The position numbers and the translations under genes are program-made. The notes below the pieces were generated by a model. It ran no database searches. It saw nothing but the letters and a program-made list of their open reading frames with translations, and was not told where the DNA came from. A DNA stretch of 53,814 nucleotides, counting the filler, from Porpidia crustulata (Eukaryota): NCBI GenBank assembly GCA_964255105.1. It is 3 parts of 3 records of this genome, joined end to end, with 100 filler letters (N's around TTAATTAATTAA, not from the genome) between each part and the next. Parts side by side here need not be neighbours in the genome. Positions count along the whole stretch, not along the records: positions 1 to 17,890 come from CAXUWE010000201.1; 2 more parts are not named here. The stretch is one strand, 5' to 3'. The stretch's first letter is position 1, and each line of letters starts with the position of its first letter. Positions 1 to 53,814 of this stretch are shown piece after piece.

Positions 1-63
1 GAAGGGTTGGGGGTGGTGGCAGGGCGGAGAGCTTCAATAATAATTAAGACACTTGATGTTTTA

Positions 64-88
64 CTGCCGCTGCTGCTGCTGCTGCTGC
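64..88. repeat. (CTG)n microsatellite
   Basis: ctgccgctgctgctgctgctgctgc read directly. Confidence 0.8.
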
Positions 89-733
89 ACCAAACGAACT
101 GATATATTATGTGCCTTAGCCGATGTATTCAAGAAATTCGAAATCTGGTGGTCGATAGAGGGGTTAAGTGATCGTTACAGTACTCCTTGCTATTGGCGGA
201 AGGGTGTCTAGGGATGTTTTTTTGTGCAATGGGGGGATTTGGGGTATTTTTGTTAGGTTTTTTTTGTTGAAGTGCGGGGTCGCGAGGTTTGTGTTGGTGG
301 GCGGGGCTTGGGGGAGCAGTGAGGTGGGTTGCGGCACTGCTGCCTACCTAATCTGGCTGGGTTAGATGGCTCGGGTTGTTACTCTTGGGATACAAAATGT
401 GGATTGTTTCCTACATGGAATAAGACAACTTTATGCAATAGTAGATTTTACACTTCAACATTTATGTATAGGAAAGTCTGGTGGCTGCGAAGATGCGATT
501 GGTTACTTTTAGTAAACAAGGCAGCTTGTTCTCGTAAGGAAAATGGTACATGGATGTGATTGATGAATTTATCATCAGAGATTCCGTCTAAGGTAGCTCA
601 TGAAAAGTGGAGTGGACGGTTGCCAAACGGGGGGCATCATCCCATGTGTAGAACCCAACAAACTTGAAACTCTGGCCAGGGCGGCCGCAGAACCCTCAAT
701 GCACTTTTTCCTTCTCGATAGGACCAATGTCCT

Positions 734-2357
734 TCACGCCGGCTTGGGACCGAACAGCTTGAAGCCTCCAGGCACACCGGTTTGGAAAAGTCCAGTGGGA
801 TCGTAGCGCTTACTGACCTTGCGGAGATTTGCCACGCTGTCCCGGCCGTAGGACGCAAGCGGGGTTTGGAAGTTTGCGGCATAATTGAGATACTTGAATT
901 CCTGGAAAAGGCCGGCGGCTTTTGTGGCCTGCTCGACACGGCCAATCAGAGTCTCTGCGACGCGGTTGATAAGATCGTCGTCTTCGGCTTGGTTCCACGT
1001 GATGGAGAGCAGGCACAACACTAATGGACCCTGGGACCCGTTGAGTCCAAGCGAGTTGCCGGGAACCACTGCAGGCATCCGTTGAAAAATTACAAAATGT
1101 TGGATCCCGGCCACGGTTTTGATGGAATCGACGGATGCATTCCATATGCTGTAAACTTCTTGGAGTATCGATTCGCTTGGGCCGAACACGGTGTTCACAT
1201 AAATGCCACTTGGGCCATAGTCAGTTTCCCACGCATGATGCAACGTTCGACTTGATTGGATTATTTACCGAGAGTTGACGGCTTGTTGTGACTCTTCTTC
1301 GGTCACAAAATCAACGATATTGGAGATCCTCATCGTATTGCCCAGTTGTGGCTGGATCGATGTAAAGGGTTGGAAGATCGGCGGATTCGCCACAGGTTTT
1401 GTGTAGTAGATGCCGTCCGATACAAGAAAGCCTCCTGTTGCACCTAGGTAACCAATCGCACAAACCATTTCCGCGTACGGGTCAAAGTTCATCGGGGTCA
1501 TTAACTTTTGAAAGGCTAGTAATTGTTGATGGACTGTGCTGCTAGGATAGGCGATGAACCCCCCCCAAAAGTCACTGCGTGGATATGTCTGAAGATCAAA
1601 TCGTGTCACTATTCCAAAGTTGTTAGACCCCCCTTTGAGGGCCATAAAGAGATCCGCATTCTCGTGAGCATTTGCGTTGACTATCTGACCGCCTGCCAGA
1701 ACGACCTCCATATTTGCCACGTTGTCGCAAGCAAAACCCTTTTCCGGCGAGAAGAATGAGATTCCACCTTGTTGATTACTTAGTTGTGCGCTATGATGTA
1801 ATCACAAGGGGCATAAACTTACCGCCAGTGATCAAGCCCCCAACACCAAGTCCTGCAACCCGAGCTCCCAAAACCGTAAGGTTCAATGGGAGAATCTTTG
1901 TGTAGACATCTTTCCAGATCGACCCAGCGCCAACGGTGGTGATCGATTGGTCAGGACTGACATTGATAGCGTTCATAGACCTCAAATCAATGGTGACGCC
2001 GCCATTGATGTTTGCCGCACCAGCGAATGGTGTGTGGCCTCCGCTTCGGATGGCAAAGGACGACGAATTGGGGTTTGTTTTCCGGCTTTCAACCATGGTG
2101 TTGATAATAAGTGAGACATCTGAAGCGCTCGTCGGACGGACTATGCAATGTGGCGAAAGACGGGCTTCTTGAAAAAAATACGAGCGTGTAGACGCCGAGT
2201 ATAGGGTATCATTCGGATACGACACTTTGTTGTGGAGAAAAGACGATAAAACGGAGCATGGAGCAGAGCCATTGTCCACAGCTGCGATCGTTGGGGAGAT
2301 TGTCACCAAAAATGCGGTAAAGAGTAGCAGGGCGTTGAAGTGGTAGGTGGACAGCAT
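734..2357 (-). CDS. Secreted FAD-linked oxidoreductase (berberine-bridge-enzyme/VAO-like), 3 exons
   Basis: N-terminal signal-like peptide (MLSTYHFNALLLFTAFLVTISPTIAA); FAIRSGGH flavinylation His motif; LKGGSNNFGIVTRF; C-terminal YLNYA...YDPTGLF..GGFKL; ORFs 1791-2357, 1265-1720 and 734-1243 joined by two GT-AG introns. Confidence 0.92.
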
Positions 2358-3301
2358 GGTAGAGATTGCTTAAGAATACTCGTAGATAGACCAATACTTA
2401 TGTGCTTCTTCGAGGCGAGCACACATGGCGGCAAAGGCGTCGTCTATGATCTAGTATATTAGAAACAGACATTAGAAGGGTTCCAATCAATTCGATCGCG
2501 TTATGCCCATCCGCCATGACTGCAACAGCTGGTAGCGGATAGAAGCTTTCGATGGATTGATAAGGGATATTGATGATCTGCATGATAGAGGCCCACGCAT
2601 GTGTCAGCGCAAGTGTCATCGCTGAACTCGGACGGATTTCGCTGGGTGGGATGGTGTAGAGGTGTGTACTTCGTAAGGGAGTCCACGGCCTATTGGATGG
2701 AGGCCCGTGTGGCGCATACAACACAAGCGAGCAATTCCCGTGTCTCCCACGTGTCTCCCAAGCGAATCAAGGGACTAAGGTACGGTAAATAAACTGCGGC
2801 AAAGCTCTGCGACAGTGTACCTGAGTAAAGTAGCGTCTTCGTTATATATCCCTATACTACGTAGGGTCTCGCAACTCCCACTGATATAGGTCGAGATGTT
2901 CAACAGATAAAATAAAGAAAAAGAAGAAAAAGAATCTTGGCGATTCAAAGAACCATATCAAATTAGTTTACCAATGCTGCTGGAATATTCCCGCATATCC
3001 AAGCTCATTTGCTTATATTTCACTTCCGGTAGAGAACTCACTTAGACTTAGGAGCTGATACCAGGGAAATCCAACAACCGATAAGTAATGATTCGGAAGT
3101 ACTCTTGGTGATGATCACATCAAGGAGGGCAAGAGAATAAAGTATAAACCGGATAAATTGAAAATCTGATTGGTCGAAAATCGGAACTGCTACTCTGACT
3201 AGTCTGGACGCCCATTGACCGTAGCTTCGTTCAAGGAATGGACTCGGAGTCGCAGCTGCTTAAACATTGCTCTCAATGTCCAGGAACAAAATAACTTCCT
3301 A

Positions 3302-4221
3302 TCAGGTCTGTATTTTTGCACGCGTGACCCACCATGCGATTACGAGAACGGCCATAGGCAAGAGAACCTTGAGAGAGGATAGAAGTGCATTCTGGATCCC
3401 TCTTCGCACAATCAGGCTTATCTTTTCGCCCAGCGCGGCCGATTCGTTGATACGGGGAAATTCAACGTTGGGGATCGGCTTGTTGAGAAATTTGCACAGT
3501 GGCTCCCAGCGGTCTTCCAGGTTGAATTTGAGTAGTTGCGATGAAGGCGTCACTCTCTCAATCAGTGCGTAATGTTCTCGGTATTTCCCTCTCGCTTTCT
3601 CCTGCATTTCTCCTTGCGAATGGGCCTCCATCCAACCCTCTGTCCAACGACGGGATGTTCCACCCAGTTTCCCAACAAAGCGAGTATCAAGTTGTGCAAT
3701 TAGCCGGATGATTGGGCTCCACACGTTCGCAATGACACCGTCGTTGAAGCTTTGATACCATTTTTCAAGGTCCCGCTCAACCAAGACAACCTTGACATCG
3801 GGATAACAGTGGAGCAGATCTTCTGCGAACGCAATGGCAGGTAGATCGGCGATCGCACTGTAATTACCAAGAAGCTGATCCCAGTCGGTCCGCATGAACA
3901 ATTTCCCTTTCCCAAAATATTTTGCATCAAGGGCTTCGTTCCACATCTCGGTGTCACGGACGTTGGCGATCAGAGTAAGACCATGGTAGCATGGAAAGCC
4001 CAGGATATTCAGTGCGAGCTGCATTGCTGAGGATGTGACCATCAACTTGAAGGCTCAAACCAAAATTTCGGAAGGGACATCATACATGCCGTTCCCGTAC
4101 GCGGCATGCCTAGGCTAAGAACTCTCATAGGGACCACGCGGCTGCGTTTTCGGGGATCCACGTCCATGGTGGTGGTAAAGAGCTCCGGATGTTTCTCTTG
4201 CATTGTGGGAAGCCTCGACAT
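3302..4221 (-). CDS. Sulfotransferase-like P-loop protein (Sulfotransfer_4-type) with C-terminal transmembrane anchor, 2 exons
   Basis: Spliced motif VLSLGMPRTGTA|SMQLALNILGFPCYHG; DLPAIAFAEDL; WEPLCKFLNKPIPNVEFPRIN; hydrophobic tail LKVLLPMAVLVIAWWV; start could also be the Met at 4203. Confidence 0.85.
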
Positions 4222-4976
4222 GATGTCAGAGGTCAGAATTTTATAGATCTGGATTTGGGAGATTTGTAGTGCGTAGGAGATGTGCTTGAACAGAGGACCA
4301 TTATCAGCATCCAATCTCAGTTTCGCCAGGGTAAGGCTTGCTTTACGGCAGTCCGCAGGAAAAGGAAACGGCGTGTACGCTATGCTTGAACATAGGATTT
4401 GGGGATTGACGGCGATATGTGACCTGATGAAATTCACTGCGTGGGAATTGACGGCTGATTCGAAGTCAGGTCGGTTGCAGGTAGGAAGAGTAGCAATTTC
4501 TCGCGTTGCGATGGGCTTTGAAGACAATGATGAATAGCGGGGACAAGAGTTCTTCTACTAGGGCTCCCGATTCATGAGTAAAAAACCCCGACATGCATTA
4601 CCTCAACACCCAAAGTATCAATAAACATTATGGAGTCTAGATTGCTAGATAGCTTTGATGATCTTTCAGATACTTAATGCCTCTCTTGGGTCTACGTCGC
4701 GATTTATTTCATACACCCTGACGGATGTTAGGTAGGTTCGTTAAGTTTCCTCGTACCGTCCCAATCGGTGAGGCTGCTTTGTAGACTATCCACTCGGATA
4801 ACAGGAAAACAGGATTGCAGGAATTTCAAAAACTCAGCGGTACAAGAAGAGGAAGTACGACAGGAATGAAGACTACAGAAGATGATTCTCTTTCAGTCTA
4901 GGTAGGTGCTAATACAAACTTCTACAAATCAACCGTCCGACCTATATCTCAAAGCCTATGGGGAACCGCTTGTTGA

Positions 4977-7083
4977 TCAGCTAGAGCTCTCTTTGTGCTC
5001 TGACCGTTTCCGGATCGAGATCTTAGATGACTCGTAGGGCATCTGAAATGTCTCCCAGAACCATTTATACGAGGTAGGTTCGTCTTCCAAGCGGAACTCA
5101 TAATTGGCTATAAGGTGAATGAGAGCCATCTTGATTACGAGGGCAGAGTGCCATCTACCAGGGCTACAGAGCCCAAGTCAGCATTGGCCTTTCAGGGCAC
5201 GTTGCATTTGCCTACCAGACTTTAGACCCAAGTCCCCAGATTGGAAAATCTTTGGAAGCATCGGTGAATGTTGTCCCTCGTAGTATATTGTCTGACGAGC
5301 CCGAAGCGGTACTATGTATGGTTTTGACAAAACGAAGGCCGTCGAATGTTTCGGCATTGGGATATTTTGACTCATCGTGCATGATGTCCCAGCCTGACAC
5401 ACACGCTATTTCACCGACCGACACATGAGGCCCACCGTTCGAGAAAGTGAAAGGTTTGAGCGCTTTGCGGCGGATTGACACTGTCGAAGCCATTAGCAGA
5501 TTCAGTGCTAGAAGCATTAGATGTGATTAGGATTCCACTCGCTTTTGTCCAGAGGGTTGACTCTCACTGCCTCTTTAATGAAGCTGTCAAGTATTGGCAG
5601 GCGATTGATGCTTTCGTAATTCATGCTTCCGATATTCTGGATTTCATTGTGTATCATCTCAGCATACTCTGGGCGAGCACACAGCTCCAAGAACACAAAA
5701 TGAAGATTCTTCTGAAAGTCAGTAATGAATGGGCCCTACCTGGAATAATGGGGCCTTACTATCCATGGTTGATGAGAAGCAGCGAACCATATCCCAATGA
5801 TGGCCTGGATAACGCTACTATGGGTCCAGTAGCTCGAGTCTGCTGAGGCTTTGATCATATTGTCGAACAATGTCATCTTTCAGATACCGTGTTAGGGTTT
5901 TAAAGATCGTAACTGAGGTAGATGTCAAGAATACCGATTTCAATACAGCATCTTCCTTCCAGCCATCATGATTTGAGTCTGCTGCGCGATGAAGACGTTC
6001 AAAGAGGACGTTCAGAGCATGACCTTTCTTCGTAATTATTGAGTGTACAAAGCTACCCAGATTTAGCAGGAAATCAAATGAATTGTCTATTAGGAGAAAG
6101 ACTCGCGATTGCGCAAACACAGGGACAATCTGTAGAGCTCCCATACACGCTACTGTGTCATCGTAGTAGCGAGACATTGCTGAACAGAAAACCGGTTCTT
6201 TGCCTGACTACTCGTCAGGTTCCAGGATTGGGGTATTTTGTTAAGCGAAAGCTTCATACATAGCTTTTCTCCGAAGAAGTACACTCCCAACATCCCGGTG
6301 GCCAAATCTCGCATTAAGGGGGCTATTCTAATGGAGTTCCAATCTAAAGAATCGGTTAATATACATTCAGTAGCTCGTGGGAATGCACAAAACCATCAGT
6401 AGTGATCTGAGAATCAATCCTTTTCTGAAACGTCTTTGTTAGTCTTGCGTGCAGGTACGGCTGAAGAGCATTTATTTGTGATAGACCATTAATGCGGATG
6501 GCCCGAGCAAAAAGGCGATAGCGCAGGTTTATCTGCTCGTTGGGATCCAATTGAATTTCAGCATGGCTCATGGTGTGCTTAAAGCCAAAAATCTGCTTAT
6601 AATGAGCCTGAAATACTCATACTGAGCATTATAACGAACATCTGCATACACAGCTCGCTGAGAGAGCTCTGACGCCTCGCTGAGCTCCTCCATAGCATCT
6701 GGCGATCGAATAATTACAGGCTCTTGCCGTCCGAAGGGTCGATAGTATATGCCAGATCGCTTGTCATTGTCAGCCAGATATGGGATGATGCTCTAGATCG
6801 AAAACCCTTACAAAATCTCGGATTATCTTCATGAGGCGTGTTGAAGAAGAGGACAAAGATTGAATCCATCTAGACACAAGCGGCGAAGAGCGGATGGCAA
6901 ATTGAGGGACCTTGAATACAATTAGCGAACATTTATCTCCTTATGCAGCACCTAGGTACCATTCATATATACCGGAAGACACAGATAGACCTCACCGGCT
7001 AAGCCATATAGGAGGACTATTGCAAACAGGGTTTTCAGGACTTTCTCTACCGCTGGGCCTGGCTCTGTGATGCTGTCCATCAT
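4977..7083 (-). CDS. Cytochrome P450 monooxygenase, multi-exon (ent-kaurene-oxidase/PaxP-like group, tentative)
   Basis: N-terminal anchor LKTLFAIVLLYGLAG; ExxR in LDSFIKEAVRVNP; YPNAETFDGLRF; haem motif WGLGSKV-C-PGRWHS with the Cys codon split TG|C by an intron; stop TGA at 4979-4977. Confidence 0.9.
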
Positions 7084-7998
7084 GGGACAAAAGTAGAAGG
7101 CCAGATTAAGCGAGTGCTTGAGAATTCGCGAGGAGTTGGGTGATATTTTCACAACTGCACGACTTCAGCTTGTGGGAAGATAATTTGGAAAGTGAAGAAG
7201 AGAGAGCTACCACCATCGCACTTGTTCTTGTCCGCCTCCTTGGCACATACTGCTGATGAGACTCAGAGCTTGCAGACATTTTTATCCAGGCTCCAGGGTC
7301 ACGAGGCGACATTAACTGGAACAGACCGCTCATTGCCTCAATGCCGCGCACTTAGTCCCATTCGCAGGGGCGAGTGGAGTTCATCGCCGACACTTGACCA
7401 GGTTTATCGAGAAAGCATTCAGTGAGACCGAAAGCTTAAGCGTAGCACATACGATTGACCGACCACGTCTTGCACCTAGTTGACCATGAGAGTCGCAGGA
7501 TACGGACACGGTGTGGTGGGCAATGGCTTAGTGGACTGCAATCTTGTGGTGTAAAGCCTTACTCGCGTCATGCATCTATGTCCGGAGTATTACTGGCTCA
7601 ACTCCTAGGCAACCACTGCCTGGTTTTCTGGATGACTCAATCACAATGCATACATACAAGCAAGGCATCGCATAACGGTTGGCTAAAGATTGAGAAAGGC
7701 AAACACGCCACCTACAAACATATGGGGCTGCTTTCCAGCGAGGTCTTGAGGTACGATAAAACGGGATGCATCTAATTTCGTCTGTTAAACCTCTTTTGAT
7801 AAGGCGCCGCTTCAGCTTATCGGCTGGCGCAATCACAGTGCAGGATGGAGCCTCATTGTCCTGAAGGGTAATCCCGGCTCGACCGGGTCTCCTATGATGG
7901 TGTGAGGCATTTGTTGTGTATCCCTGATAGTGTGAATGTCAAGATGTTCGTTGGATGAAGGTTTGCGGGCTTTTAATTAACCCCGGCATTAACACCCG

Positions 7999-8031
7999 CT
8001 TTTAGATCCTTTTAGATCCTTTTAGATCCTT
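7999..8031. repeat. 10-bp tandem repeat (TTTAGATCCT)x3
   Basis: tttagatcct tttagatcct tttagatcct read directly. Confidence 0.9.
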
Positions 8032-8104
8032 CGGGCGCTCAGCCTTGCCTTGAATGTATGGTATGTGGGTCTAAGGCACTTACCTACCTCACCACCTTAC
8101 CTAC

Positions 8105-8192
8105 TCAGGCTAGTTCTTAACGTCCGGACATAAAAGCGAGAATTACCGCCTAAAATCAACGTTTTGTGTCCGGACATTAAACACCAGCCTGA
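8105..8192. repeat. 88-bp inverted repeat with 31-bp arms (MITE-like/hairpin)
   Basis: Left arm 8105-8135 tcaggctagttcttaacgtccggacataaaa vs reverse complement of 8162-8192 tcaggctggtgtttaatgtccggacacaaaa: 26/31 identical. Confidence 0.85.
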
Positions 8193-8503
8193 AAGCTAAA
8201 ACAAGTGGCATGTAAGAGCACCCGACCCCCCCGGATTCTGGTGCTACTATGCACTGCAACAGGCCGGTAGGAGGCTGAAGTGACATTATGAAGGCCACGA
8301 AGACAGCCTTGCTGTAGGCTCTAGTCAGTACGGGGGTAGTATATGCGTCTCATCATCGCTGCACAGCTGCCTATGGTGCCTATGGTCACCATCTTCTGTC
8401 TTCTGTTCGCTATCCGATAGCTGCGCCCAGCCTTCAGAAACCACCTGCCCGTCCACAGGCCAATCTCCGCTGTACCGCAACACCCTCCATCATCACCTCC
8501 ATC

Positions 8504-9450
8504 ATGACCCTCAAATCCGTCCTCATCACCGGCTGCAGCGCCGGGGGCATCGGATCCGCGCTCGCCGAATCCTTCCAGAAGCGCAACATGCGCGTCTTCG
8601 CGACCGCGCGCGACCCGTCGAAGATGTCCCATCTCGCCGGTCTCCCGAACGTGACGCTGCTCACGCTCGATCCGACTTCTCCCGCCAGCGTACGGGCTGG
8701 TGCGGAAAGCGTGGGCGCGCAGACCGGCGGCACACTGGACTACCTGGTGAACAATGCGGGCCAGACGATCATCATGCCGACGTTGGATTTCGACGTCGAG
8801 GTCGCGAAGAGCATGTACGATATCAACGTGTGGGGGATGATTCGCGTCACTCAGGAATTCGCCTCGCTCGTCATAGCCGCCAAGGGCACTATCGTTAGCA
8901 TTAGCTCTATCGCTACAAGCGTCAACACGCCTTGGATGGGTGAGGGTTTACGAAGCTGCAACGAGGGCGATAGATTCGCTAACGAAGGTGCAAGGTATCT
9001 ACGCCGGCTCAAAGGCAGCGATGACCGCCATCACCGACACTCTCCGCCTGGAGCTGGCCCCCTTTGGCGTCAAGGTCGTGACGGTTCACACCGGAGCCGT
9101 CAGTACGAACACCCTCTCGCGCGGCACCGATTTCAAACTCCCAACGACGTCAAGATACACGGGAATTGCAAAAGAGATCGCCGGTCGGGCTCGAGGCGAG
9201 GATGGGACTCCACGGATGACGCCTTCGGTCTATGCGGAGAAGGTCGTGGGTGATGTTCTCGGAGGAGCCAGCTGGCAAGTCTGGAGAGGCGGGTACGCTT
9301 CGATCGTGCGCTTCACGTCGTCGTGGTTTCCGGCGTCGGTTTCGGTCAGTCAACCGTAACGTTCGCTATGCCGGAGTATTCGGTCACTGACAATGTGATT
9401 AGGACTCGATGTCGACGCGAGGCACTGGATTGGACGTCATGAAGGTCTAG
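8504..9450 (+). CDS. Short-chain dehydrogenase/reductase (Ayr1/17beta-HSD-like classical SDR), 3 exons
   Basis: VLITGCSAGGIGSALA (TGxxxGIG), LVNNAG, catalytic YAGSK, LRLELAPFGVKVV; introns ~8940-8994 and ~9345-9402; last exon DSMSTRGTGLDVMKV*. Confidence 0.93.
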
Positions 9451-9720
9451 AGAGCTTTTAGAACTTGGCAGTCTCTTCATAGGCGGGTCTACAATCAACA
9501 TTTCAACTTGTACTCTCGCTGTTCATAATTGTCAGAAAGTGGCATCTGAAACATGAGACTCGTACGATCAACATAATAACAGAAGGCTAAGTTCAAAAAT
9601 AAGCATGGAAACCAACATCTCATCTTGTCATATGATACAAAGATTACTCCAACAACGCAGCAGAAAGCATTGTATCCAACGCAGACCATTTGCACAGGCC
9701 CACGTCCACACCCGTGCCCT

Positions 9721-11307
9721 CTATTTCGGATCCCAACCCTTTCGCGGTTGTTGTCCTCGAGCTTCGTCGGTCGTACTTTTCTGTTCAACCTGATACTGCA
9801 AATGAATCCCATCTTCTTCCACCTCCGACGGGTTTCCCGTGTGGATGTAGGTTCGCATGGACCGGACCGGCGCCATTTCGTAGCCGCGATCCCTAAAAGC
9901 CGGGTTGGAGACTTCCAAGTCTCTGTACTCGGCCCTTTTTCGCTTGCTGTACGACGGTTCCGAACCGGAAGACTTGCCACGATGAGAGGGCCAGCTCGTT
10001 GAGAAACGTGAAGTCAATGTTGAGCGCAACCGCTTCCAGCTGGGCAGATGATGGAGGAGGCTTGACATCGACGGCTGCAAATTCCCGTCAACGCAAAACT
10101 CGGGACGGGGCGAATCGTCTGGAACATACCATGCAGCTAGCCGTCACTCCGACGCACATTTCAACAAGACTGCTACCACGTCAGCTTCAGGAAGGAAGCA
10201 CAGAGACTCCGAAATTACCCACGACGCGAGGATGACCGGCATTGTCTCATAAGTTATGTCGGTGTAATCATGGGTAAGCACCCACTTGAAATAAATACTG
10301 AGTGATGATGCGATGCATGCTCTGATACGCTGTCAGTCACGCTCGGATGATAACCAAAACGGGAAACGAAAGGTCACTTACATCACGCCGGTAAAGAATA
10401 CCGCAATTACCCCAAGCTTTCGCCTGATTGGTAGCTGGAGCTTGCTTACCCCTGCAATGGGTAATACTAAAATGTAAACATCCAGGACAAGGCTGATGGC
10501 GGCGATTGGTATGGTCAACGGCACTGTCCGGGCCTGCCGCGGACTCTGCACAGTTTGCTGCAACGTTTCTCCGGGGGTTGGGACCGTGAATGCGAATGTA
10601 GCAATTAGGATCGAGGCATAGAAGAGAACGGTGAAAGTTGCACCGGCATAAGAGCTATACCTGAGCCACTTCATGGGACGAAAAAGCTGAATGTAAAGCA
10701 AGAAGAAGCTAAGTTTGGCGAATGTCCAGACTATCACCGTGACCCAGTTGGCGAAGAATCCCGTCTGGAGAGGGTGTGAGATAGAGTAGCCTGGATCGAG
10801 ACTCTAACTTCAACGCACCATGAGAAAGTTATTACTTGCAAGATCGCCTAGGGTCAGGTCCCACATGTGCGTTCCAAAATGTCCAATGGTAACAGCTGCT
10901 TGCAGATTAGATCTGAGAGACGCTAAAAAGCTCCCTCAGAGTACGTACCCAAGACCGCAATAACGAAGTAGAGCACAGTGCCAACCTGGAAAACGTCAAT
11001 TTTCATTGATGGTGGTGCTTTGGACAGGGCTTACTGTGGCAATCACGCAGGTGTCTGTGTGGATTAGTATCAGGTTAAATGGGTTGAAATCAAACTTACA
11101 GTCGTCCGGACTCGACTTCCTTACAATCCTGAATTTGGTGTAGATCCTCACGGACACAAAGAGCAACATGATAGCTAGCAGTATTGAACCCACAATGATC
11201 AGCACTTGACCATCACCATGAGGGTTCTCAAGGTTCGGGAGCACGCCTGCCGGAGGCTTGGCGGCTGGTACGCCTGCCAGCTTCGCTGGGTCGCTGGCGT
11301 CTGCCAT
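9721..11307 (-). CDS. PTH11-like (fungal rhodopsin-domain) integral membrane protein without CFEM, multi-exon
   Basis: PAAKPPAGVLPNLENP N-terminus; VRIYTK..DD; GHFGTHMWD; FAKLSFFLLYIQLF; LDVYILVLPI..V.KLQLP.R.KLGV..VFFTG; CVGVTASCM. Confidence 0.88.
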
Positions 11308-12019
11308 TATGGACAGAAGAGCGGTTCCGTGTTCGCACCAACGAGGCCGAAGAGAGGTGAGATATTTGAGAAGTGGAATACAACAACGTGTGGAGCACGA
11401 ATGATCTAGAAGGAATACATGGAACTTAACAAAGCTTGGAGAAGCCGTGAATGGAGTGGCATTGAATTCCAAAAAGCTGTATGCAAGTAATTTGGGTTCC
11501 GAAACACTAAAGGATGATATGCACTCCGCCAACTTACTCAGCTGCATCAGTGTAGCATGAGTGTGCCAAAGCAATGAGCCAATGGCAAGAGCGCATACTA
11601 CAAGGTTCTTACCACACCGACTGATTGGGCTCGGAAGATAGGAATAATACGACATCCCCGGGAAATATTGCCTGCATGCTACCTTGCGCTCCACCAATGA
11701 GATATCTAGGACTTGCATACCTTAGGATCCTTTCAAAATAACTGTCAACGGCGCGTGCAGCATGTGGAAAGTTCCACGAAGCATGCCATTTACCAGGTGC
11801 AGACACACCATTGGTGAGTCGCCTTGCTCACACCATCAGTTCTGCCTCGTTTTCGGCATTTAAAGCAGCTATTATGGGGAACCATACAGTCGGTGTCGGC
11901 ACCCGAATCGGAGAAATGCCCGCTATATCAAATATTGGATATAGCAGCCGTGTATCAGAACCTGCGTGGGTTGGATTTGTTTCCTGCGCTACAGACATTA
12001 TACCAAGATGTTGACTTTC

Positions 12020-13913
12020 ATGGATTCACTGTCTTCACAGGATTTTCTGGTCTCCCGTTTCTCACAGCAGCCTGCGTTATTCACTGCTGTATCAGCACCA
12101 GTGTTTCTGCTGATATGGAGACTGTGGAGGTTCACCATTACTCCAATCCTCTATCCAATGAGCCCCAAAGAGCTTCCATACTGGATCCCATGTAAGCTTC
12201 ATCGCCAATCTACAAGCTTCAGCCTGGTCTGCTGACAAGATCATTTGTAGATCTAGGTATGCGTTCTCTTGAGCTTCTAGTTCGCATTACGCTCGCTTTA
12301 CTCACAGGACGCACATCTTAAAGGGCACACTATCCCTTTCTTTCTGAATTCTTATAAAATCTTGGAGAAGGGGCGGTAAGACCGACTATGATATTTTGTT
12401 AGCGCCGAGATGAGAAATTGACATATCTATAGCAAATATTTTCGGAACTCCAAAGAGCCATATTCAATCACTGTGGCCGGGCAAGTGATCTACATTATCA
12501 CATCTCCCGAAGATGTACAGGAACTCTACAAGCACACCACCACTATTTCGTGGTTACGTTTTGTCCAGGACCTGTATCGATGGATTGGCATTTCGCAGCC
12601 AAATATTGATAAACTTTGGCGAGCTCCAACAGAAGACCAGAAAGCCAAAGATCCTACGCGAAAGTTTCCCCCGAACCAGATGGTCGAGGAGTATCAATTT
12701 CACCAACTGCTTCCGGGTGAGAACCTGGACAAGATTGCGAAAACCTTTGTCCGATACGTCGACGAAAAGGTGCGCTGGCAGCAGCTCCAAAAGAAGTGTC
12801 CCTATATTCAAGGATCTTCTCCCAATTCCGTTAAGATATCGCTGATGGACTGGACCGCGGATGTCTTCCTCCACACCACTACGGAGATATACTGGGGAAA
12901 AACCATATGGGAAGTTGCTCCCAAGTTAATCGAATCCTTCTTGAAGTGGGAAGAGACGACTTGGAAATACGTATTCCAGCTTCCACGCTTCCTGAGCAGA
13001 GATATGTACGCGGCAAAAGACCAGCTTGTCGACGCGTTTACGGCCTACTTTGAACAACCGAAGAGCAAGAGGGGAGATGCCACCTATTTCGTCGTGACGG
13101 CGGAGGAAGAACTAAGAGAAATTGGATTCAAAGATCATGATGTTGCGAAAGTGAACATGCTGCAACACTGGGCGTAAGTAAAGTTCGGAGGATCGATTGA
13201 TCCCCCCACAACTCCTTGTCTTCATCCAATTGTTTTCACCACCTGGAATCCCCGATAGCTCATGTGATTTTAGCGTCAACGGAAATATCCACAAAGTGAC
13301 TTTCTGGATCTTCGCCTATCTCGCTCACAACCCCAAATTGCTTGAAACCATTCGAGCGGAAACCATGCGTGGTGTGGTCGACGATATTCCCGATGTCCCG
13401 TACCTGATTGGGGAATGCCCCCGATTGGAGGCGGTATTCCTTGAGGTCCTGCGCTTGAAAACGTCGAGTTCCTTGATGCGCTATGTTACAGAAGCAACCA
13501 TGATCGGAGGCAAAATGCTTCGAAAAGGCCACAACGTCATGGTACCCTACCGTCAGCTGCACTTTAGCGAGGACGTTTGGGGAGACAATGTTGCCCAATT
13601 CGATCCGGAACGCTTCTTGACACAGCAACACTTGTCGCGGAGCTCAAGTTTTCGGCCGTTCGGCGGAGGCCAGCACCTGTGCCCCGGCCGTTTTCTCGCA
13701 AGGCGCGCCGTCTTTACGTTTGTGGCTCTTGCCCTCTCAAGATTTGACATTAGCCTCGACACGGCAACGATTGAGGAGCGGCGAGATTGCAAAGTCGGTG
13801 GATGCATGCCGTCCTTTCCCAGAGCGGACGAATCAAAGCCGGGACTTGGGACACTGGCACCAATTGCCGGGGATGGAGTGATTTTGCGACTCCAACCTCG
13901 TGACCACACGTAG
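12020..13913 (+). CDS. Cytochrome P450, CYP7/CYP8-like clan; exons 12020-12191, 12251-12256, 12324-12375, 12433-~13174, ~13274-13913
   Basis: PKELPYWIPYLGH after splicing; I-helix HWA-VNGN; LEVLRL (ExxR); FDPERF; FRPFGGGQHLCPGRFLA haem motif. Confidence 0.93.
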
Positions 13914-14265
13914 CCCAAGCTTACCTATAAATCAAAGTCGACATTCTCTCAGCTGTGTCGAAGTCGGATCCTACAGTGTAGCAAAACCAGCTCTTGGACT
14001 GCGGACGCTGATCGGCAAGCTCGAGTTGGACCGGAACGGAAAGTGTGATAGATTTTACTTTCTTTACTGTTCTGGGATTGGGAAAATCTCCGCATCGCTT
14101 GCTTTCGTGATGGTGTACTCGTCAGAATCTATCTTGGGCATTCGCTCAGTCATATTAGATCAAGCTTCAATTATGAATCATTATATTTGGAGCCGGACCT
14201 TGTAGTCTCGAGCACATCAACCTTACTGCTAGCGCCATTCTCCGACGTGCTGTGTGTGGATCATG

Positions 14266-16051
14266 TCAAACATCATGCCCAGTCTTAGTTTTCTTTTCTT
14301 TCAGGCCAAACTCAGTCTCTAACTCGGTCCTCAGTTCGATTTCCTTCTCGAAAAACACAAGGAAAAAGCCCAAGCCAGAAATGCCGACAGCAGCCTGCCA
14401 CACAAGTTTCAAACTGTCGGAGTAAACACCGATGACTTGATTTTGTAGAGCTGGTCGATCTCGAAGAGAGTTCACAAAGTTGCCAGTCGCATGTTCGTAT
14501 GCCTGACCTCCGGAGAGCAGCATTCTTACTGCAGGATCACTTATCCGCATAGAAAGGCGTGCAAATCGATTGTTGAAAATAACCGCAGAGATTGTGATTC
14601 CCCATATTGTTCCAAAGCTGCGTGATACTGCCCAAATCCCTGTTGCTGTAGCCGAGTCGGCCTCGGAAAGCTCTGCTTGGGCTGCAGCTAGTAAGGTCCC
14701 AATAGAAAGGCCCGTGCCGGCAGCAAAGATAATCTGAAATACGATCCACATAGCCGTTGAAGAACGATTGTCGAGCAGAGTGAAGGTCCCAAAGCCGATC
14801 GTCATGAGGGCAAAACCAGCGTGATGAAAAGGGCGATATCTGCCGAATTTCTGCATTGCACCACCACCAATTGCGCCAAAGACCATGAGCATAATGACGG
14901 TTGGCAGCATCTGGACTCCTGATCGAGCTGGTGTCGAGCCCAGGACTGCTTGAAAATATATTGGCATGAAATATATCTCCCAGTACATGAGAAGAGTGTG
15001 AATGAATGTAAGAGCGAATGCTGTTGCGGAAGTCCTGTTTGCAAAAAGCTGTGGCGGCAGAGTGGGTTCGACGCACAGCTTTGAGACTTCGAATATGTAG
15101 AAAAGCCCTAATCCGACAAAGCCTGCTACCAGGGGAAAGATTATGCGCCAGGATGACCAGGAATATCTTGTTCCCCCATTTGTGAGCGCAATCAAGATGG
15201 ACGTGGTGGCAGAAATAAAGATGGCGTTGCCCGTATGGTCGACTCTTCTGAACTTTCCCATAAACGTCGACTGCTTTTCGTACCTGACGTGTAGGAAGGC
15301 CAACAGAAGGATCATTGCGACAGCCCCAATGGGAAGATTGAGATAGAAAACCCAGCGCCAAGTGGTAGTCTCCACAATAATGCCACCAAGGAAAGGTCCT
15401 AGACCAGTTCCTATGGTGACTGCACCAAAAATGATGCCCATGACACTGCCACGCTTTCTGAGTGGCACCAGGTCACAGACAATGAGATCAACAAGCATGG
15501 TGACGCCACCTCCACCGATACCTTGAATTGTACGCCCCGCAATGAGCATGGTCATACTACTCGCACCCCCGCTGATCCCACTACCAAGCATAAAGAATGA
15601 TATTGCGAATAATATAAGAGAACGCCGGCCAAAGATGTTGGCGGTCTGACCGTATAACGGCTGCAAGGCAGTACTTAGTTCAGTCATTGCTGTCAGCTTG
15701 CGAAACAAGGACTTTCATAGCGAAAAAGGATAAGGATCGGGACATGTACCTGGTTAAGAAGTATGAGTTTACTACCCACACGTACAATTCCCCGCCATGG
15801 AGATCTTGGATAATGCTAGGCAAGGCGGTCGATACAACAGTACCTTCCATCGCCGGTAATAGAGCTGTGACAGAGAGCGCTGTGATGACTGCCCAATACC
15901 GCCACCCATAATTAAGTTCCGTCTTGCCATTAGTGACTTCTCCCTCGACATGGACACTTTTTGGCCCTTTGGCTTTGGTAGGTTCGGAAATAGAGCAATC
16001 TTCGAATTTCAAGTTTTTATTTGCGTCTGGACCACAAAATGCAGCTGCCAT
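14266..16051 (-). CDS. MFS drug/metabolite exporter (DHA2-type, about 14 TM), 2 exons
   Basis: MEGTVVSTALPSI; YGQTANIFGRR (motif A); GRTIQGIGGGG; GPFLGGIIVETTTWRWVFYLNLP. Confidence 0.93.
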
Positions 16052-16932
16052 GCGAAGGTTCGACGCAAGACCTCGTGGATCTTTTGCTGGATGACATTCT
16101 TAGGCAGAGGTAGCGGGGTGTACCAGAAGATATAGGAAGTAAAAGCCGTGGAAGACCTGCAGTATCAGGTACCGATGTAGCTCAAGTCTTCCTTGCATAC
16201 TAAGCGAGCTAGCCTAGGAAATTATTCCCCGGCTGGGATCTTAACTCTTCTTTACGAAGGTAGGGGCTGGAAAAACGCCAACGGGTATTATGTTCGTTTT
16301 TCTGACTTGGTTTTACCCTACCTTAGACTACTTTAATCTTTATGCAATTACTCGTATCTGTGAGTTGTAGCTACTCCGCAGGGATCCTGCTGATCTGTGA
16401 TACTGTGCCACCCAATTGGCCATACGTCCCATGAAACATGCAAGAGCATCCTACACCTCAACCATTTCGGAAGTACCATGAACCACACGAATCAATCAGC
16501 GCTCTTTCGAGTGGATTGTAGAGAGATTTCCAAGAGTGGCTAGAGCTGATTAGGAATAAGGTAATGAAACGCTGATCATCACATTTTTTATTTCCTGCAA
16601 GCTGTGTAGTTGCCTGGTTGCACTTTGAGGTATGATTCGAGAGCGAGCGAGATGCCTCAGCAGACGATCTTGGTTAGCGTTCCGGAGTTGAGAGGGTGTG
16701 TCGTGGGTGAGCGAACGAGAATACAATAGGACGAATGCATTATCCCAATTATCCCCGCCGATAGTATAGCGATCTCACTGCCGAGTTCAATACCCAATTT
16801 AGGTTTGGAGGCGGAAGGGCTTACCGAACTGCGTCCGCCTACAAGTTGCTCCTTTTTCTATCGCCAGTATTTTATCTTGAATGACTTGTAACTTTCATTT
16901 TGTTCACCAACACAGACTTGCGTCCGCAAGCA

Positions 16933-17381
16933 ATGGAGTCATATATATTTTCATTTAACCGCCTCCTTCCACTGTGGATTCTTTTGGTACCTAAGCTCCA
17001 ATCTTCCAGCCCTCTTGCTTGCAGTACTAATTTTCGAATGCGGTCTAGACGTCTCTGATGGCGATCGGGCAAACCTTCGCCGCCTACACGAATTCCGGTC
17101 GAGCAGGGAATGCCACTGGCGAAGCAGCGCTCTCTGTACGCAGATTCGGCACATGGACCTTCTTGGCTGGCATCATCCGTCTATACGCAGCCTACAAGAT
17201 CGACTGCAGCGAGCTTTACCTTCTCGCAATGTGGACATATGGTATTGTTGTTACCCATTATACTGTGGAGTGGGTGGTCTTTGGGATACATGATTCAGGG
17301 AGAAAAGGGGCTCTGCTCGTATCTATATGCTCTTTGTGCTGGATGATTGCGCAGTCAAACTCTTTCGGCAATGCTAGTTAG
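16933..17381 (+). CDS. ERG28-like: Erg28-like ER membrane protein (diverged), 128 aa; exons 16933-16986 and 17049-17381
   Basis: Spliced protein MESYIFSFNRLLPLWILL|TSLMAIGQTFAAY...RRFGTWTFLAGIIRLYAAYKID..LYLLAMWTYGIVVTHYTVEWVVFG matches the Erg28 pattern LPxWLL..S..N..Q.Y...RTFGTWT....IRLY.AY......LY....T...A..HF..E..VF; intron GTACCT...TACTAAT...CTAG. Confidence 0.85.
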
Positions 17382-17890
17382 ATAGAAACTTTCGCAAAAA
17401 GGCGATTCCGTCTTCTGAGAATCAGGTGACCGAATTGTCGAGTCATTGGGAGTAACGCGACCCAGTCCATAAAATTCGGCTGAATTTAGTTGGTATTCGT
17501 AAAGAATTTCCTCGACCTTCAGAACGAGACTGGTGGCATGTACAGCGCTATGGAAATAAAATCGTAAAGTCGCCATAATATAGATGGTGTCGCATCAACG
17601 GCGAGAAGATAATGATAACCCTTGGGCAACAGCCTAACTCGAGTTCAGAGCTGTCTTTAGCGTAGCCTTACGGGCCCTTCTAAAGTTCAGGCACGCTAGG
17701 TTCTTAGCTTCAGACCCAAGCAAGGGATCCCAGCCTAGATCTAACCTGGATCTAACCTAGCATGGCACAGAGTAAATATCTACCTTACACTGTATCCGGG
17801 CGAAATGTTGTTAGGCCACTACACTAAGCTCCCTACTAGCGCCTAATGGTGAGTGCCAGAATATTCGACCTTCCTTCCTACCTTCCTCCC

Positions 17891-17990
17891 NNNNNNNNNN
17901 NNNNNNNNNNNNNNNNNNNNNNNNNNNNNNNNNNTTAATTAATTAANNNNNNNNNNNNNNNNNNNNNNNNNNNNNNNNNNNNNNNNNNNN
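17891..17990. other. Assembly gap linker (44N-TTAATTAATTAA-44N)
   Basis: Exact 100-nt symmetric spacer with stop codons in all six frames; same structure at 35856-35955. Confidence 0.97.
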
Positions 17991-19699
17991 CTAGCGGTGG
18001 TGGACGGGCCCGGAAGTGCGGTCTTGGACGTGGAGCCCGAGACGGGGCCCAGGCCGGGGATGGCGAGGGGGAAGCAGCTGGAGAAGAGGGGCAGGTTGAG
18101 GAGGGAGATGAGTCTTTTGGTGAACGTTGGTTGTTTGCTGCTGCCGAGGGTGGCGTCGACGTTCAGATCAACCTCGATCGCGAGCGTGGACGTGAGCTGG
18201 ACGCCTGTGGTGGATGAACCCGGGGTTTTGGTGCAGAGGCCCTTGGGGTCGTACGCGGCGGTCAGGGCGGCCGAGACCGAGGGGAGCTTGAGCACCATGG
18301 CGACGTCGAAGGTGCCGACGCCCGTGAGCTCGATGCCGAAGGCGAGTTTGGGCTGGGCGAAGGCGGCGGCGGTGACGGAGGCCGAGAGGGCGGTGACGTC
18401 GAAGTTGGGAGTGATCTTGCCGCCGTCGAAGCCCGTGGCGGACGAGGCGCCGGGGTTTTGGATGTCGGCGGTGATTTGCGCGGTGTCGGGGACCGAGGCG
18501 CTAAGGCCGTAGGCGAAGGCGGCGGTGCCTTTGACCGAGGCGGAGACGCCGACTTCGTAGCTGATGGTGGTGCCGAGGTGGAAGATTCCCGTGATGGCGA
18601 TGCCGGCGCCCGGGACGCCGGCGGCGAAGAGTTCTTTGGTGTAGGAAAGGGCTTTGAGGGCCTCGACAGCGGAGACGGTGGTGGTGAGCTGGAGGTCGGC
18701 GGTGAAGCCTTTGGGCTGGCCTTGCAGGGTCAGGGATTTCAGGGAGAAGAAGGATACGGAGACGTGGCCGGTGAGGGTGAAGGAGCCGGTGGTGAAGCAG
18801 TTGACGCAGTCGATGGAGACGCGTTGTTTGATGTCCGGGTCGGTGAAGATGTTGGTGACTTTGCCCGGGGTTCCAACATTAAGGCCGAAGGTGATGGATT
18901 TGCTGAGATCGAGGTTGCCCGTCAAGGCGCCCCCTATGCCCGAACCAATGCTGGAGATGCCGTTGCCAATGTCGCCAAGCAAGTCACGTTTGGCTGTGGG
19001 GCGTTGGTAGGGAATGACCTTGCCAAAATCCATCTCGTACGTGCCTGCTACTTTGTCCCATGAGGCTGTCTTGGATGTCAAGTGTGTTGTAAGAGTTTTC
19101 GAATCCTCGACTAGGTCCGTGATGCTGCATCGATGTCAGTATAGATACTGGAAATATAAATGGTGATTCTTACTAGTACGGTTGTCTTTCGTCGGCAGGA
19201 CTGCAGCCCTCGTGATTGGCAATCAATAAAAATTTCTTCTCCGGTGCCGAGTTAATATAGTTCCACTGCTTCACCGCATAGCTAAAGGCAGCTTCGGACT
19301 TGAAGGTCAAAGACATGGCTCCATCGGCGCCGCCGCAGTCGACGGATTTGGTCAGGCCTTCGAAACGTTCCATCATGATCATCTGTAGGCCATCCGGAGC
19401 ATATAGTGTCATGTTGGCGAATAATAGCTGGCCATGTTCTACTGAATGTCAGTTCAATATCTTTTGGGGAGGATTTTCCGGAAGTACTTACCACCGGGAG
19501 ATCCGTACACCAATTGTGATTGGCTTTCTAGATCCAGATGAGAGAAATCCTCTGTTGATCGACGGTGCAAGCCTTGGGCATGTTCAAACGCAAAAATGTT
19601 AATGGGTGTGAGAACCTGAGGACCTGGTTCGGCGTTTGCAGAGACAAAGACCGGGAGCGCAGATAGCACTGCTCCCAATGCCAACGAGTGTACACGCAT
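17991..19699 (-). CDS. Secreted/cell-surface protein (DUF7029/DUF7223-like), 3' end lost in the gap
   Basis: Signal peptide MRVHSLALGAVLSALPVFVSA; MMERFEGLTKSVDC; LIANHEGC; IDCVNCFTTGSF; beta-rich Thr/Ser/Gly C-terminal region; two introns; family call from memory of motifs. Confidence 0.72.
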
Positions 19700-20506
19700 G
19701 ATGCCGGTAATGCCAAGTCTAAGCTCTTAGTGTCTTGATCAACAAGGATATTAACAAAAAAGAGAGACTAAACCAAGAAAGAAGCAGAAAAATTAAAGAC
19801 TGTGATCCTACCAACATCGAATGATGCCACTGGGGAGCGGAAAGATACTATATAAATTGCTCGAGACCAGAGCGACGAACAACGAGATGGTAAAAGACTG
19901 ATGCAAGGATTTCAGCCCCAATTGTGATGAGCATGAGCTGCAGGGACACATGACAAGTGGTGTGCTAGCATAGCTTCAGATAATTAATATAATAGCTAGA
20001 GCACGGGGAGTATCAGCCAAGACAATCGTAGAACGGCCCTCCCTGTACGCGTTGCATTAGCAAGGCGAAAACCACTAGATGATGACGGAGATCTATCAAG
20101 TAGCTAGCTGGTCATGCTACTCCCTAAGTCGTGATAGTAGACGTAGTGTACTCGTTTGACGAGCGAGGTGGAGGGCGGGAGGGGCCGACATGCGCATCAA
20201 GATACTCGTACCATCGGAGTCCCTACAAGGAAGCTCCCAATGTTGAAGTCATTACCACACAGCCTACCACTGACTCCAGAGGATCCACTAACAGCAACCC
20301 CAAGTAACATTTTGAGGTCCACTTGAGACCGAGAGCAGTGCTGAGGGAGATTAGAAGGATAAGCAGAACGGAAGTCTTCCCGCAACGTCAACTTCAGCCC
20401 ATGTCATCGTCAACGCTACAGGTGGCATGGGCGTGGCTTTGATTGGTGCTTGGCGACAAGGCGAGGATTGTGACCCCGACGGACTCTGGGGGCGGAAAGG
20501 TTGAGT

Positions 20507-20566
20507 GGAAGGTATGGTGGGATGATGGAAGGTGGTTGAAGGTGATTGAAGGTGGGATGAAGTTGG
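20507..20566. repeat. Degenerate ~9-bp tandem repeat (TGAAGGTGG-like)
   Basis: tggaaggtatgg...tggaaggtgg ttgaaggtga ttgaaggtgg gatgaagttgg. Confidence 0.55.
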
Positions 20567-22433
20567 CAGAGTTTCAGACATTGGGCGATCAGGCAGACTA
20601 ATCCTGATATCAACTAGAATTGGCCCTAATTCGCTTAATTCGCAGTCACGGGTGTACCCTAATGTAAGCCATCTGCGGGCGATGCTCCTTAGCCACTTTC
20701 AGGGCGCCACCGCCATGTGTTTGTCGTCGTATCCTTCCTCCACCAATTGAATTGGAGAGATCTTTCCGGGGCGTTAAGGTAGTGTCAGGAACGGCTGCCA
20801 TGACAGTACTAGCCTCAGGTACCATATACGAATGCACTCTTTCCTCTGGCCATCACCAACCCATCATCTTTTGTCCCTCGCCTATACGGATGCCCATCTT
20901 ACAGGCAAAAATGCGTATGCACGATTTCCGAACGTTCATCTTGATAGTGTCGTTCCGAGTGTTTTCTGCATACAGCTTGAGGCTGAGGAGATTCTGCGAG
21001 GTGCTGGCCTATGCGTCTCTGTTACCGAATTACGTCAATTATTATCAGTTGTACATCTCCTTCGCTACCATGCTCGGCATCTTCAATTGAAATGCGTATT
21101 CCTTCTCCCCAAAGTAGTGATCCTAGTCCGCTCAGAGTGTCGTCTTTTGGGTATCGCGGGCCACGAGTCCTTAAGCCGGCTCTTGAAACTGGTCGATGTC
21201 ACCGTGGTCTGTGCTGAATAAGCTAGACCCCGAGTCACGTCGGGCTTCGGTCCTCAATGAGATATCAGACACTTTCATTAATCTATCTCAGTCGACATTC
21301 GGAGCGTGACCAGCCCGGTAAGGTGCGGTCGATTACGCCGTGGCTCAATGCTCTTGATCTCGATACAAAGTTACTAAGAATATGTCTTGGGTTAGACAAA
21401 ACGGTACGGATCGCGATATGAGGATGTCGATTGAATATCGCCAACAGACTATCTGCTTCACTGAGTATTCGAACATGGCAATGTGCATGACAATGACAAC
21501 TCGGGGCATGGGACTCGAAGTACAAAGACTCGACACATCCGTAGTCGAAAGCAAAACTAGAAATGCACAGCCTCGCGTGACCTTGTAGAAGTCTGTAAAG
21601 TCGGATGAAGCAATATATCTATACGCCGCGATATCAAGCTCGATCGAGATAGACATAAGTGACGTATGACAATAGAACCGAATTAAACGATAGCAACGTT
21701 CCACCTAGCTTGAAGGAACAATGCTGCTCACGCTCCTTGCAGCTGCTCTTCCGAATCTAATGATCCCGGTAATGTAGAGCGCGTGGAGAATAACGCTAAA
21801 TGGATGTTTTGGGGATCGTATCAGTAAAATAAAGGTCTAAGTGGTTGATAAATGTCTAATTTATTCAACAATGCCAGCCTCTGGTTGACGGTCAAGTGAT
21901 ACCCTCTGTTGATTTAAGTAGTGTAGACCAGGCGTATTCCGTAGGATATAATAAGTTCATATTTGTTCCCTAAGAAGGGCGTAGACCAGATGTGTTTTGT
22001 GGAGTATGATATATTCTTACTCGAGCCCTTAAGTTAATGGTTTCTACGTCTGTTTCCGATCGAGTACATCGTTTTGAGATGGCTGTCTTTTGTATCTTTC
22101 CCCCGACTTCGTCTGGCTTCCATCGTGCCTGTTACTTCGTAGCCATAACGTAATGACTGAGAGATTACTGCAGCTCAACAAATCCACAATCGTCCCATAT
22201 CGACATCTGTACCTAGCCTAGCAAGACCAAGACTGCGGTGACCAAAGGCGTGAGAGGTAAGACGTAGGTGTAGCTTGGAGCTATGCGTATTGCCGAATGA
22301 ATCGTCCCTCCAATGTATGATTACTAGAACAGGCACATTAATCGCACTGTATATTATGATATCGAGCTTAGCGCTGGATTGCCCTTTAATCTTGGCATAC
22401 AATTTTTCCTGAAATGAACATTTATTCTTACGC

Positions 22434-24664
22434 CTACTCCTTTGATGCCGAGGTCGAAGCCATTGCGTTTTTTGCTTGCAACTTTATGGGTATTGAATTT
22501 GTGACAGGCCTCGTTCTGGGCCCCGTATTGGGCGCCCTGGGAGGTTGCTGCTTCGCCAGCGGTATTCTGTTCTGGATGGGCTTGGTCGTAATCGCATTTG
22601 CTACCGGCTTGTCGGGTGCCGGATTTCTAGGAGGAGGCTTTGCCGTGGATTTACTTGCGCTTTGGGGGCCAGCTGAGCTCACCGCAGCGGTTTTTGAGGT
22701 AGTCCCGCCCTGCTGCTGCTTCGCCAAAGGAATCTTATTTCCAACGGGCTTGGTCGTGATGCCATTTGCCGATGACTTTTGAGCCGCTCCCATTTGCTGC
22801 TGCTTCTTTAGTGGTATCTTGTTCTCGACTGGTTTACTGACGACTCCAGTTGCAGAAGGTTTCTGAGTATTCGAGGCTATTGGTCTGGTCCTCGAAGTGG
22901 TAGGTCCGCTAGGCACGCTCTTTTGTTTGACGGGTCCGTTCAAAGTCGTCTCTTTAGCCCCAGGCCTACGTTTTATAGGTTTCTGCCCAGCCCCACCCTG
23001 CTGTTGTAAGAATTTGGCAGGGCCAGCTTGAGCAGCCTTACTGGCTGATTGAGCAGCTGCAGCTATCTGAACAGTGGCTGCATTCACGAATGCTCGCTCG
23101 ACAGTCCCATTCTGAGCAGCGTTGTTGGGAGCCATCAAAGCTCTCTGCGATGAAGTACTTGAATTACCCAGAGCCTTCGATGCAAGACCCATCAATTGCT
23201 TCTGAGCTGCCACCGTGTTCTGGATTCCGATATTACTGACTAAAGCATTGACGACGTATTCTGAAACGGGCTTCTTCTCAGGGCCTTTGAGCTGATCCCG
23301 CTTGACAGAATCAATCGTATCGAGGACGGCTTGCTTGTTGAAGGATTTTATAAGTCTTTTTGGCAGTGCACCGTAAAAGCAATATAATATCAAAGCAAGT
23401 AAACCAGTCGGTGCGAAAATCTGTAGGAACTCGTACCACCGCGCTGGCCTGACCTGAGTTTCGATGTAGCCAGCGCCACGTCGGGTCTTCCCATCGGTCC
23501 CTTTATCCACACCTACATCAGCTGGGAATTGTCCATGCTGGTAGTAATACTCTATGAGATTATCTTTTTCGGTCCAGCGGGCTCTAAGCCAGTGTTCAAA
23601 GGCCCGGGAGTCGTCCAAGGGTATAGAGGAGATTGCAAAACGCCTCCAATACATGTTCACAGATTTCGGAGGGCGACCGCCAAAATATGAGGCTTTGACC
23701 GTGTATATGTCTTGAGCAAATTCTCCGCGAGGGACACCTTCATAAGCGATGGTACAATCGTAGACCCATTCTGTCGTATTTCGTAGTTGCTGCAACATGA
23801 ATAGTAATCCAGTACTTCGTGGTAGCAGCTGATGCTTCATATCATCTATTCCGTTTTTAGCAGCCCATTGCTTACTCCTTTCACGTGTCGAATCAGCAAG
23901 ATTGGTTCCTTCTGGAAATATCATGAGCCACATCGGAAGCTTTGGCTTATTGAACTTCTGAAGATGCGTGGCCAAGCGAGGTTTGTCCTTTTCCCAGTTT
24001 CGCTTTAGGAAGATGAACTGAGAGAACTGCATTCCCCATCCAATGACTGGTATGCGTTTTAGTGACTCCTTCAGGACAATGTAGATGCGACCGTGCATTC
24101 CTGCAGAGTAACCTATCCACCATAAATATAGCCAATCGGTATAAATCTACTGATGTTATTTGATGCTCCCAAATCTTAAGATTATACTTACTTGATGATT
24201 AGCGATCATGACAAGCCTCTCGGGAAAGTCGCAGAACAAGTTCCCATCCAAGGTCTGCAAAAGCTGTCCTCGTACGCTTTTGTCTCCACTAACTCTCATA
24301 ATTGTAGGCGCCCAAGATTGAGTCATGCTCATAGTGAGGAGGCCCCATGACTGCTTGGTGAATGCGATCCACGCATTATACCAATCTTGGTTGATGAGAT
24401 ACAATGGGGCACCGAGGAATTGCGAGGCATTAATGCTACAGCGACCATAAGCTTCTGACTCTGGTTTAAGGGGAAAGACTCTTACGCGAGGCATCCTCCA
24501 AGAAAGTAGGCTCCTAAGCCTAGTGCTCGCGAGGCCTGCGAGTATTCATTCTTAAGAGGACGTGGAGGATCAAGTTGGCGGACTTTCGTGGAAAGCCCAG
24601 CACCGAAGTCCGTTCTGACATTAGAACCAGCCAAGCCTTTCGAATACGCTACAGCTTTCTCCAT
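22434..24664 (-). CDS. PlsC-family lysophospholipid acyltransferase (Cst26/LCLAT-like) with long low-complexity C-terminal extension, 3 exons
   Basis: Spliced NHQ|IYTDW (HX4D); LKESLKRIPVIGWGM; FIFLKRNWEKDK; IFPEGT; LLPRSTGL; VYDCTIAY. Confidence 0.92.
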
Positions 24665-25000
24665 TGTTTGTCAATGCATTAGGATGGTAGAAGGAAAAAA
24701 TGGCAAAGCCACTGTTTGGACAGTCTAGCCTTCGAGGATCAAGAAATCAACAAATCTGACATCACCGTACATTGTGGCGTAGAAAGCGAACTGGGACTAG
24801 CGTACTGTGCCACTGGCTCCCCCTCGTCCAGCCACGATAACCGAATGTCCTTCGGAGAATTGACAGATGAGATTTCGAACAGCAGTATTGATCAGATTTC
24901 CGAAAGGCAATTGAGAGGCTTCTAAGTATGAGTATACAGTACGAGATAGACTGAATTAGACCACCATAGTACCTTAGCCCACTCCTCCAAGTGTTTTAGC

Positions 25001-26501
25001 ATGACAACTAGGTACAGAGTCGAATATGCACTCAAAACCCATCGCCGAGATCAATTGATAGAATGGATCAAAGGGCTTCTGGCGGTCCCATTCGTCCTAC
25101 ATTCTCAGCCTACTATTACCTTTGACGAACATGACAGCGTGCTTGCCAATATGGCAACAACAGCGCATAAGCGATATGGCGAGATCATGCGCGATATAGA
25201 AGCACTCATCAACGATCACATCAGCCACCAAAAAAAAGGAACGCATGCGCGGTCTAAGTTGAAGCTCTTGGTCCCCAGCGTTGGTGTTTTCTTCACTTCC
25301 CTACTTCTCGAGGAAGCGTTCGTGTACCAAGACCATCGTCGAAAGATCAGCTCACGCCGTTTCGTGCCTCCCTCGTTCAACGACATTCGTCTCACTTTGA
25401 ATTCTGCCCAAGTGATGGGACTCGCACAAAATGGGCCTCTTCAGCTGGTGACATTCGATGGAGATGTAACGCTGTACGATGACGGGGAGGCTTTGAATTC
25501 AGATAATCCAGTCATTCCACGAATCCTAGGACTGTTGGCGGATGGTACCCATGTCGGTATCGTCACTGCAGCTGGCTATAGTGAAGCCTCAAAGTATCAT
25601 GGTCGGTTGGCGGGCCTTCTTGCCGCAGTCAATGATGCTGTCAAAAGCCAGAAGCTTATTAAGCCTAGATTGATCATTGTTGGGGGGGAAAGTAGCTTTC
25701 TCTTTGAGTTTGATGCGTCTTCGGAATATCATCTCAGATATGTACCACGAGAAGAGTGGATGCTTGAGGAAATGAAGTTATGGGATGACCAAAGCATACA
25801 GCAATTGCTTGACGTCGCGCAAGCAGCGTTAAGTGAATGCGTAGATAATTTGCAGCTTTCAGCCAAAGTGCTTCGAAAAGAACGAGCTGTAGGAATCATC
25901 CATGCGCCAGGACCAAACGGTCCAAAATTTACGAGGGAACAGCTCGAAGAGACGGTCATGGTCACTCAGCATATTGTTGAGATGTCGTCTGTGGCTAGAC
26001 GAATACCATTTTGTGCTTTCAACGGTGAGTAAAGTATATGGTTCAGCGAACAATTCTGACTTCTACCGTGGTAGGTGGCAGTGACGTGTTTGTTGATATA
26101 GGAGATAAGTCCTGGGGCGTTCTTTCATGCCAACGCTTCCTAGGAGGTATCGAAGGGAGCAAGACTCTCCATGTGAGTCGGATTTCCGTGTTCGAATGCA
26201 CTCAAAGGTCTGATGACATGCCTTGGCGTGAAAACCTCTTCAGACATAAGTCATGGTTCAAGTTTCTATCCTAAGAAAACTAATGCTGACTCGAAATCTT
26301 GCTAGGTGGGTGATCAGTTTCTTTCTGCCGGGGCTAATGACTTCAAGGTATAGTTCTTCGCCTTGGAACATTTGATTGAGAGACTGACAGAGATCATCTC
26401 AGGCGAGGTTAGTATGTACAACAGCATGGATTGCGAATCCGGCAGAGACGGTACAATTATTGGACGAAATTACATTTCATGCAAGGACTATAAGGAATTG
26501 A
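25001..26501 (+). CDS. ISN1: IMP-specific 5'-nucleotidase; exons 25001-26024, 26075-26172, 26306-26347, 26403-26501
   Basis: MTTRYRVEYALKTHRRDQLIEWIKGLLAVPFVL; RRFVPPSFNDIR; LVTFDGDVTLYDDG (HAD DxD); AFNGGSDVFVDIGDK; LHVGDQFLSAGANDFKAR. Confidence 0.96.
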
Positions 26502-26780
26502 GAATTTTCCGTGCAGCTCCAAAGAGACCACGGATGATGGCCACAAATATAGTATTACATATCGGCTTGTGACCAGGACATGAGAATAAAACAGGATCGT
26601 AAGGATGGCTTCAAAACCTAGTCCTCATACCAACACCGCGCTATAGTATAATATACAAGAAATATTCAATGTACCTCACTATATCATACAATACCATATC
26701 CAAAATAAAAGTATGCCCTTTTCTGCGGTGGCACATATCCCCTTGAGGCATCAATCTTGCTTTGTGTAATAGCTTTACTT

Positions 26781-27536
26781 TTACTTGGCCACGCCATTGA
26801 GTTTGGGGGCTTGTGGGGCCTTTGGGTTCGCTTGCGATGCTTTTTTCGTAAGCTCGTTTGCCAAAGCAGCCTTTGGGGTCATTCCGTTTGCTTGAGGTGC
26901 TTTCCTCGCAATTCCGTTGGGCTGCGGGGCCTTTGAGGCCATGCCGTTGACTGACATGGCTTTCTTGGGTACAGTATTCAACTTCGGTGCTCGTTGTGCC
27001 GTGCCGCTTACCGACTGCGCTTTCTATTCACACGTTTAGCTCAAGTAGCTCTAGGACCAGGGGATCTAAATCGAAGCCAGGGAATGTTTGCTCCTGACTC
27101 ACCTGAGGTGTATTGGTCCCTTTTGGGCCCAGCTTTGGTGCGGGAGCTCTTGGAGCGCTCGCCGCCTTTGCCTTGACAGCCTTCGCTTTTGCCATTTGCT
27201 CTTTCTGATACCGTATCAACTGTGCTCGTTGCCATTCAAGTTCTTTCATCTTGGCCTCAGTGATTTGCCAAATCACTTGTTTCTTCTGCTTGGGAGTGGG
27301 GGCGGGTGCCTGCGCAATGTACCGCTGGCCTTCTGCTGTTTCGGCATATTGCTCAAAAGCTTTTTGTTTCTCAGCGAGCGAGAGTACTGGCGAGAGCGGT
27401 TAGTTGACTGCCAGGTACGGAATTTGGGAGTGGTGATCTTACCGGCGCTGTTGAGCGTTTTCGAGAGACCTTTAAGGGTATCTGTGTTTGGCTCGTAATC
27501 AAGATTAATTGAGAACAGCTTTGTGACAATATCCAT
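26781..27536 (-). CDS. Hypothetical basic 206-aa protein with C-terminal 10-aa repeats; exons 27536-27443, 27386-27103, 27023-26781
   Basis: Two canonical introns (GTAAGA..ACTAAC..CAG; GTGAGT..GCTAAAC..TAG) join three ORF fragments into one open frame MDIVTKLFS...KLNGVAK*. Confidence 0.75.
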
Positions 27537-28011
27537 TGTGTAAGTGGGTGAGTCGTCTTTTTGAAATGCCTGACTATGTCGTGGTATGAATGGGGAAACA
27601 CAGGCTATCAAGACTCGCTGGCGGGCACGCGAGTCTGGTGTTGACCCCTGCTGGCTGATGTCATTCCCCAATGCAAATCTTGCTTTTACCTAGCCACAGT
27701 GGCGATCCAAGCGAGACGGGAGGCTTGGAGCGCATCATTCAGCGCGCATCAATCATGGCACTTTGCGTCAACCAGAATGGATCTTGACTATGTCATGGAG
27801 TTGTATCAATGTGATAACTACCTGAGTAGTATGTAGATTCTGCAGTAAGGACTCCTTTCATCTACAAGAAGTATTGTAAGGGTACTACGGTACTCGGGGT
27901 ATCAGTTGTTAGTACACTCGCTTAAATCCCCTGCTAGCGTCTGATTTTCAATGCCAGAATACTCGGCCCCTAATTCAGCAAATTTTTACCTGTTTGATTG
28001 AATACTCAATT

Positions 28012-28043
28012 ATCTGCTCAAGCATCTGCTCGAGCATCTGCTC
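28012..28043. repeat. 12-bp tandem repeat (ATCTGCTCRAGC)x2.7
   Basis: atctgctcaagc atctgctcgagc atctgctc in the divergent promoter between the orphan gene and NTE1. Confidence 0.8.
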
Positions 28044-28333
28044 CAGACCTGCTCATTACCAGGCCGTTATTGATTCAGAAGGAAAACATACTAGATTTTA
28101 GGGTAGATATACTGGCCATAAACGATGTCAAATTAGGTATAACTAGTAGGGCCAAATGGGACAAGCGCGATTCTCTATCACATGCCTCCATTCAACTCCC
28201 TGATAGGTATCGCGATATTCTTTAATAAAAGCGCTTCTTACACTCGACAATGCAGCGAAGCAGTAGTCCGTGCAAACTATCAGGACAGTTAACGTGCGGG
28301 GCGATAAGATGAACTACTTGAATAGACATAGTC

Positions 28334-31300
28334 ATGGACGTCGCTCACAATATCAACGGTCCAAATATCTCGAGTTTGCTAGTAACCCTCCCAAGTATTG
28401 CTACAAGCCCTACTGCCGGTAGCATACAGTCTCATGCCTCTGAGTTAGCAAACTCCGTAGAGGTTTCTTCCTCAAGCTCATGGCTAGGCTTGCTTGGTCG
28501 GATGATACTCCCCATGGCGCGAGTCATACCGGGCATCCTCTACTGGATCATTACCTTCGCTACAATCACTCTCCCCACTGTCCTGTTCACCCTATTTTCG
28601 ACCAGCCTAACATTCACCATGAACATGACTACTTTGTAAGTGTACTCTATGGCTAACACTTGGCTTTGCAGCTGACAAAGAGTAGAATGCTTATTCTTCT
28701 TGCGTTCGCGTCTATGGTCTCCTGGGTCGTGAGATATCGATACTTGAACATGTATGCCCGATTGCCCCCCGAACCTCAGCGCAAAGAGCCACAGATTGAG
28801 TTGTTTCCGGATACTCAAGATGGGGACTCGAAACCAGGTCTAGCGAATTACCTCGACGAGTTCCTGAGTGCTATCAAAGTCTTTGGGTACCGTAAGCAAG
28901 AGGACCTGCGCTGTAGGTCAAAAGAGTGTGGCTGATCCATAGGAAGTCGAACGCTCGGTCTTCCACGAACTCACTCGGACTATGCAAACACGGAAGCTCA
29001 TTGCTGGAGAAACATTGCTTCTGGAAGAAGAAAAGGGCTTCTGTCTCGTGGTCGATGGGTTAGTACAGATATTTGTCAAATCGAGCAGAGAAACTGGCTC
29101 TAGGAATGGTGAAGCCTGGATGAGCGGCGGCGGGCACTCTTATGAGGAAGAAGAAGAGGGACATCCAGAGGGAGACCATCAGGGATACCAACTATTGACT
29201 GAAGTCAAGAATGGAGCACCAATGTCATCGCTTTTCTCGGTGTTATCTTTGTTTACAGAAGACGTTAGGCTTCGGCATGACGCCGACCACAATGCTGGAG
29301 CGGCTTCTGGATATTCCAGCGCAGGGTTTCCTTCTACTGTCACTCCCCATTCTGGAGCAGGTAGCCCAATCTTGAACCCCGGAACGCCTCTACATATAGC
29401 TACGAGCCAAAACCATCGATTGTCAGTACCAAATGGTAGCAACCATTTGCTAGCTGTACCGCCCCTTTTGCTAGATCCAAGCTCCAATAATTATCGGCAC
29501 CGACGATCAGATCATGAAAGACATCACGATCAAACGAAGGCTAGCAAGCCGAAGTCTGCACATCCGGACATAGTCGCCAGAGCAAGAGTCGATACAACAA
29601 TTGCCATAATTCCTGCTACGGCTTTTCACCGCCTCACTCGAGTTTACCCAAAAGCAACTGCACATATTGTTCAAGTCATTCTGACGCGGCTTCAACGTGT
29701 CACGCTTGCTACGGCGCACTCATATCTCGGACTGACCTCAGAAGTACTTCGAACAGAGCGTCATATGAATAGATATACGAGCTATGATTTGCCGAATCAC
29801 CTTCGTGGATCTGCGTTGGAGAGGCTAAAAGACAAATTCACTCGCGAAAAGGAACGCTTGGGAAGCGCAGAGGAGAGCATGAAAGGAATTGCATTACACA
29901 ATCCGGGAGTAGGCAAACGACGGCGTTCGAGTAGTAACCTCCGGAGAGAGATTGCGACACAAGCAAGCTCTGCAGCTGCTCAGAACGGCTCCCAGGTACC
30001 TGAATCGAACGAAGCAGTGTCACCAACCTCAAGGTCTGGGGTCAGTGCTGGAGACTTATTAACCAATATTCAGGTTTCCAGGTTTGGAGCAAGGTACCCT
30101 GCTAATCTTACTATGTCAACGGCAGTTCCTGAGAAGAGACCAAATTCACAATCTGAAGCTCGAGGTTTGAGCAGTCCTTCTGGCAAACTTGAGCACGTTC
30201 CGTTCACGACTTCACCAAATCCCAATGGTTTGCCACTCCACCGACAGGAATCGCTAGATGAGGACGCGATCTTTCGAGTATCCATACTCGAATGTATGAC
30301 TAAAGCAATTGGACTTGCAAGTACAAGAGACGCCATACGAAGGCCTGCAGACTCCGCGGAGCAGTCCCCACGTATGGTCTCATATGATGTCCAGCGTCAA
30401 AAAGCCACGTTCACCAATGCATTTGGATTCATGGACCCATATGAAGGCTCTGGTGACGGCGACTCAGAGTCGATCAACTCTGTTTCCGGTATCGGCTCAG
30501 GAGGTGCTTTAAACCACAACCAGCTTCTATCGGAGTCACGCGATGAATTAGAGATTGTTTACTTCCCGAAAGATGCCGTTCTCGTTGAGCATGGAGAGAG
30601 GAACCCTGGTCTCTACTACGTTATTGATGGTTTCTTAGATGTAAGCGTACCCGGAGATGGCAATGACATCGATGGTATGCCACTTACAAGCGAAGCTTCA
30701 CGGGAAGACTCGAATGACCTTTTGCCACCGCTTACACGGCTCGGTAGTAATACTCCGCGAAAATCTTCAATGCATGGAGGTGCAAATACTAAAAGGAAGT
30801 CGCAGCTGAGGAAAAGCTTGTTCCTGATCAAGCCTGGTGGGCTCGCCGGATATGTAGGTACAATATCGTCCTACAGGTCTTTTATCGACGTCAGAGCCAA
30901 GACAGATGTCTACGTTGGTTTCCTCCCTCGAGCCTCTCTGGAGCGCATTGTCGAGAGGTACCCAATAGTCCTACTTACCATGGCCAAACGTCTCACTAGT
31001 CTGCTTCCCCGACTTATCTTACACATCGACTTTGCTCTGGAATGGGTGCAGGTAAATGCCGGGCAAGTCATTCATCATCAAGGTGAAGAGAGCGATGCTA
31101 TCTATATTGTGCTTAATGGACGTCTTCGAGCAATCCTGGAGCAAGATGATGGTGGTATGAGGGTCGTTGGTGAATACGGACAGGGCGAAAGTGTTGGTGA
31201 ACTTGAGGTTATGACGGAGTCTGTTAGGCCTGCTACGCTGCATGCAATTCGAGACACCGAACTAGCCAAGTTTCCCAAGACATTATTCAATAGTCTCGCA

Positions 31301-33040
31301 TTAGAGCACCCAGGTATTACCATCAAGATTTCTAAAATCATTGCCCAGCGAATGCGAGCGCTGATCGAGGATCCATACTTCGAGAAGGGCAAAGATAAAA
31401 CAAACGCAGCAGCGAATAAGAATGTCACGTCCACTTTGAATCTTCGTACAATAGCTATACTCCCTGTTACTGCCGGAGTTCCAGTGATAGAATTTAGCAG
31501 CAGACTGCTTACTGCGTTGACGCAGATCGGAGTGGCTAACGGGGTCACTTCACTCAACCAGGCGGCAATTCTGAACCACCTGGGGCGGCATGCTTTTTCA
31601 AGGATGGGCAAGCTCAAGCTTTCGCAGTATCTTGCAGACCTTGAAGAGCGATATGGCATGCTTCTATACATCGCGGACACTAATGTTAGTTCGCCTTGGA
31701 CGCAAACCTGCGTTAGTCAGGCGGACTGCATCCTCCTCGTTGGCCTTGCTGAAGGCTCTCCAAATATTGGGGAGTATGAAAGGTTCTTACTTGGTATGAA
31801 GACAACGGCAAGGAAAGAGTTGGTATTACTGCACGTTGAAAGATATTCGCCGCCGGGTCTCACGCGAACGTGGCTCAGGAATCGCATGTGGATCAACGGC
31901 GGTCATCATCACATCCAAATGGCATTTCGAAACAACACGCAGCCGGTGCACCCTCAAGTAAAGCGTCTTGGGACCGCACTGAAGCAACGTGTGCAAGTTT
32001 TACAAGCTGAGATTCAAAAGTATACTTCCAGAAGAATCCGGCAGACTCCGTTATACTCAGCCGAGACGCCGTTTAAGGGTGACTTTCATAGATTAGCACG
32101 GCGTCTATGTGGTAAATCTGTGGGACTTGTACTTGGTGGTGGAGGAGCGAGAGGAATATCCCAAGTTGGAGTTATTCGGGCCATGGAAGAAGCTGGAATA
32201 CCTGTTGACATTGTCGGTGGCACATCTATTGGGGCTTTCATTGGCGCGCTTTATGCTCGCGATGCTGATGTCGTGCCCATGTATGGCCGTGCAAAGAAAT
32301 TTGCAGGCCGGATGGGTAGTATCTGGCGATTCGCTCTCGATCTTACCTATCCCTCCGCGTCCTATACCACAGGTCATGAGTTCAATCGGGGCATATTCAA
32401 GACATTTGGAAATTCCCAAATCGAGGATTTCTGGCTCGAATTCTATTGCAACACCACCAATATTAGCAAGTCCCGCACCGAGTTCCACAATTCCGGCTAT
32501 GTCTGGCGCTACGTGCGTGCCTCTATGTCACTAGCTGGTCTCATTCCCCCAATGTGTGACGAAGGTAGCATGCTACTTGACGGTGGGTATGTTGACAACC
32601 TTACAGTCGCACATATGAAATCACTGGGCGCGGACGTCATCTTCGCCATTGACGTTGGTTCTTTGGATGATAACCTTCCTCAAACCTTTGGGGACTCCTT
32701 GTCCGGCGCCTGGGCCCTTCTCAATCGATGGAACCCTTTCTCGTCCTACCCCAATCCACCAACGTTGTCAGAGATCCAGGCTCGCCTCGCTTACGTCAGT
32801 AGTGTCGATGCGTTGGAGAGAGCAAAGACGACACCCGGCTGTCTATATATGCGTCCACCAATCGATGCTTACGGGACGCTCGAATTTGCTAAGTTTGACG
32901 AGATCTATCAAGTAGGTTACAAGTACGGACAAGAGTTCTTGGCGAAGCTAAGAGATAACGGTATGTTGCCGGTCTTGGAAGAGACTGAGGAGAAGAAGAA
33001 CTTGAGGCGCACAATGGCGCCAAGAAGGGCGAGTATTTGA
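28334..33040 (+). CDS. NTE1: Lysophospholipase NTE1 (neuropathy target esterase homologue); introns 28636-28685 and 28892-28946
   Basis: N-terminal TM segments, [17 protein letters not shown], cNMP-binding domains, patatin motifs GGGGARG, GTSIG, DGG; C-terminal RRASI. Confidence 0.97.
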
Positions 33041-33435
33041 AGGACTAGTCAGATTGGCGAAGTATGTCTTCGTTCATCAAGCGTTCTTCGACTCCGGCCC
33101 TGAACACTCCGAATAGCAAGAGTTACAGCAGCCTCAGGCTTGCATGGCAGGTGATCATGCATTAAATACGGGACAGTTTATAAAAATCTCGATATAGTAT
33201 TCACCATGCAAATTCATTCGACGTCACTTACATGGCTTCTTTGATATTCATCAGGTGTTGTTGACACTAATGTCACACAGCGTCGAGACCAGATACCATG
33301 AGGTAATCGTATTCATGTTGACGACAATGTGTCATGCTCAGGACGTGGAAAACATTTTCGATGTTTTCCAGGAGCAGAGTTTATATAAAAGCCCAGCGAA
33401 TTTTTTTTATACAATGCAGTCCGCAAATCATCGAC

Positions 33436-34295
33436 ATGTCTATTCAGCCAAGTTCCAGTCAATCTGATGTCCAGACGCGCGGACACAATCAAGAGCCAGA
33501 TCTTGTCATATGCTGCGGACCCAAAAGATTCAACGTGCACAGTGAGATCTTATGCTCTAGATCGACGTTCTTTGCTGCAGCTCGTAAAGGCCCGTTTCTC
33601 GTAAGTCTACCTTCCTAGCTACATGTGAACAGGGTCGAGGAAGCGTGGAAAGTGGTAAAGCTGATAGCACATAGGAGGCGAAGACTGCTCAAGTACACCT
33701 AGAAGATGATGATCCAGAAATAGTAGCGAGAATGATCTCCTATCTCTATACTGGGAAGTATAAAGAGAATCACGAGCTGTGGAGTAAGGGAACATTTGTT
33801 TATATCCGCATGTACGCACTCGCGGAGAAATACGATATCCCCGGCCTTCAATCCGACGCTCGAGAGGGTTTCTCCACGCTCGCATCTCTCAAGTGGCCCT
33901 ACCGTAACCTCCCTGCCATCATCGTCGCCATCTACTCATCCACGCCTTCCAGCGATCGCGGTCTTCGTGACACTATTATAAAATTGTGTGCTCAACATCT
34001 CCCGGACTTTTTTGCATTAGAGGAAGAGAGCGTTGACGAGATACGCGATGCGGCGCCAGAATTTGAACACGAGCTGTTGGTTGTCGTAGCGCGCCTGGGA
34101 GAGGAGGAGCGCTTGAGATTGGGGTCACTGCTGGATTCCGAGTTCAAATGCTCTAGATTACATGGAAGATGCCCGAGATGTGGCTCTCCAAGGGCGCCTA
34201 CCATGATTCTGGAGAGAGTAGTGAGTAGCAACGGGAAAACGGAGGGGATTGGACAGAGGTGTGTGCAATGTGGGGAGGGCGTAGGTGTACCGTGA
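33436..34295 (+). CDS. BTB/POZ-domain protein with C-terminal CxxC...CxxC; intron ~33601-33674
   Basis: DLVICCGPKRFNVHSEILCSRSTFF; EAKTAQVHLEDDDPEIVARMISYLYTGKY; MYALAEKYDI; IYSSTPSSDRGLR. Confidence 0.9.
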
Positions 34296-35433
34296 CCTAC
34301 CGAAGGGCAGAAGCCGAAAGAGTATGACGTGTGTTCTTGGAAGGTCACTGTTCAGGGGTAGATTGTACTGAACTGGGCTGCATACACTTCGAAAGGTGAG
34401 AAACTCTGCCAATTAACAACAATCTTTGAATAGCTCGTTATCACGAATCCACTTCGCTAAAGTGAGGAGTCGAGGTATTGATGTCTTTTTCGAATCTCTG
34501 GGGAGCTTAGCCATTGGCAATAAAGCGAGCTATAACACGTTGACCGTGACAGAACCCGAATTTCTTCTTCGTTTACTACCTTTTTGTCCTTCCTATTTCC
34601 TATTTTTCCCAGCAGTTTAGCCGCAGCACCATCGGCTCATCTACTTTCGTCATGCCAGCTACGTTGCCGTTGCACAGCGTTCGCCGGTAAGTCGCATACC
34701 TACTCCAGAACATAGTGGGCTTCCACTGAAGACAGTACGGTGGAGTATCCGTATCCACACCTCGAGTCTTTTGTACATCTCCCACCAGCACGAGTCGGGG
34801 TCACTGATACCAGCGATCCTTCTAAGGCTGACAGCTTCGAGAACTTCCATATTCTTTCGTTACGTCTGTACATGCATCCACGCATTTCTACTCGTGACTA
34901 TCAAGTATAGGTACATTTCCCCCAGCTCCTAGCACTCTATGGCTCCTCTAGTGATACCAATTCATTCCAGAGATCAAGCTCAACATCTACCGAGAAATTC
35001 GCTTGGACCATGGTTCTCAGTACTTGCTACGAAAGCCATGGGAAGTGCCAGCATTGTTTACTACTAAGACATGTTAGTATCTCAATTATTACAAAAATGT
35101 TTCAGGCATCTATCATCACTTTAATCATGATTTAAGATTCACTGGCATCTTCAATGAATAAAGGTCTCACCGTCTCTCAACACATTAACCCCCCAAAAAT
35201 CACTCACACCTCCTTCGTTCACTCCAGAACCCCAGTCCCCATCGTCAAAGCCGTCTGAATCACAATAACAGAAAAACCAACCTCCCCAGCAACACACGAC
35301 TCACGCCTCCATCCGCAAGGCAACCAAACTCCACCACACACACGATGCTCAGCAAATCCACCGACCTCGACCTCGACCTCCTCTCCGGCCATAACGCACA
35401 CCCTCCAAAAAAGGGAAAACCCTCACTCCGATC

Positions 35434-35855
35434 ATGTCCCGCCCCCTCTACTTCATCCGCGAAACCCCCGAGAACCCCTTCTGCACCGACCGGAACAACG
35501 GATTCGACCTCCGCATCGGGTGCGGCGTCGTGACGTTTTATGTTCATCGAGCGCTCGTGTGTTTGAAATCGGGGCTTTTGAGGGAGATTTGCGGGAGGAA
35601 GGCTATGGTGGGCTTCCGTTTTTGTATAGCTTTTTTTGGCTCCTTGAAGATGCGCTATTGAGGGCCTTGGAATGAATCCCTTTGTTCGCAAAATTCCAGC
35701 TCCAACGCCCTCAAACTGACATCTTACCCACACGCTAGCAAAACCAAACTAACATCTTACCCACACGCTAGCAAAACCAAACTAACATCCTCCACTTCAA
35801 CACCGACCTCCCCACCGTCGACCGTGCCATGATCTTCCTCTACACCTCCTTCTAC
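35434..35855 (+). CDS. Second BTB/POZ-like protein, 5' part only (cut by gap); intron 35608-35771
   Basis: FDLRIGCGVVTFYVHRALVCLKSGLL; after splicing QNQTNILHFNTDLPTVDRAMIFLYTSFY resembles the BTB 'd...v..ml.ylYT..Y' segment. Confidence 0.65.
35712..35789. repeat. 33-bp tandem repeat x2.4 spanning an intron 3' end
   Basis: unit aaact(g/a)acatcttacccacacgctagcaaaacc. Confidence 0.9.
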
Positions 35856-35955
35856 NNNNNNNNNNNNNNNNNNNNNNNNNNNNNNNNNNNNNNNNNNNNT
35901 TAATTAATTAANNNNNNNNNNNNNNNNNNNNNNNNNNNNNNNNNNNNNNNNNNNN
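35856..35955. other. Assembly gap linker (44N-TTAATTAATTAA-44N)
   Basis: Same artificial spacer as 17891-17990. Confidence 0.97.
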
Positions 35956-36143
35956 TTATATCAGTATAGGAGCAGCAGGTTGAGGCATCGCAGGGAGGTC
36001 CGGTATTTGTGGTGGGCTTGGACGAGGGTACATATGCCGCGGTGGGCAGTACCAGGGGAGTGCGACTTTCGTGATAGAGGGAGGTGCTGATGAGAAGACA
36101 AGGAAGCTGGTTTGAGAGGAGCTGAAAGATGGATGACGGTCCC

Positions 36144-38732
36144 CTAGAGATCTCCTGCCCCTGCCTCTACTCCATCAGGACCCGCAAGCGTAAATGACGA
36201 GGGATCGAAATTGAACGCGCCCTCGTCGCTCTGGAGGAAGGAGTCGAAATCGAAGTTTTCGAGGACATCGCCACCATCGATGGGGGCATAGGCTAAGTTG
36301 TACGCATTCTATTAATCTCATCAGTTCCTTGTTCATTATACCATGTCCGCTTGATTGCTTACGTTGGCATTATCTGTGGGATCAAAGTCTTCTTGCGGCA
36401 GGGGAATCTGCGGCGCTGCGACAGATGTTGGACCACCTTGCATGATGTTGGCGACTTGAGGGTTTTGCCCGTCGTTCTTCTGGTTATTACTAAAAGAGTT
36501 TGGATTCATGGGTGTGATGGGTGTTGATGGTGCTGGGGTCGGAGCAGGATTATCTGCTTCGGCAGATGGCGTTGCCGCGGCAGGACCGGTCGTCGAGGTC
36601 TTCTTCGCACGCTATGGTCAAATGTTAGTCATATCACTACCCTCAGCTCGATCAGTGCAATCTTACCTTGCGCGGCGGTTCCTTCTCCTTTTTGCCTTTC
36701 GGATTCGCCGCCTTGGATTGGTTGGGAGTAGGAGGTGCCGCTGGCTGGTTGGGAGAACTGGGACGGCCATTAACCGCAGGGACTGCTTGAGGGGGAGGCA
36801 TATCGTTCCGCTGTTGAGGTGTACCCATCGGGGCTGGCTGCTGAGCTTGGGGCGGCTGCTGCATCATCCCCGCTTGGCCTGGAGGCCCTTGCTGCCAATT
36901 ACCGAGCATCCTACCCTGCTGTTGTACTCGTCCCATTTGTTCCATTTGCTGCTGGCTGAACCCTTGGCTACTGTATTGAGGATGAGAGCTTGGTGGCCTC
37001 ATTACAGTACCATTTGCCTCGCTGATGGCTTTCTGCTGTTGATATAGTTCGGGCGGCATCTGACCGTTGGGGTAATTCATCGCTGCTGGAGAATTTCGTG
37101 TTTGCGGCATGCTTCCGTCAGGCATTGGCGAGCCCGGCAACCCGGCTTTCCCCATTTTTGGAGTACCTCGCATCTGATCGTTGGGCCCAGGAGAGGGTCC
37201 AGATCTACTCCCAGAAGGCGACATTCCGGGCGCGAAATTGGCCGCAGGGATGACAGCCTGTCCATCACCGCGGCCTACATCCTGCTCTTGCCGAGCCATC
37301 AACAGTCTCTTCTTATTTTGCTGTTCCAGAAGCATCAGCTGCATCTGATAATCCTGAAGGGCGTGGTTGCCGCCGGCTTGGTTACCATTCGGACCGCCGC
37401 GTCCCATCTGCATTGCTGCTTGGCTGGGGTAGAATTCAGCAACACCGGACCCTCCTAGACCTAGACCTGGTTGCATTAGCGGAGATCCGTGGCCCTGCAT
37501 GCCCGGCTTAGACATGCTCAGGCGCTGCTGGTCCTTTGCTAGATCTGAAGCGTAGAGCTGAATAGATTTCGGCGGAGGTGCTGGAATCTGTTGCTGAAAC
37601 GCCGCAAATTGGCCCTCCGTTAGAGAACNNNNNNNNNNGTTAATCACACTTTGCATCAACATGTTACTTGCATGAGCTGTTTGATTGGCGTCCATTATTT
37701 GCCCCGGGAAACCCTGCGAAGGGGGCCTTCCGTTTGCCATGATCTGTGGTGGGACATTATCGAGACGGGGTCGCTTCGAAGGCGATGGAGCATTATCCGC
37801 CGAAGAGGGTGTACGAGGTCTTTGGCCGTTGATGTCGACATCTGATGGATCTCTTCGCATTGGTTGATGCATCATGTGGTGACTTTTAGCGGCCATTTGG
37901 AGCTGAGCAGCCGTCATTTGTGCTTGATTGCTACATTTCACCCGTATTAGTTACACGTACTTCTTTAACACGGTTACGCATGCTGATATTCCTCGGTGTA
38001 CGCTGAATGGTGGGATTATCACTCACGGTTGTCCCATGAAGGCATTGCGATTATTGAATTGGGCTTGTCGCTCCAAATTCTTTCCATTCATTTGCTGCAT
38101 CCCATTTTGCATACGCATCATCTGATCATAACTCATGGTTCCAGAATTTAACATGGCAGGCATCCCTCGCAGAAGCGCCTGTTGCTGTTCCTGGCGAAGT
38201 TTTGATTGTTGCTACACGAGTGTCAGTCAGCATGTCCTTCCTTGCGCCGACGTGAATGAGAACATACCTGCGAATGTTGTATGTACATGTTGGCATGCTG
38301 CGTGGCATTGGGTCTCTTCTTCTGCGCATGGTAGACATCCCAGAATAAAGCGAACCATTCTAAGAGGAACGATTGACCGTCCTGCTCCGCCGCAACCGAC
38401 GTTTGTGGGAGGTCGGTAGGTCTTTTTGAGTCCATTCGGTCTTTTGAATCCGTATGTGAGGAACCATCAACCGTACCGTTGACTTCACTTTCGCTCGGTC
38501 CAAGCGGGGGTTCCATACTCAACCCACTGGTGATAAGAGATCGTGCGCAATCCCATAACTCATTCTTCACAAAGTAGTCATAGATGTACAGATGAAGTCG
38601 TCCTTCGTAATTTTGCTGCTCGAACTCGTTCCCCACCCTGGGCGTTGCGCCATTCGTCCCGTTGTTCATCATGGCCATCCCGCCGATTGTACCTCCGCCA
38701 CCATTGATACCGGCCATATTGATGTGGCTCAT
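36144..38732 (-). CDS. som1: Som1/Flo8-like transcriptional regulator (LisH/LUFS domain, Q/P/M-rich), multi-exon; 10-N gap at 37629-37638
   Basis: LHLYIYDYFVKNELWDCARSL; SFLLEWFALFWDVY; PSPSKRPRL NLS; HALQDYQMQLMLLEQQNKKRLLMARQEQD; C-terminal DVLENFDFDSFL. Confidence 0.92.
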
Positions 38733-40313
38733 ATCGAGACTGGGCGGGCGATGAACCTTCTCGAATGCACGAGTTGGTTATTTCGAAATAACAAATATGG
38801 GGCGTGCAGTGTCGGTGAATTCGTGCTTTAGCGCTGGGGAATCATCGATGGGACCAGGGCTTGAATCACGCAATTATGTCAAAGCCGGCGGAGAGCGCGA
38901 ATGTCGAAGCTGGTGGTAGCACCAGCAAAACCGACGAGACTGTTGATGTTCTGACGATGTGCCTGGGGAAATAGAGGTTTGCGAACCCAACGTGGTGGGA
39001 GATCGGCGGGGTGTTGTAATTGCTCTATCGGTGAAAGGAGATCCTCGCTTCGATTGCGACCGTCTCTGAGCAGGCTGCCGTTGTGACAAGACGCAGCGGA
39101 AAAGGATAGCGGAGAATGTCAGCGCAGCTTGGGAAGGCCAGAGCGGTGAAGTTGCTCCGAGTTGTTTTTGTTGCTTGCTGGAAAGTTGTCGTCGTTCTCT
39201 GTAGTGAGGGTGGGCGAAGAAGAGAAGGTTTGGTGTGTTTCGGCGGCGGGTGCGGAGGTTGAGACGCCAAAATCATTTAGCTGGGCGTATTCTCTGTCAC
39301 GTTGTACCTGATTACCCTCAAATCTAAGTAATCTGTAAGGTAATTCCATCATCATCAATCTATCAAATACGTTATCAAGGTATATATATAACCATCCAAT
39401 AAGTTTCTATCGTGCGCAAAATCCCAAGTATCACAAAATCCATCGTACTTTGATTTATTGCATGGGCAGACTGAGAAAATTATACCCTGTGGAGGACGGG
39501 GAATTAGGGCTACGGTGCAGCGCGGGTGAAACTGCCCATGTCCATATGTGAAGTCTATTATCAGACTTCCTGATGTGGAAGTCAGACGCTGCAAGATATG
39601 TCCCATCGTCTACTTCCAATACCCCCTTTAGATGATCCGATGTAGATGTTAGGTCTGAATGACTGATACCGCGGCTGAGTGTTTCAGGAATGAAGGCACA
39701 GACCGTTACGTTAAATAAGGCTGAAAGTTGCCTCGCGCATCCCATCTGGAAGGCTTCTCTAGCGAGGAGCTGAGAGACTGGTGCCTGAAATAGCCCGATA
39801 TCGACCTTGTCGTGCATGTCTACTCGAATAGACATACTGGAGAGACGGTAATTCTCAGTAGGACGCAGGAGAAGGGAATTCTGGAGACAATTCGACGCCT
39901 AGAAGCTCTGCGGGATCCGTCTTTCCACTAATGATGTTTTATTCATGCACCCACCCATAAGCTATGTTGAGGCACAGTTGCAAGGCCAATTATTGAGATG
40001 TGCTGCGAGTCTGTGACATTGCTCGGCGTTGTCAAAGAATGTCTCAGTCAAGATAACAAAAACTTCTGCATTCATAATTCCAGGTCTTATGCAATACCGA
40101 TTCACCTCGCTGATCGAGACGGTAGAGCATTTCTAGAAATTGATAGGTGCAACTTAGAATGCTTTCAGGTTAATAAAGTGTAGTTTCTGCTTTAGTCTTA
40201 AATGTTATGGCGTAACATAAAATGCAATGGGCACTCGAGGTTTTGTTGATATATTTATGAAACCACCTAGGATCTTCTTCAACCCTTGAGATTGACGCAA
40301 GGTCATACCCAAG

Positions 40314-41308
40314 CTATTCATCATCCGGAGGCATCTCGTCACTAATATACCTCAAAAGAGTCACCTTCATCTCGGTAGTGTCGTTTCCTCGAAGCACATC
40401 ACTGACGAAGTGAGTTTCAACCTGCATTTGTACCTGCCAGACAGCACTAGGTGTCAATTATCGTAATATGTAAGAAACTCATGACAAACAAAATCTATAC
40501 ACCACATTCGAGATTTGAACGTGCTTGTATAATATCATGAGAGGTTCCCACAGTCATGTGGCAAAGGAGATTTGATAAGAGAGCGGCGTGGAAGTGAGAC
40601 ATCCACTGACGTACCATTTCCAAGGCACCTCTGAGAATACCACAAAGTATGTTAGAATACCAAAGTTCATCTTGCGCTCGATCATCATCAGGCAACTCTA
40701 CAAAATCTGCCAATGGATTCTCCTCAAAGATCAAGGAGAACTGTTTGTTGTCACTCGTCCAGTTTGCGACTGTGGGCGTGACGTTAAGGAAGATCTTGAA
40801 TCCAATCTACCGTACGCTCAGTCCTAAATACCACTCGCTACCCTACAGAACCTGAACGTGAGATGAGAAATGATGCCACGCACTTTAGATATTGTCTCCG
40901 CAGTCTCCCTGAGGTTTGCACATCTTTGTGTTCCCGATTTGGCAAAGAAATCTTCGACTAGGCGCAGGCCAATGTTATATCCCATCTTGTCTAGTTGCTT
41001 GTTGACCTCCCCGTAGTTGCCATCAAAATCTTGGCAGAGTTGAGCAACCATTGTGCCATAAGTTAGAGTAACAAGTTCGGCATTGACCTTGTCAACTCTA
41101 GTCCTACAAGCCAACTAAGCCACTGCTCACGACCGATACAGCATAGAAGGCGATATATCATGCGGTAATCTATGCCCAAGACATGGCGATGAAGAAAGGT
41201 CCACTCACTTCCATACTCTGTTGCTGAGATCAGCAAGGATTCTTGTGCCTTGAAGACCGCTACGGAGGCTCACTCTTCACCAATCCTGGCAGCCTTAGTT
41301 GACGCCAT
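40314..41308 (-). CDS. BET3: TRAPP complex subunit Bet3, with 9-nt microexon 41209-41217
   Basis: MASTKAARIGEEVWKTRVDKVNAELVTLTYG; LDKMGYNIGLRLVEDF; ENPLADFVELP; LWYSNILCGILRGALEMVQ; ends MPPDDE*. Confidence 0.96.
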
Positions 41309-41587
41309 AGTGAGATTGGTAGCCAGCCGATCGAACCCCTAAGGTTTACATACGTAAAATAGAAAAGGTATAGATGGAAAATTGTTGTAGCCTGAGGAAG
41401 ATGCGTGGATGCGTTTCGGCTGCGCTTCGCGTCTCGGCTTGGCACTCAGCCCTATCACACATATTCATGGACTCTGAGCCTTCCAATACCTACAGGTCAT
41501 GGGATTTTTACTTGGATAGATGTAATGCTATCTCTACGCCAATTGAATAGGCATTAAAGTTTCAATAACACCCCAGTGTTGCCTAGC

Positions 41588-42926
41588 ATGTCTACTGGCA
41601 AACGCCCGGCCTCGAATTCGTTTGGCTCGTCTCAAATCGTTGTCAAGAGGCAGAAATCGAATGTGGACATAGGTAATCGAAATGCGGTAGCCGTGACAAA
41701 TGGCGGTGCTGGTAATGGCGCTCTTGTGCAAGCTGTGAGTTCATATTCTATGCATTCTATCTCTTTACATTGACCTTGTACTGAACGAAGTCTCTGATGA
41801 AGGTCCACTGATGGAGTCGTGAGCCTAGATTACACGCACGAGTGGACTACAAGCTCCCATTATGGAGCTCAATGGTAAAATTGAAATCAGAATGGTGGAA
41901 GAGTCGTGACTTATGCGACGTAGGCCATACTGGTGAAGTGTTTGCCACACGCTTTGATTCCTCGGGTCAATACATTGCAAGTGGATCAATGGATAGATCA
42001 ATCAGTATGATACTCGAAAGCCGTCCCAGGCTCCAGTTTCGCCCGGCTAATAATCGTTTCACAGTGCTCTGGCACACATACGGCCAATGTGATAATTACG
42101 GCGTCCTTACGGGCCACAAAGGCGCGATCCTCGACCTGCGCTGGTCTCGAGATTCACGCGTGATTTTTTCCGCTTCCGCAGATATGACTCTTGCGAGTTG
42201 GGATCTTGAGACAGGCTTACGCATACGACGGCATGAGGGACATATGGAAATTATTAATTGCCTGGATATTAGTAGGCGAGGAGAAGAAGTGATAATTAGT
42301 GGGTCTGACGACGGCTCTATTGGAATATGGGATCCAAGACAAAAGCACGCTGTCGACTATACCGAGACAGACTATTCTATCACATCGATCGCGCTGGCGG
42401 AAGCTGGGAATGAGTTATATACTGGAGGCATCGACAATGATATTAAAGTTTGGGACATGCGCAAAAAAGGCGTAGCATACACAATGGTAGGACACACAGA
42501 TACGGTCACTTCTCTTGAGGTATCACCAGATGCTCAAGCATTACTCTCATATTCACACGATGGCCTCGTTAGAACATGGGATATCAGACCATTTGCACCG
42601 GCTGATCGATCGATCAAGACATATGTTGGGGCACCCCTAGGATTAGAGAAGAACCTAATAAGGGCTAGCTGGGATGCGAAAGGGAAAAGAATTGCGTCGG
42701 GGAGCGGTGATGGAACGGTCGTTGTGTGGGAAGCGCAGAATGGTAATTTATTATATAAATTACCAGGGCACAAAGGTACTGTGAATGACGTTCGATTTGC
42801 TCCGGGAGATGAGCCCATCAGTAAGTCCTAGTATGCAAACTTCGAGATTGGCGGTATCGCTAACTTGAAGTAGTCGTATCTGGTTCCTCTGATCGGAACT
42901 TGATCCTAGGTGAGCTGGGAAACTAG
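41588..42926 (+). CDS. U5 snRNP 40 kDa WD40 protein (SNRNP40/Spf38-like), multi-exon
   Basis: RTSGLQAPIMEL.GHTGEVF; GHKGAILDLRWSRD; repeated GH...WD units; WDIRPFAP; LEKNLIRASW; LYKLPGHKGTVNDV. Confidence 0.92.
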
Positions 42927-45159
42927 TATTCTGTCGCCTTCAAAAAGTCATGTGTGCTGCCATGATCACGACTCTCCTTTCATACCTGTACCTGCGTTTG
43001 CTAGCATTTACATCGAACTCGACAAAGCAGAGGACATTTGGCACTGTTGGCGATGCCCATTTGATGATATGGCGGATGATGATCAATTTACATCCCCAAC
43101 CAATGAGAGGTGCCAAATGATGACTTCTCTATTCTCGTTTGTCTATAGAATTATCGCGCTCTGTTCCGAGTAGCCGAATCTTGAGAGCAGCTCAAATCTA
43201 TTATGTGTATGGATAGCTTGAGGCTATGAGGCCTAAGGATCCACGCATTCGGGACGTAGCGCTCTTTCAGCATAATCGTTCCTGATACATCTTACTCCTA
43301 CTTTCACCATAAGGTTTGCTGGCTCAGCATTTCATAGCGGTCGTTGCAATTAACCCACTGCCAACACGCTTGTGGGTACTGCTGGTCCATATCTTCTTCC
43401 CAAGACTGCATATATGAGCTCTACTAGCAGATTCCGAGCTAATATATTCAAAGCCCTCAATACGGCTTTCGTCAATGTCGATGTTGTTATCCCCTTCGCG
43501 GAAGGTCCATGAGTCCCACCAGCAACAGCGCAATGGAATTAGCCACAGTCCATGGCTCGCCTTGTCACCTTTCCGGGCAACCCGATGACCGCGATCCTCC
43601 TATCAGGGGGCGACTTTCTGATGCTTTATACTCGCATAATAATAGAATCGCATCCACTAGCACCGTACTTCAGGCTTACCCGCCGAGGATAAGAGCCTAC
43701 TAGCACGAAGAATCTTGGCGAATTGAGGTGGAGATAGAGTGCCACGGTCTCGATATCCAACAACAACCGAATCTCTCGAGATCGGGATACTCCATGAATA
43801 GTTCCTCGTTAGGCTATGCATATACACCGAGAGAACTCTACCACTCGCCTTATTTACTTGCCACGACATCAATCTAAGATTACTATAATTTGGTCTCGTC
43901 TCGCGGCGCTTTTTTCTACCTAGTTTCTATTCCATCCACATCTCCACTCAGCTTTCTCGTTTCAGGCATAACGTACTTTCGACATCATACAGCCCTAAGC
44001 CCGTTACATTCTTGGACTACCCCGACCGCTCTACTGTAATGAGAACAATCGTTTCATTCAATCTATCAAGGCTCTCAATTATGAATGACATGGCGTGCCC
44101 GGGCAGTAGCAATTAAATTCGTGTGATAAGATAAGATAATATGAAGGCTCTCGGCGGTGGGTGGCTACCGACTTTTACAAAGATATTTAAATGATTTTCA
44201 TGTTGTTCTCACTCCCCAATCGGTTTCGACCTCGACCTCGAAACTTAATGAATAGTTTGTTTTCAATATCAACAAGAGGCGTGTAATGTATTTATTTCTA
44301 TCTCCTAGATCATCGTCTATCCGTTGATTCATGCTCTCGACTTCTATGTCGGCAGTCTTTGTTAGACCCCACTAAAGCTGACATTTGTACACTATCCACC
44401 GGCCTTCAAACATCCCAAATTTTGTGAACCTGGTCTGTCCGTAGGATATTATTATATCCGCTGCTAACAATATCTAATCAAGCACTAATTGATTATATCC
44501 AAAGCACCAAGTCTGAGCTTTCAGCTTCGGAAGACAACTGAAACCATCCGGGTTGTCTTATGTCACAACACTTGGCCTTTGTAAATGAAAAGGACTGTAC
44601 TGTGAGACGATCCGTGGTAGCTAAGGTTTCTTTGAAGAACTCGCCAAAAGGTCTCTGTGATTTTAGTGGTTCATATTTTGTCGCTGGTCGATGGCTCGAA
44701 TTGGGCACTAAGCGCTGGCTTCGGGCTGGTCCGTGGAGCCTCATCTGGGATTAGCAGGATCATTGGACGAGACAATCCCGACTCAGACCATCATGAAACT
44801 GTTCAACGATTTGAACATCAACATTTTTAGATTCAGCGCTATCACCAACTCCCCAGACAAAGCCATGGCTGGAAGTATTGAGGTACTTAAGAAGAGCAGC
44901 ATTACCTTGCTGCTTTCCTCATCCGCATACCAATTATCCTCATCCACCCATTTCCTTGAGAACCGTCTTTCTCCGTCGTCAGAAGTGTTTCTTTTCTCGT
45001 TTCAACAGTCATTACGAAGAGCTCTTCTTTTTACTAGGTCAGATTCGATCAGTAACGACTCTCATTGACTTTTAAGTTTTGACCATTTTATGCTCTAAAT
45101 TGTCAACTCCTCGCTTCGTTTTTGTCACTTTTTTGGCCTCTCCCTGCCTCCTGCTAAAC

Positions 45160-45859
45160 ATGGCCGGACCCAACTATGGCGCTCTTGGTGCAACTTTCAA
45201 GATTTGCCGGATATTACAAGCACTTTCTCTAATCGGCATCGTTGGAATGGCTGCGAACTTCATCTCCGAAATGGTATCCAACAACAATGCCCCGTCAGAT
45301 GTCCTTGTTGGCACTTTGAGCGTTGTATGTACCTGGTGATCTGAAAGCTGCTTCGCTATCACTACTGACTAGTATTGCATAGACCTGTATCGCTGTTCTT
45401 TACTGCGCGATAACTTACATTCTGTACCTCGACAACATTCTCCCATTTCTTATCAATACCGGCATGGACAGCATGTTGCTGGTTGCGCTTGCTGTCGTTG
45501 CAATCGTAGTGGGCAAGCCACTCTCGTATCTGAATTGCCAGGTCATCGGCTCAGCAAGCGTTGCTGAATCAGCGCAGCAGCTCAGTTCTGAGTTGAAGTC
45601 TAGCTGGAACCAAAGCACAGGCAAAGTGATTTATAGCAACTGGATTGGCGCCAACAGGTCGACCTGCTACGAAATGAAAGCCATTTGGGGCTTGAGTATT
45701 GCGATGTGGTCAGTATATAAACGTGCTACCTGCGCCATCAACAGTACTTGCTAACATCCGACCAGCATTCTGTTCGCTTTCTCTGCGACCTGCAGCGTAT
45801 GTCTCTGGCGTCGTAGCAAAGCAACGGCACCCGGACCAGCGAAGGACATTGAAGGATGA
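45160..45859 (+). CDS. Four-TM MARVEL-like fungal membrane protein, 3 exons
   Basis: RILQALSLIGIVGMAANFI; TCIAVLYCAITYILY; VAIVVGKPLSYLNC; CYEMKAIWGLSIAM; canonical introns at ~45325-45381 and ~45708-45764. Confidence 0.8.
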
Positions 45860-47042
45860 AATGTTGGGCATGATGGAAAGATTGGGCATTATGCAGGACA
45901 TGCAGGCGGTGAGCATGTCGGTAGTTGACTAGGCCTAGACCAGAGCTGGAGGGTGGCATGGATCCGGCGTTCTGGTTGGTATACATGGTACAGCAGCTTG
46001 ACCCGAGGCGGGAAATGCCCTTTATTTGAGGCGTCGGTAATAGAGTAATACGAAACTAGATCTAACGGCTACGAAGCTGGTATGCTGATTGGTGTCAACG
46101 TGTCTTTGCTGTTGGCTGCAGGTCCAATTGATTGCAAGTCCGGTACTCGGATGGTGGTTCGAGAAGCTCGGGTTATACACGCCAAAGCTTATCGTGCAGT
46201 AAAGCCAAGACAGCAACATTATTGATGCTTAGCAAACAGGCCCTTGAATCAAGTACTCCAACAGGGTGACAAGAACAGCAATGATCAGATGTGAAGTCAG
46301 TGCTCTGCAGTGGCCAGAAAGCGCAGTCACAGCTATTGGGTAGATGATTGAATTTCGAAGGGAATTATCTACTTGGAAACCCACAGGACTGGTAAATGCT
46401 GATAAGGTAACGCCCAGGAGCCGTAATGGCGGGCTGGATTCCCGGCAATCCCTTTAGCTTTCCACGTGCCAGGCAAAAAAATCCATACCGCAAAATTCTA
46501 CTCCCATCAATAGAACCCAGATTTTATGATGTTTTCATGAAGACTTTTCTGACAGCGTGTCGTCTCAATCTTTGTTTTTTGCGTTCGTCACTACCTAATT
46601 GATCAACATTTGCGGTACGAATTATTTTACCTAGCACGTGCTTTCTTCAGGTTCGGAAGTTCGGCTCAAGTGAGTCCTATGGGAATCGACAGCAATCCTG
46701 GTGAGTTCTCCCCCCACACACACCCCACATTCGTACTATTAGAATAATTTGCCTGGACGCACTACGAGTGCTAATGTATCATATTGGGAGAGTGCCTTAA
46801 TCATGTTGTTACTTTCGACCTACCACTCTTCCCGGGCTGGATATCCTTCTTCTCTGTATGAGGACAGCTTTTATTATTTATTCTCCTCTGACACAACGAG
46901 CATGGGCCAGTCGCCAAGGAGAAGGTCGTGTCATTGAGTTCAAGCAATAACCCCACATTACCCCAGTCAATCAATAGGCCTCAGGTCCGCACTCCAGTTG
47001 CCACTCTTGGTCTCAGTCGCCGCTCTCAATCCCAGTCTTTGG

Positions 47043-48684
47043 ATGTCGGCAGAATCCAGCAAATCATGGGAGGCTTCTTGGAGTGATCAGATTCCCATTG
47101 TGAGATAAATGCTGATAGTGGTTCGATCAGAATCTATTAATGACGAGGTACTAGGACGACGAATACGAGAATGACGACTCCAGCTTAGCCGACCTATCGT
47201 GTGTGCCTTCTTGATTTCCTACTGTCGGTTTGCACCGGCTAAACATCCAACTCAATACTCTGCAGGCGGATGTCAATAGCAACCTCAATCACCCAGTATC
47301 GCTACGAAAATGGGAGACGGTATCATATCTACCGTACGTTTAGGATCTCTCAAACGATTGCCGATTTAACAGAATTAACGATATCAGGGGAAGGCGAATA
47401 TTGGGCCCCTAATGATGAGCAATCTGCGGCCTTGGATGATATAATGTGAGTCCTGATTTATCCAGTGATCCTTTCTGATATATTCTATGGCTAATTGTGA
47501 TGGAATGCTGCAGCCACCACATGTTCCTATTGACACTTAACGATAGACTGTTCCTCGCGCCACTAGAAGGCCACGGAGAACTCTTGAGAGCATTGGATAT
47601 TGGGACCGGGACTGGGATATGGGCTCAGTAAGATATAGAGGCCTACGCCTCCAATACAAGAGCTTATTTTTTCAGGGACTTCGCCGACCATTTCCCCAAA
47701 ACGGATATAATAGGTGAGACTGCGACATTTGTCCCTTCGCTTGCTACCTCCTGACATCTCTCGTAGGGACTGATCTCTCTCCTATCCAGCCTGGTTTCGC
47801 TCCTCCGAACCTGCGCTTCGAGATCGATGATTGTTGTAGTGAATGGGTTTATCCAAAAAATCACTTCAACTATATACACATTCGTCTCATGTATGGAAGC
47901 ATTGCCGACTGGCCGGCCTTCTACAAAGAAGCTTATGAGTTCGAATCCTCCAATCCCGTGTTTTGCGTGTCGATTTTAACATGGCGCCACAGACACCTCG
48001 CTCCAGGTGGTTACATTGAACAGGCAGAAATCTCCCCAGTCCCCAAATCCGACGATGGCTCCATCACACCGGGAGATTACTTCGAACAATGCGGCCAATT
48101 AGCCGACAAATGTGGCGAAGCATTCGGCAAGACACTTCATGTAGAGGCATTTATGAAAGACGCTATCACACAAACTGGATTTGTAGATGTGGTAGAGACA
48201 AGATATAAATGGCCACTGGGGCCGTGGAGTACCGATCAGAGACTGAAGGACCTGGGAAAATGGAATTTGAAACATTGGGAGGAAGGGCTGGAGGGGTGGA
48301 CGATGAGATATTGTACGAAGTATTTGCACGTAGGTAGTTTTGGACTTTTCTCGCTGGCGAGTTGGAAATATTATCATGTCCTTTGCTTCCCAACTTGCCT
48401 AGAGCTGCTGATACTGACAAATAGCAGTGGACCTATGAAGAGGTAAAGGAATGGAACAGGAGGATGTGCGCAACATTGCGAGATCGTACAAAACATGCAT
48501 ATCAAGACGTGTAGGTGCTTCCTTCCTTCCATCTCAATTGTGTCGCCGCGTTCACTTTCTTCCCCATTCTCAATCCCTCTCCTCTCGCTAGAAAATCCTG
48601 CGCTCGGTCCTGAAATTAATGTTTTTCGATCACTGATCATTCTGTCCGTGCAGAGGTGTAGTTGTCGGCCGAAAACCTCTTTAA
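47043..48684 (+). CDS. SAM-dependent methyltransferase, LaeA-like family, about 10 exons
   Basis: YRYENGRRYH; YWAPNDEQ; LDIGTGTGIWA; DLSPIQP..PPNLRFEIDD; YIHIRLMYGSIADW; HLAPGGYIEQ; KWPLGPW; ends VGRKPL*. Confidence 0.92.
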
Positions 48685-49691
48685 CATGGTATGCCTCTTT
48701 GATCATAACGATGGTTTTTTCTTTGGAAACACTGCGTTGAAGCCCCGGAGGCTGCCGTCCGCTGGCGATGTTTTGGAACGGAGTTATTTGATTGGAATGG
48801 CGAAGAAATTATGGCTTTGATCTTGGTTCTCAAAGAAAATTATATGAATGGATTGGCAAGGTCGGGTTTTTGGGGAAGACGTACTTTTCTGCTCTAGAAA
48901 GAAATATTTGAGTATTGGGAATGCTGGAACCAGATTTCTGGGTAGGGTGGCGTGCAAAGAACTGCTTATCCTGACAGCTGGCTTTAACCACTGTGCTAAG
49001 TCATCACTCGCTGTTGCATGTTTATTCTCGCGTTCGTCACTCGTTCACATCCGCAATATCTGGGCCGGTCCGGAAAGTGTCATTTTGGCTCCGGGCCAGC
49101 TACTACTAGCCTGTGGCAGCTCTGGGCTCCCTAGGCTCAATCACTCGCTCGGCATTGAGTTGAAATATGTTTAAAATACGATCTAGATCTCCCTTCTTGA
49201 AATCCTTCGTAGGCTCTCCCAGCGAGAGTCCTTGGGAGACAGTACGAGTATCAGGCAGTTCGCCTGTACAGCTACGGTGCTCTTACTTCGAATAAAACGA
49301 CACTCGATGAGAAATTGGTATTCATAATGAGGCAGCTCCGAGGCATGGTGCCGAGACGTCTTTCCCTTGACATCCCATATGACACCTCATGTTCTATAAT
49401 AGGCTCTTCCTGCTTGGGGATCTGGTCAGCCATCTGTCGTGACTGCACGAGGGTAATTATAGGCTGCTTCACATAGGGTCTACCAAAAGTCATTACAGTA
49501 CTTTCATAGCTGAGTCTCGCTTAAATGCTTCAGTTTCTTTTTTGAGGCCTGATGAGTGAACCTGGCGAATGACTAAGCGGGCCGTACTAAAACACCTAAA
49601 TTTTCCTCAACCGCGACCAAATCGGTGAAGTCGCTCTCCGAAAGACCGTTTCCCGGTCCCGCCCTCATCAGATCGAGGCCATCCATGTGTT

Positions 49692-52421
49692 ATGGACATT
49701 GACCCTAGACTTCGCGAGCCTTCGCACGGGGGATCGCAGTCGTACTCCACCCTACCACCACCAAGCTACCCACTCAATCCAATCAGACTGCCACCTCCTT
49801 CGCCGCAACAGCAGCAAAAACAGCAGCAAGCACAGCAACCGCAACAATCAGCCGGCTTACCCCAGTGGCCACAGGATGGAGGCCATCCATACTACTCGTA
49901 CCGACCTGATCAGCAACCTCACGGACTTCCTCACCCAGACCTTCAACCTCACCGAGACCCCTCATTCGGCTCATCGCAGCAAGGTGATGGTGGATACAGC
50001 GAGTCGAAGCGTCCACGCGCTTGCGAAGCATGTCGTGGACTAAAGGTCCGTTGCGAACCAGATCCCGTGAAGAGGACGTGCCGAAGATGCACCAAGGCAG
50101 GCAGGACGTGCGTGGTCACAGCACCTAGCCGCAAGAGACAAAAGAAAACTGACAGCAGAGTTGCTGAGCTAGAGAAAAAGATCGATGCCCTTACAGCCAG
50201 CCTACACGCAACAAAGGGCCAAGGCGTGAGCGACAGTGATGACAATGATAGCTATGATGAGGTAGAACAGCAGAACAATGACGCAACAGGAGCGGGTGCT
50301 GGGAGGAAGCGACGTGTATCCGAGTATCAACAAGACGTCAATACTCTTGAAGCCCGGATACCACCTGGTGGAAACAATTACATGGCCCCGCCGCTTTCGG
50401 GCATGCCTCCGGATAACCCGAATATCCACCCATTTCTCATGACTGAGAATGTGAGACCACCGCCACCACCTCCTTCAACGAGCTTCTCACCCGGGCTATC
50501 GCTCTCGAACAACGGATATGTCGATGTGGTCGATCGAAACGTTCTTGGTGCTTCTACTGCACTCGATATCCTTTCCCATTACATCGAGGACATGGCACCC
50601 AAAATGCCAATTGTAGTGTTCCCTGACCATACTGCTGCCGAGGACATCCGAAAGAGCACGCCCGTCATTTTTCTTGCTATTTTAAGTGTTGCATCTGGAC
50701 GAGATCATCCAGGACTCCAACTTATTCTTACCAAGGAGATTACACGGATGCTTGCTGATCGTATTGTTTGCAACGGCGAAAAGTCATTGGAGCTTATTCA
50801 GGCACTGCAGGTCTTGACGATTTGGTATTGGCCCGAGGATGACAAAGATACGAAACACTACCAACTGATACACATGGCCGCTATTATGGCAGTTGACTTG
50901 GGCATGGGAAATGCATTGCAGCCTAGTAAAAATGGTTCCTTTGCGCAGAGTTACGAACGCACGAAGGGCCCTTTGGTACGATATGATACCATTGAATGCA
51001 GAAGAGCGTGGCTGGGATGCTATTTGCTGTGTGCGAAGTAAGTGTCCCCTGACTTTCTATGCTGTACTTGCCACGTTTTCTATCTGTGGACTTGTGTGCC
51101 CAAAGTCTTCTGTTATGTCACATCTTTATCAAAACTTAAAGTACAATTGTCTAAAACAGCGCAGTGCCGCTGTGGGACTGAGAAAGCCCAACCTTATCCG
51201 ATGGGACTCATACCTGGACGAGTGCTTACATGCAATACTGGTTCCTCTGGGTTCTCCTTTAAACGCCCGAGCATCGGACAAGGTCTTATGCCAGTTTGTA
51301 GGACTGAAACGGAAAGCCGACGAATTTGGGCAAAAATCGTCCAAGGATGAGTTCGGGGTCATGGGCATATCTGACATTGATACTAAAACCCAAGATTTCT
51401 CACGTGAGTCTATTCAAAGAGATTGAGGAACAGCATTACCGCTGTGTAAAGGTCATGAGCGCAATACTGGAAGGCTGACGTTTCTGTAGTATCTTTGGCA
51501 CTAGAGTTCAACCATGTCAATCTGTCTCTGCACGAAATCGCTATCAATTTCGATGACGGTCGCGTTACTAGCAAAGGCCTTCATACTCAGAAAGGCCCGC
51601 ATAGCAGTGGAAAGAAGAGTTTAGAGGATGTAACGTCAGAAAACACGAATGCGCTGAGGATCTGTCATATATCAATCGATGGTATTCTCGGCTCCTTTTC
51701 GGCCTTTGCGCCTGAAGATATTCGATCAATTCCCAATTGGATATTTGCTCAAGTCGCCTATGCCAGTATCCTACTCATCAAATTGTATTTTGCAGCCTCC
51801 GCGCCCGAGTCGGACATGAAAAAGGATATTCCGTGCGACGATATGAACGTTGGGCAACGCATTACTACTATCATCGATCTGCTACGAGCTAGTGCTGAGG
51901 ATGGTAAATCTCGTCCAGCACACAACTTCTCCTTGGTAATGGCAATGCTGCATGTTTGGTATGAGAAACAGATCAATGATAGGGCCATTAGTTCTGGAGC
52001 GCCTGTGGCGGACGCACCTGAGCAGAAGCGACAGAATGATGACCTCCTGGGTCCTCCGACCGAACCAAAGCAGGAGGAAAATCACCAGCACTCTCGTGGC
52101 CCATCCACGATGGACCAGACGCCCTTGCACCTGCTCAGTGAGGTTGCCATGGGGAACTCAGGTTCAAGTGGCCACCAAATCCCGAACGGCGGCGATAGCA
52201 CTCATGACCTGAGCTTGGCGTTGGCAAGCCCTGGAAATGCACCCCAAGTGGATTCCCACTCACGATCAATGGTCGGCAACGGGCTCCGAAGAATGCATCC
52301 CGGCTTCATGCAAGCGCTCGGGATGACCCTAGCTACGGGGGATTTGAACAACATGGAGGATGACGGCTTCTTCGATCTCATGCAGAAAACATCAAACATG
52401 TTCGAGACCAACGGAGGATGA
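49692..52421 (+). CDS. Zn(II)2Cys6 transcription factor with fungal-specific TF middle domain, 3 exons
   Basis: ACEACRGLKVRCEPDPVKRTCRRCTKAGRTC; coiled coil RVAELEKKIDAL; KSLELIQAL; HMAAIMAVDLG; ECRRAWLGCY; LHLLSEVAMG. Confidence 0.93.
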
Positions 52422-53521
52422 GACCTGGACCTGTCGATGGGGCGGAAACCGAGCGAACACTTATTGCTTCCATTCTCGACGACTCTTTCAAATTGTACGA
52501 TCAGATTATCTAAAGCTATCATTTTCTCCAAAGATTTAGATTTCATCAATCTTCAATAGAGCACAATCTATAATTTACTCAACCTTTGCCTCATCCCAGG
52601 TATCTGCCTATGACCCGGTGATCCAGTAGATGAATGACTAAGCGCACCATGATCTATCAAGGTCATTCGTCCCTAACTATCCTCGGCACCGTCCGTTCCA
52701 CCTACCACAACCATGGATGGAGATCTGCTATTTGGAATTATTCCAACGCACTACTCGTACTCCTTGCTGCATGCATGCATGTTCCTGATGTTATCTGTTG
52801 CGCACCGGGAAACAGGATGCCAATGTTCTACAGGTTCAGCGTTTGGCTCAGCAATGGCACTTGTTCCTTCTGGCCTTTGGTGAGGAAGAATGGGCAAGTG
52901 GGCGGCTTTTAGTGGTACGACTATGACAGTGTACCACATCTCAGTCACCCGGCTGCTGGACTTTACGAATTTCGGCCTCAGCGTGCGACGAGACTATGGC
53001 ACGCGGATATCTTTCCATCTCGGTCTGGCGTGCAGCAACGACGCATCGGCACCATCTCTCGTGCATACCCTCGAAACCTTATGACGGAGGGAACGGGTAG
53101 GGGGAAAATCTGATAAATCTTTGATGAAGATCAATTCTGCATTCGCACCTCGGACAAGGATATTGGGCCCGTCTGACGTGTACGGAGGATAGGCAGTTGT
53201 CGAGAGACGGACGTTGATTATGTCGAATAGGTAATGCCAACTCCAATGGTCCAATCATGGCTTTCACGATGCCCAGCGGTTATCCTTTACCTGATCCCGT
53301 AGTGGGGTACACAGGTGGCGGGGTGAAAGAGTAATGAGGGGCCAGAACTCAGCGTTACTCTAGTCCGTGGCCGAATGCATACTATTTCAAATACTGGGGT
53401 CAAAAGGAAATATATTTATTTTATTTATATCTACTGTCGTCGCCTCTTCCCTTCTTCTCAACCAGCGCAATTCTCATCGATCGATCAGAAACTTCTCAAT
53501 CACCATTGATCAACAGCAAAC

Positions 53522-53814
53522 ATGACCAGCTACAACGGAAAATGCCATTGCGGCCAGACTGAGTGGACTGTCAAGCTTGATGAAGCTCAACATATCCTTT
53601 GGTAATTCGTCTATCCATCCCCGCAGATACTTCGGCCATGTAAATTTACACTTTAAATCACAGCCATTGCGATGCATGCAAACTCATCAGCGGCTGCGAG
53701 AATACCCTCAACACCATGGCCGAAGAGCAGGACTTCAAAATCACCAAAGGCTCGCTCAAAACCTACACCTACAAGGGCGACTCAGGTAAGCCCTCCACTC
53801 CCTCACCCCCAATC
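53522..53814 (+). CDS. GFA/CENP-V family zinc protein, partial (runs off window)
   Basis: MTSYNGKCHCG; spliced CHCDACK; ITKGSLKTYTYKGDSG followed by GTAAG donor. Confidence 0.88.

Follow-up and report, generated by a model that had tools for sequence, protein, structure and literature searches.

Genes of the block

The window, a stretch of 53,814 nucleotides from the lichen fungus Porpidia crustulata, consists of three separate contigs joined by spacers. The genes of interest lie on contig 1 (1-17890); contigs 2 and 3 hold housekeeping genes with no relation to them. A first-pass annotation had described eight consecutive genes at 734-17381, and Pfam searches of exon-level ORFs confirm all eight families there (Table 1). 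For seven of them the spliced models can be read without interruption; the eighth, the 7-TM gene, has compatible introns at each junction (the last intron is uncertain), a stop at 9723-9721 and blocks conserved at 46-77% in the related metagenome contig L001. No CFEM domain was found by Pfam in its product.

Table 1. Features of contig 1 and of the joints between contigs
Feature	Position	Strand	Basis
BBE/VAO-type FAD-linked oxidase, 502 aa, 3 exons	734-2357 (2357-1823, 1767-1269, 1208-734)	-	FAD_binding_4 46.3 bits; spliced ORF intact
Sulfotransfer_4 (schistosome SULT-OR type) sulfotransferase, 286 aa, 2 exons	3302-4221 (4221-4086, 4026-3302)	-	Pfam 199 bits; spliced model
Cytochrome P450a, ~523-540 aa, 10 exons	4977-7083	-	p450 Pfam fragments
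Upstream region common to divergent pair P450a/SDR	7084-8503	.	gene orientations
Classical short-chain dehydrogenase/reductase (SDR), 266 aa, 2 exons	8504-9359 (8504-8939, 8995-9359)	+	adh_short 82.5 bits; spliced model
7-TM integral membrane protein, Fung_rhodopsin (PTH11-like), ~5 exons	9721-11307	-	PF20684 65.4 bits
Upstream region common to divergent pair 7TM/P450b	11308-12007	.	gene orientations
Cytochrome P450b, 540 aa, 5 exons	12008-13913	+	p450 110 bits; intact spliced model
MFS transporter with TRI12 (trichothecene efflux pump family) match, 569 aa, 2 exons	14266-16051 (16051-15750, 15673-14266)	-	MFS_1 115.6 bits, TRI12 47.4 bits; spliced model
Upstream region common to divergent pair MFS/Erg28-like	16052-16932	.	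gene orientations
Erg28-family paralogue, 128 aa, 2 exons	16933-17381 (16933-16986, 17049-17381)	+	PF03694 70.4 bits
Artificial joint	17891-17990	.	N44-TTAATTAATTAA-N44 spacer between contig 1 and an unrelated contig
Second artificial joint	35856-35955	.	identical N44-TTAATTAATTAA-N44 spacer

The BBE domain of the FAD oxidase is borderline when exon 3 is taken alone (19.5 bits against a cut-off of 20.6); the N-terminus has a hydrophobic stretch resembling a signal peptide, and PDB matches include the FAD-binding oxidoreductase 9p1o (E 3e-9) and 6-hydroxy-D-nicotine oxidase (8.5e-8). P450a has one GC-AG intron (5542-5481), and another intron (5215-5164) splits the codon for its haem-binding cysteine, so that the motif WGLGSKV/CPGR is read across it at the slash. 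Three of its junctions are uncertain; all 12 splice combinations tried give an open ORF to one common stop, and nine exon blocks are conserved against L001, L011 and the more distant L014. In the adjoining region 7084-8503 the comparison with L001 showed no conserved coding block. With its 6-nt micro-exon (12251-12256), the P450b model aligns gap-free through 'WIPYLGH' with the orthologue from L. arida (635 vs 625 bits).

A possible off-contig core synthase

The 143 stop-to-stop ORFs of at least 55 aa on contig 1 have Pfam matches at E <= 1e-3 to the families of the eight genes alone. No PKS, NRPS, DMATS/prenyltransferase or terpene-synthase domain, and no pathway-specific transcription factor, was seen among them. 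The earlier statement that there is no core synthase stands for the 17.9 kb of contig 1 and not as a general absence, because flanks of under 1 kb (733 bases on the left, 509 on the right) do not permit the conclusion that the pathway has no backbone enzyme. The right end of the contig is a repeat at about 10x depth (92-110 vs 11.9). Position 17891, previously taken for a gap within the locus, is an artificial spacer with no sequence hidden in it.

These ends leave space for a core gene, and such a gene is present in most fungal clusters with a tailoring set of this kind. The explanation tentatively preferred here, held at somewhat less than an even chance, is that a core synthase, either a PKS or a terpene synthase, builds the carbon skeleton and is encoded off contig 1, past the MFS/Erg28 end or at some other genomic site. 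The lack of a core domain on contig 1 counts against it and is what would be expected of two other proposals. One, possible though rather doubtful, is a self-contained, core-less cluster drawing on the primary sterol pool or that of another ER lipid. The other, an improbable one, is xenobiotic detoxification, with the P450s and SDR supplying phase I, conjugation by the sulfotransferase forming phase II and the MFS pump providing phase III efflux, directed at a lipophilic foreign compound such as phenolics of partners or competitors. No backbone enzyme would then be needed, and the composition of the block fits the three-phase scheme. The lack of a pathway-specific transcription factor on contig 1 also favours this proposal.

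Relatives of the individual enzymes

Among the 123 sulfotransferase homologues returned, orthologues have 61-93% identity and, where a source is named, it is mostly a lichen-forming fungus. A profile built from 26 orthologues matches PDB 5tiz, 4mua, 9kf1 and 8y9p over about 214 positions (E 2.5e-37 to 1e-30), and because these matches include schistosome PAPS sulfotransferases, the sulfation suggested in the first-pass annotation is a plausible prediction. That the nearest solved relatives are drug-activating xenobiotic enzymes of schistosomes suits a role in detoxification, as do the ordinary, non-biosynthetic neighbourhoods of paralogues at 47-55% identity. Another paralogue (41%) has a highly reducing PKS as its neighbour in L026, at a distance of about 0.8 kb, which speaks for the off-contig synthase. 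The C-terminal hydrophobic tail of the block's sulfotransferase and the hydrophobic stretches with which both P450 models start would suit a membrane substrate, as expected if sterols or other ER lipids are used.

Two further sterol cues have gone. P450b had been described as CYP7/8-like, yet it and its 56%-identical Lachnellula orthologue score nearly equally against P450 BM3, CYP17 and CYP8B1 (E 1e-17 to 1e-21), and nothing in the PDB matches the middle exon of P450b; its best named match is Q9184_001483 of Pyrenodesmia sp. 2 (73%). Nor is the SDR specifically 17beta-HSD-like: its nearest solved structures are generic (DHRS9, E 6e-12), and 17beta-HSD1 (E 1.8e-7) ranks about 22nd, after DHRS9, clavaldehyde dehydrogenase and FabG-type reductases. 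In Botrytis hyacinthi, one gene model joins an SDR 48.5% identical to that of the block with a P450b-like protein. Orthologues of the sulfotransferase and P450b occur across many lichen families and in Lachnellula, a spread broader than expected for a lineage-specific pigment cluster and to that extent unfavourable to the off-contig synthase.

Conservation of gene order

Sulfotransferase orthologues at 74-78% identity lie on eight metagenome contigs (L001-L007 and L011) that, at 98-100% mutual identity, represent one lineage. The SDR, P450a and sulfotransferase genes have the order and orientation of the P. crustulata block in all eight, P450b and the 7TM gene are also present in six (L003 and L011 end early), and the C-terminus of the MFS protein is at the contig edge in L001, L005, L006 and L007 (63-74%). 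A six-gene core (MFS, P450b, 7TM, SDR, P450a, sulfotransferase) is colinear in one other lineage, at a DNA identity of about 69% in the stretches that align. Over exon 1 the SDR is 76% identical to its L001 orthologue. Pyrenodesmia sp. 2 has orthologues of the sulfotransferase (Q9184_001479) and P450b (Q9184_001483), each with 66,545 bp given as its longest contig; their locus tags differ by four, the same distance as in the block, which is compatible with the core order. The P450a-sulfotransferase pair is kept in L014 (57%), and in L016 a 53% sulfotransferase relative is followed by a 37-53% relative of the BBE oxidase.

The BBE gene lies outside this core, since a Pfam scan of the region past the sulfotransferase in L001 found none. 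The 10 kb searched on that side of L001 (111 ORFs of at least 45 aa, Pfam) contained no core synthase, the sole matches being an AMP-binding_C_3 fragment and Tautomerase_3. This weighs against the off-contig synthase and is in keeping with both the core-less and the detoxification proposals. Strict conservation of order and orientation across six genes is, in contrast, more typical of biosynthetic clusters than of a detoxification set.

Could these be chance neighbours, or relaxed synteny with no joint function? The BBE gene is dispensable in the L001 lineage, and no 7- or 8-mer is shared by the upstream regions of the block; the lack of a common promoter motif would fit chance and also counts against the off-contig synthase. 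However, the grouping exceeds chance, six of the eight genes keeping order and orientation at about 69% DNA identity, and the Pyrenodesmia tag spacing, the recurrence of gene pairs in deeper relatives and the three divergent gene pairs point the same way, making mere proximity, already disfavoured, very improbable. The block is a real cluster, partly conserved in other lichen fungi.

The Erg28-like paralogue

The Erg28-like gene and the MFS gene are divergently transcribed. The Erg28-like product is in a 12-row tree group (support 85), outside a 57-row canonical clade (SH-aLRT 97) that holds Aspergillus Erg28 and proteins of Gyalolechia fulgens and Sarea resinae, and just five relatives were found (61-71%). 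Three further members of the subfamily, P0225, P0228 and P0233, list longest contigs of 37,491, 10,730 and 1,374,590 bp, the same as those of the sulfotransferase orthologues P0016, P0010 and P0024, with which they apparently share contigs. P0010 is an 80% orthologue and, if it and P0228 are on one 10,730-bp contig, they may belong to a compact unit, which would count against the off-contig synthase. The gene is a cluster-associated paralogue and not the housekeeping ERG28. As a sterol cue it is the only real pointer left in the block.

The separateness of this subfamily and its apparent association with the sulfotransferase favour the core-less sterol proposal, under which the paralogue would bring the P450s and SDR next to the machinery of sterol C-4 demethylation, so that an intermediate is drawn off to become an oxidised, sulfated and exported product. 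Against this, the Erg28-like Pfam domain is reported as enriched in one clade of predicted clusters with type III and reducing PKSs (PMC6985275), which instead suits the off-contig synthase. Taken as a whole, the case for sterols is weak. Neither a dedicated Erg28 paralogue nor a BBE-type oxidase would be expected in a set for detoxification.

A possible pathway

In the block we see a genuine specialised-metabolism cluster that lichen-forming ascomycetes have conserved by vertical descent. From the domain identities, intact genes, synteny and distinctness of the Erg28 paralogue we infer a membrane-associated line for the oxidation, reduction, O-sulfonation and export of a lipophilic small molecule. 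Its substrate would be hydroxylated or oxidised by P450a and P450b, with ketone and alcohol interconverted by the SDR, and the tail-anchored SULT-OR-type enzyme would transfer sulfate from PAPS to a hydroxyl group probably put in by P450a, its conserved neighbour. The BBE-type oxidase, secreted or lumenal, may perform one more oxidation in lineages that have it, and the MFS pump would export the product. The Erg28 paralogue may tether the membrane enzymes much as Erg28 does with those of sterol C-4 demethylation. The observation of the first-pass annotation is confirmed and its interpretation partly supported.

Comparison with known systems

The precedent invoked for a cluster without its own core was viridin/wortmannin, and it is apt: the 19-gene demethoxyviridin vid cluster of Nodulisporium sp. 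was found through clustered CYP genes, its authors stating that lanosterol-derived steroids depart from the usual clustering with a terpene cyclase. In their scheme the pathway leaves ergosterol synthesis once the first C-4 demethylation is complete (PMC5943271). This favours the core-less proposal, and like vid, which draws lanosterol from primary metabolism, the block is P450-rich with a transporter; that likeness is one of gene content. Vid differs in its 19 genes, six P450s, Baeyer-Villiger monooxygenase, esterase and Bet v1-like proteins, and the word 'sulfotransferase' is absent from the main text of that paper (PMC5943271). The absence of a core gene from the block, by comparison, refers to a 17.9-kb contig only.

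In yeast, Erg28 is the scaffold of the sterol C-4 demethylation complex and is reported to tether enzymes of the SDR and P450 classes. The block's protein shares the Pfam Erg28 domain (70.4 bits), at 128 aa against 141-151 aa in named Erg28 proteins, and its gene sits beside an SDR and P450s, the classes of the reported partners; unlike yeast Erg28, it falls outside the named canonical clade, and its gene is a cluster member next to that of an MFS pump. The predicted fungal 'clade 7' clusters show enrichment of the Erg28-like domain along with P450s. They differ in having a type III PKS, a reducing PKS and also a cyclopropane-synthase-like methyltransferase, all three of which are missing from contig 1, and the species named for them are not lichens (PMC6985275).

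With Schistosoma SULT-OR (PDB 4mua, 5tiz) and SgdX2 (8y9p) the sulfotransferase has Pfam PF17784 in common, and it differs from them in being a fungal protein of predicted activity with a C-terminal hydrophobic tail, encoded in a metabolic cluster. A parallel for its pairing with P450a is provided by mcfP, which encodes a P450, and mcfS, which encodes a sulfotransferase. The two are named jointly as the O-sulfonation genes of the FR901379 secondary-metabolite pathway of Coleophoma empetri (PMC9987125). That pathway differs in being built around an NRPS and acting on a peptide, and McfS is likened by role; in the block too, P450a and the sulfotransferase are a conserved adjacent pair, as their retention in L014 attests.

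Eight intact genes on contig 1

Contig 1 carries eight intact genes, six of which (those for the MFS protein, P450b, the 7-TM protein, the SDR, P450a and the sulfotransferase) make up a conserved core that is partly in divergent pairs. Among the eight products are an MFS pump, a sulfotransferase of SULT-OR type and an Erg28 paralogue linked to the cluster. The first-pass annotation had eight consecutive tailoring-type genes filling this contig, and Pfam confirms all eight families; at E ≤ 1e-3 the 143 stop-to-stop ORFs of at least 55 aa on contig 1 gave only the families of these eight genes. An additional gene hidden between the annotated ones was considered and discarded, as comparison with L001, one of the metagenome loci returned by a scan with the sulfotransferase alignment, reveals no conserved block outside the eight genes and Pfam gave none.

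Features of the three contigs: gene models of the cluster in their order on contig 1, and genes recognized on contigs 2 and 3 (window positions)
Feature	Contig	Position	Strand	Length	Exons	Model or basis
BBE oxidase	1			502 aa	3	spliced frame uninterrupted
Sulfotransferase	1			286 aa	2	spliced frame uninterrupted
P450a	1			523-540 aa	10	12 of 12 splice combinations tried open to the same stop
SDR	1			266 aa	2	spliced frame uninterrupted
7-TM protein	1	stop at 9723-9721			~5	compatible introns at every junction; model from junctions only
P450b	1			540 aa	5	spliced frame uninterrupted
MFS	1			569 aa	2	spliced frame uninterrupted
Erg28-like	1			128 aa	2	spliced frame uninterrupted
DUF7223	2	17993-19135	-			Pfam
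Acyltransferase, lysophospholipid type	2	22437-24146	-			Pfam
ISN1 IMP 5'-nucleotidase	2	24950-26029	+			Pfam
NTE-type cNMP-binding patatin lipase	2	28943-33037	+	1365 aa		Pfam
WD40 protein	3	41812-42828	+			Pfam
Methyltransferase	3	47718-48443	+			Pfam
Zn2Cys6 factor	3	49629-51038	+			Pfam

P450a has a GC-AG intron (5481-5542, GCGAGT...CAG) at a site where L001 and another locus from the same scan, L014, have a GTAAGC donor, and the intron that follows (5164-5215) splits the codon for the haem cysteine. With one junction lacking a GT donor the gene could have been taken for a pseudogene; this was rejected because the junction is the GC-AG intron at the relatives' GTAAGC site. Within P450b, introns of 59 and 67 nt flank a 6-nt micro-exon, ATCTAG (12251-12256); once it is included, the model reads "WIPYLGH" and gives a gap-free alignment there with the orthologue of Lachnellula arida.

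The BBE oxidase is a predicted BBE-like FAD-linked oxidase of the VAO superfamily (FAD_binding_4, 46.3 bits with a cut-off of 26.4), with its BBE domain marginally sub-threshold in that exon 3 alone gives 19.5 bits, just below the cut-off of 20.6. Its RSGGH, a motif with a role in covalent FAD attachment, aligns to the RSGGH of 9p1o. The description of the 7-TM protein as PTH11-like holds in a loose sense, that of a Fung_rhodopsin domain, and does not extend to a PTH11-type receptor proper: no CFEM domain was detected in any contig 1 ORF scanned, and the 7-TM protein has Fung_rhodopsin only. The MFS protein, above the cut-offs for both MFS_1 (115.6 bits) and TRI12 (47.4 bits), is a predicted TRI12-like drug or metabolite exporter. 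Across five upstream regions of the window and three of L001, no 7-mer is common to at least six and no 8-mer to at least five, and no CGG-N-CCG site recurs.

The sulfotransferase

The sulfotransferase matches Sulfotransfer_4 at 199 bits, and a profile of its orthologues aligns over ~214 positions with schistosome SULT-OR structures, 9kf1 and SgdX2 at E-values of 2.5e-37 to 1e-30 (5tiz is at 2.5e-37 and 4mua at 7.7e-31). A GMPRTGT motif in exon 1, which we take to be the PAPS 5'-phosphosulfate loop, is just before the exon-2 domain match, and the end of the protein is a hydrophobic tail. The product is a putative PAPS enzyme of the Sulfotransfer_4, SULT-OR type.

Sulfotransfer_4 paralogues at 41-55% have varied neighbourhoods, as judged from two Pfam scans that covered 81 of 130 ORFs and, with L032 and L035 left out, 59 of 166. 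Those of L009, L010, L012, L015, L017 and L018 are beside housekeeping genes. In L019 a 49% paralogue (10001-10654, +) directly adjoins a Fung_rhodopsin gene (10841-11596, -), and so the pairing of sulfotransferase with Fung_rhodopsin recurs outside the cluster; also nearby in L019 are a carboxylesterase, a cupin and a beta-lactamase-like gene. In the distant fungal metagenome contig L026, ~0.8 kb separates a 41% paralogue (10001-10723, +) from a highly reducing PKS (1614-9191, -) with KS, AT, DH, ER, KR and ACP domains. L027, L029 and L033 share their scores and match coordinates with L026 and are apparently copies of its locus.

Distribution and gene order

The sulfotransferase exon has 123 homologues, and among named sources those at 61-74% are mostly from Pyrenodesmia, Kuettlingeria, Flavoplaca, Calogaya, Polycauliona, Circinaria and Thelotrema, which we take to be lichen-forming genera; there is also one at 62% in the non-lichen Lachnellula. 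For P450b there are 98, of which the one in Pyrenodesmia sp. 2 ranks first at 73%; next come those of Flavoplaca, Lachnellula arida, Psora and Xylographa. These sources make a lichen-forming ascomycete the most likely origin of the window. The sulfotransferase and P450b orthologues of Pyrenodesmia sp. 2 (Q9184_001479 and Q9184_001483, with 66,545 bp as the longest contig listed for both) are four locus tags apart, a spacing as expected if the P450a, SDR and 7-TM genes are in between.

The metagenome scan, with an alignment of 26 sulfotransferase sequences as query, returned 46 loci, eight of which (L001-L007 and L011) have sulfotransferase orthologues at 74-78%. All eight keep the SDR, P450a and sulfotransferase genes in the order and relative orientation of the window; six have the P450b and 7-TM genes in addition, L003 and L011 being curtailed by contig ends, and the end of the MFS gene is reached in four (L001, L005, L006 and L007). 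Identity among the eight is 98-100%, so that they amount to a single independent lineage; their DNA identity to the window is ~69% in aligning stretches. L014 keeps P450a and the sulfotransferase (57%) as a conserved adjacent pair, and in L016 a sulfotransferase (53%) is followed by a BBE oxidase (37-53%). A Ty3/gypsy-type retrotransposon with gag, zinc knuckle, integrase and chromodomain adjoins the L014 pair (L014:7804-13048).

In a protein of Botrytis hyacinthi, P0152 (BHYA_0281g00080), a P450b-like P450 is joined to part of an SDR that shares 48.5% identity with the cluster SDR. Annotation has probably merged two neighbouring genes here, and the model hints that the association of SDR and P450b may reach the Leotiomycetes. 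That the eight genes have no joint function is very improbable.

Sterol-associated features

Among the sterol cues the Erg28-like gene is the exception, the others being unspecific. P450b had been called CYP7/8-like, a family placement that by convention takes more than 40% identity, but it is not closer to CYP8B1 than to BM3 or CYP17. Its full-length L. arida orthologue P0130 (56%) matches CYP8B1 (7lyx) at 3.4e-17, BM3 at 7.3e-19 and CYP17 at 2.7e-18, and the C-terminal exon of P450b matches the three alike too, with E-values overall of 1e-17 to 1e-21. There was no PDB match for the middle exon of P450b at E < 0.1, and none for an 89-aa exon of P450a. In the Atlas P0130 is only "Cytochrome P450, Ascomycota", and the sole basis of the CYP7/8 label is the automatic names "Prostacyclin synthase" and "Cholesterol 7-alpha-monooxygenase" in two genomes. 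The ascription of the SDR to a 17beta-HSD-like type fares no better, as 17beta-HSD1 is only about 22nd of its 75 matches (E 1.8e-7), with DHRS9 (6e-12), clavaldehyde dehydrogenase, borneol dehydrogenase and FabG-type reductases ranked above it.

That the last gene is Erg28-like is borne out, since its product belongs to the Erg28 family: PF03694, for which the cut-off is 22.2 bits, scores 70.4 bits on exon 2, and the match spans 9-95 of the 111 profile positions. A word-indexed search gave only five relatives, at 61-71% and none of them named; an exhaustive search with E ≤ 1e-3 as its limit gave 197 representatives. A tree of 75 rows was built from the window protein, the five relatives and the first 75 listed representatives filtered to 80-260 aa, with three long-branch and two multi-domain rows left out. 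In it a 57-row clade (SH-aLRT 97) holds the Aspergillus Erg28 (P0235) together with the proteins of Gyalolechia fulgens (P0257) and Sarea resinae (P0268), Gyalolechia sharing its family with several genera that have sulfotransferase matches, and the window protein is in a separate 12-row group with support of 85. A FastTree run gave a similar split. On this unrooted tree of 144 columns, the window protein is a predicted paralogue outside the canonical Erg28 clade. Percent identity was discarded as a test of paralogy, as canonical Erg28 proteins share only 35-47% among themselves. Separate Erg28-like stretches number 13 in P0230 (1745 aa) and 9 in P0273 (1150 aa), two proteins kept out of the tree.

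Three members of the 12-row group have the same longest contig listed as a sulfotransferase orthologue: P0225 and P0016 (76%) at 37,491 bp, P0228 and P0010 (80%) at 10,730 bp, and P0233 and P0024 (71%) at 1,374,590 bp. From the equal listed lengths alone we infer that each Erg28-like protein and its sulfotransferase counterpart are encoded on the same contig.

The search for a backbone enzyme

No PKS, NRPS, prenyltransferase or terpene synthase is present among the 143 ORFs of the 17.9-kb contig 1. L001 lacks the BBE gene beyond the sulfotransferase, and the 10 kb past its sulfotransferase has no core synthase among the 111 ORFs of at least 45 aa scanned. This stretch has a Tautomerase_3 gene (L001:17625-17912, -) and an AMP-binding_C_3 fragment (L001:14540-15055, +; E 2.4e-5) for which no matching AMP-binding N-terminal part was found there, and is otherwise domain-poor. 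The relatives' loci end 10 kb upstream of the match, so the MFS/Erg28 side and beyond are outside their reach, and on contig 1 the flanks of the cluster are each less than 1 kb. The initial claim of no backbone enzyme is established for the 17.9 kb of contig 1 and, among the relatives, for one side of L001; it does not extend to the whole locus.

The right end of contig 1 (17786-17890) is a high-copy repeat, and since the last ~100 bases are at a depth of 92-110 against 11.9 elsewhere, the assembly broke in the repeat. The Logan contig (17,557 bp, depth 11.9) stops at the same right end; it comes from X1, which is probably the source run and is the only sequencing run in which the stretch was found, with no RNA run listed. 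A single A-to-G difference, at 17835, is within this repeat.

It had also been suggested to look for a core synthase in the true sequence at the 17891 gap. This no longer applies: 17891-17990 and 35856-35955 are synthetic spacers (44 N, TTAATTAATTAA, 44 N) that join three separate contigs, so that no synthase can be hidden there, and there is no sign that contigs 2 and 3 adjoin contig 1. A 10-N gap inside contig 3 (37629-37638) is distinct from the spacers. Pfam was applied to 38 of the 46 ORFs of at least 110 aa on contigs 2 (17993-35855) and 3 (35956-53814), the eight that overlap longer ORFs being dropped; the gene content is housekeeping, with no PKS, NRPS or terpene synthase among the 38.

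Proposed working and origin of the skeleton

The proteins of the cluster may work as a membrane-associated line. A lipophilic substrate would be oxidised and adjusted by the P450s and the SDR before the sulfotransferase sulfates one of its hydroxyl groups. Where present, the BBE oxidase would perform one further oxidation, the MFS pump would export the product, and the Erg28 paralogue could serve as organiser of the line. That the same genes form a detoxification cluster of the three-phase type is unlikely.

As to where the skeleton comes from, we lean, tentatively, to a core synthase off the contig, because of priors, the truncated contig, the PKS beside the paralogue in L026 and the reported enrichment of the Erg28-like domain in one clade of PKS clusters (PMC6985275). 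The earlier reading, that of a core-less cluster drawing on a sterol or another ER lipid, appears somewhat unlikely; in its favour are the lack of a core wherever one could be sought, the cluster-linked Erg28 paralogue and the precedent of vid, the demethoxyviridin cluster of Nodulisporium sp. (PMC5943271).

A more specific form of that reading, which we regard as doubtful, is that lichen-forming fungi and some Leotiomycetes have a core-less cluster tapping the sterol pathway. The Erg28 paralogue would dock the two P450s and the SDR onto the C-4 demethylation complex, a 4-methylsterol-type intermediate would be diverted, and the tail-anchored sulfotransferase would give a sulfated oxysterol for secretion by the MFS pump. 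If so, there would be a conserved secreted sterol derivative, invisible to backbone-centred genome mining and a candidate for a role in the symbiosis, as a signal or in defence.

Significance and relation to known systems

As a fungal cluster for tailoring and export, the block stands out by two accessories that are unusual, the Erg28 paralogue and the sulfotransferase of SULT-OR type; cluster finders, which start from backbone enzymes, would skip a conserved block of this sort. No description of this gene combination was found in the literature, with subscription journals and bioRxiv supplements largely beyond reach. If self-contained, the block would stand beside the furanosteroid example as a second kind of cluster for tailoring sterols or lipids, and would point to sulfated lipids in lichen fungi, from which we know of no report of such compounds. 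If a core synthase adjoins, it would be an ordinary tailoring block plus the two unusual accessories. Independently of whether the block proves self-contained, the cluster-associated Erg28 subfamily suggests that a primary-metabolism scaffold has been duplicated to organise the membrane enzymes of a specialised pathway, an idea that is concrete and testable.

Among known systems, vid comes nearest to the cluster in logic; its pathway is reported to leave ergosterol synthesis once the first C-4 demethylation has taken place (PMC5943271). Membership of the vid type cannot be claimed for the cluster, since its P450b and SDR are not specifically of sterol type and the absence of a core covers 17.9 kb and one side of L001. 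In the FR901379 pathway mcfP is reportedly a P450 and mcfS a sulfotransferase. The adjacent P450a and sulfotransferase genes of the cluster recall this pair, which is assigned to O-sulfonation (PMC9987125).

Follow-up and report, generated by a model that had tools for sequence, protein, structure and literature searches.

Why should a gene of the Erg28 family lie head-to-head with a transporter gene, in a group of genes for tailoring enzymes, in the genome of Porpidia crustulata? In yeast, plants and humans, Erg28 is the endoplasmic reticulum (ER) scaffold of the sterol C-4 demethylation complex (S. cerevisiae Erg28p, human ERG28/C14orf1 and the Arabidopsis orthologue), and a gene of this kind could be either the ordinary housekeeping copy or something that belongs to its neighbours. 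A first-pass annotation of the window (the whole 53,814-nt stretch of DNA analysed here) had taken the second view, describing a diverged Erg28 homologue embedded in a gene cluster. As far as sequence comparison can tell, this is indeed a real, cluster-linked Erg28 variant. The window consists of three contigs joined end to end, and the contig of the Erg28-like gene spans positions 1-17890; any "housekeeping neighbours" that the gene appears to have in the window are artificial, because they lie on the other contigs. A search of sequencing runs traced the DNA to a single run, with no RNA run among those listed.

An intact, spliced Erg28-family gene without the canonical signature residues

The gene has two exons and encodes a product of 128 aa, with an intact ORF and correct splice sites (Table 1). 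Exon 2 alone matches the Pfam Erg28 profile PF03694 with 70.4 bits (E 1.8e-19; profile positions 9-95 of 111), against a curated cut-off of 22.2 bits, and exon 1 is colinear with the N-terminus of canonical Erg28 (M.SY......LLP.W.LL). The motif LLPxW(I/L)L(L/F), with GT directly following, is present in four of the five other loci scanned (L004, L005, L044 and L070) and was not found in the fifth, L055. Because the exon 1 motif and its GT donor recur in this way, the intron position is common to the window gene and other Erg28 genes, so that the window gene shares both this position and the N-terminal LLPxWLL with ordinary fungal Erg28 genes. Hydropathy peaks at residues 4-31, 72-98 and 104-122 give the small multi-pass membrane layout of the Erg28 family; the segment FGTWTFLAGIIRLYAAY stays below a simple hydropathy threshold because of R41. 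A PDB search for an Erg28 relative returned none (the best match, E 0.25, is unrelated). With Erg28p and its human and Arabidopsis orthologues the window protein has in common its Pfam family, its size, its hydrophobic layout and its core motifs. The gene belongs to the Erg28 family and is intact and spliced, and the two-exon model together with the PF03694 score confirms the spliced 128-aa Erg28-like ORF that had been called at 16933..17381.

Table 1. Features of the Erg28-like gene and its contig, and the contig junctions, in positions along the window.
Feature	Position	Strand	Remarks
BBE-like FAD-linked oxidase, signal-peptide-like N-terminus	734-2357	-	appears intact; aligns to residues 13-499 of P0261
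Sulfotransfer_4-family protein	3305-4554	-	199 bits; nearest solved structures are sulfotransferases
Cytochrome P450 'A', several exons, approximate bounds	5064-6667	-	52-73% piecewise to the P450 adjoining the L005 Erg28-like gene
Short-chain dehydrogenase (adh_short), two exons	8504-9356	+	domain match
Fung_rhodopsin-domain multi-pass membrane protein (PF20684)	9498-11721	-	homologues adjoin Erg28 genes in L004, L044 and L070
Cytochrome P450 'B'	11818-13910	+	43% identical to a P450 in L044
MFS transporter (MFS_1, TRI12-like)	14269-16051	-	ATG at 16051; at least 2 exons
Divergent intergenic region, 881 bp	16052-16932		between the MFS ATG and the Erg28-like ATG
Erg28-like gene, exon 1	16933-16986	+	18 codons, MESYIFSFNRLLPLWILL; ATG at 16933; first half of TM1 (LLPLWILL)
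Erg28-like gene, intron	16987-17048	+	62 nt, GT..AG, CTAAT branch-like site
Erg28-like gene, exon 2	17049-17378, TAG stop 17379-17381	+	110 codons; PF03694 match
Artificial spacer, N44-TTAATTAATTAA-N44	17891-17990		right end of the contig of the Erg28-like gene
Artificial spacer, N44-TTAATTAATTAA-N44	35856-35955		contig junction

Every near-universal core residue of Erg28 is present in the window protein (R28, F30, G31, T32, W33, T34, R41, Y43, A45, Y46, Y54, H67, E71, W95 and M96), and the family core motifs RxFGTWT, RLYAAY, H-x-x-x-E and WM are retained. The residues that typify canonical Erg28 at other positions are lost. In the set of 118 canonical representatives, 77 of the 98 rows without a gap at position 5 have N there and 72 of 101 have Q at position 8, where the window protein has Q and A; the serine of HFxSE is found in 74 of the 118 and a glycine at position 83 in 73 of them, where the window protein has V and K. 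It therefore reads Q-T-F-A-A-Y for N-S/T-I/V-Q-x-Y and H-Y-T-V-E for H-F-x-S-E, with R29 and K83 in place of canonical T/L29 and G83. Compared with proteins of the Erg28p type, it is missing two residues of NSIQxY (N and Q), the HFxSE serine and the loop glycine; neither the canonical N nor the canonical S occurs in any of the 17 divergent-clade rows described below. The motif departures noted in the first pass (GQTFAAY for GNSxQxY and HYTVE for HFxSE, with FGTWT kept) are thus borne out against the 118 canonical representatives.

Relatives and placement in the Erg28 family

To lecanoromycete Erg28 proteins (Lepraria, Stereocaulon, Lecanoromycetidae sp. and P0010) the window protein is 43-45% identical, which places it outside the range of 54-83% that the named lecanoromycete proteins show among themselves. 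Lepraria finkii and Stereocaulon each have an ordinary Erg28 of 133 aa, and the canonical ERG28 loci at hand reach only about 65% protein identity to Lepraria-type Erg28. The closest relatives are five sequences that are 61-65% identical across most of exon 2, and a fragment of 88 aa reaches 71%. Aligned with these five sequences, the window protein shows 37 invariant columns (56-62% alignment identity). A profile search of 1.84 billion representatives gave 329 matches at E<=1e-3, with the window gene's own group forming one 50% cluster (204 bits) before a drop to 109 bits. The divergent clade as a whole comprises about 19 sequences, nearly all of them metagenomic, and each named lichen genome in the list of relatives contributes only an ordinary Erg28. 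A divergent Erg28-like gene is easily missed: NCBI has a record for a single member of the clade, and no member is named to species.

Phylogenetic analysis, which the first-pass annotation had named as a check on its reading, separates this group with moderate support. In a tree of 135 rows, a single change accounts for the 17 divergent rows (0 of 500 shuffles were as low), and 16 rows form a divergent clade with an SH-aLRT of 89; in a tree of 114 rows that includes named species, a divergent clade of 19 rows (SH-aLRT 87) lies outside the Eurotiomycete, Dothideomycete and Lecanoromycetidae housekeeping Erg28 groups. The Erg28 alignments are short (106-137 columns), no branch separating the divergent clade is starred in either maximum likelihood tree, and branches within the clade are long. 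Forcing the window's six-row subclade together with nine Lecanoromycetidae housekeeping rows lowers the lnL by 50.07, and the joint tree is not rejected by the AU test (p-AU 0.0885). Both trees place the window gene outside the named housekeeping Erg28 groups, and the description of the gene as a diverged homologue agrees with its identity values, its lost signature residues and its separate position. Between the Erg28-like genes of L005 and L055, dN/dS is 0.44, which is only moderate constraint.

We note in passing that the presence of divergent and canonical copies within single metagenome assemblies was considered as evidence and set aside, since such assemblies contain DNA of several fungi and some canonical sequences escape the scan pattern.

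Neighbours on the contig and at other Erg28 loci

The Erg28-like gene shares its 17.9-kb contig with a set of tailoring enzymes and a transporter. As had been proposed, it stands head-to-head with the exporter, whose gene runs on the minus strand from an ATG 881 bp away, and the two P450s, the short-chain dehydrogenase (SDR) and the sulfotransferase-like protein named in the first pass are all found, in addition to a FAD oxidase and a Fung_rhodopsin protein. The best named matches of the FAD oxidase come from Lepraria neglecta (79%), Pyrenodesmia (73%), Dirinaria (65%) and Psora (65%), and the automatic names of its relatives point to polyketide-cluster oxidases. These matches make a lichen-forming lecanoromycete the probable host. 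A search for PKS, NRPS and terpene synthase/cyclase domains was negative for all 46 window ORFs of 110 aa or longer and for 67 of the 133 shorter ones (55-109 aa) left of 22.4 kb. As either end of the contig is no more than 740 bp from a gene, a core gene may lie beyond the contig.

Nothing among the genes of the contig is specific to sterols, and no 3-beta-HSD or Erg26-like gene is present on it. Two candidate assignments in this direction were rejected. The SDR was considered as an Erg27-like 3-ketoreductase, but its nearest structures are generic SDRs and it is without an N-terminal anchor before the Rossmann motif; the FAD oxidase was considered as a sterol oxidase, but it gave only generic BBE/VAO-type matches.

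The linkage of an Erg28-like gene, a FAD oxidase and P450 'A' recurs in another fungus. At L005/L006, an Erg28-like gene (47-49% identity), the oxidase (63-64%, middle exon) and P450 'A' (52-73% piecewise) all lie within 5 kb. That orthologues of these two enzymes adjoin a divergent-clade Erg28-like gene elsewhere bears out the earlier view of the gene as embedded in a cluster. At L055-type loci, the Erg28-like gene again adjoins the same oxidase (56-63%, or 63-64% in the middle exon at L055), which is truncated, being cut off by a stretch of 21-32% GC; exon 1 was not found, and the invariant G of FGTWT is V. Such a locus looks like a decaying relic. Intact independent cases of the linkage within the divergent clade therefore number only two, the window and L005/L006.

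Overall, 11 of the 70 Erg28 loci examined, representing five locus types, have window-type neighbours at E<=1e-6. Among the other loci of at least 10 kb, 22 of 23 are without such neighbours even at E<=1e-3, and the remaining one, L029, has two borderline matches. The window gene thus differs from genes of the Erg28p type in its surroundings as well, being linked to a FAD oxidase, P450s and an MFS transporter and not to the ordinary neighbours.

Partial resemblances extend to Erg28 genes outside the divergent clade. L044 combines an Erg28 gene with a FAD oxidase (48%), P450 'B' (43%) and a Fung_rhodopsin protein, and L004 combines one with P450 'A' (42%) and a Fung_rhodopsin protein, so that three to four gene families, Erg28 included, are common to the window contig and these two loci. 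At L004, L044 and L068/L070, the Erg28 gene lies beside an NSDHL/Erg26-like 3-beta-HSD (E 3.6e-39 to 6jkg). All three have a Fung_rhodopsin protein at 31-42% to that of the window, but they carry the 3-beta-HSD that the window contig is without, their Erg28 proteins fall in another region of the tree (with Xylographa and near Acarospora), and HFxSE is kept in two of the three (L070 has HFGAE), where the window protein has HYTVE. One possibility is that these loci are ERG28/ERG26 housekeeping pairs from other lichen lineages; another is that they form a second group of paralogues.

A putative membrane scaffold and its alternatives

The reading that we prefer, at a probability of roughly 0.45, is that the gene encodes a diverged, paralogue-type Erg28 protein that is a fixed component of the cluster and most likely serves as a membrane scaffold for the oxidative enzymes of the pathway. 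By analogy with known Erg28, the product would be a small multi-pass membrane protein, presumably of the ER, whose gene would be a fixed part of a secondary-metabolite-type neighbourhood, and it would do for its own pathway what Erg28 does for sterol C-4 demethylation. We infer that it would bind the membrane-associated or lumenal oxidative enzymes of the cluster (the two P450s, the signal-peptide-bearing FAD oxidase and the SDR) and hold them together at the ER membrane, and that a lipophilic intermediate would pass between the tethered enzymes.

Two kinds of described clusters may be set beside this proposal. The helvolic acid module is said to consist of a P450 and a short-chain dehydrogenase, and we know of no Erg28-like gene reported in that cluster. 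It acts on a triterpenoid, whereas the window shows no triterpene cyclase and no sterol-specific enzyme. According to the available parts of its description, the helvolic acid cluster is a precedent for a fungal cluster with its own C-4 demethylation/oxidative module, acting on a triterpenoid and distinct from that of the sterol pathway (PMC5696383). The second case bears on the earlier remark that no cluster with a dedicated Erg28 had been described, a remark weakened by the presence of an Erg28-like domain in type III PKS clusters: in the sections available of Navarro-Munoz and Collemare 2020 (PMC6985275), the domain is enriched in one clade of these clusters, clade 7, the enrichment being a domain count of 0.625 in a very small clade (Table S22). 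As portrayed in those sections, an Erg28-family gene is counted in a predicted cluster that also holds a P450, as on the window contig, but the clade 7 clusters have a type III and a reducing PKS and a CMAS-type methyltransferase, none of which is on the window contig (PMC6985275). The Erg28 genes of clade 7 are known there from domain counts and not from sequence analysis (PMC6985275).

Among other explanations, the one that survives best, although we judge it unlikely, is that a duplicated Erg28 persists as a passenger under relaxed selection and plays no part in the neighbouring pathway. The dN/dS of 0.44 within the clade, the long branches, the degenerate appearance of L055-type loci and the lack of a core synthase on the contig would all be compatible with such drift. 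Against it stand the intact ORF with correct splice sites and the 37 columns that do not vary between the window protein and the five sequences closest to it; moreover, the linkage to the oxidase and P450 'A' has outlasted divergence of the Erg28-like proteins to 47-49% identity, and window-type neighbours are missing at 22 of 23 ordinary loci of at least 10 kb.

A protective or regulatory role seems to us quite unlikely. Here the linked paralogue would be a decoy or an insensitive Erg28 substitute that shields the producer's C-4 demethylation complex, or it would divert sterol intermediates. Extra copies of target proteins are a known theme in fungal clusters, but Erg28 is, to our knowledge, neither an enzyme nor a known drug target. 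If the C-4 demethylation complex were the target, the pairing of Erg28 with an Erg26-like 3-beta-HSD at L004, L044 and L068/L070 would be expected, yet the window contig has no Erg26-like gene, and the loss of signature residues equally fits a new partner. A literature search gave no report joining ERG26, self-resistance and a gene cluster; a link to the Erg26 inhibitor FR171456 was likewise considered and dropped, as the search gave no gene cluster for the compound. For the Erg28-like genes of type III PKS clusters, the available text of PMC6985275 does put forward a decoy or self-protection role, as speculation.

We regard as very unlikely the possibility that the protein has gained a direct role in chemistry or transport, for example as a small membrane-embedded cyclase, isomerase or lipid-handling protein, and is no passive tether. 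It is in keeping with such a role that the polar residues R28, R41, H67 and E71, all within hydrophobic segments, are kept in both clades while others change. Small integral-membrane enzymes are also a known surprise of fungal clusters, but we know of no catalytic member of the Erg28 family, and no related solved structure emerged from the PDB search.

Finally, it is highly improbable that this is the organism's sole ERG28, a fast-evolving housekeeping orthologue beside accessory genes: the AU result allows a Lecanoromycetidae grouping, and the scan gave no canonical locus from three assemblies in which only L052, L053 or L055 appears (the scan pattern would miss the Lepraria and Stereocaulon types, TWTFV and TWTLV), but the protein is too distant from lecanoromycete orthologues for their own range of identity, it has lost the N, Q and S of most of the 118 canonical representatives, its clade is without a species-named member while named lichen genomes give only ordinary Erg28, and its surroundings do not resemble those seen at 22 of 23 ordinary loci. 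A canonical ERG28 is presumably also present in the same genome.

Extending the scaffold reading beyond this contig, we offer tentatively, and as a proposal that is on balance doubtful, that in lichen-forming fungi an Erg28-derived lineage has moved off ergosterol synthesis and has been recruited to serve a private oxidative module as its dedicated tether. Such a module would combine P450s with a BBE-like FAD oxidase and an SDR or, in sister neighbourhoods, with an Erg26-like dehydrogenase, and it would modify a lipophilic, perhaps steroid-like, specialised metabolite. Metabolon scaffolds are usually invoked for primary pathways, and clusters are read as enzymes, transporters and regulators; if the proposal is true, this would be the first instance in which a pathway scaffold without catalytic activity has been duplicated and passed on as part of a biosynthetic gene cluster. 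A conserved scaffold copy would imply that certain fungal pathways may depend on a membrane organiser of their own, a point relevant to the frequent failure of heterologous cluster expression, and divergent Erg28-like genes could serve to mark an uncharacterised family of lichen clusters. They may also make partner recognition by Erg28 proteins accessible to study: N5, Q8, T/L29, S70 and G83 are candidate partner-specificity positions, because they are changed in the window protein.

The Erg28-like gene and its contig

The first-pass annotation had described a diverged ERG28 homologue embedded in a gene cluster; what stands of that description is a genuine Erg28 variant, diverged and cluster-linked, whose marks are lost residues, placement in a small separate clade and a recurring linkage to an FAD oxidase and P450 'A'. 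The spliced 128-aa product proposed there is upheld by a two-exon gene model, in which exon 2 alone matches the Pfam Erg28 family (PF03694) at 70.4 bits (E 1.8e-19; cut-off 22.2). The residues of exon 1 line up with the N-terminal end of ordinary fungal Erg28. Five further Erg28 loci were scanned, and in four (metagenome contigs L004, L005, L044 and L070) LLPxW(I/L)L(L/F) again runs straight into GT, so that these genes share the intron position; in the fifth, L055, an exon 1 of this form was not found. The shared position supports the gene model as well as common descent with Erg28 genes. A simple hydropathy scan of the protein finds hydrophobic stretches at residues 4–31, 72–98 and 104–122, and the segment FGTWTFLAGIIRLYAAY sits between hydrophobic stretches. 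The gene had also been placed head-to-head with the exporter, and the start of the MFS transporter does lie 881 bp from the Erg28-like ATG, making a divergent pair.

Table. Features of contig A, the first of the three records (window positions)
Feature	Position	Strand	Remarks
BBE-like FAD oxidase	734–2357	-	signal-peptide-like start; apparently intact against residues 13–499 of database protein P0261
Sulfotransfer_4 protein	3305–4554	-	
P450 'A'	about 5064–6667	-	
SDR	8504–9356	+	
Fung_rhodopsin-domain membrane protein	9498–11721	-	
P450 'B'	11818–13910	+	
MFS transporter	14269–16051	-	start 16051
Erg28-like ATG	16933	+	sequence reading
Erg28-like exon 1	16933–16986	+	18 codons, end ...LLPLWILL
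Erg28-like intron	16987–17048	+	62 nt, GT..AG
Erg28-like exon 2	17049–17378	+	stop TAG 17379–17381

In both N runs, 17891–17990 and 35856–35955, TTAATTAATTAA is flanked by 44 N on either side, which makes an artificial spacer that stops every reading frame. The window therefore joins three distinct contigs, neighbourhoods are not readable across the gaps, and the true context of the Erg28-like gene is window 1–17890 only, in agreement with the 17,890-base contig on which the protein database places it. The acyltransferase, ISN1 and NTE1 to its right belong to another contig and are thus uninformative on synteny or a cluster border; because both ends of contig A lie within 740 bp of a gene, the neighbourhood may extend on either side. 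A search for PKS, NRPS and terpene synthase domains gave none among the window's 46 ORFs of 110 aa or more, nor in 67 of the 133 ORFs of 55–109 aa that lie left of 22.4 kb. Contig A carries no sterol-specific enzyme, its SDR is of a generic type, and the relatives of its FAD oxidase bear automatic names drawn from polyketide clusters.

Elsewhere in the window, the second contig opens with a DUF7029-domain protein (17994–19448, minus strand) that has a long Ser/Thr/Ala/Gly-rich low-complexity stretch and is unlinked to the Erg28-like finding. On the third contig a Methyltransf_23 gene stands beside a Zn2Cys6/Fungal_trans transcription factor (47718–51038, plus strand), a pair that may be part of another accessory-gene region, and a separate 10-N gap (37629–37638) falls within a 432-aa ORF without a Pfam match.

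Divergence from ordinary Erg28

Besides the window's own product, a word-based search of 5.8 billion proteins returned five relatives, all from metagenome or read-archive assemblies: four share 61–65% identity with it across most of exon 2, and the fifth, a fragment of 88 aa, shares 71%. When 1.84 billion representatives were searched exhaustively with a profile, 329 Erg28 proteins scored at E ≤ 1e-3, with the gene's own group forming a single 50% cluster at 204 bits and the next match down at 109 bits. The window protein and its five nearest relatives, at 56–62% alignment identity, have 37 invariant columns in common.

For the motif comparison we used the 135 of 155 sequences that fill at least 85 of 107 columns, namely 118 canonical rows and 17 divergent ones. 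The window protein keeps the family core (R28, F30, G31, T32, W33, T34, R41, Y43, A45 and Y46, as well as Y54, H67, E71, W95 and M96) and deviates at N5 (N in 77 of 98 canonical non-gap rows), Q8 (72 of 101), T/L29 (95 of 118 canonical rows), S70 (74 of 118) and G83 (73 of 118); N5 or S70 is present in none of the 17 divergent rows. Residue frequencies in the two sets thus bear out the housekeeping motifs given in the first-pass annotation. Named lecanoromycete Erg28 proteins are 54–83% identical to one another over about 130 aa, whereas the window protein shares 43–45% with them over 97–99 aa, and at the sequence level it is chiefly this gap in identity that marks the gene as probably not an ordinary ERG28 orthologue. 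Lichen fungi are the source of many of the named Erg28 matches.

On the 135-row tree the 17 divergent rows require only one change (0 of 500 shuffles as low), and the window protein falls in a 16-row clade with an SH-aLRT of 89. To a second tree, of 114 rows, were added species-named proteins, the window protein in its spliced form and the genes of L044 and L070. Its named proteins group by taxonomy (Eurotiomycetes, Dothideomycetes, and Lecanoromycetidae with Lepraria, Stereocaulon and Pseudocyphellaria), and the window protein lies outside all named taxonomic groups in a 19-row clade (SH-aLRT 87) whose sole NCBI-recorded member is P0036, an 81-aa 'hypothetical protein'. The branches that set these clades apart all fall short of the 95% star, and forcing the window's six-row subclade together with nine Lecanoromycetidae housekeeping rows changed the likelihood by -50.07 units at an AU p of 0.0885, which is no rejection. 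The separate placement of the window protein on trees of 106–137 columns is suggestive, not decisive. Synonymous sites are saturated in dN/dS comparisons with the window gene; between the Erg28-like genes of L005 and L055 the ratio is 0.44 (Nei–Gojobori), pointing to purifying selection that is not strong, and one partner may be decaying.

Nearly all divergent-clade proteins were predicted automatically from metagenome or read-archive contigs and start at the first Met of exon 2, and annotated lichen genomes list only ordinary Erg28; annotation may overlook this small spliced gene.

Gene context at other Erg28 loci

Gene context elsewhere is the strongest new evidence for the linkage. A contig scan with the divergent-clade alignment yielded 70 metagenome loci encoding Erg28 relatives (by best match 59 canonical-like and 11 atypical), all of which were compared with a panel made up of ten translated pieces: the FAD oxidase, P450 'A', P450 'B', Fung_rhodopsin, MFS, SDR and Sulfotransfer_4 proteins of the window, the 3-beta-HSD of L004, and a P450 and a Fung_rhodopsin protein of L044. 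Panel matches at E ≤ 1e-6 occur in 11 loci, which near-identity collapses to five locus types (L005/L006; L052/L053/L055/L059/L060; L044; L004; L068/L070). Among the 32 loci of at least 10 kb, 23 are ordinary, and 22 of these have no panel match even at E ≤ 1e-3; L029, an ordinary locus of this length, has two borderline matches. Erg28-family genes recur with the FAD oxidase, P450 'A', P450 'B', Fung_rhodopsin, and 3-beta-HSD or SDR genes, whereas ordinary Erg28 genes do not.

The L005/L006 type belongs to the divergent clade (protein P0016), its Erg28-like product being 47–49% identical to the window's. A convergent FAD oxidase lies less than 400 bp away (63–64% identity over the two C-terminal exons, 46% over the FAD-binding exon), followed by a P450 that is 52–73% identical, piecewise, to P450 'A'. 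At L055-type loci (protein P0054) the Erg28-like gene adjoins the same oxidase (56–63%), the N-terminal half of which is replaced by 6 kb of 21–32% GC without long ORFs (L055:11700–18000; also in L053 and L060), a stretch that resembles an inserted repeat altered by repeat-induced point mutation. Since half of the oxidase is lost, exon 1 was not found and the invariant G of FGTWT has become V, we read this locus type as a decaying relic.

The remaining types carry an Erg28 gene with related neighbours within a few kb: in L044 (4666–17081) an FAD oxidase (48%), two P450s (one 43% identical to P450 'B'), Fung_rhodopsin and 3-beta-HSD genes, and in L004 (9749–17846) and L068/L070 (L070:9700–14490) Fung_rhodopsin and 3-beta-HSD genes, with an additional P450 'A'-like gene (42%) in L004. 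For the L004 3-beta-HSD the best match is human NSDHL (E 3.6e-39), which is the orthologue of Erg26. HFxSE is kept in the Erg28 of L004 and L044 and reads HFGAE in L070, and all three genes group with Xylographa, near Acarospora, in the tree. Such loci might represent housekeeping ERG28/ERG26 pairing in other lichen lineages, or else a second group of paralogues or a second specialised module.

A candidate tether, its alternatives and the probable host

An ER membrane protein without catalytic function, Erg28 tethers the enzymes of sterol C-4 demethylation. Four features bear on mechanism: the kept family core, the replacement of specific conserved polar residues, the signal-peptide-like start of the oxidase, and the conserved linkage of the Erg28-like gene with the oxidase and P450 'A'. 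On the best-supported reading the Erg28-like protein would serve as a dedicated ER-membrane tether for the oxidative enzymes of the contig A pathway, with the changed residues as candidate specificity determinants for new partners. A module akin to C-4 demethylation is made conceivable by the Erg26-like genes of sister neighbourhoods, and the helvolic acid cluster (PMC5696383) is a precedent for a private one.

Among the alternatives, a decoy or resistance role has an antecedent in PMC6985275, the one paper found to bear on the question: it suggests decoy or self-protection for Erg28-like proteins, the genes themselves not being analysed there, and by its Table S22 this domain is over-represented in type III PKS clusters of clade 7, at 0.625 of a very small clade. 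In the open full-text literature we found no description of the divergent clade or of its FAD oxidase/P450 linkage. A passenger duplicate under relaxed selection would fit the degenerate look of the L055 type and the moderate L005/L055 dN/dS; the recurrence of the linkage speaks against it. A sole housekeeping gene would fit the unrejected AU constraint and sits poorly with the low identity to named lecanoromycete proteins. A gained catalytic role would be a departure for the Erg28 family, no member of which is known to be catalytic.

The best named matches of the FAD oxidase are in Lepraria neglecta (79%), Pyrenodesmia sp. (73%), Dirinaria sp. (65%) and Psora testacea (65%); Lepraria and Pyrenodesmia are Lecanoromycetes, as we take Dirinaria sp. 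and Psora testacea to be. Together with the many lichen fungi among the named Erg28 matches, they point to a probable lichen-forming lecanoromycete as the host. Two further oxidase relatives, P0271 (62%) and P0333 (49%), both of Ciborinia camelliae, lie on a single 894-kb contig with a difference of five between their locus tags; this non-lichen fungus may have a cluster that includes two oxidases of the kind.
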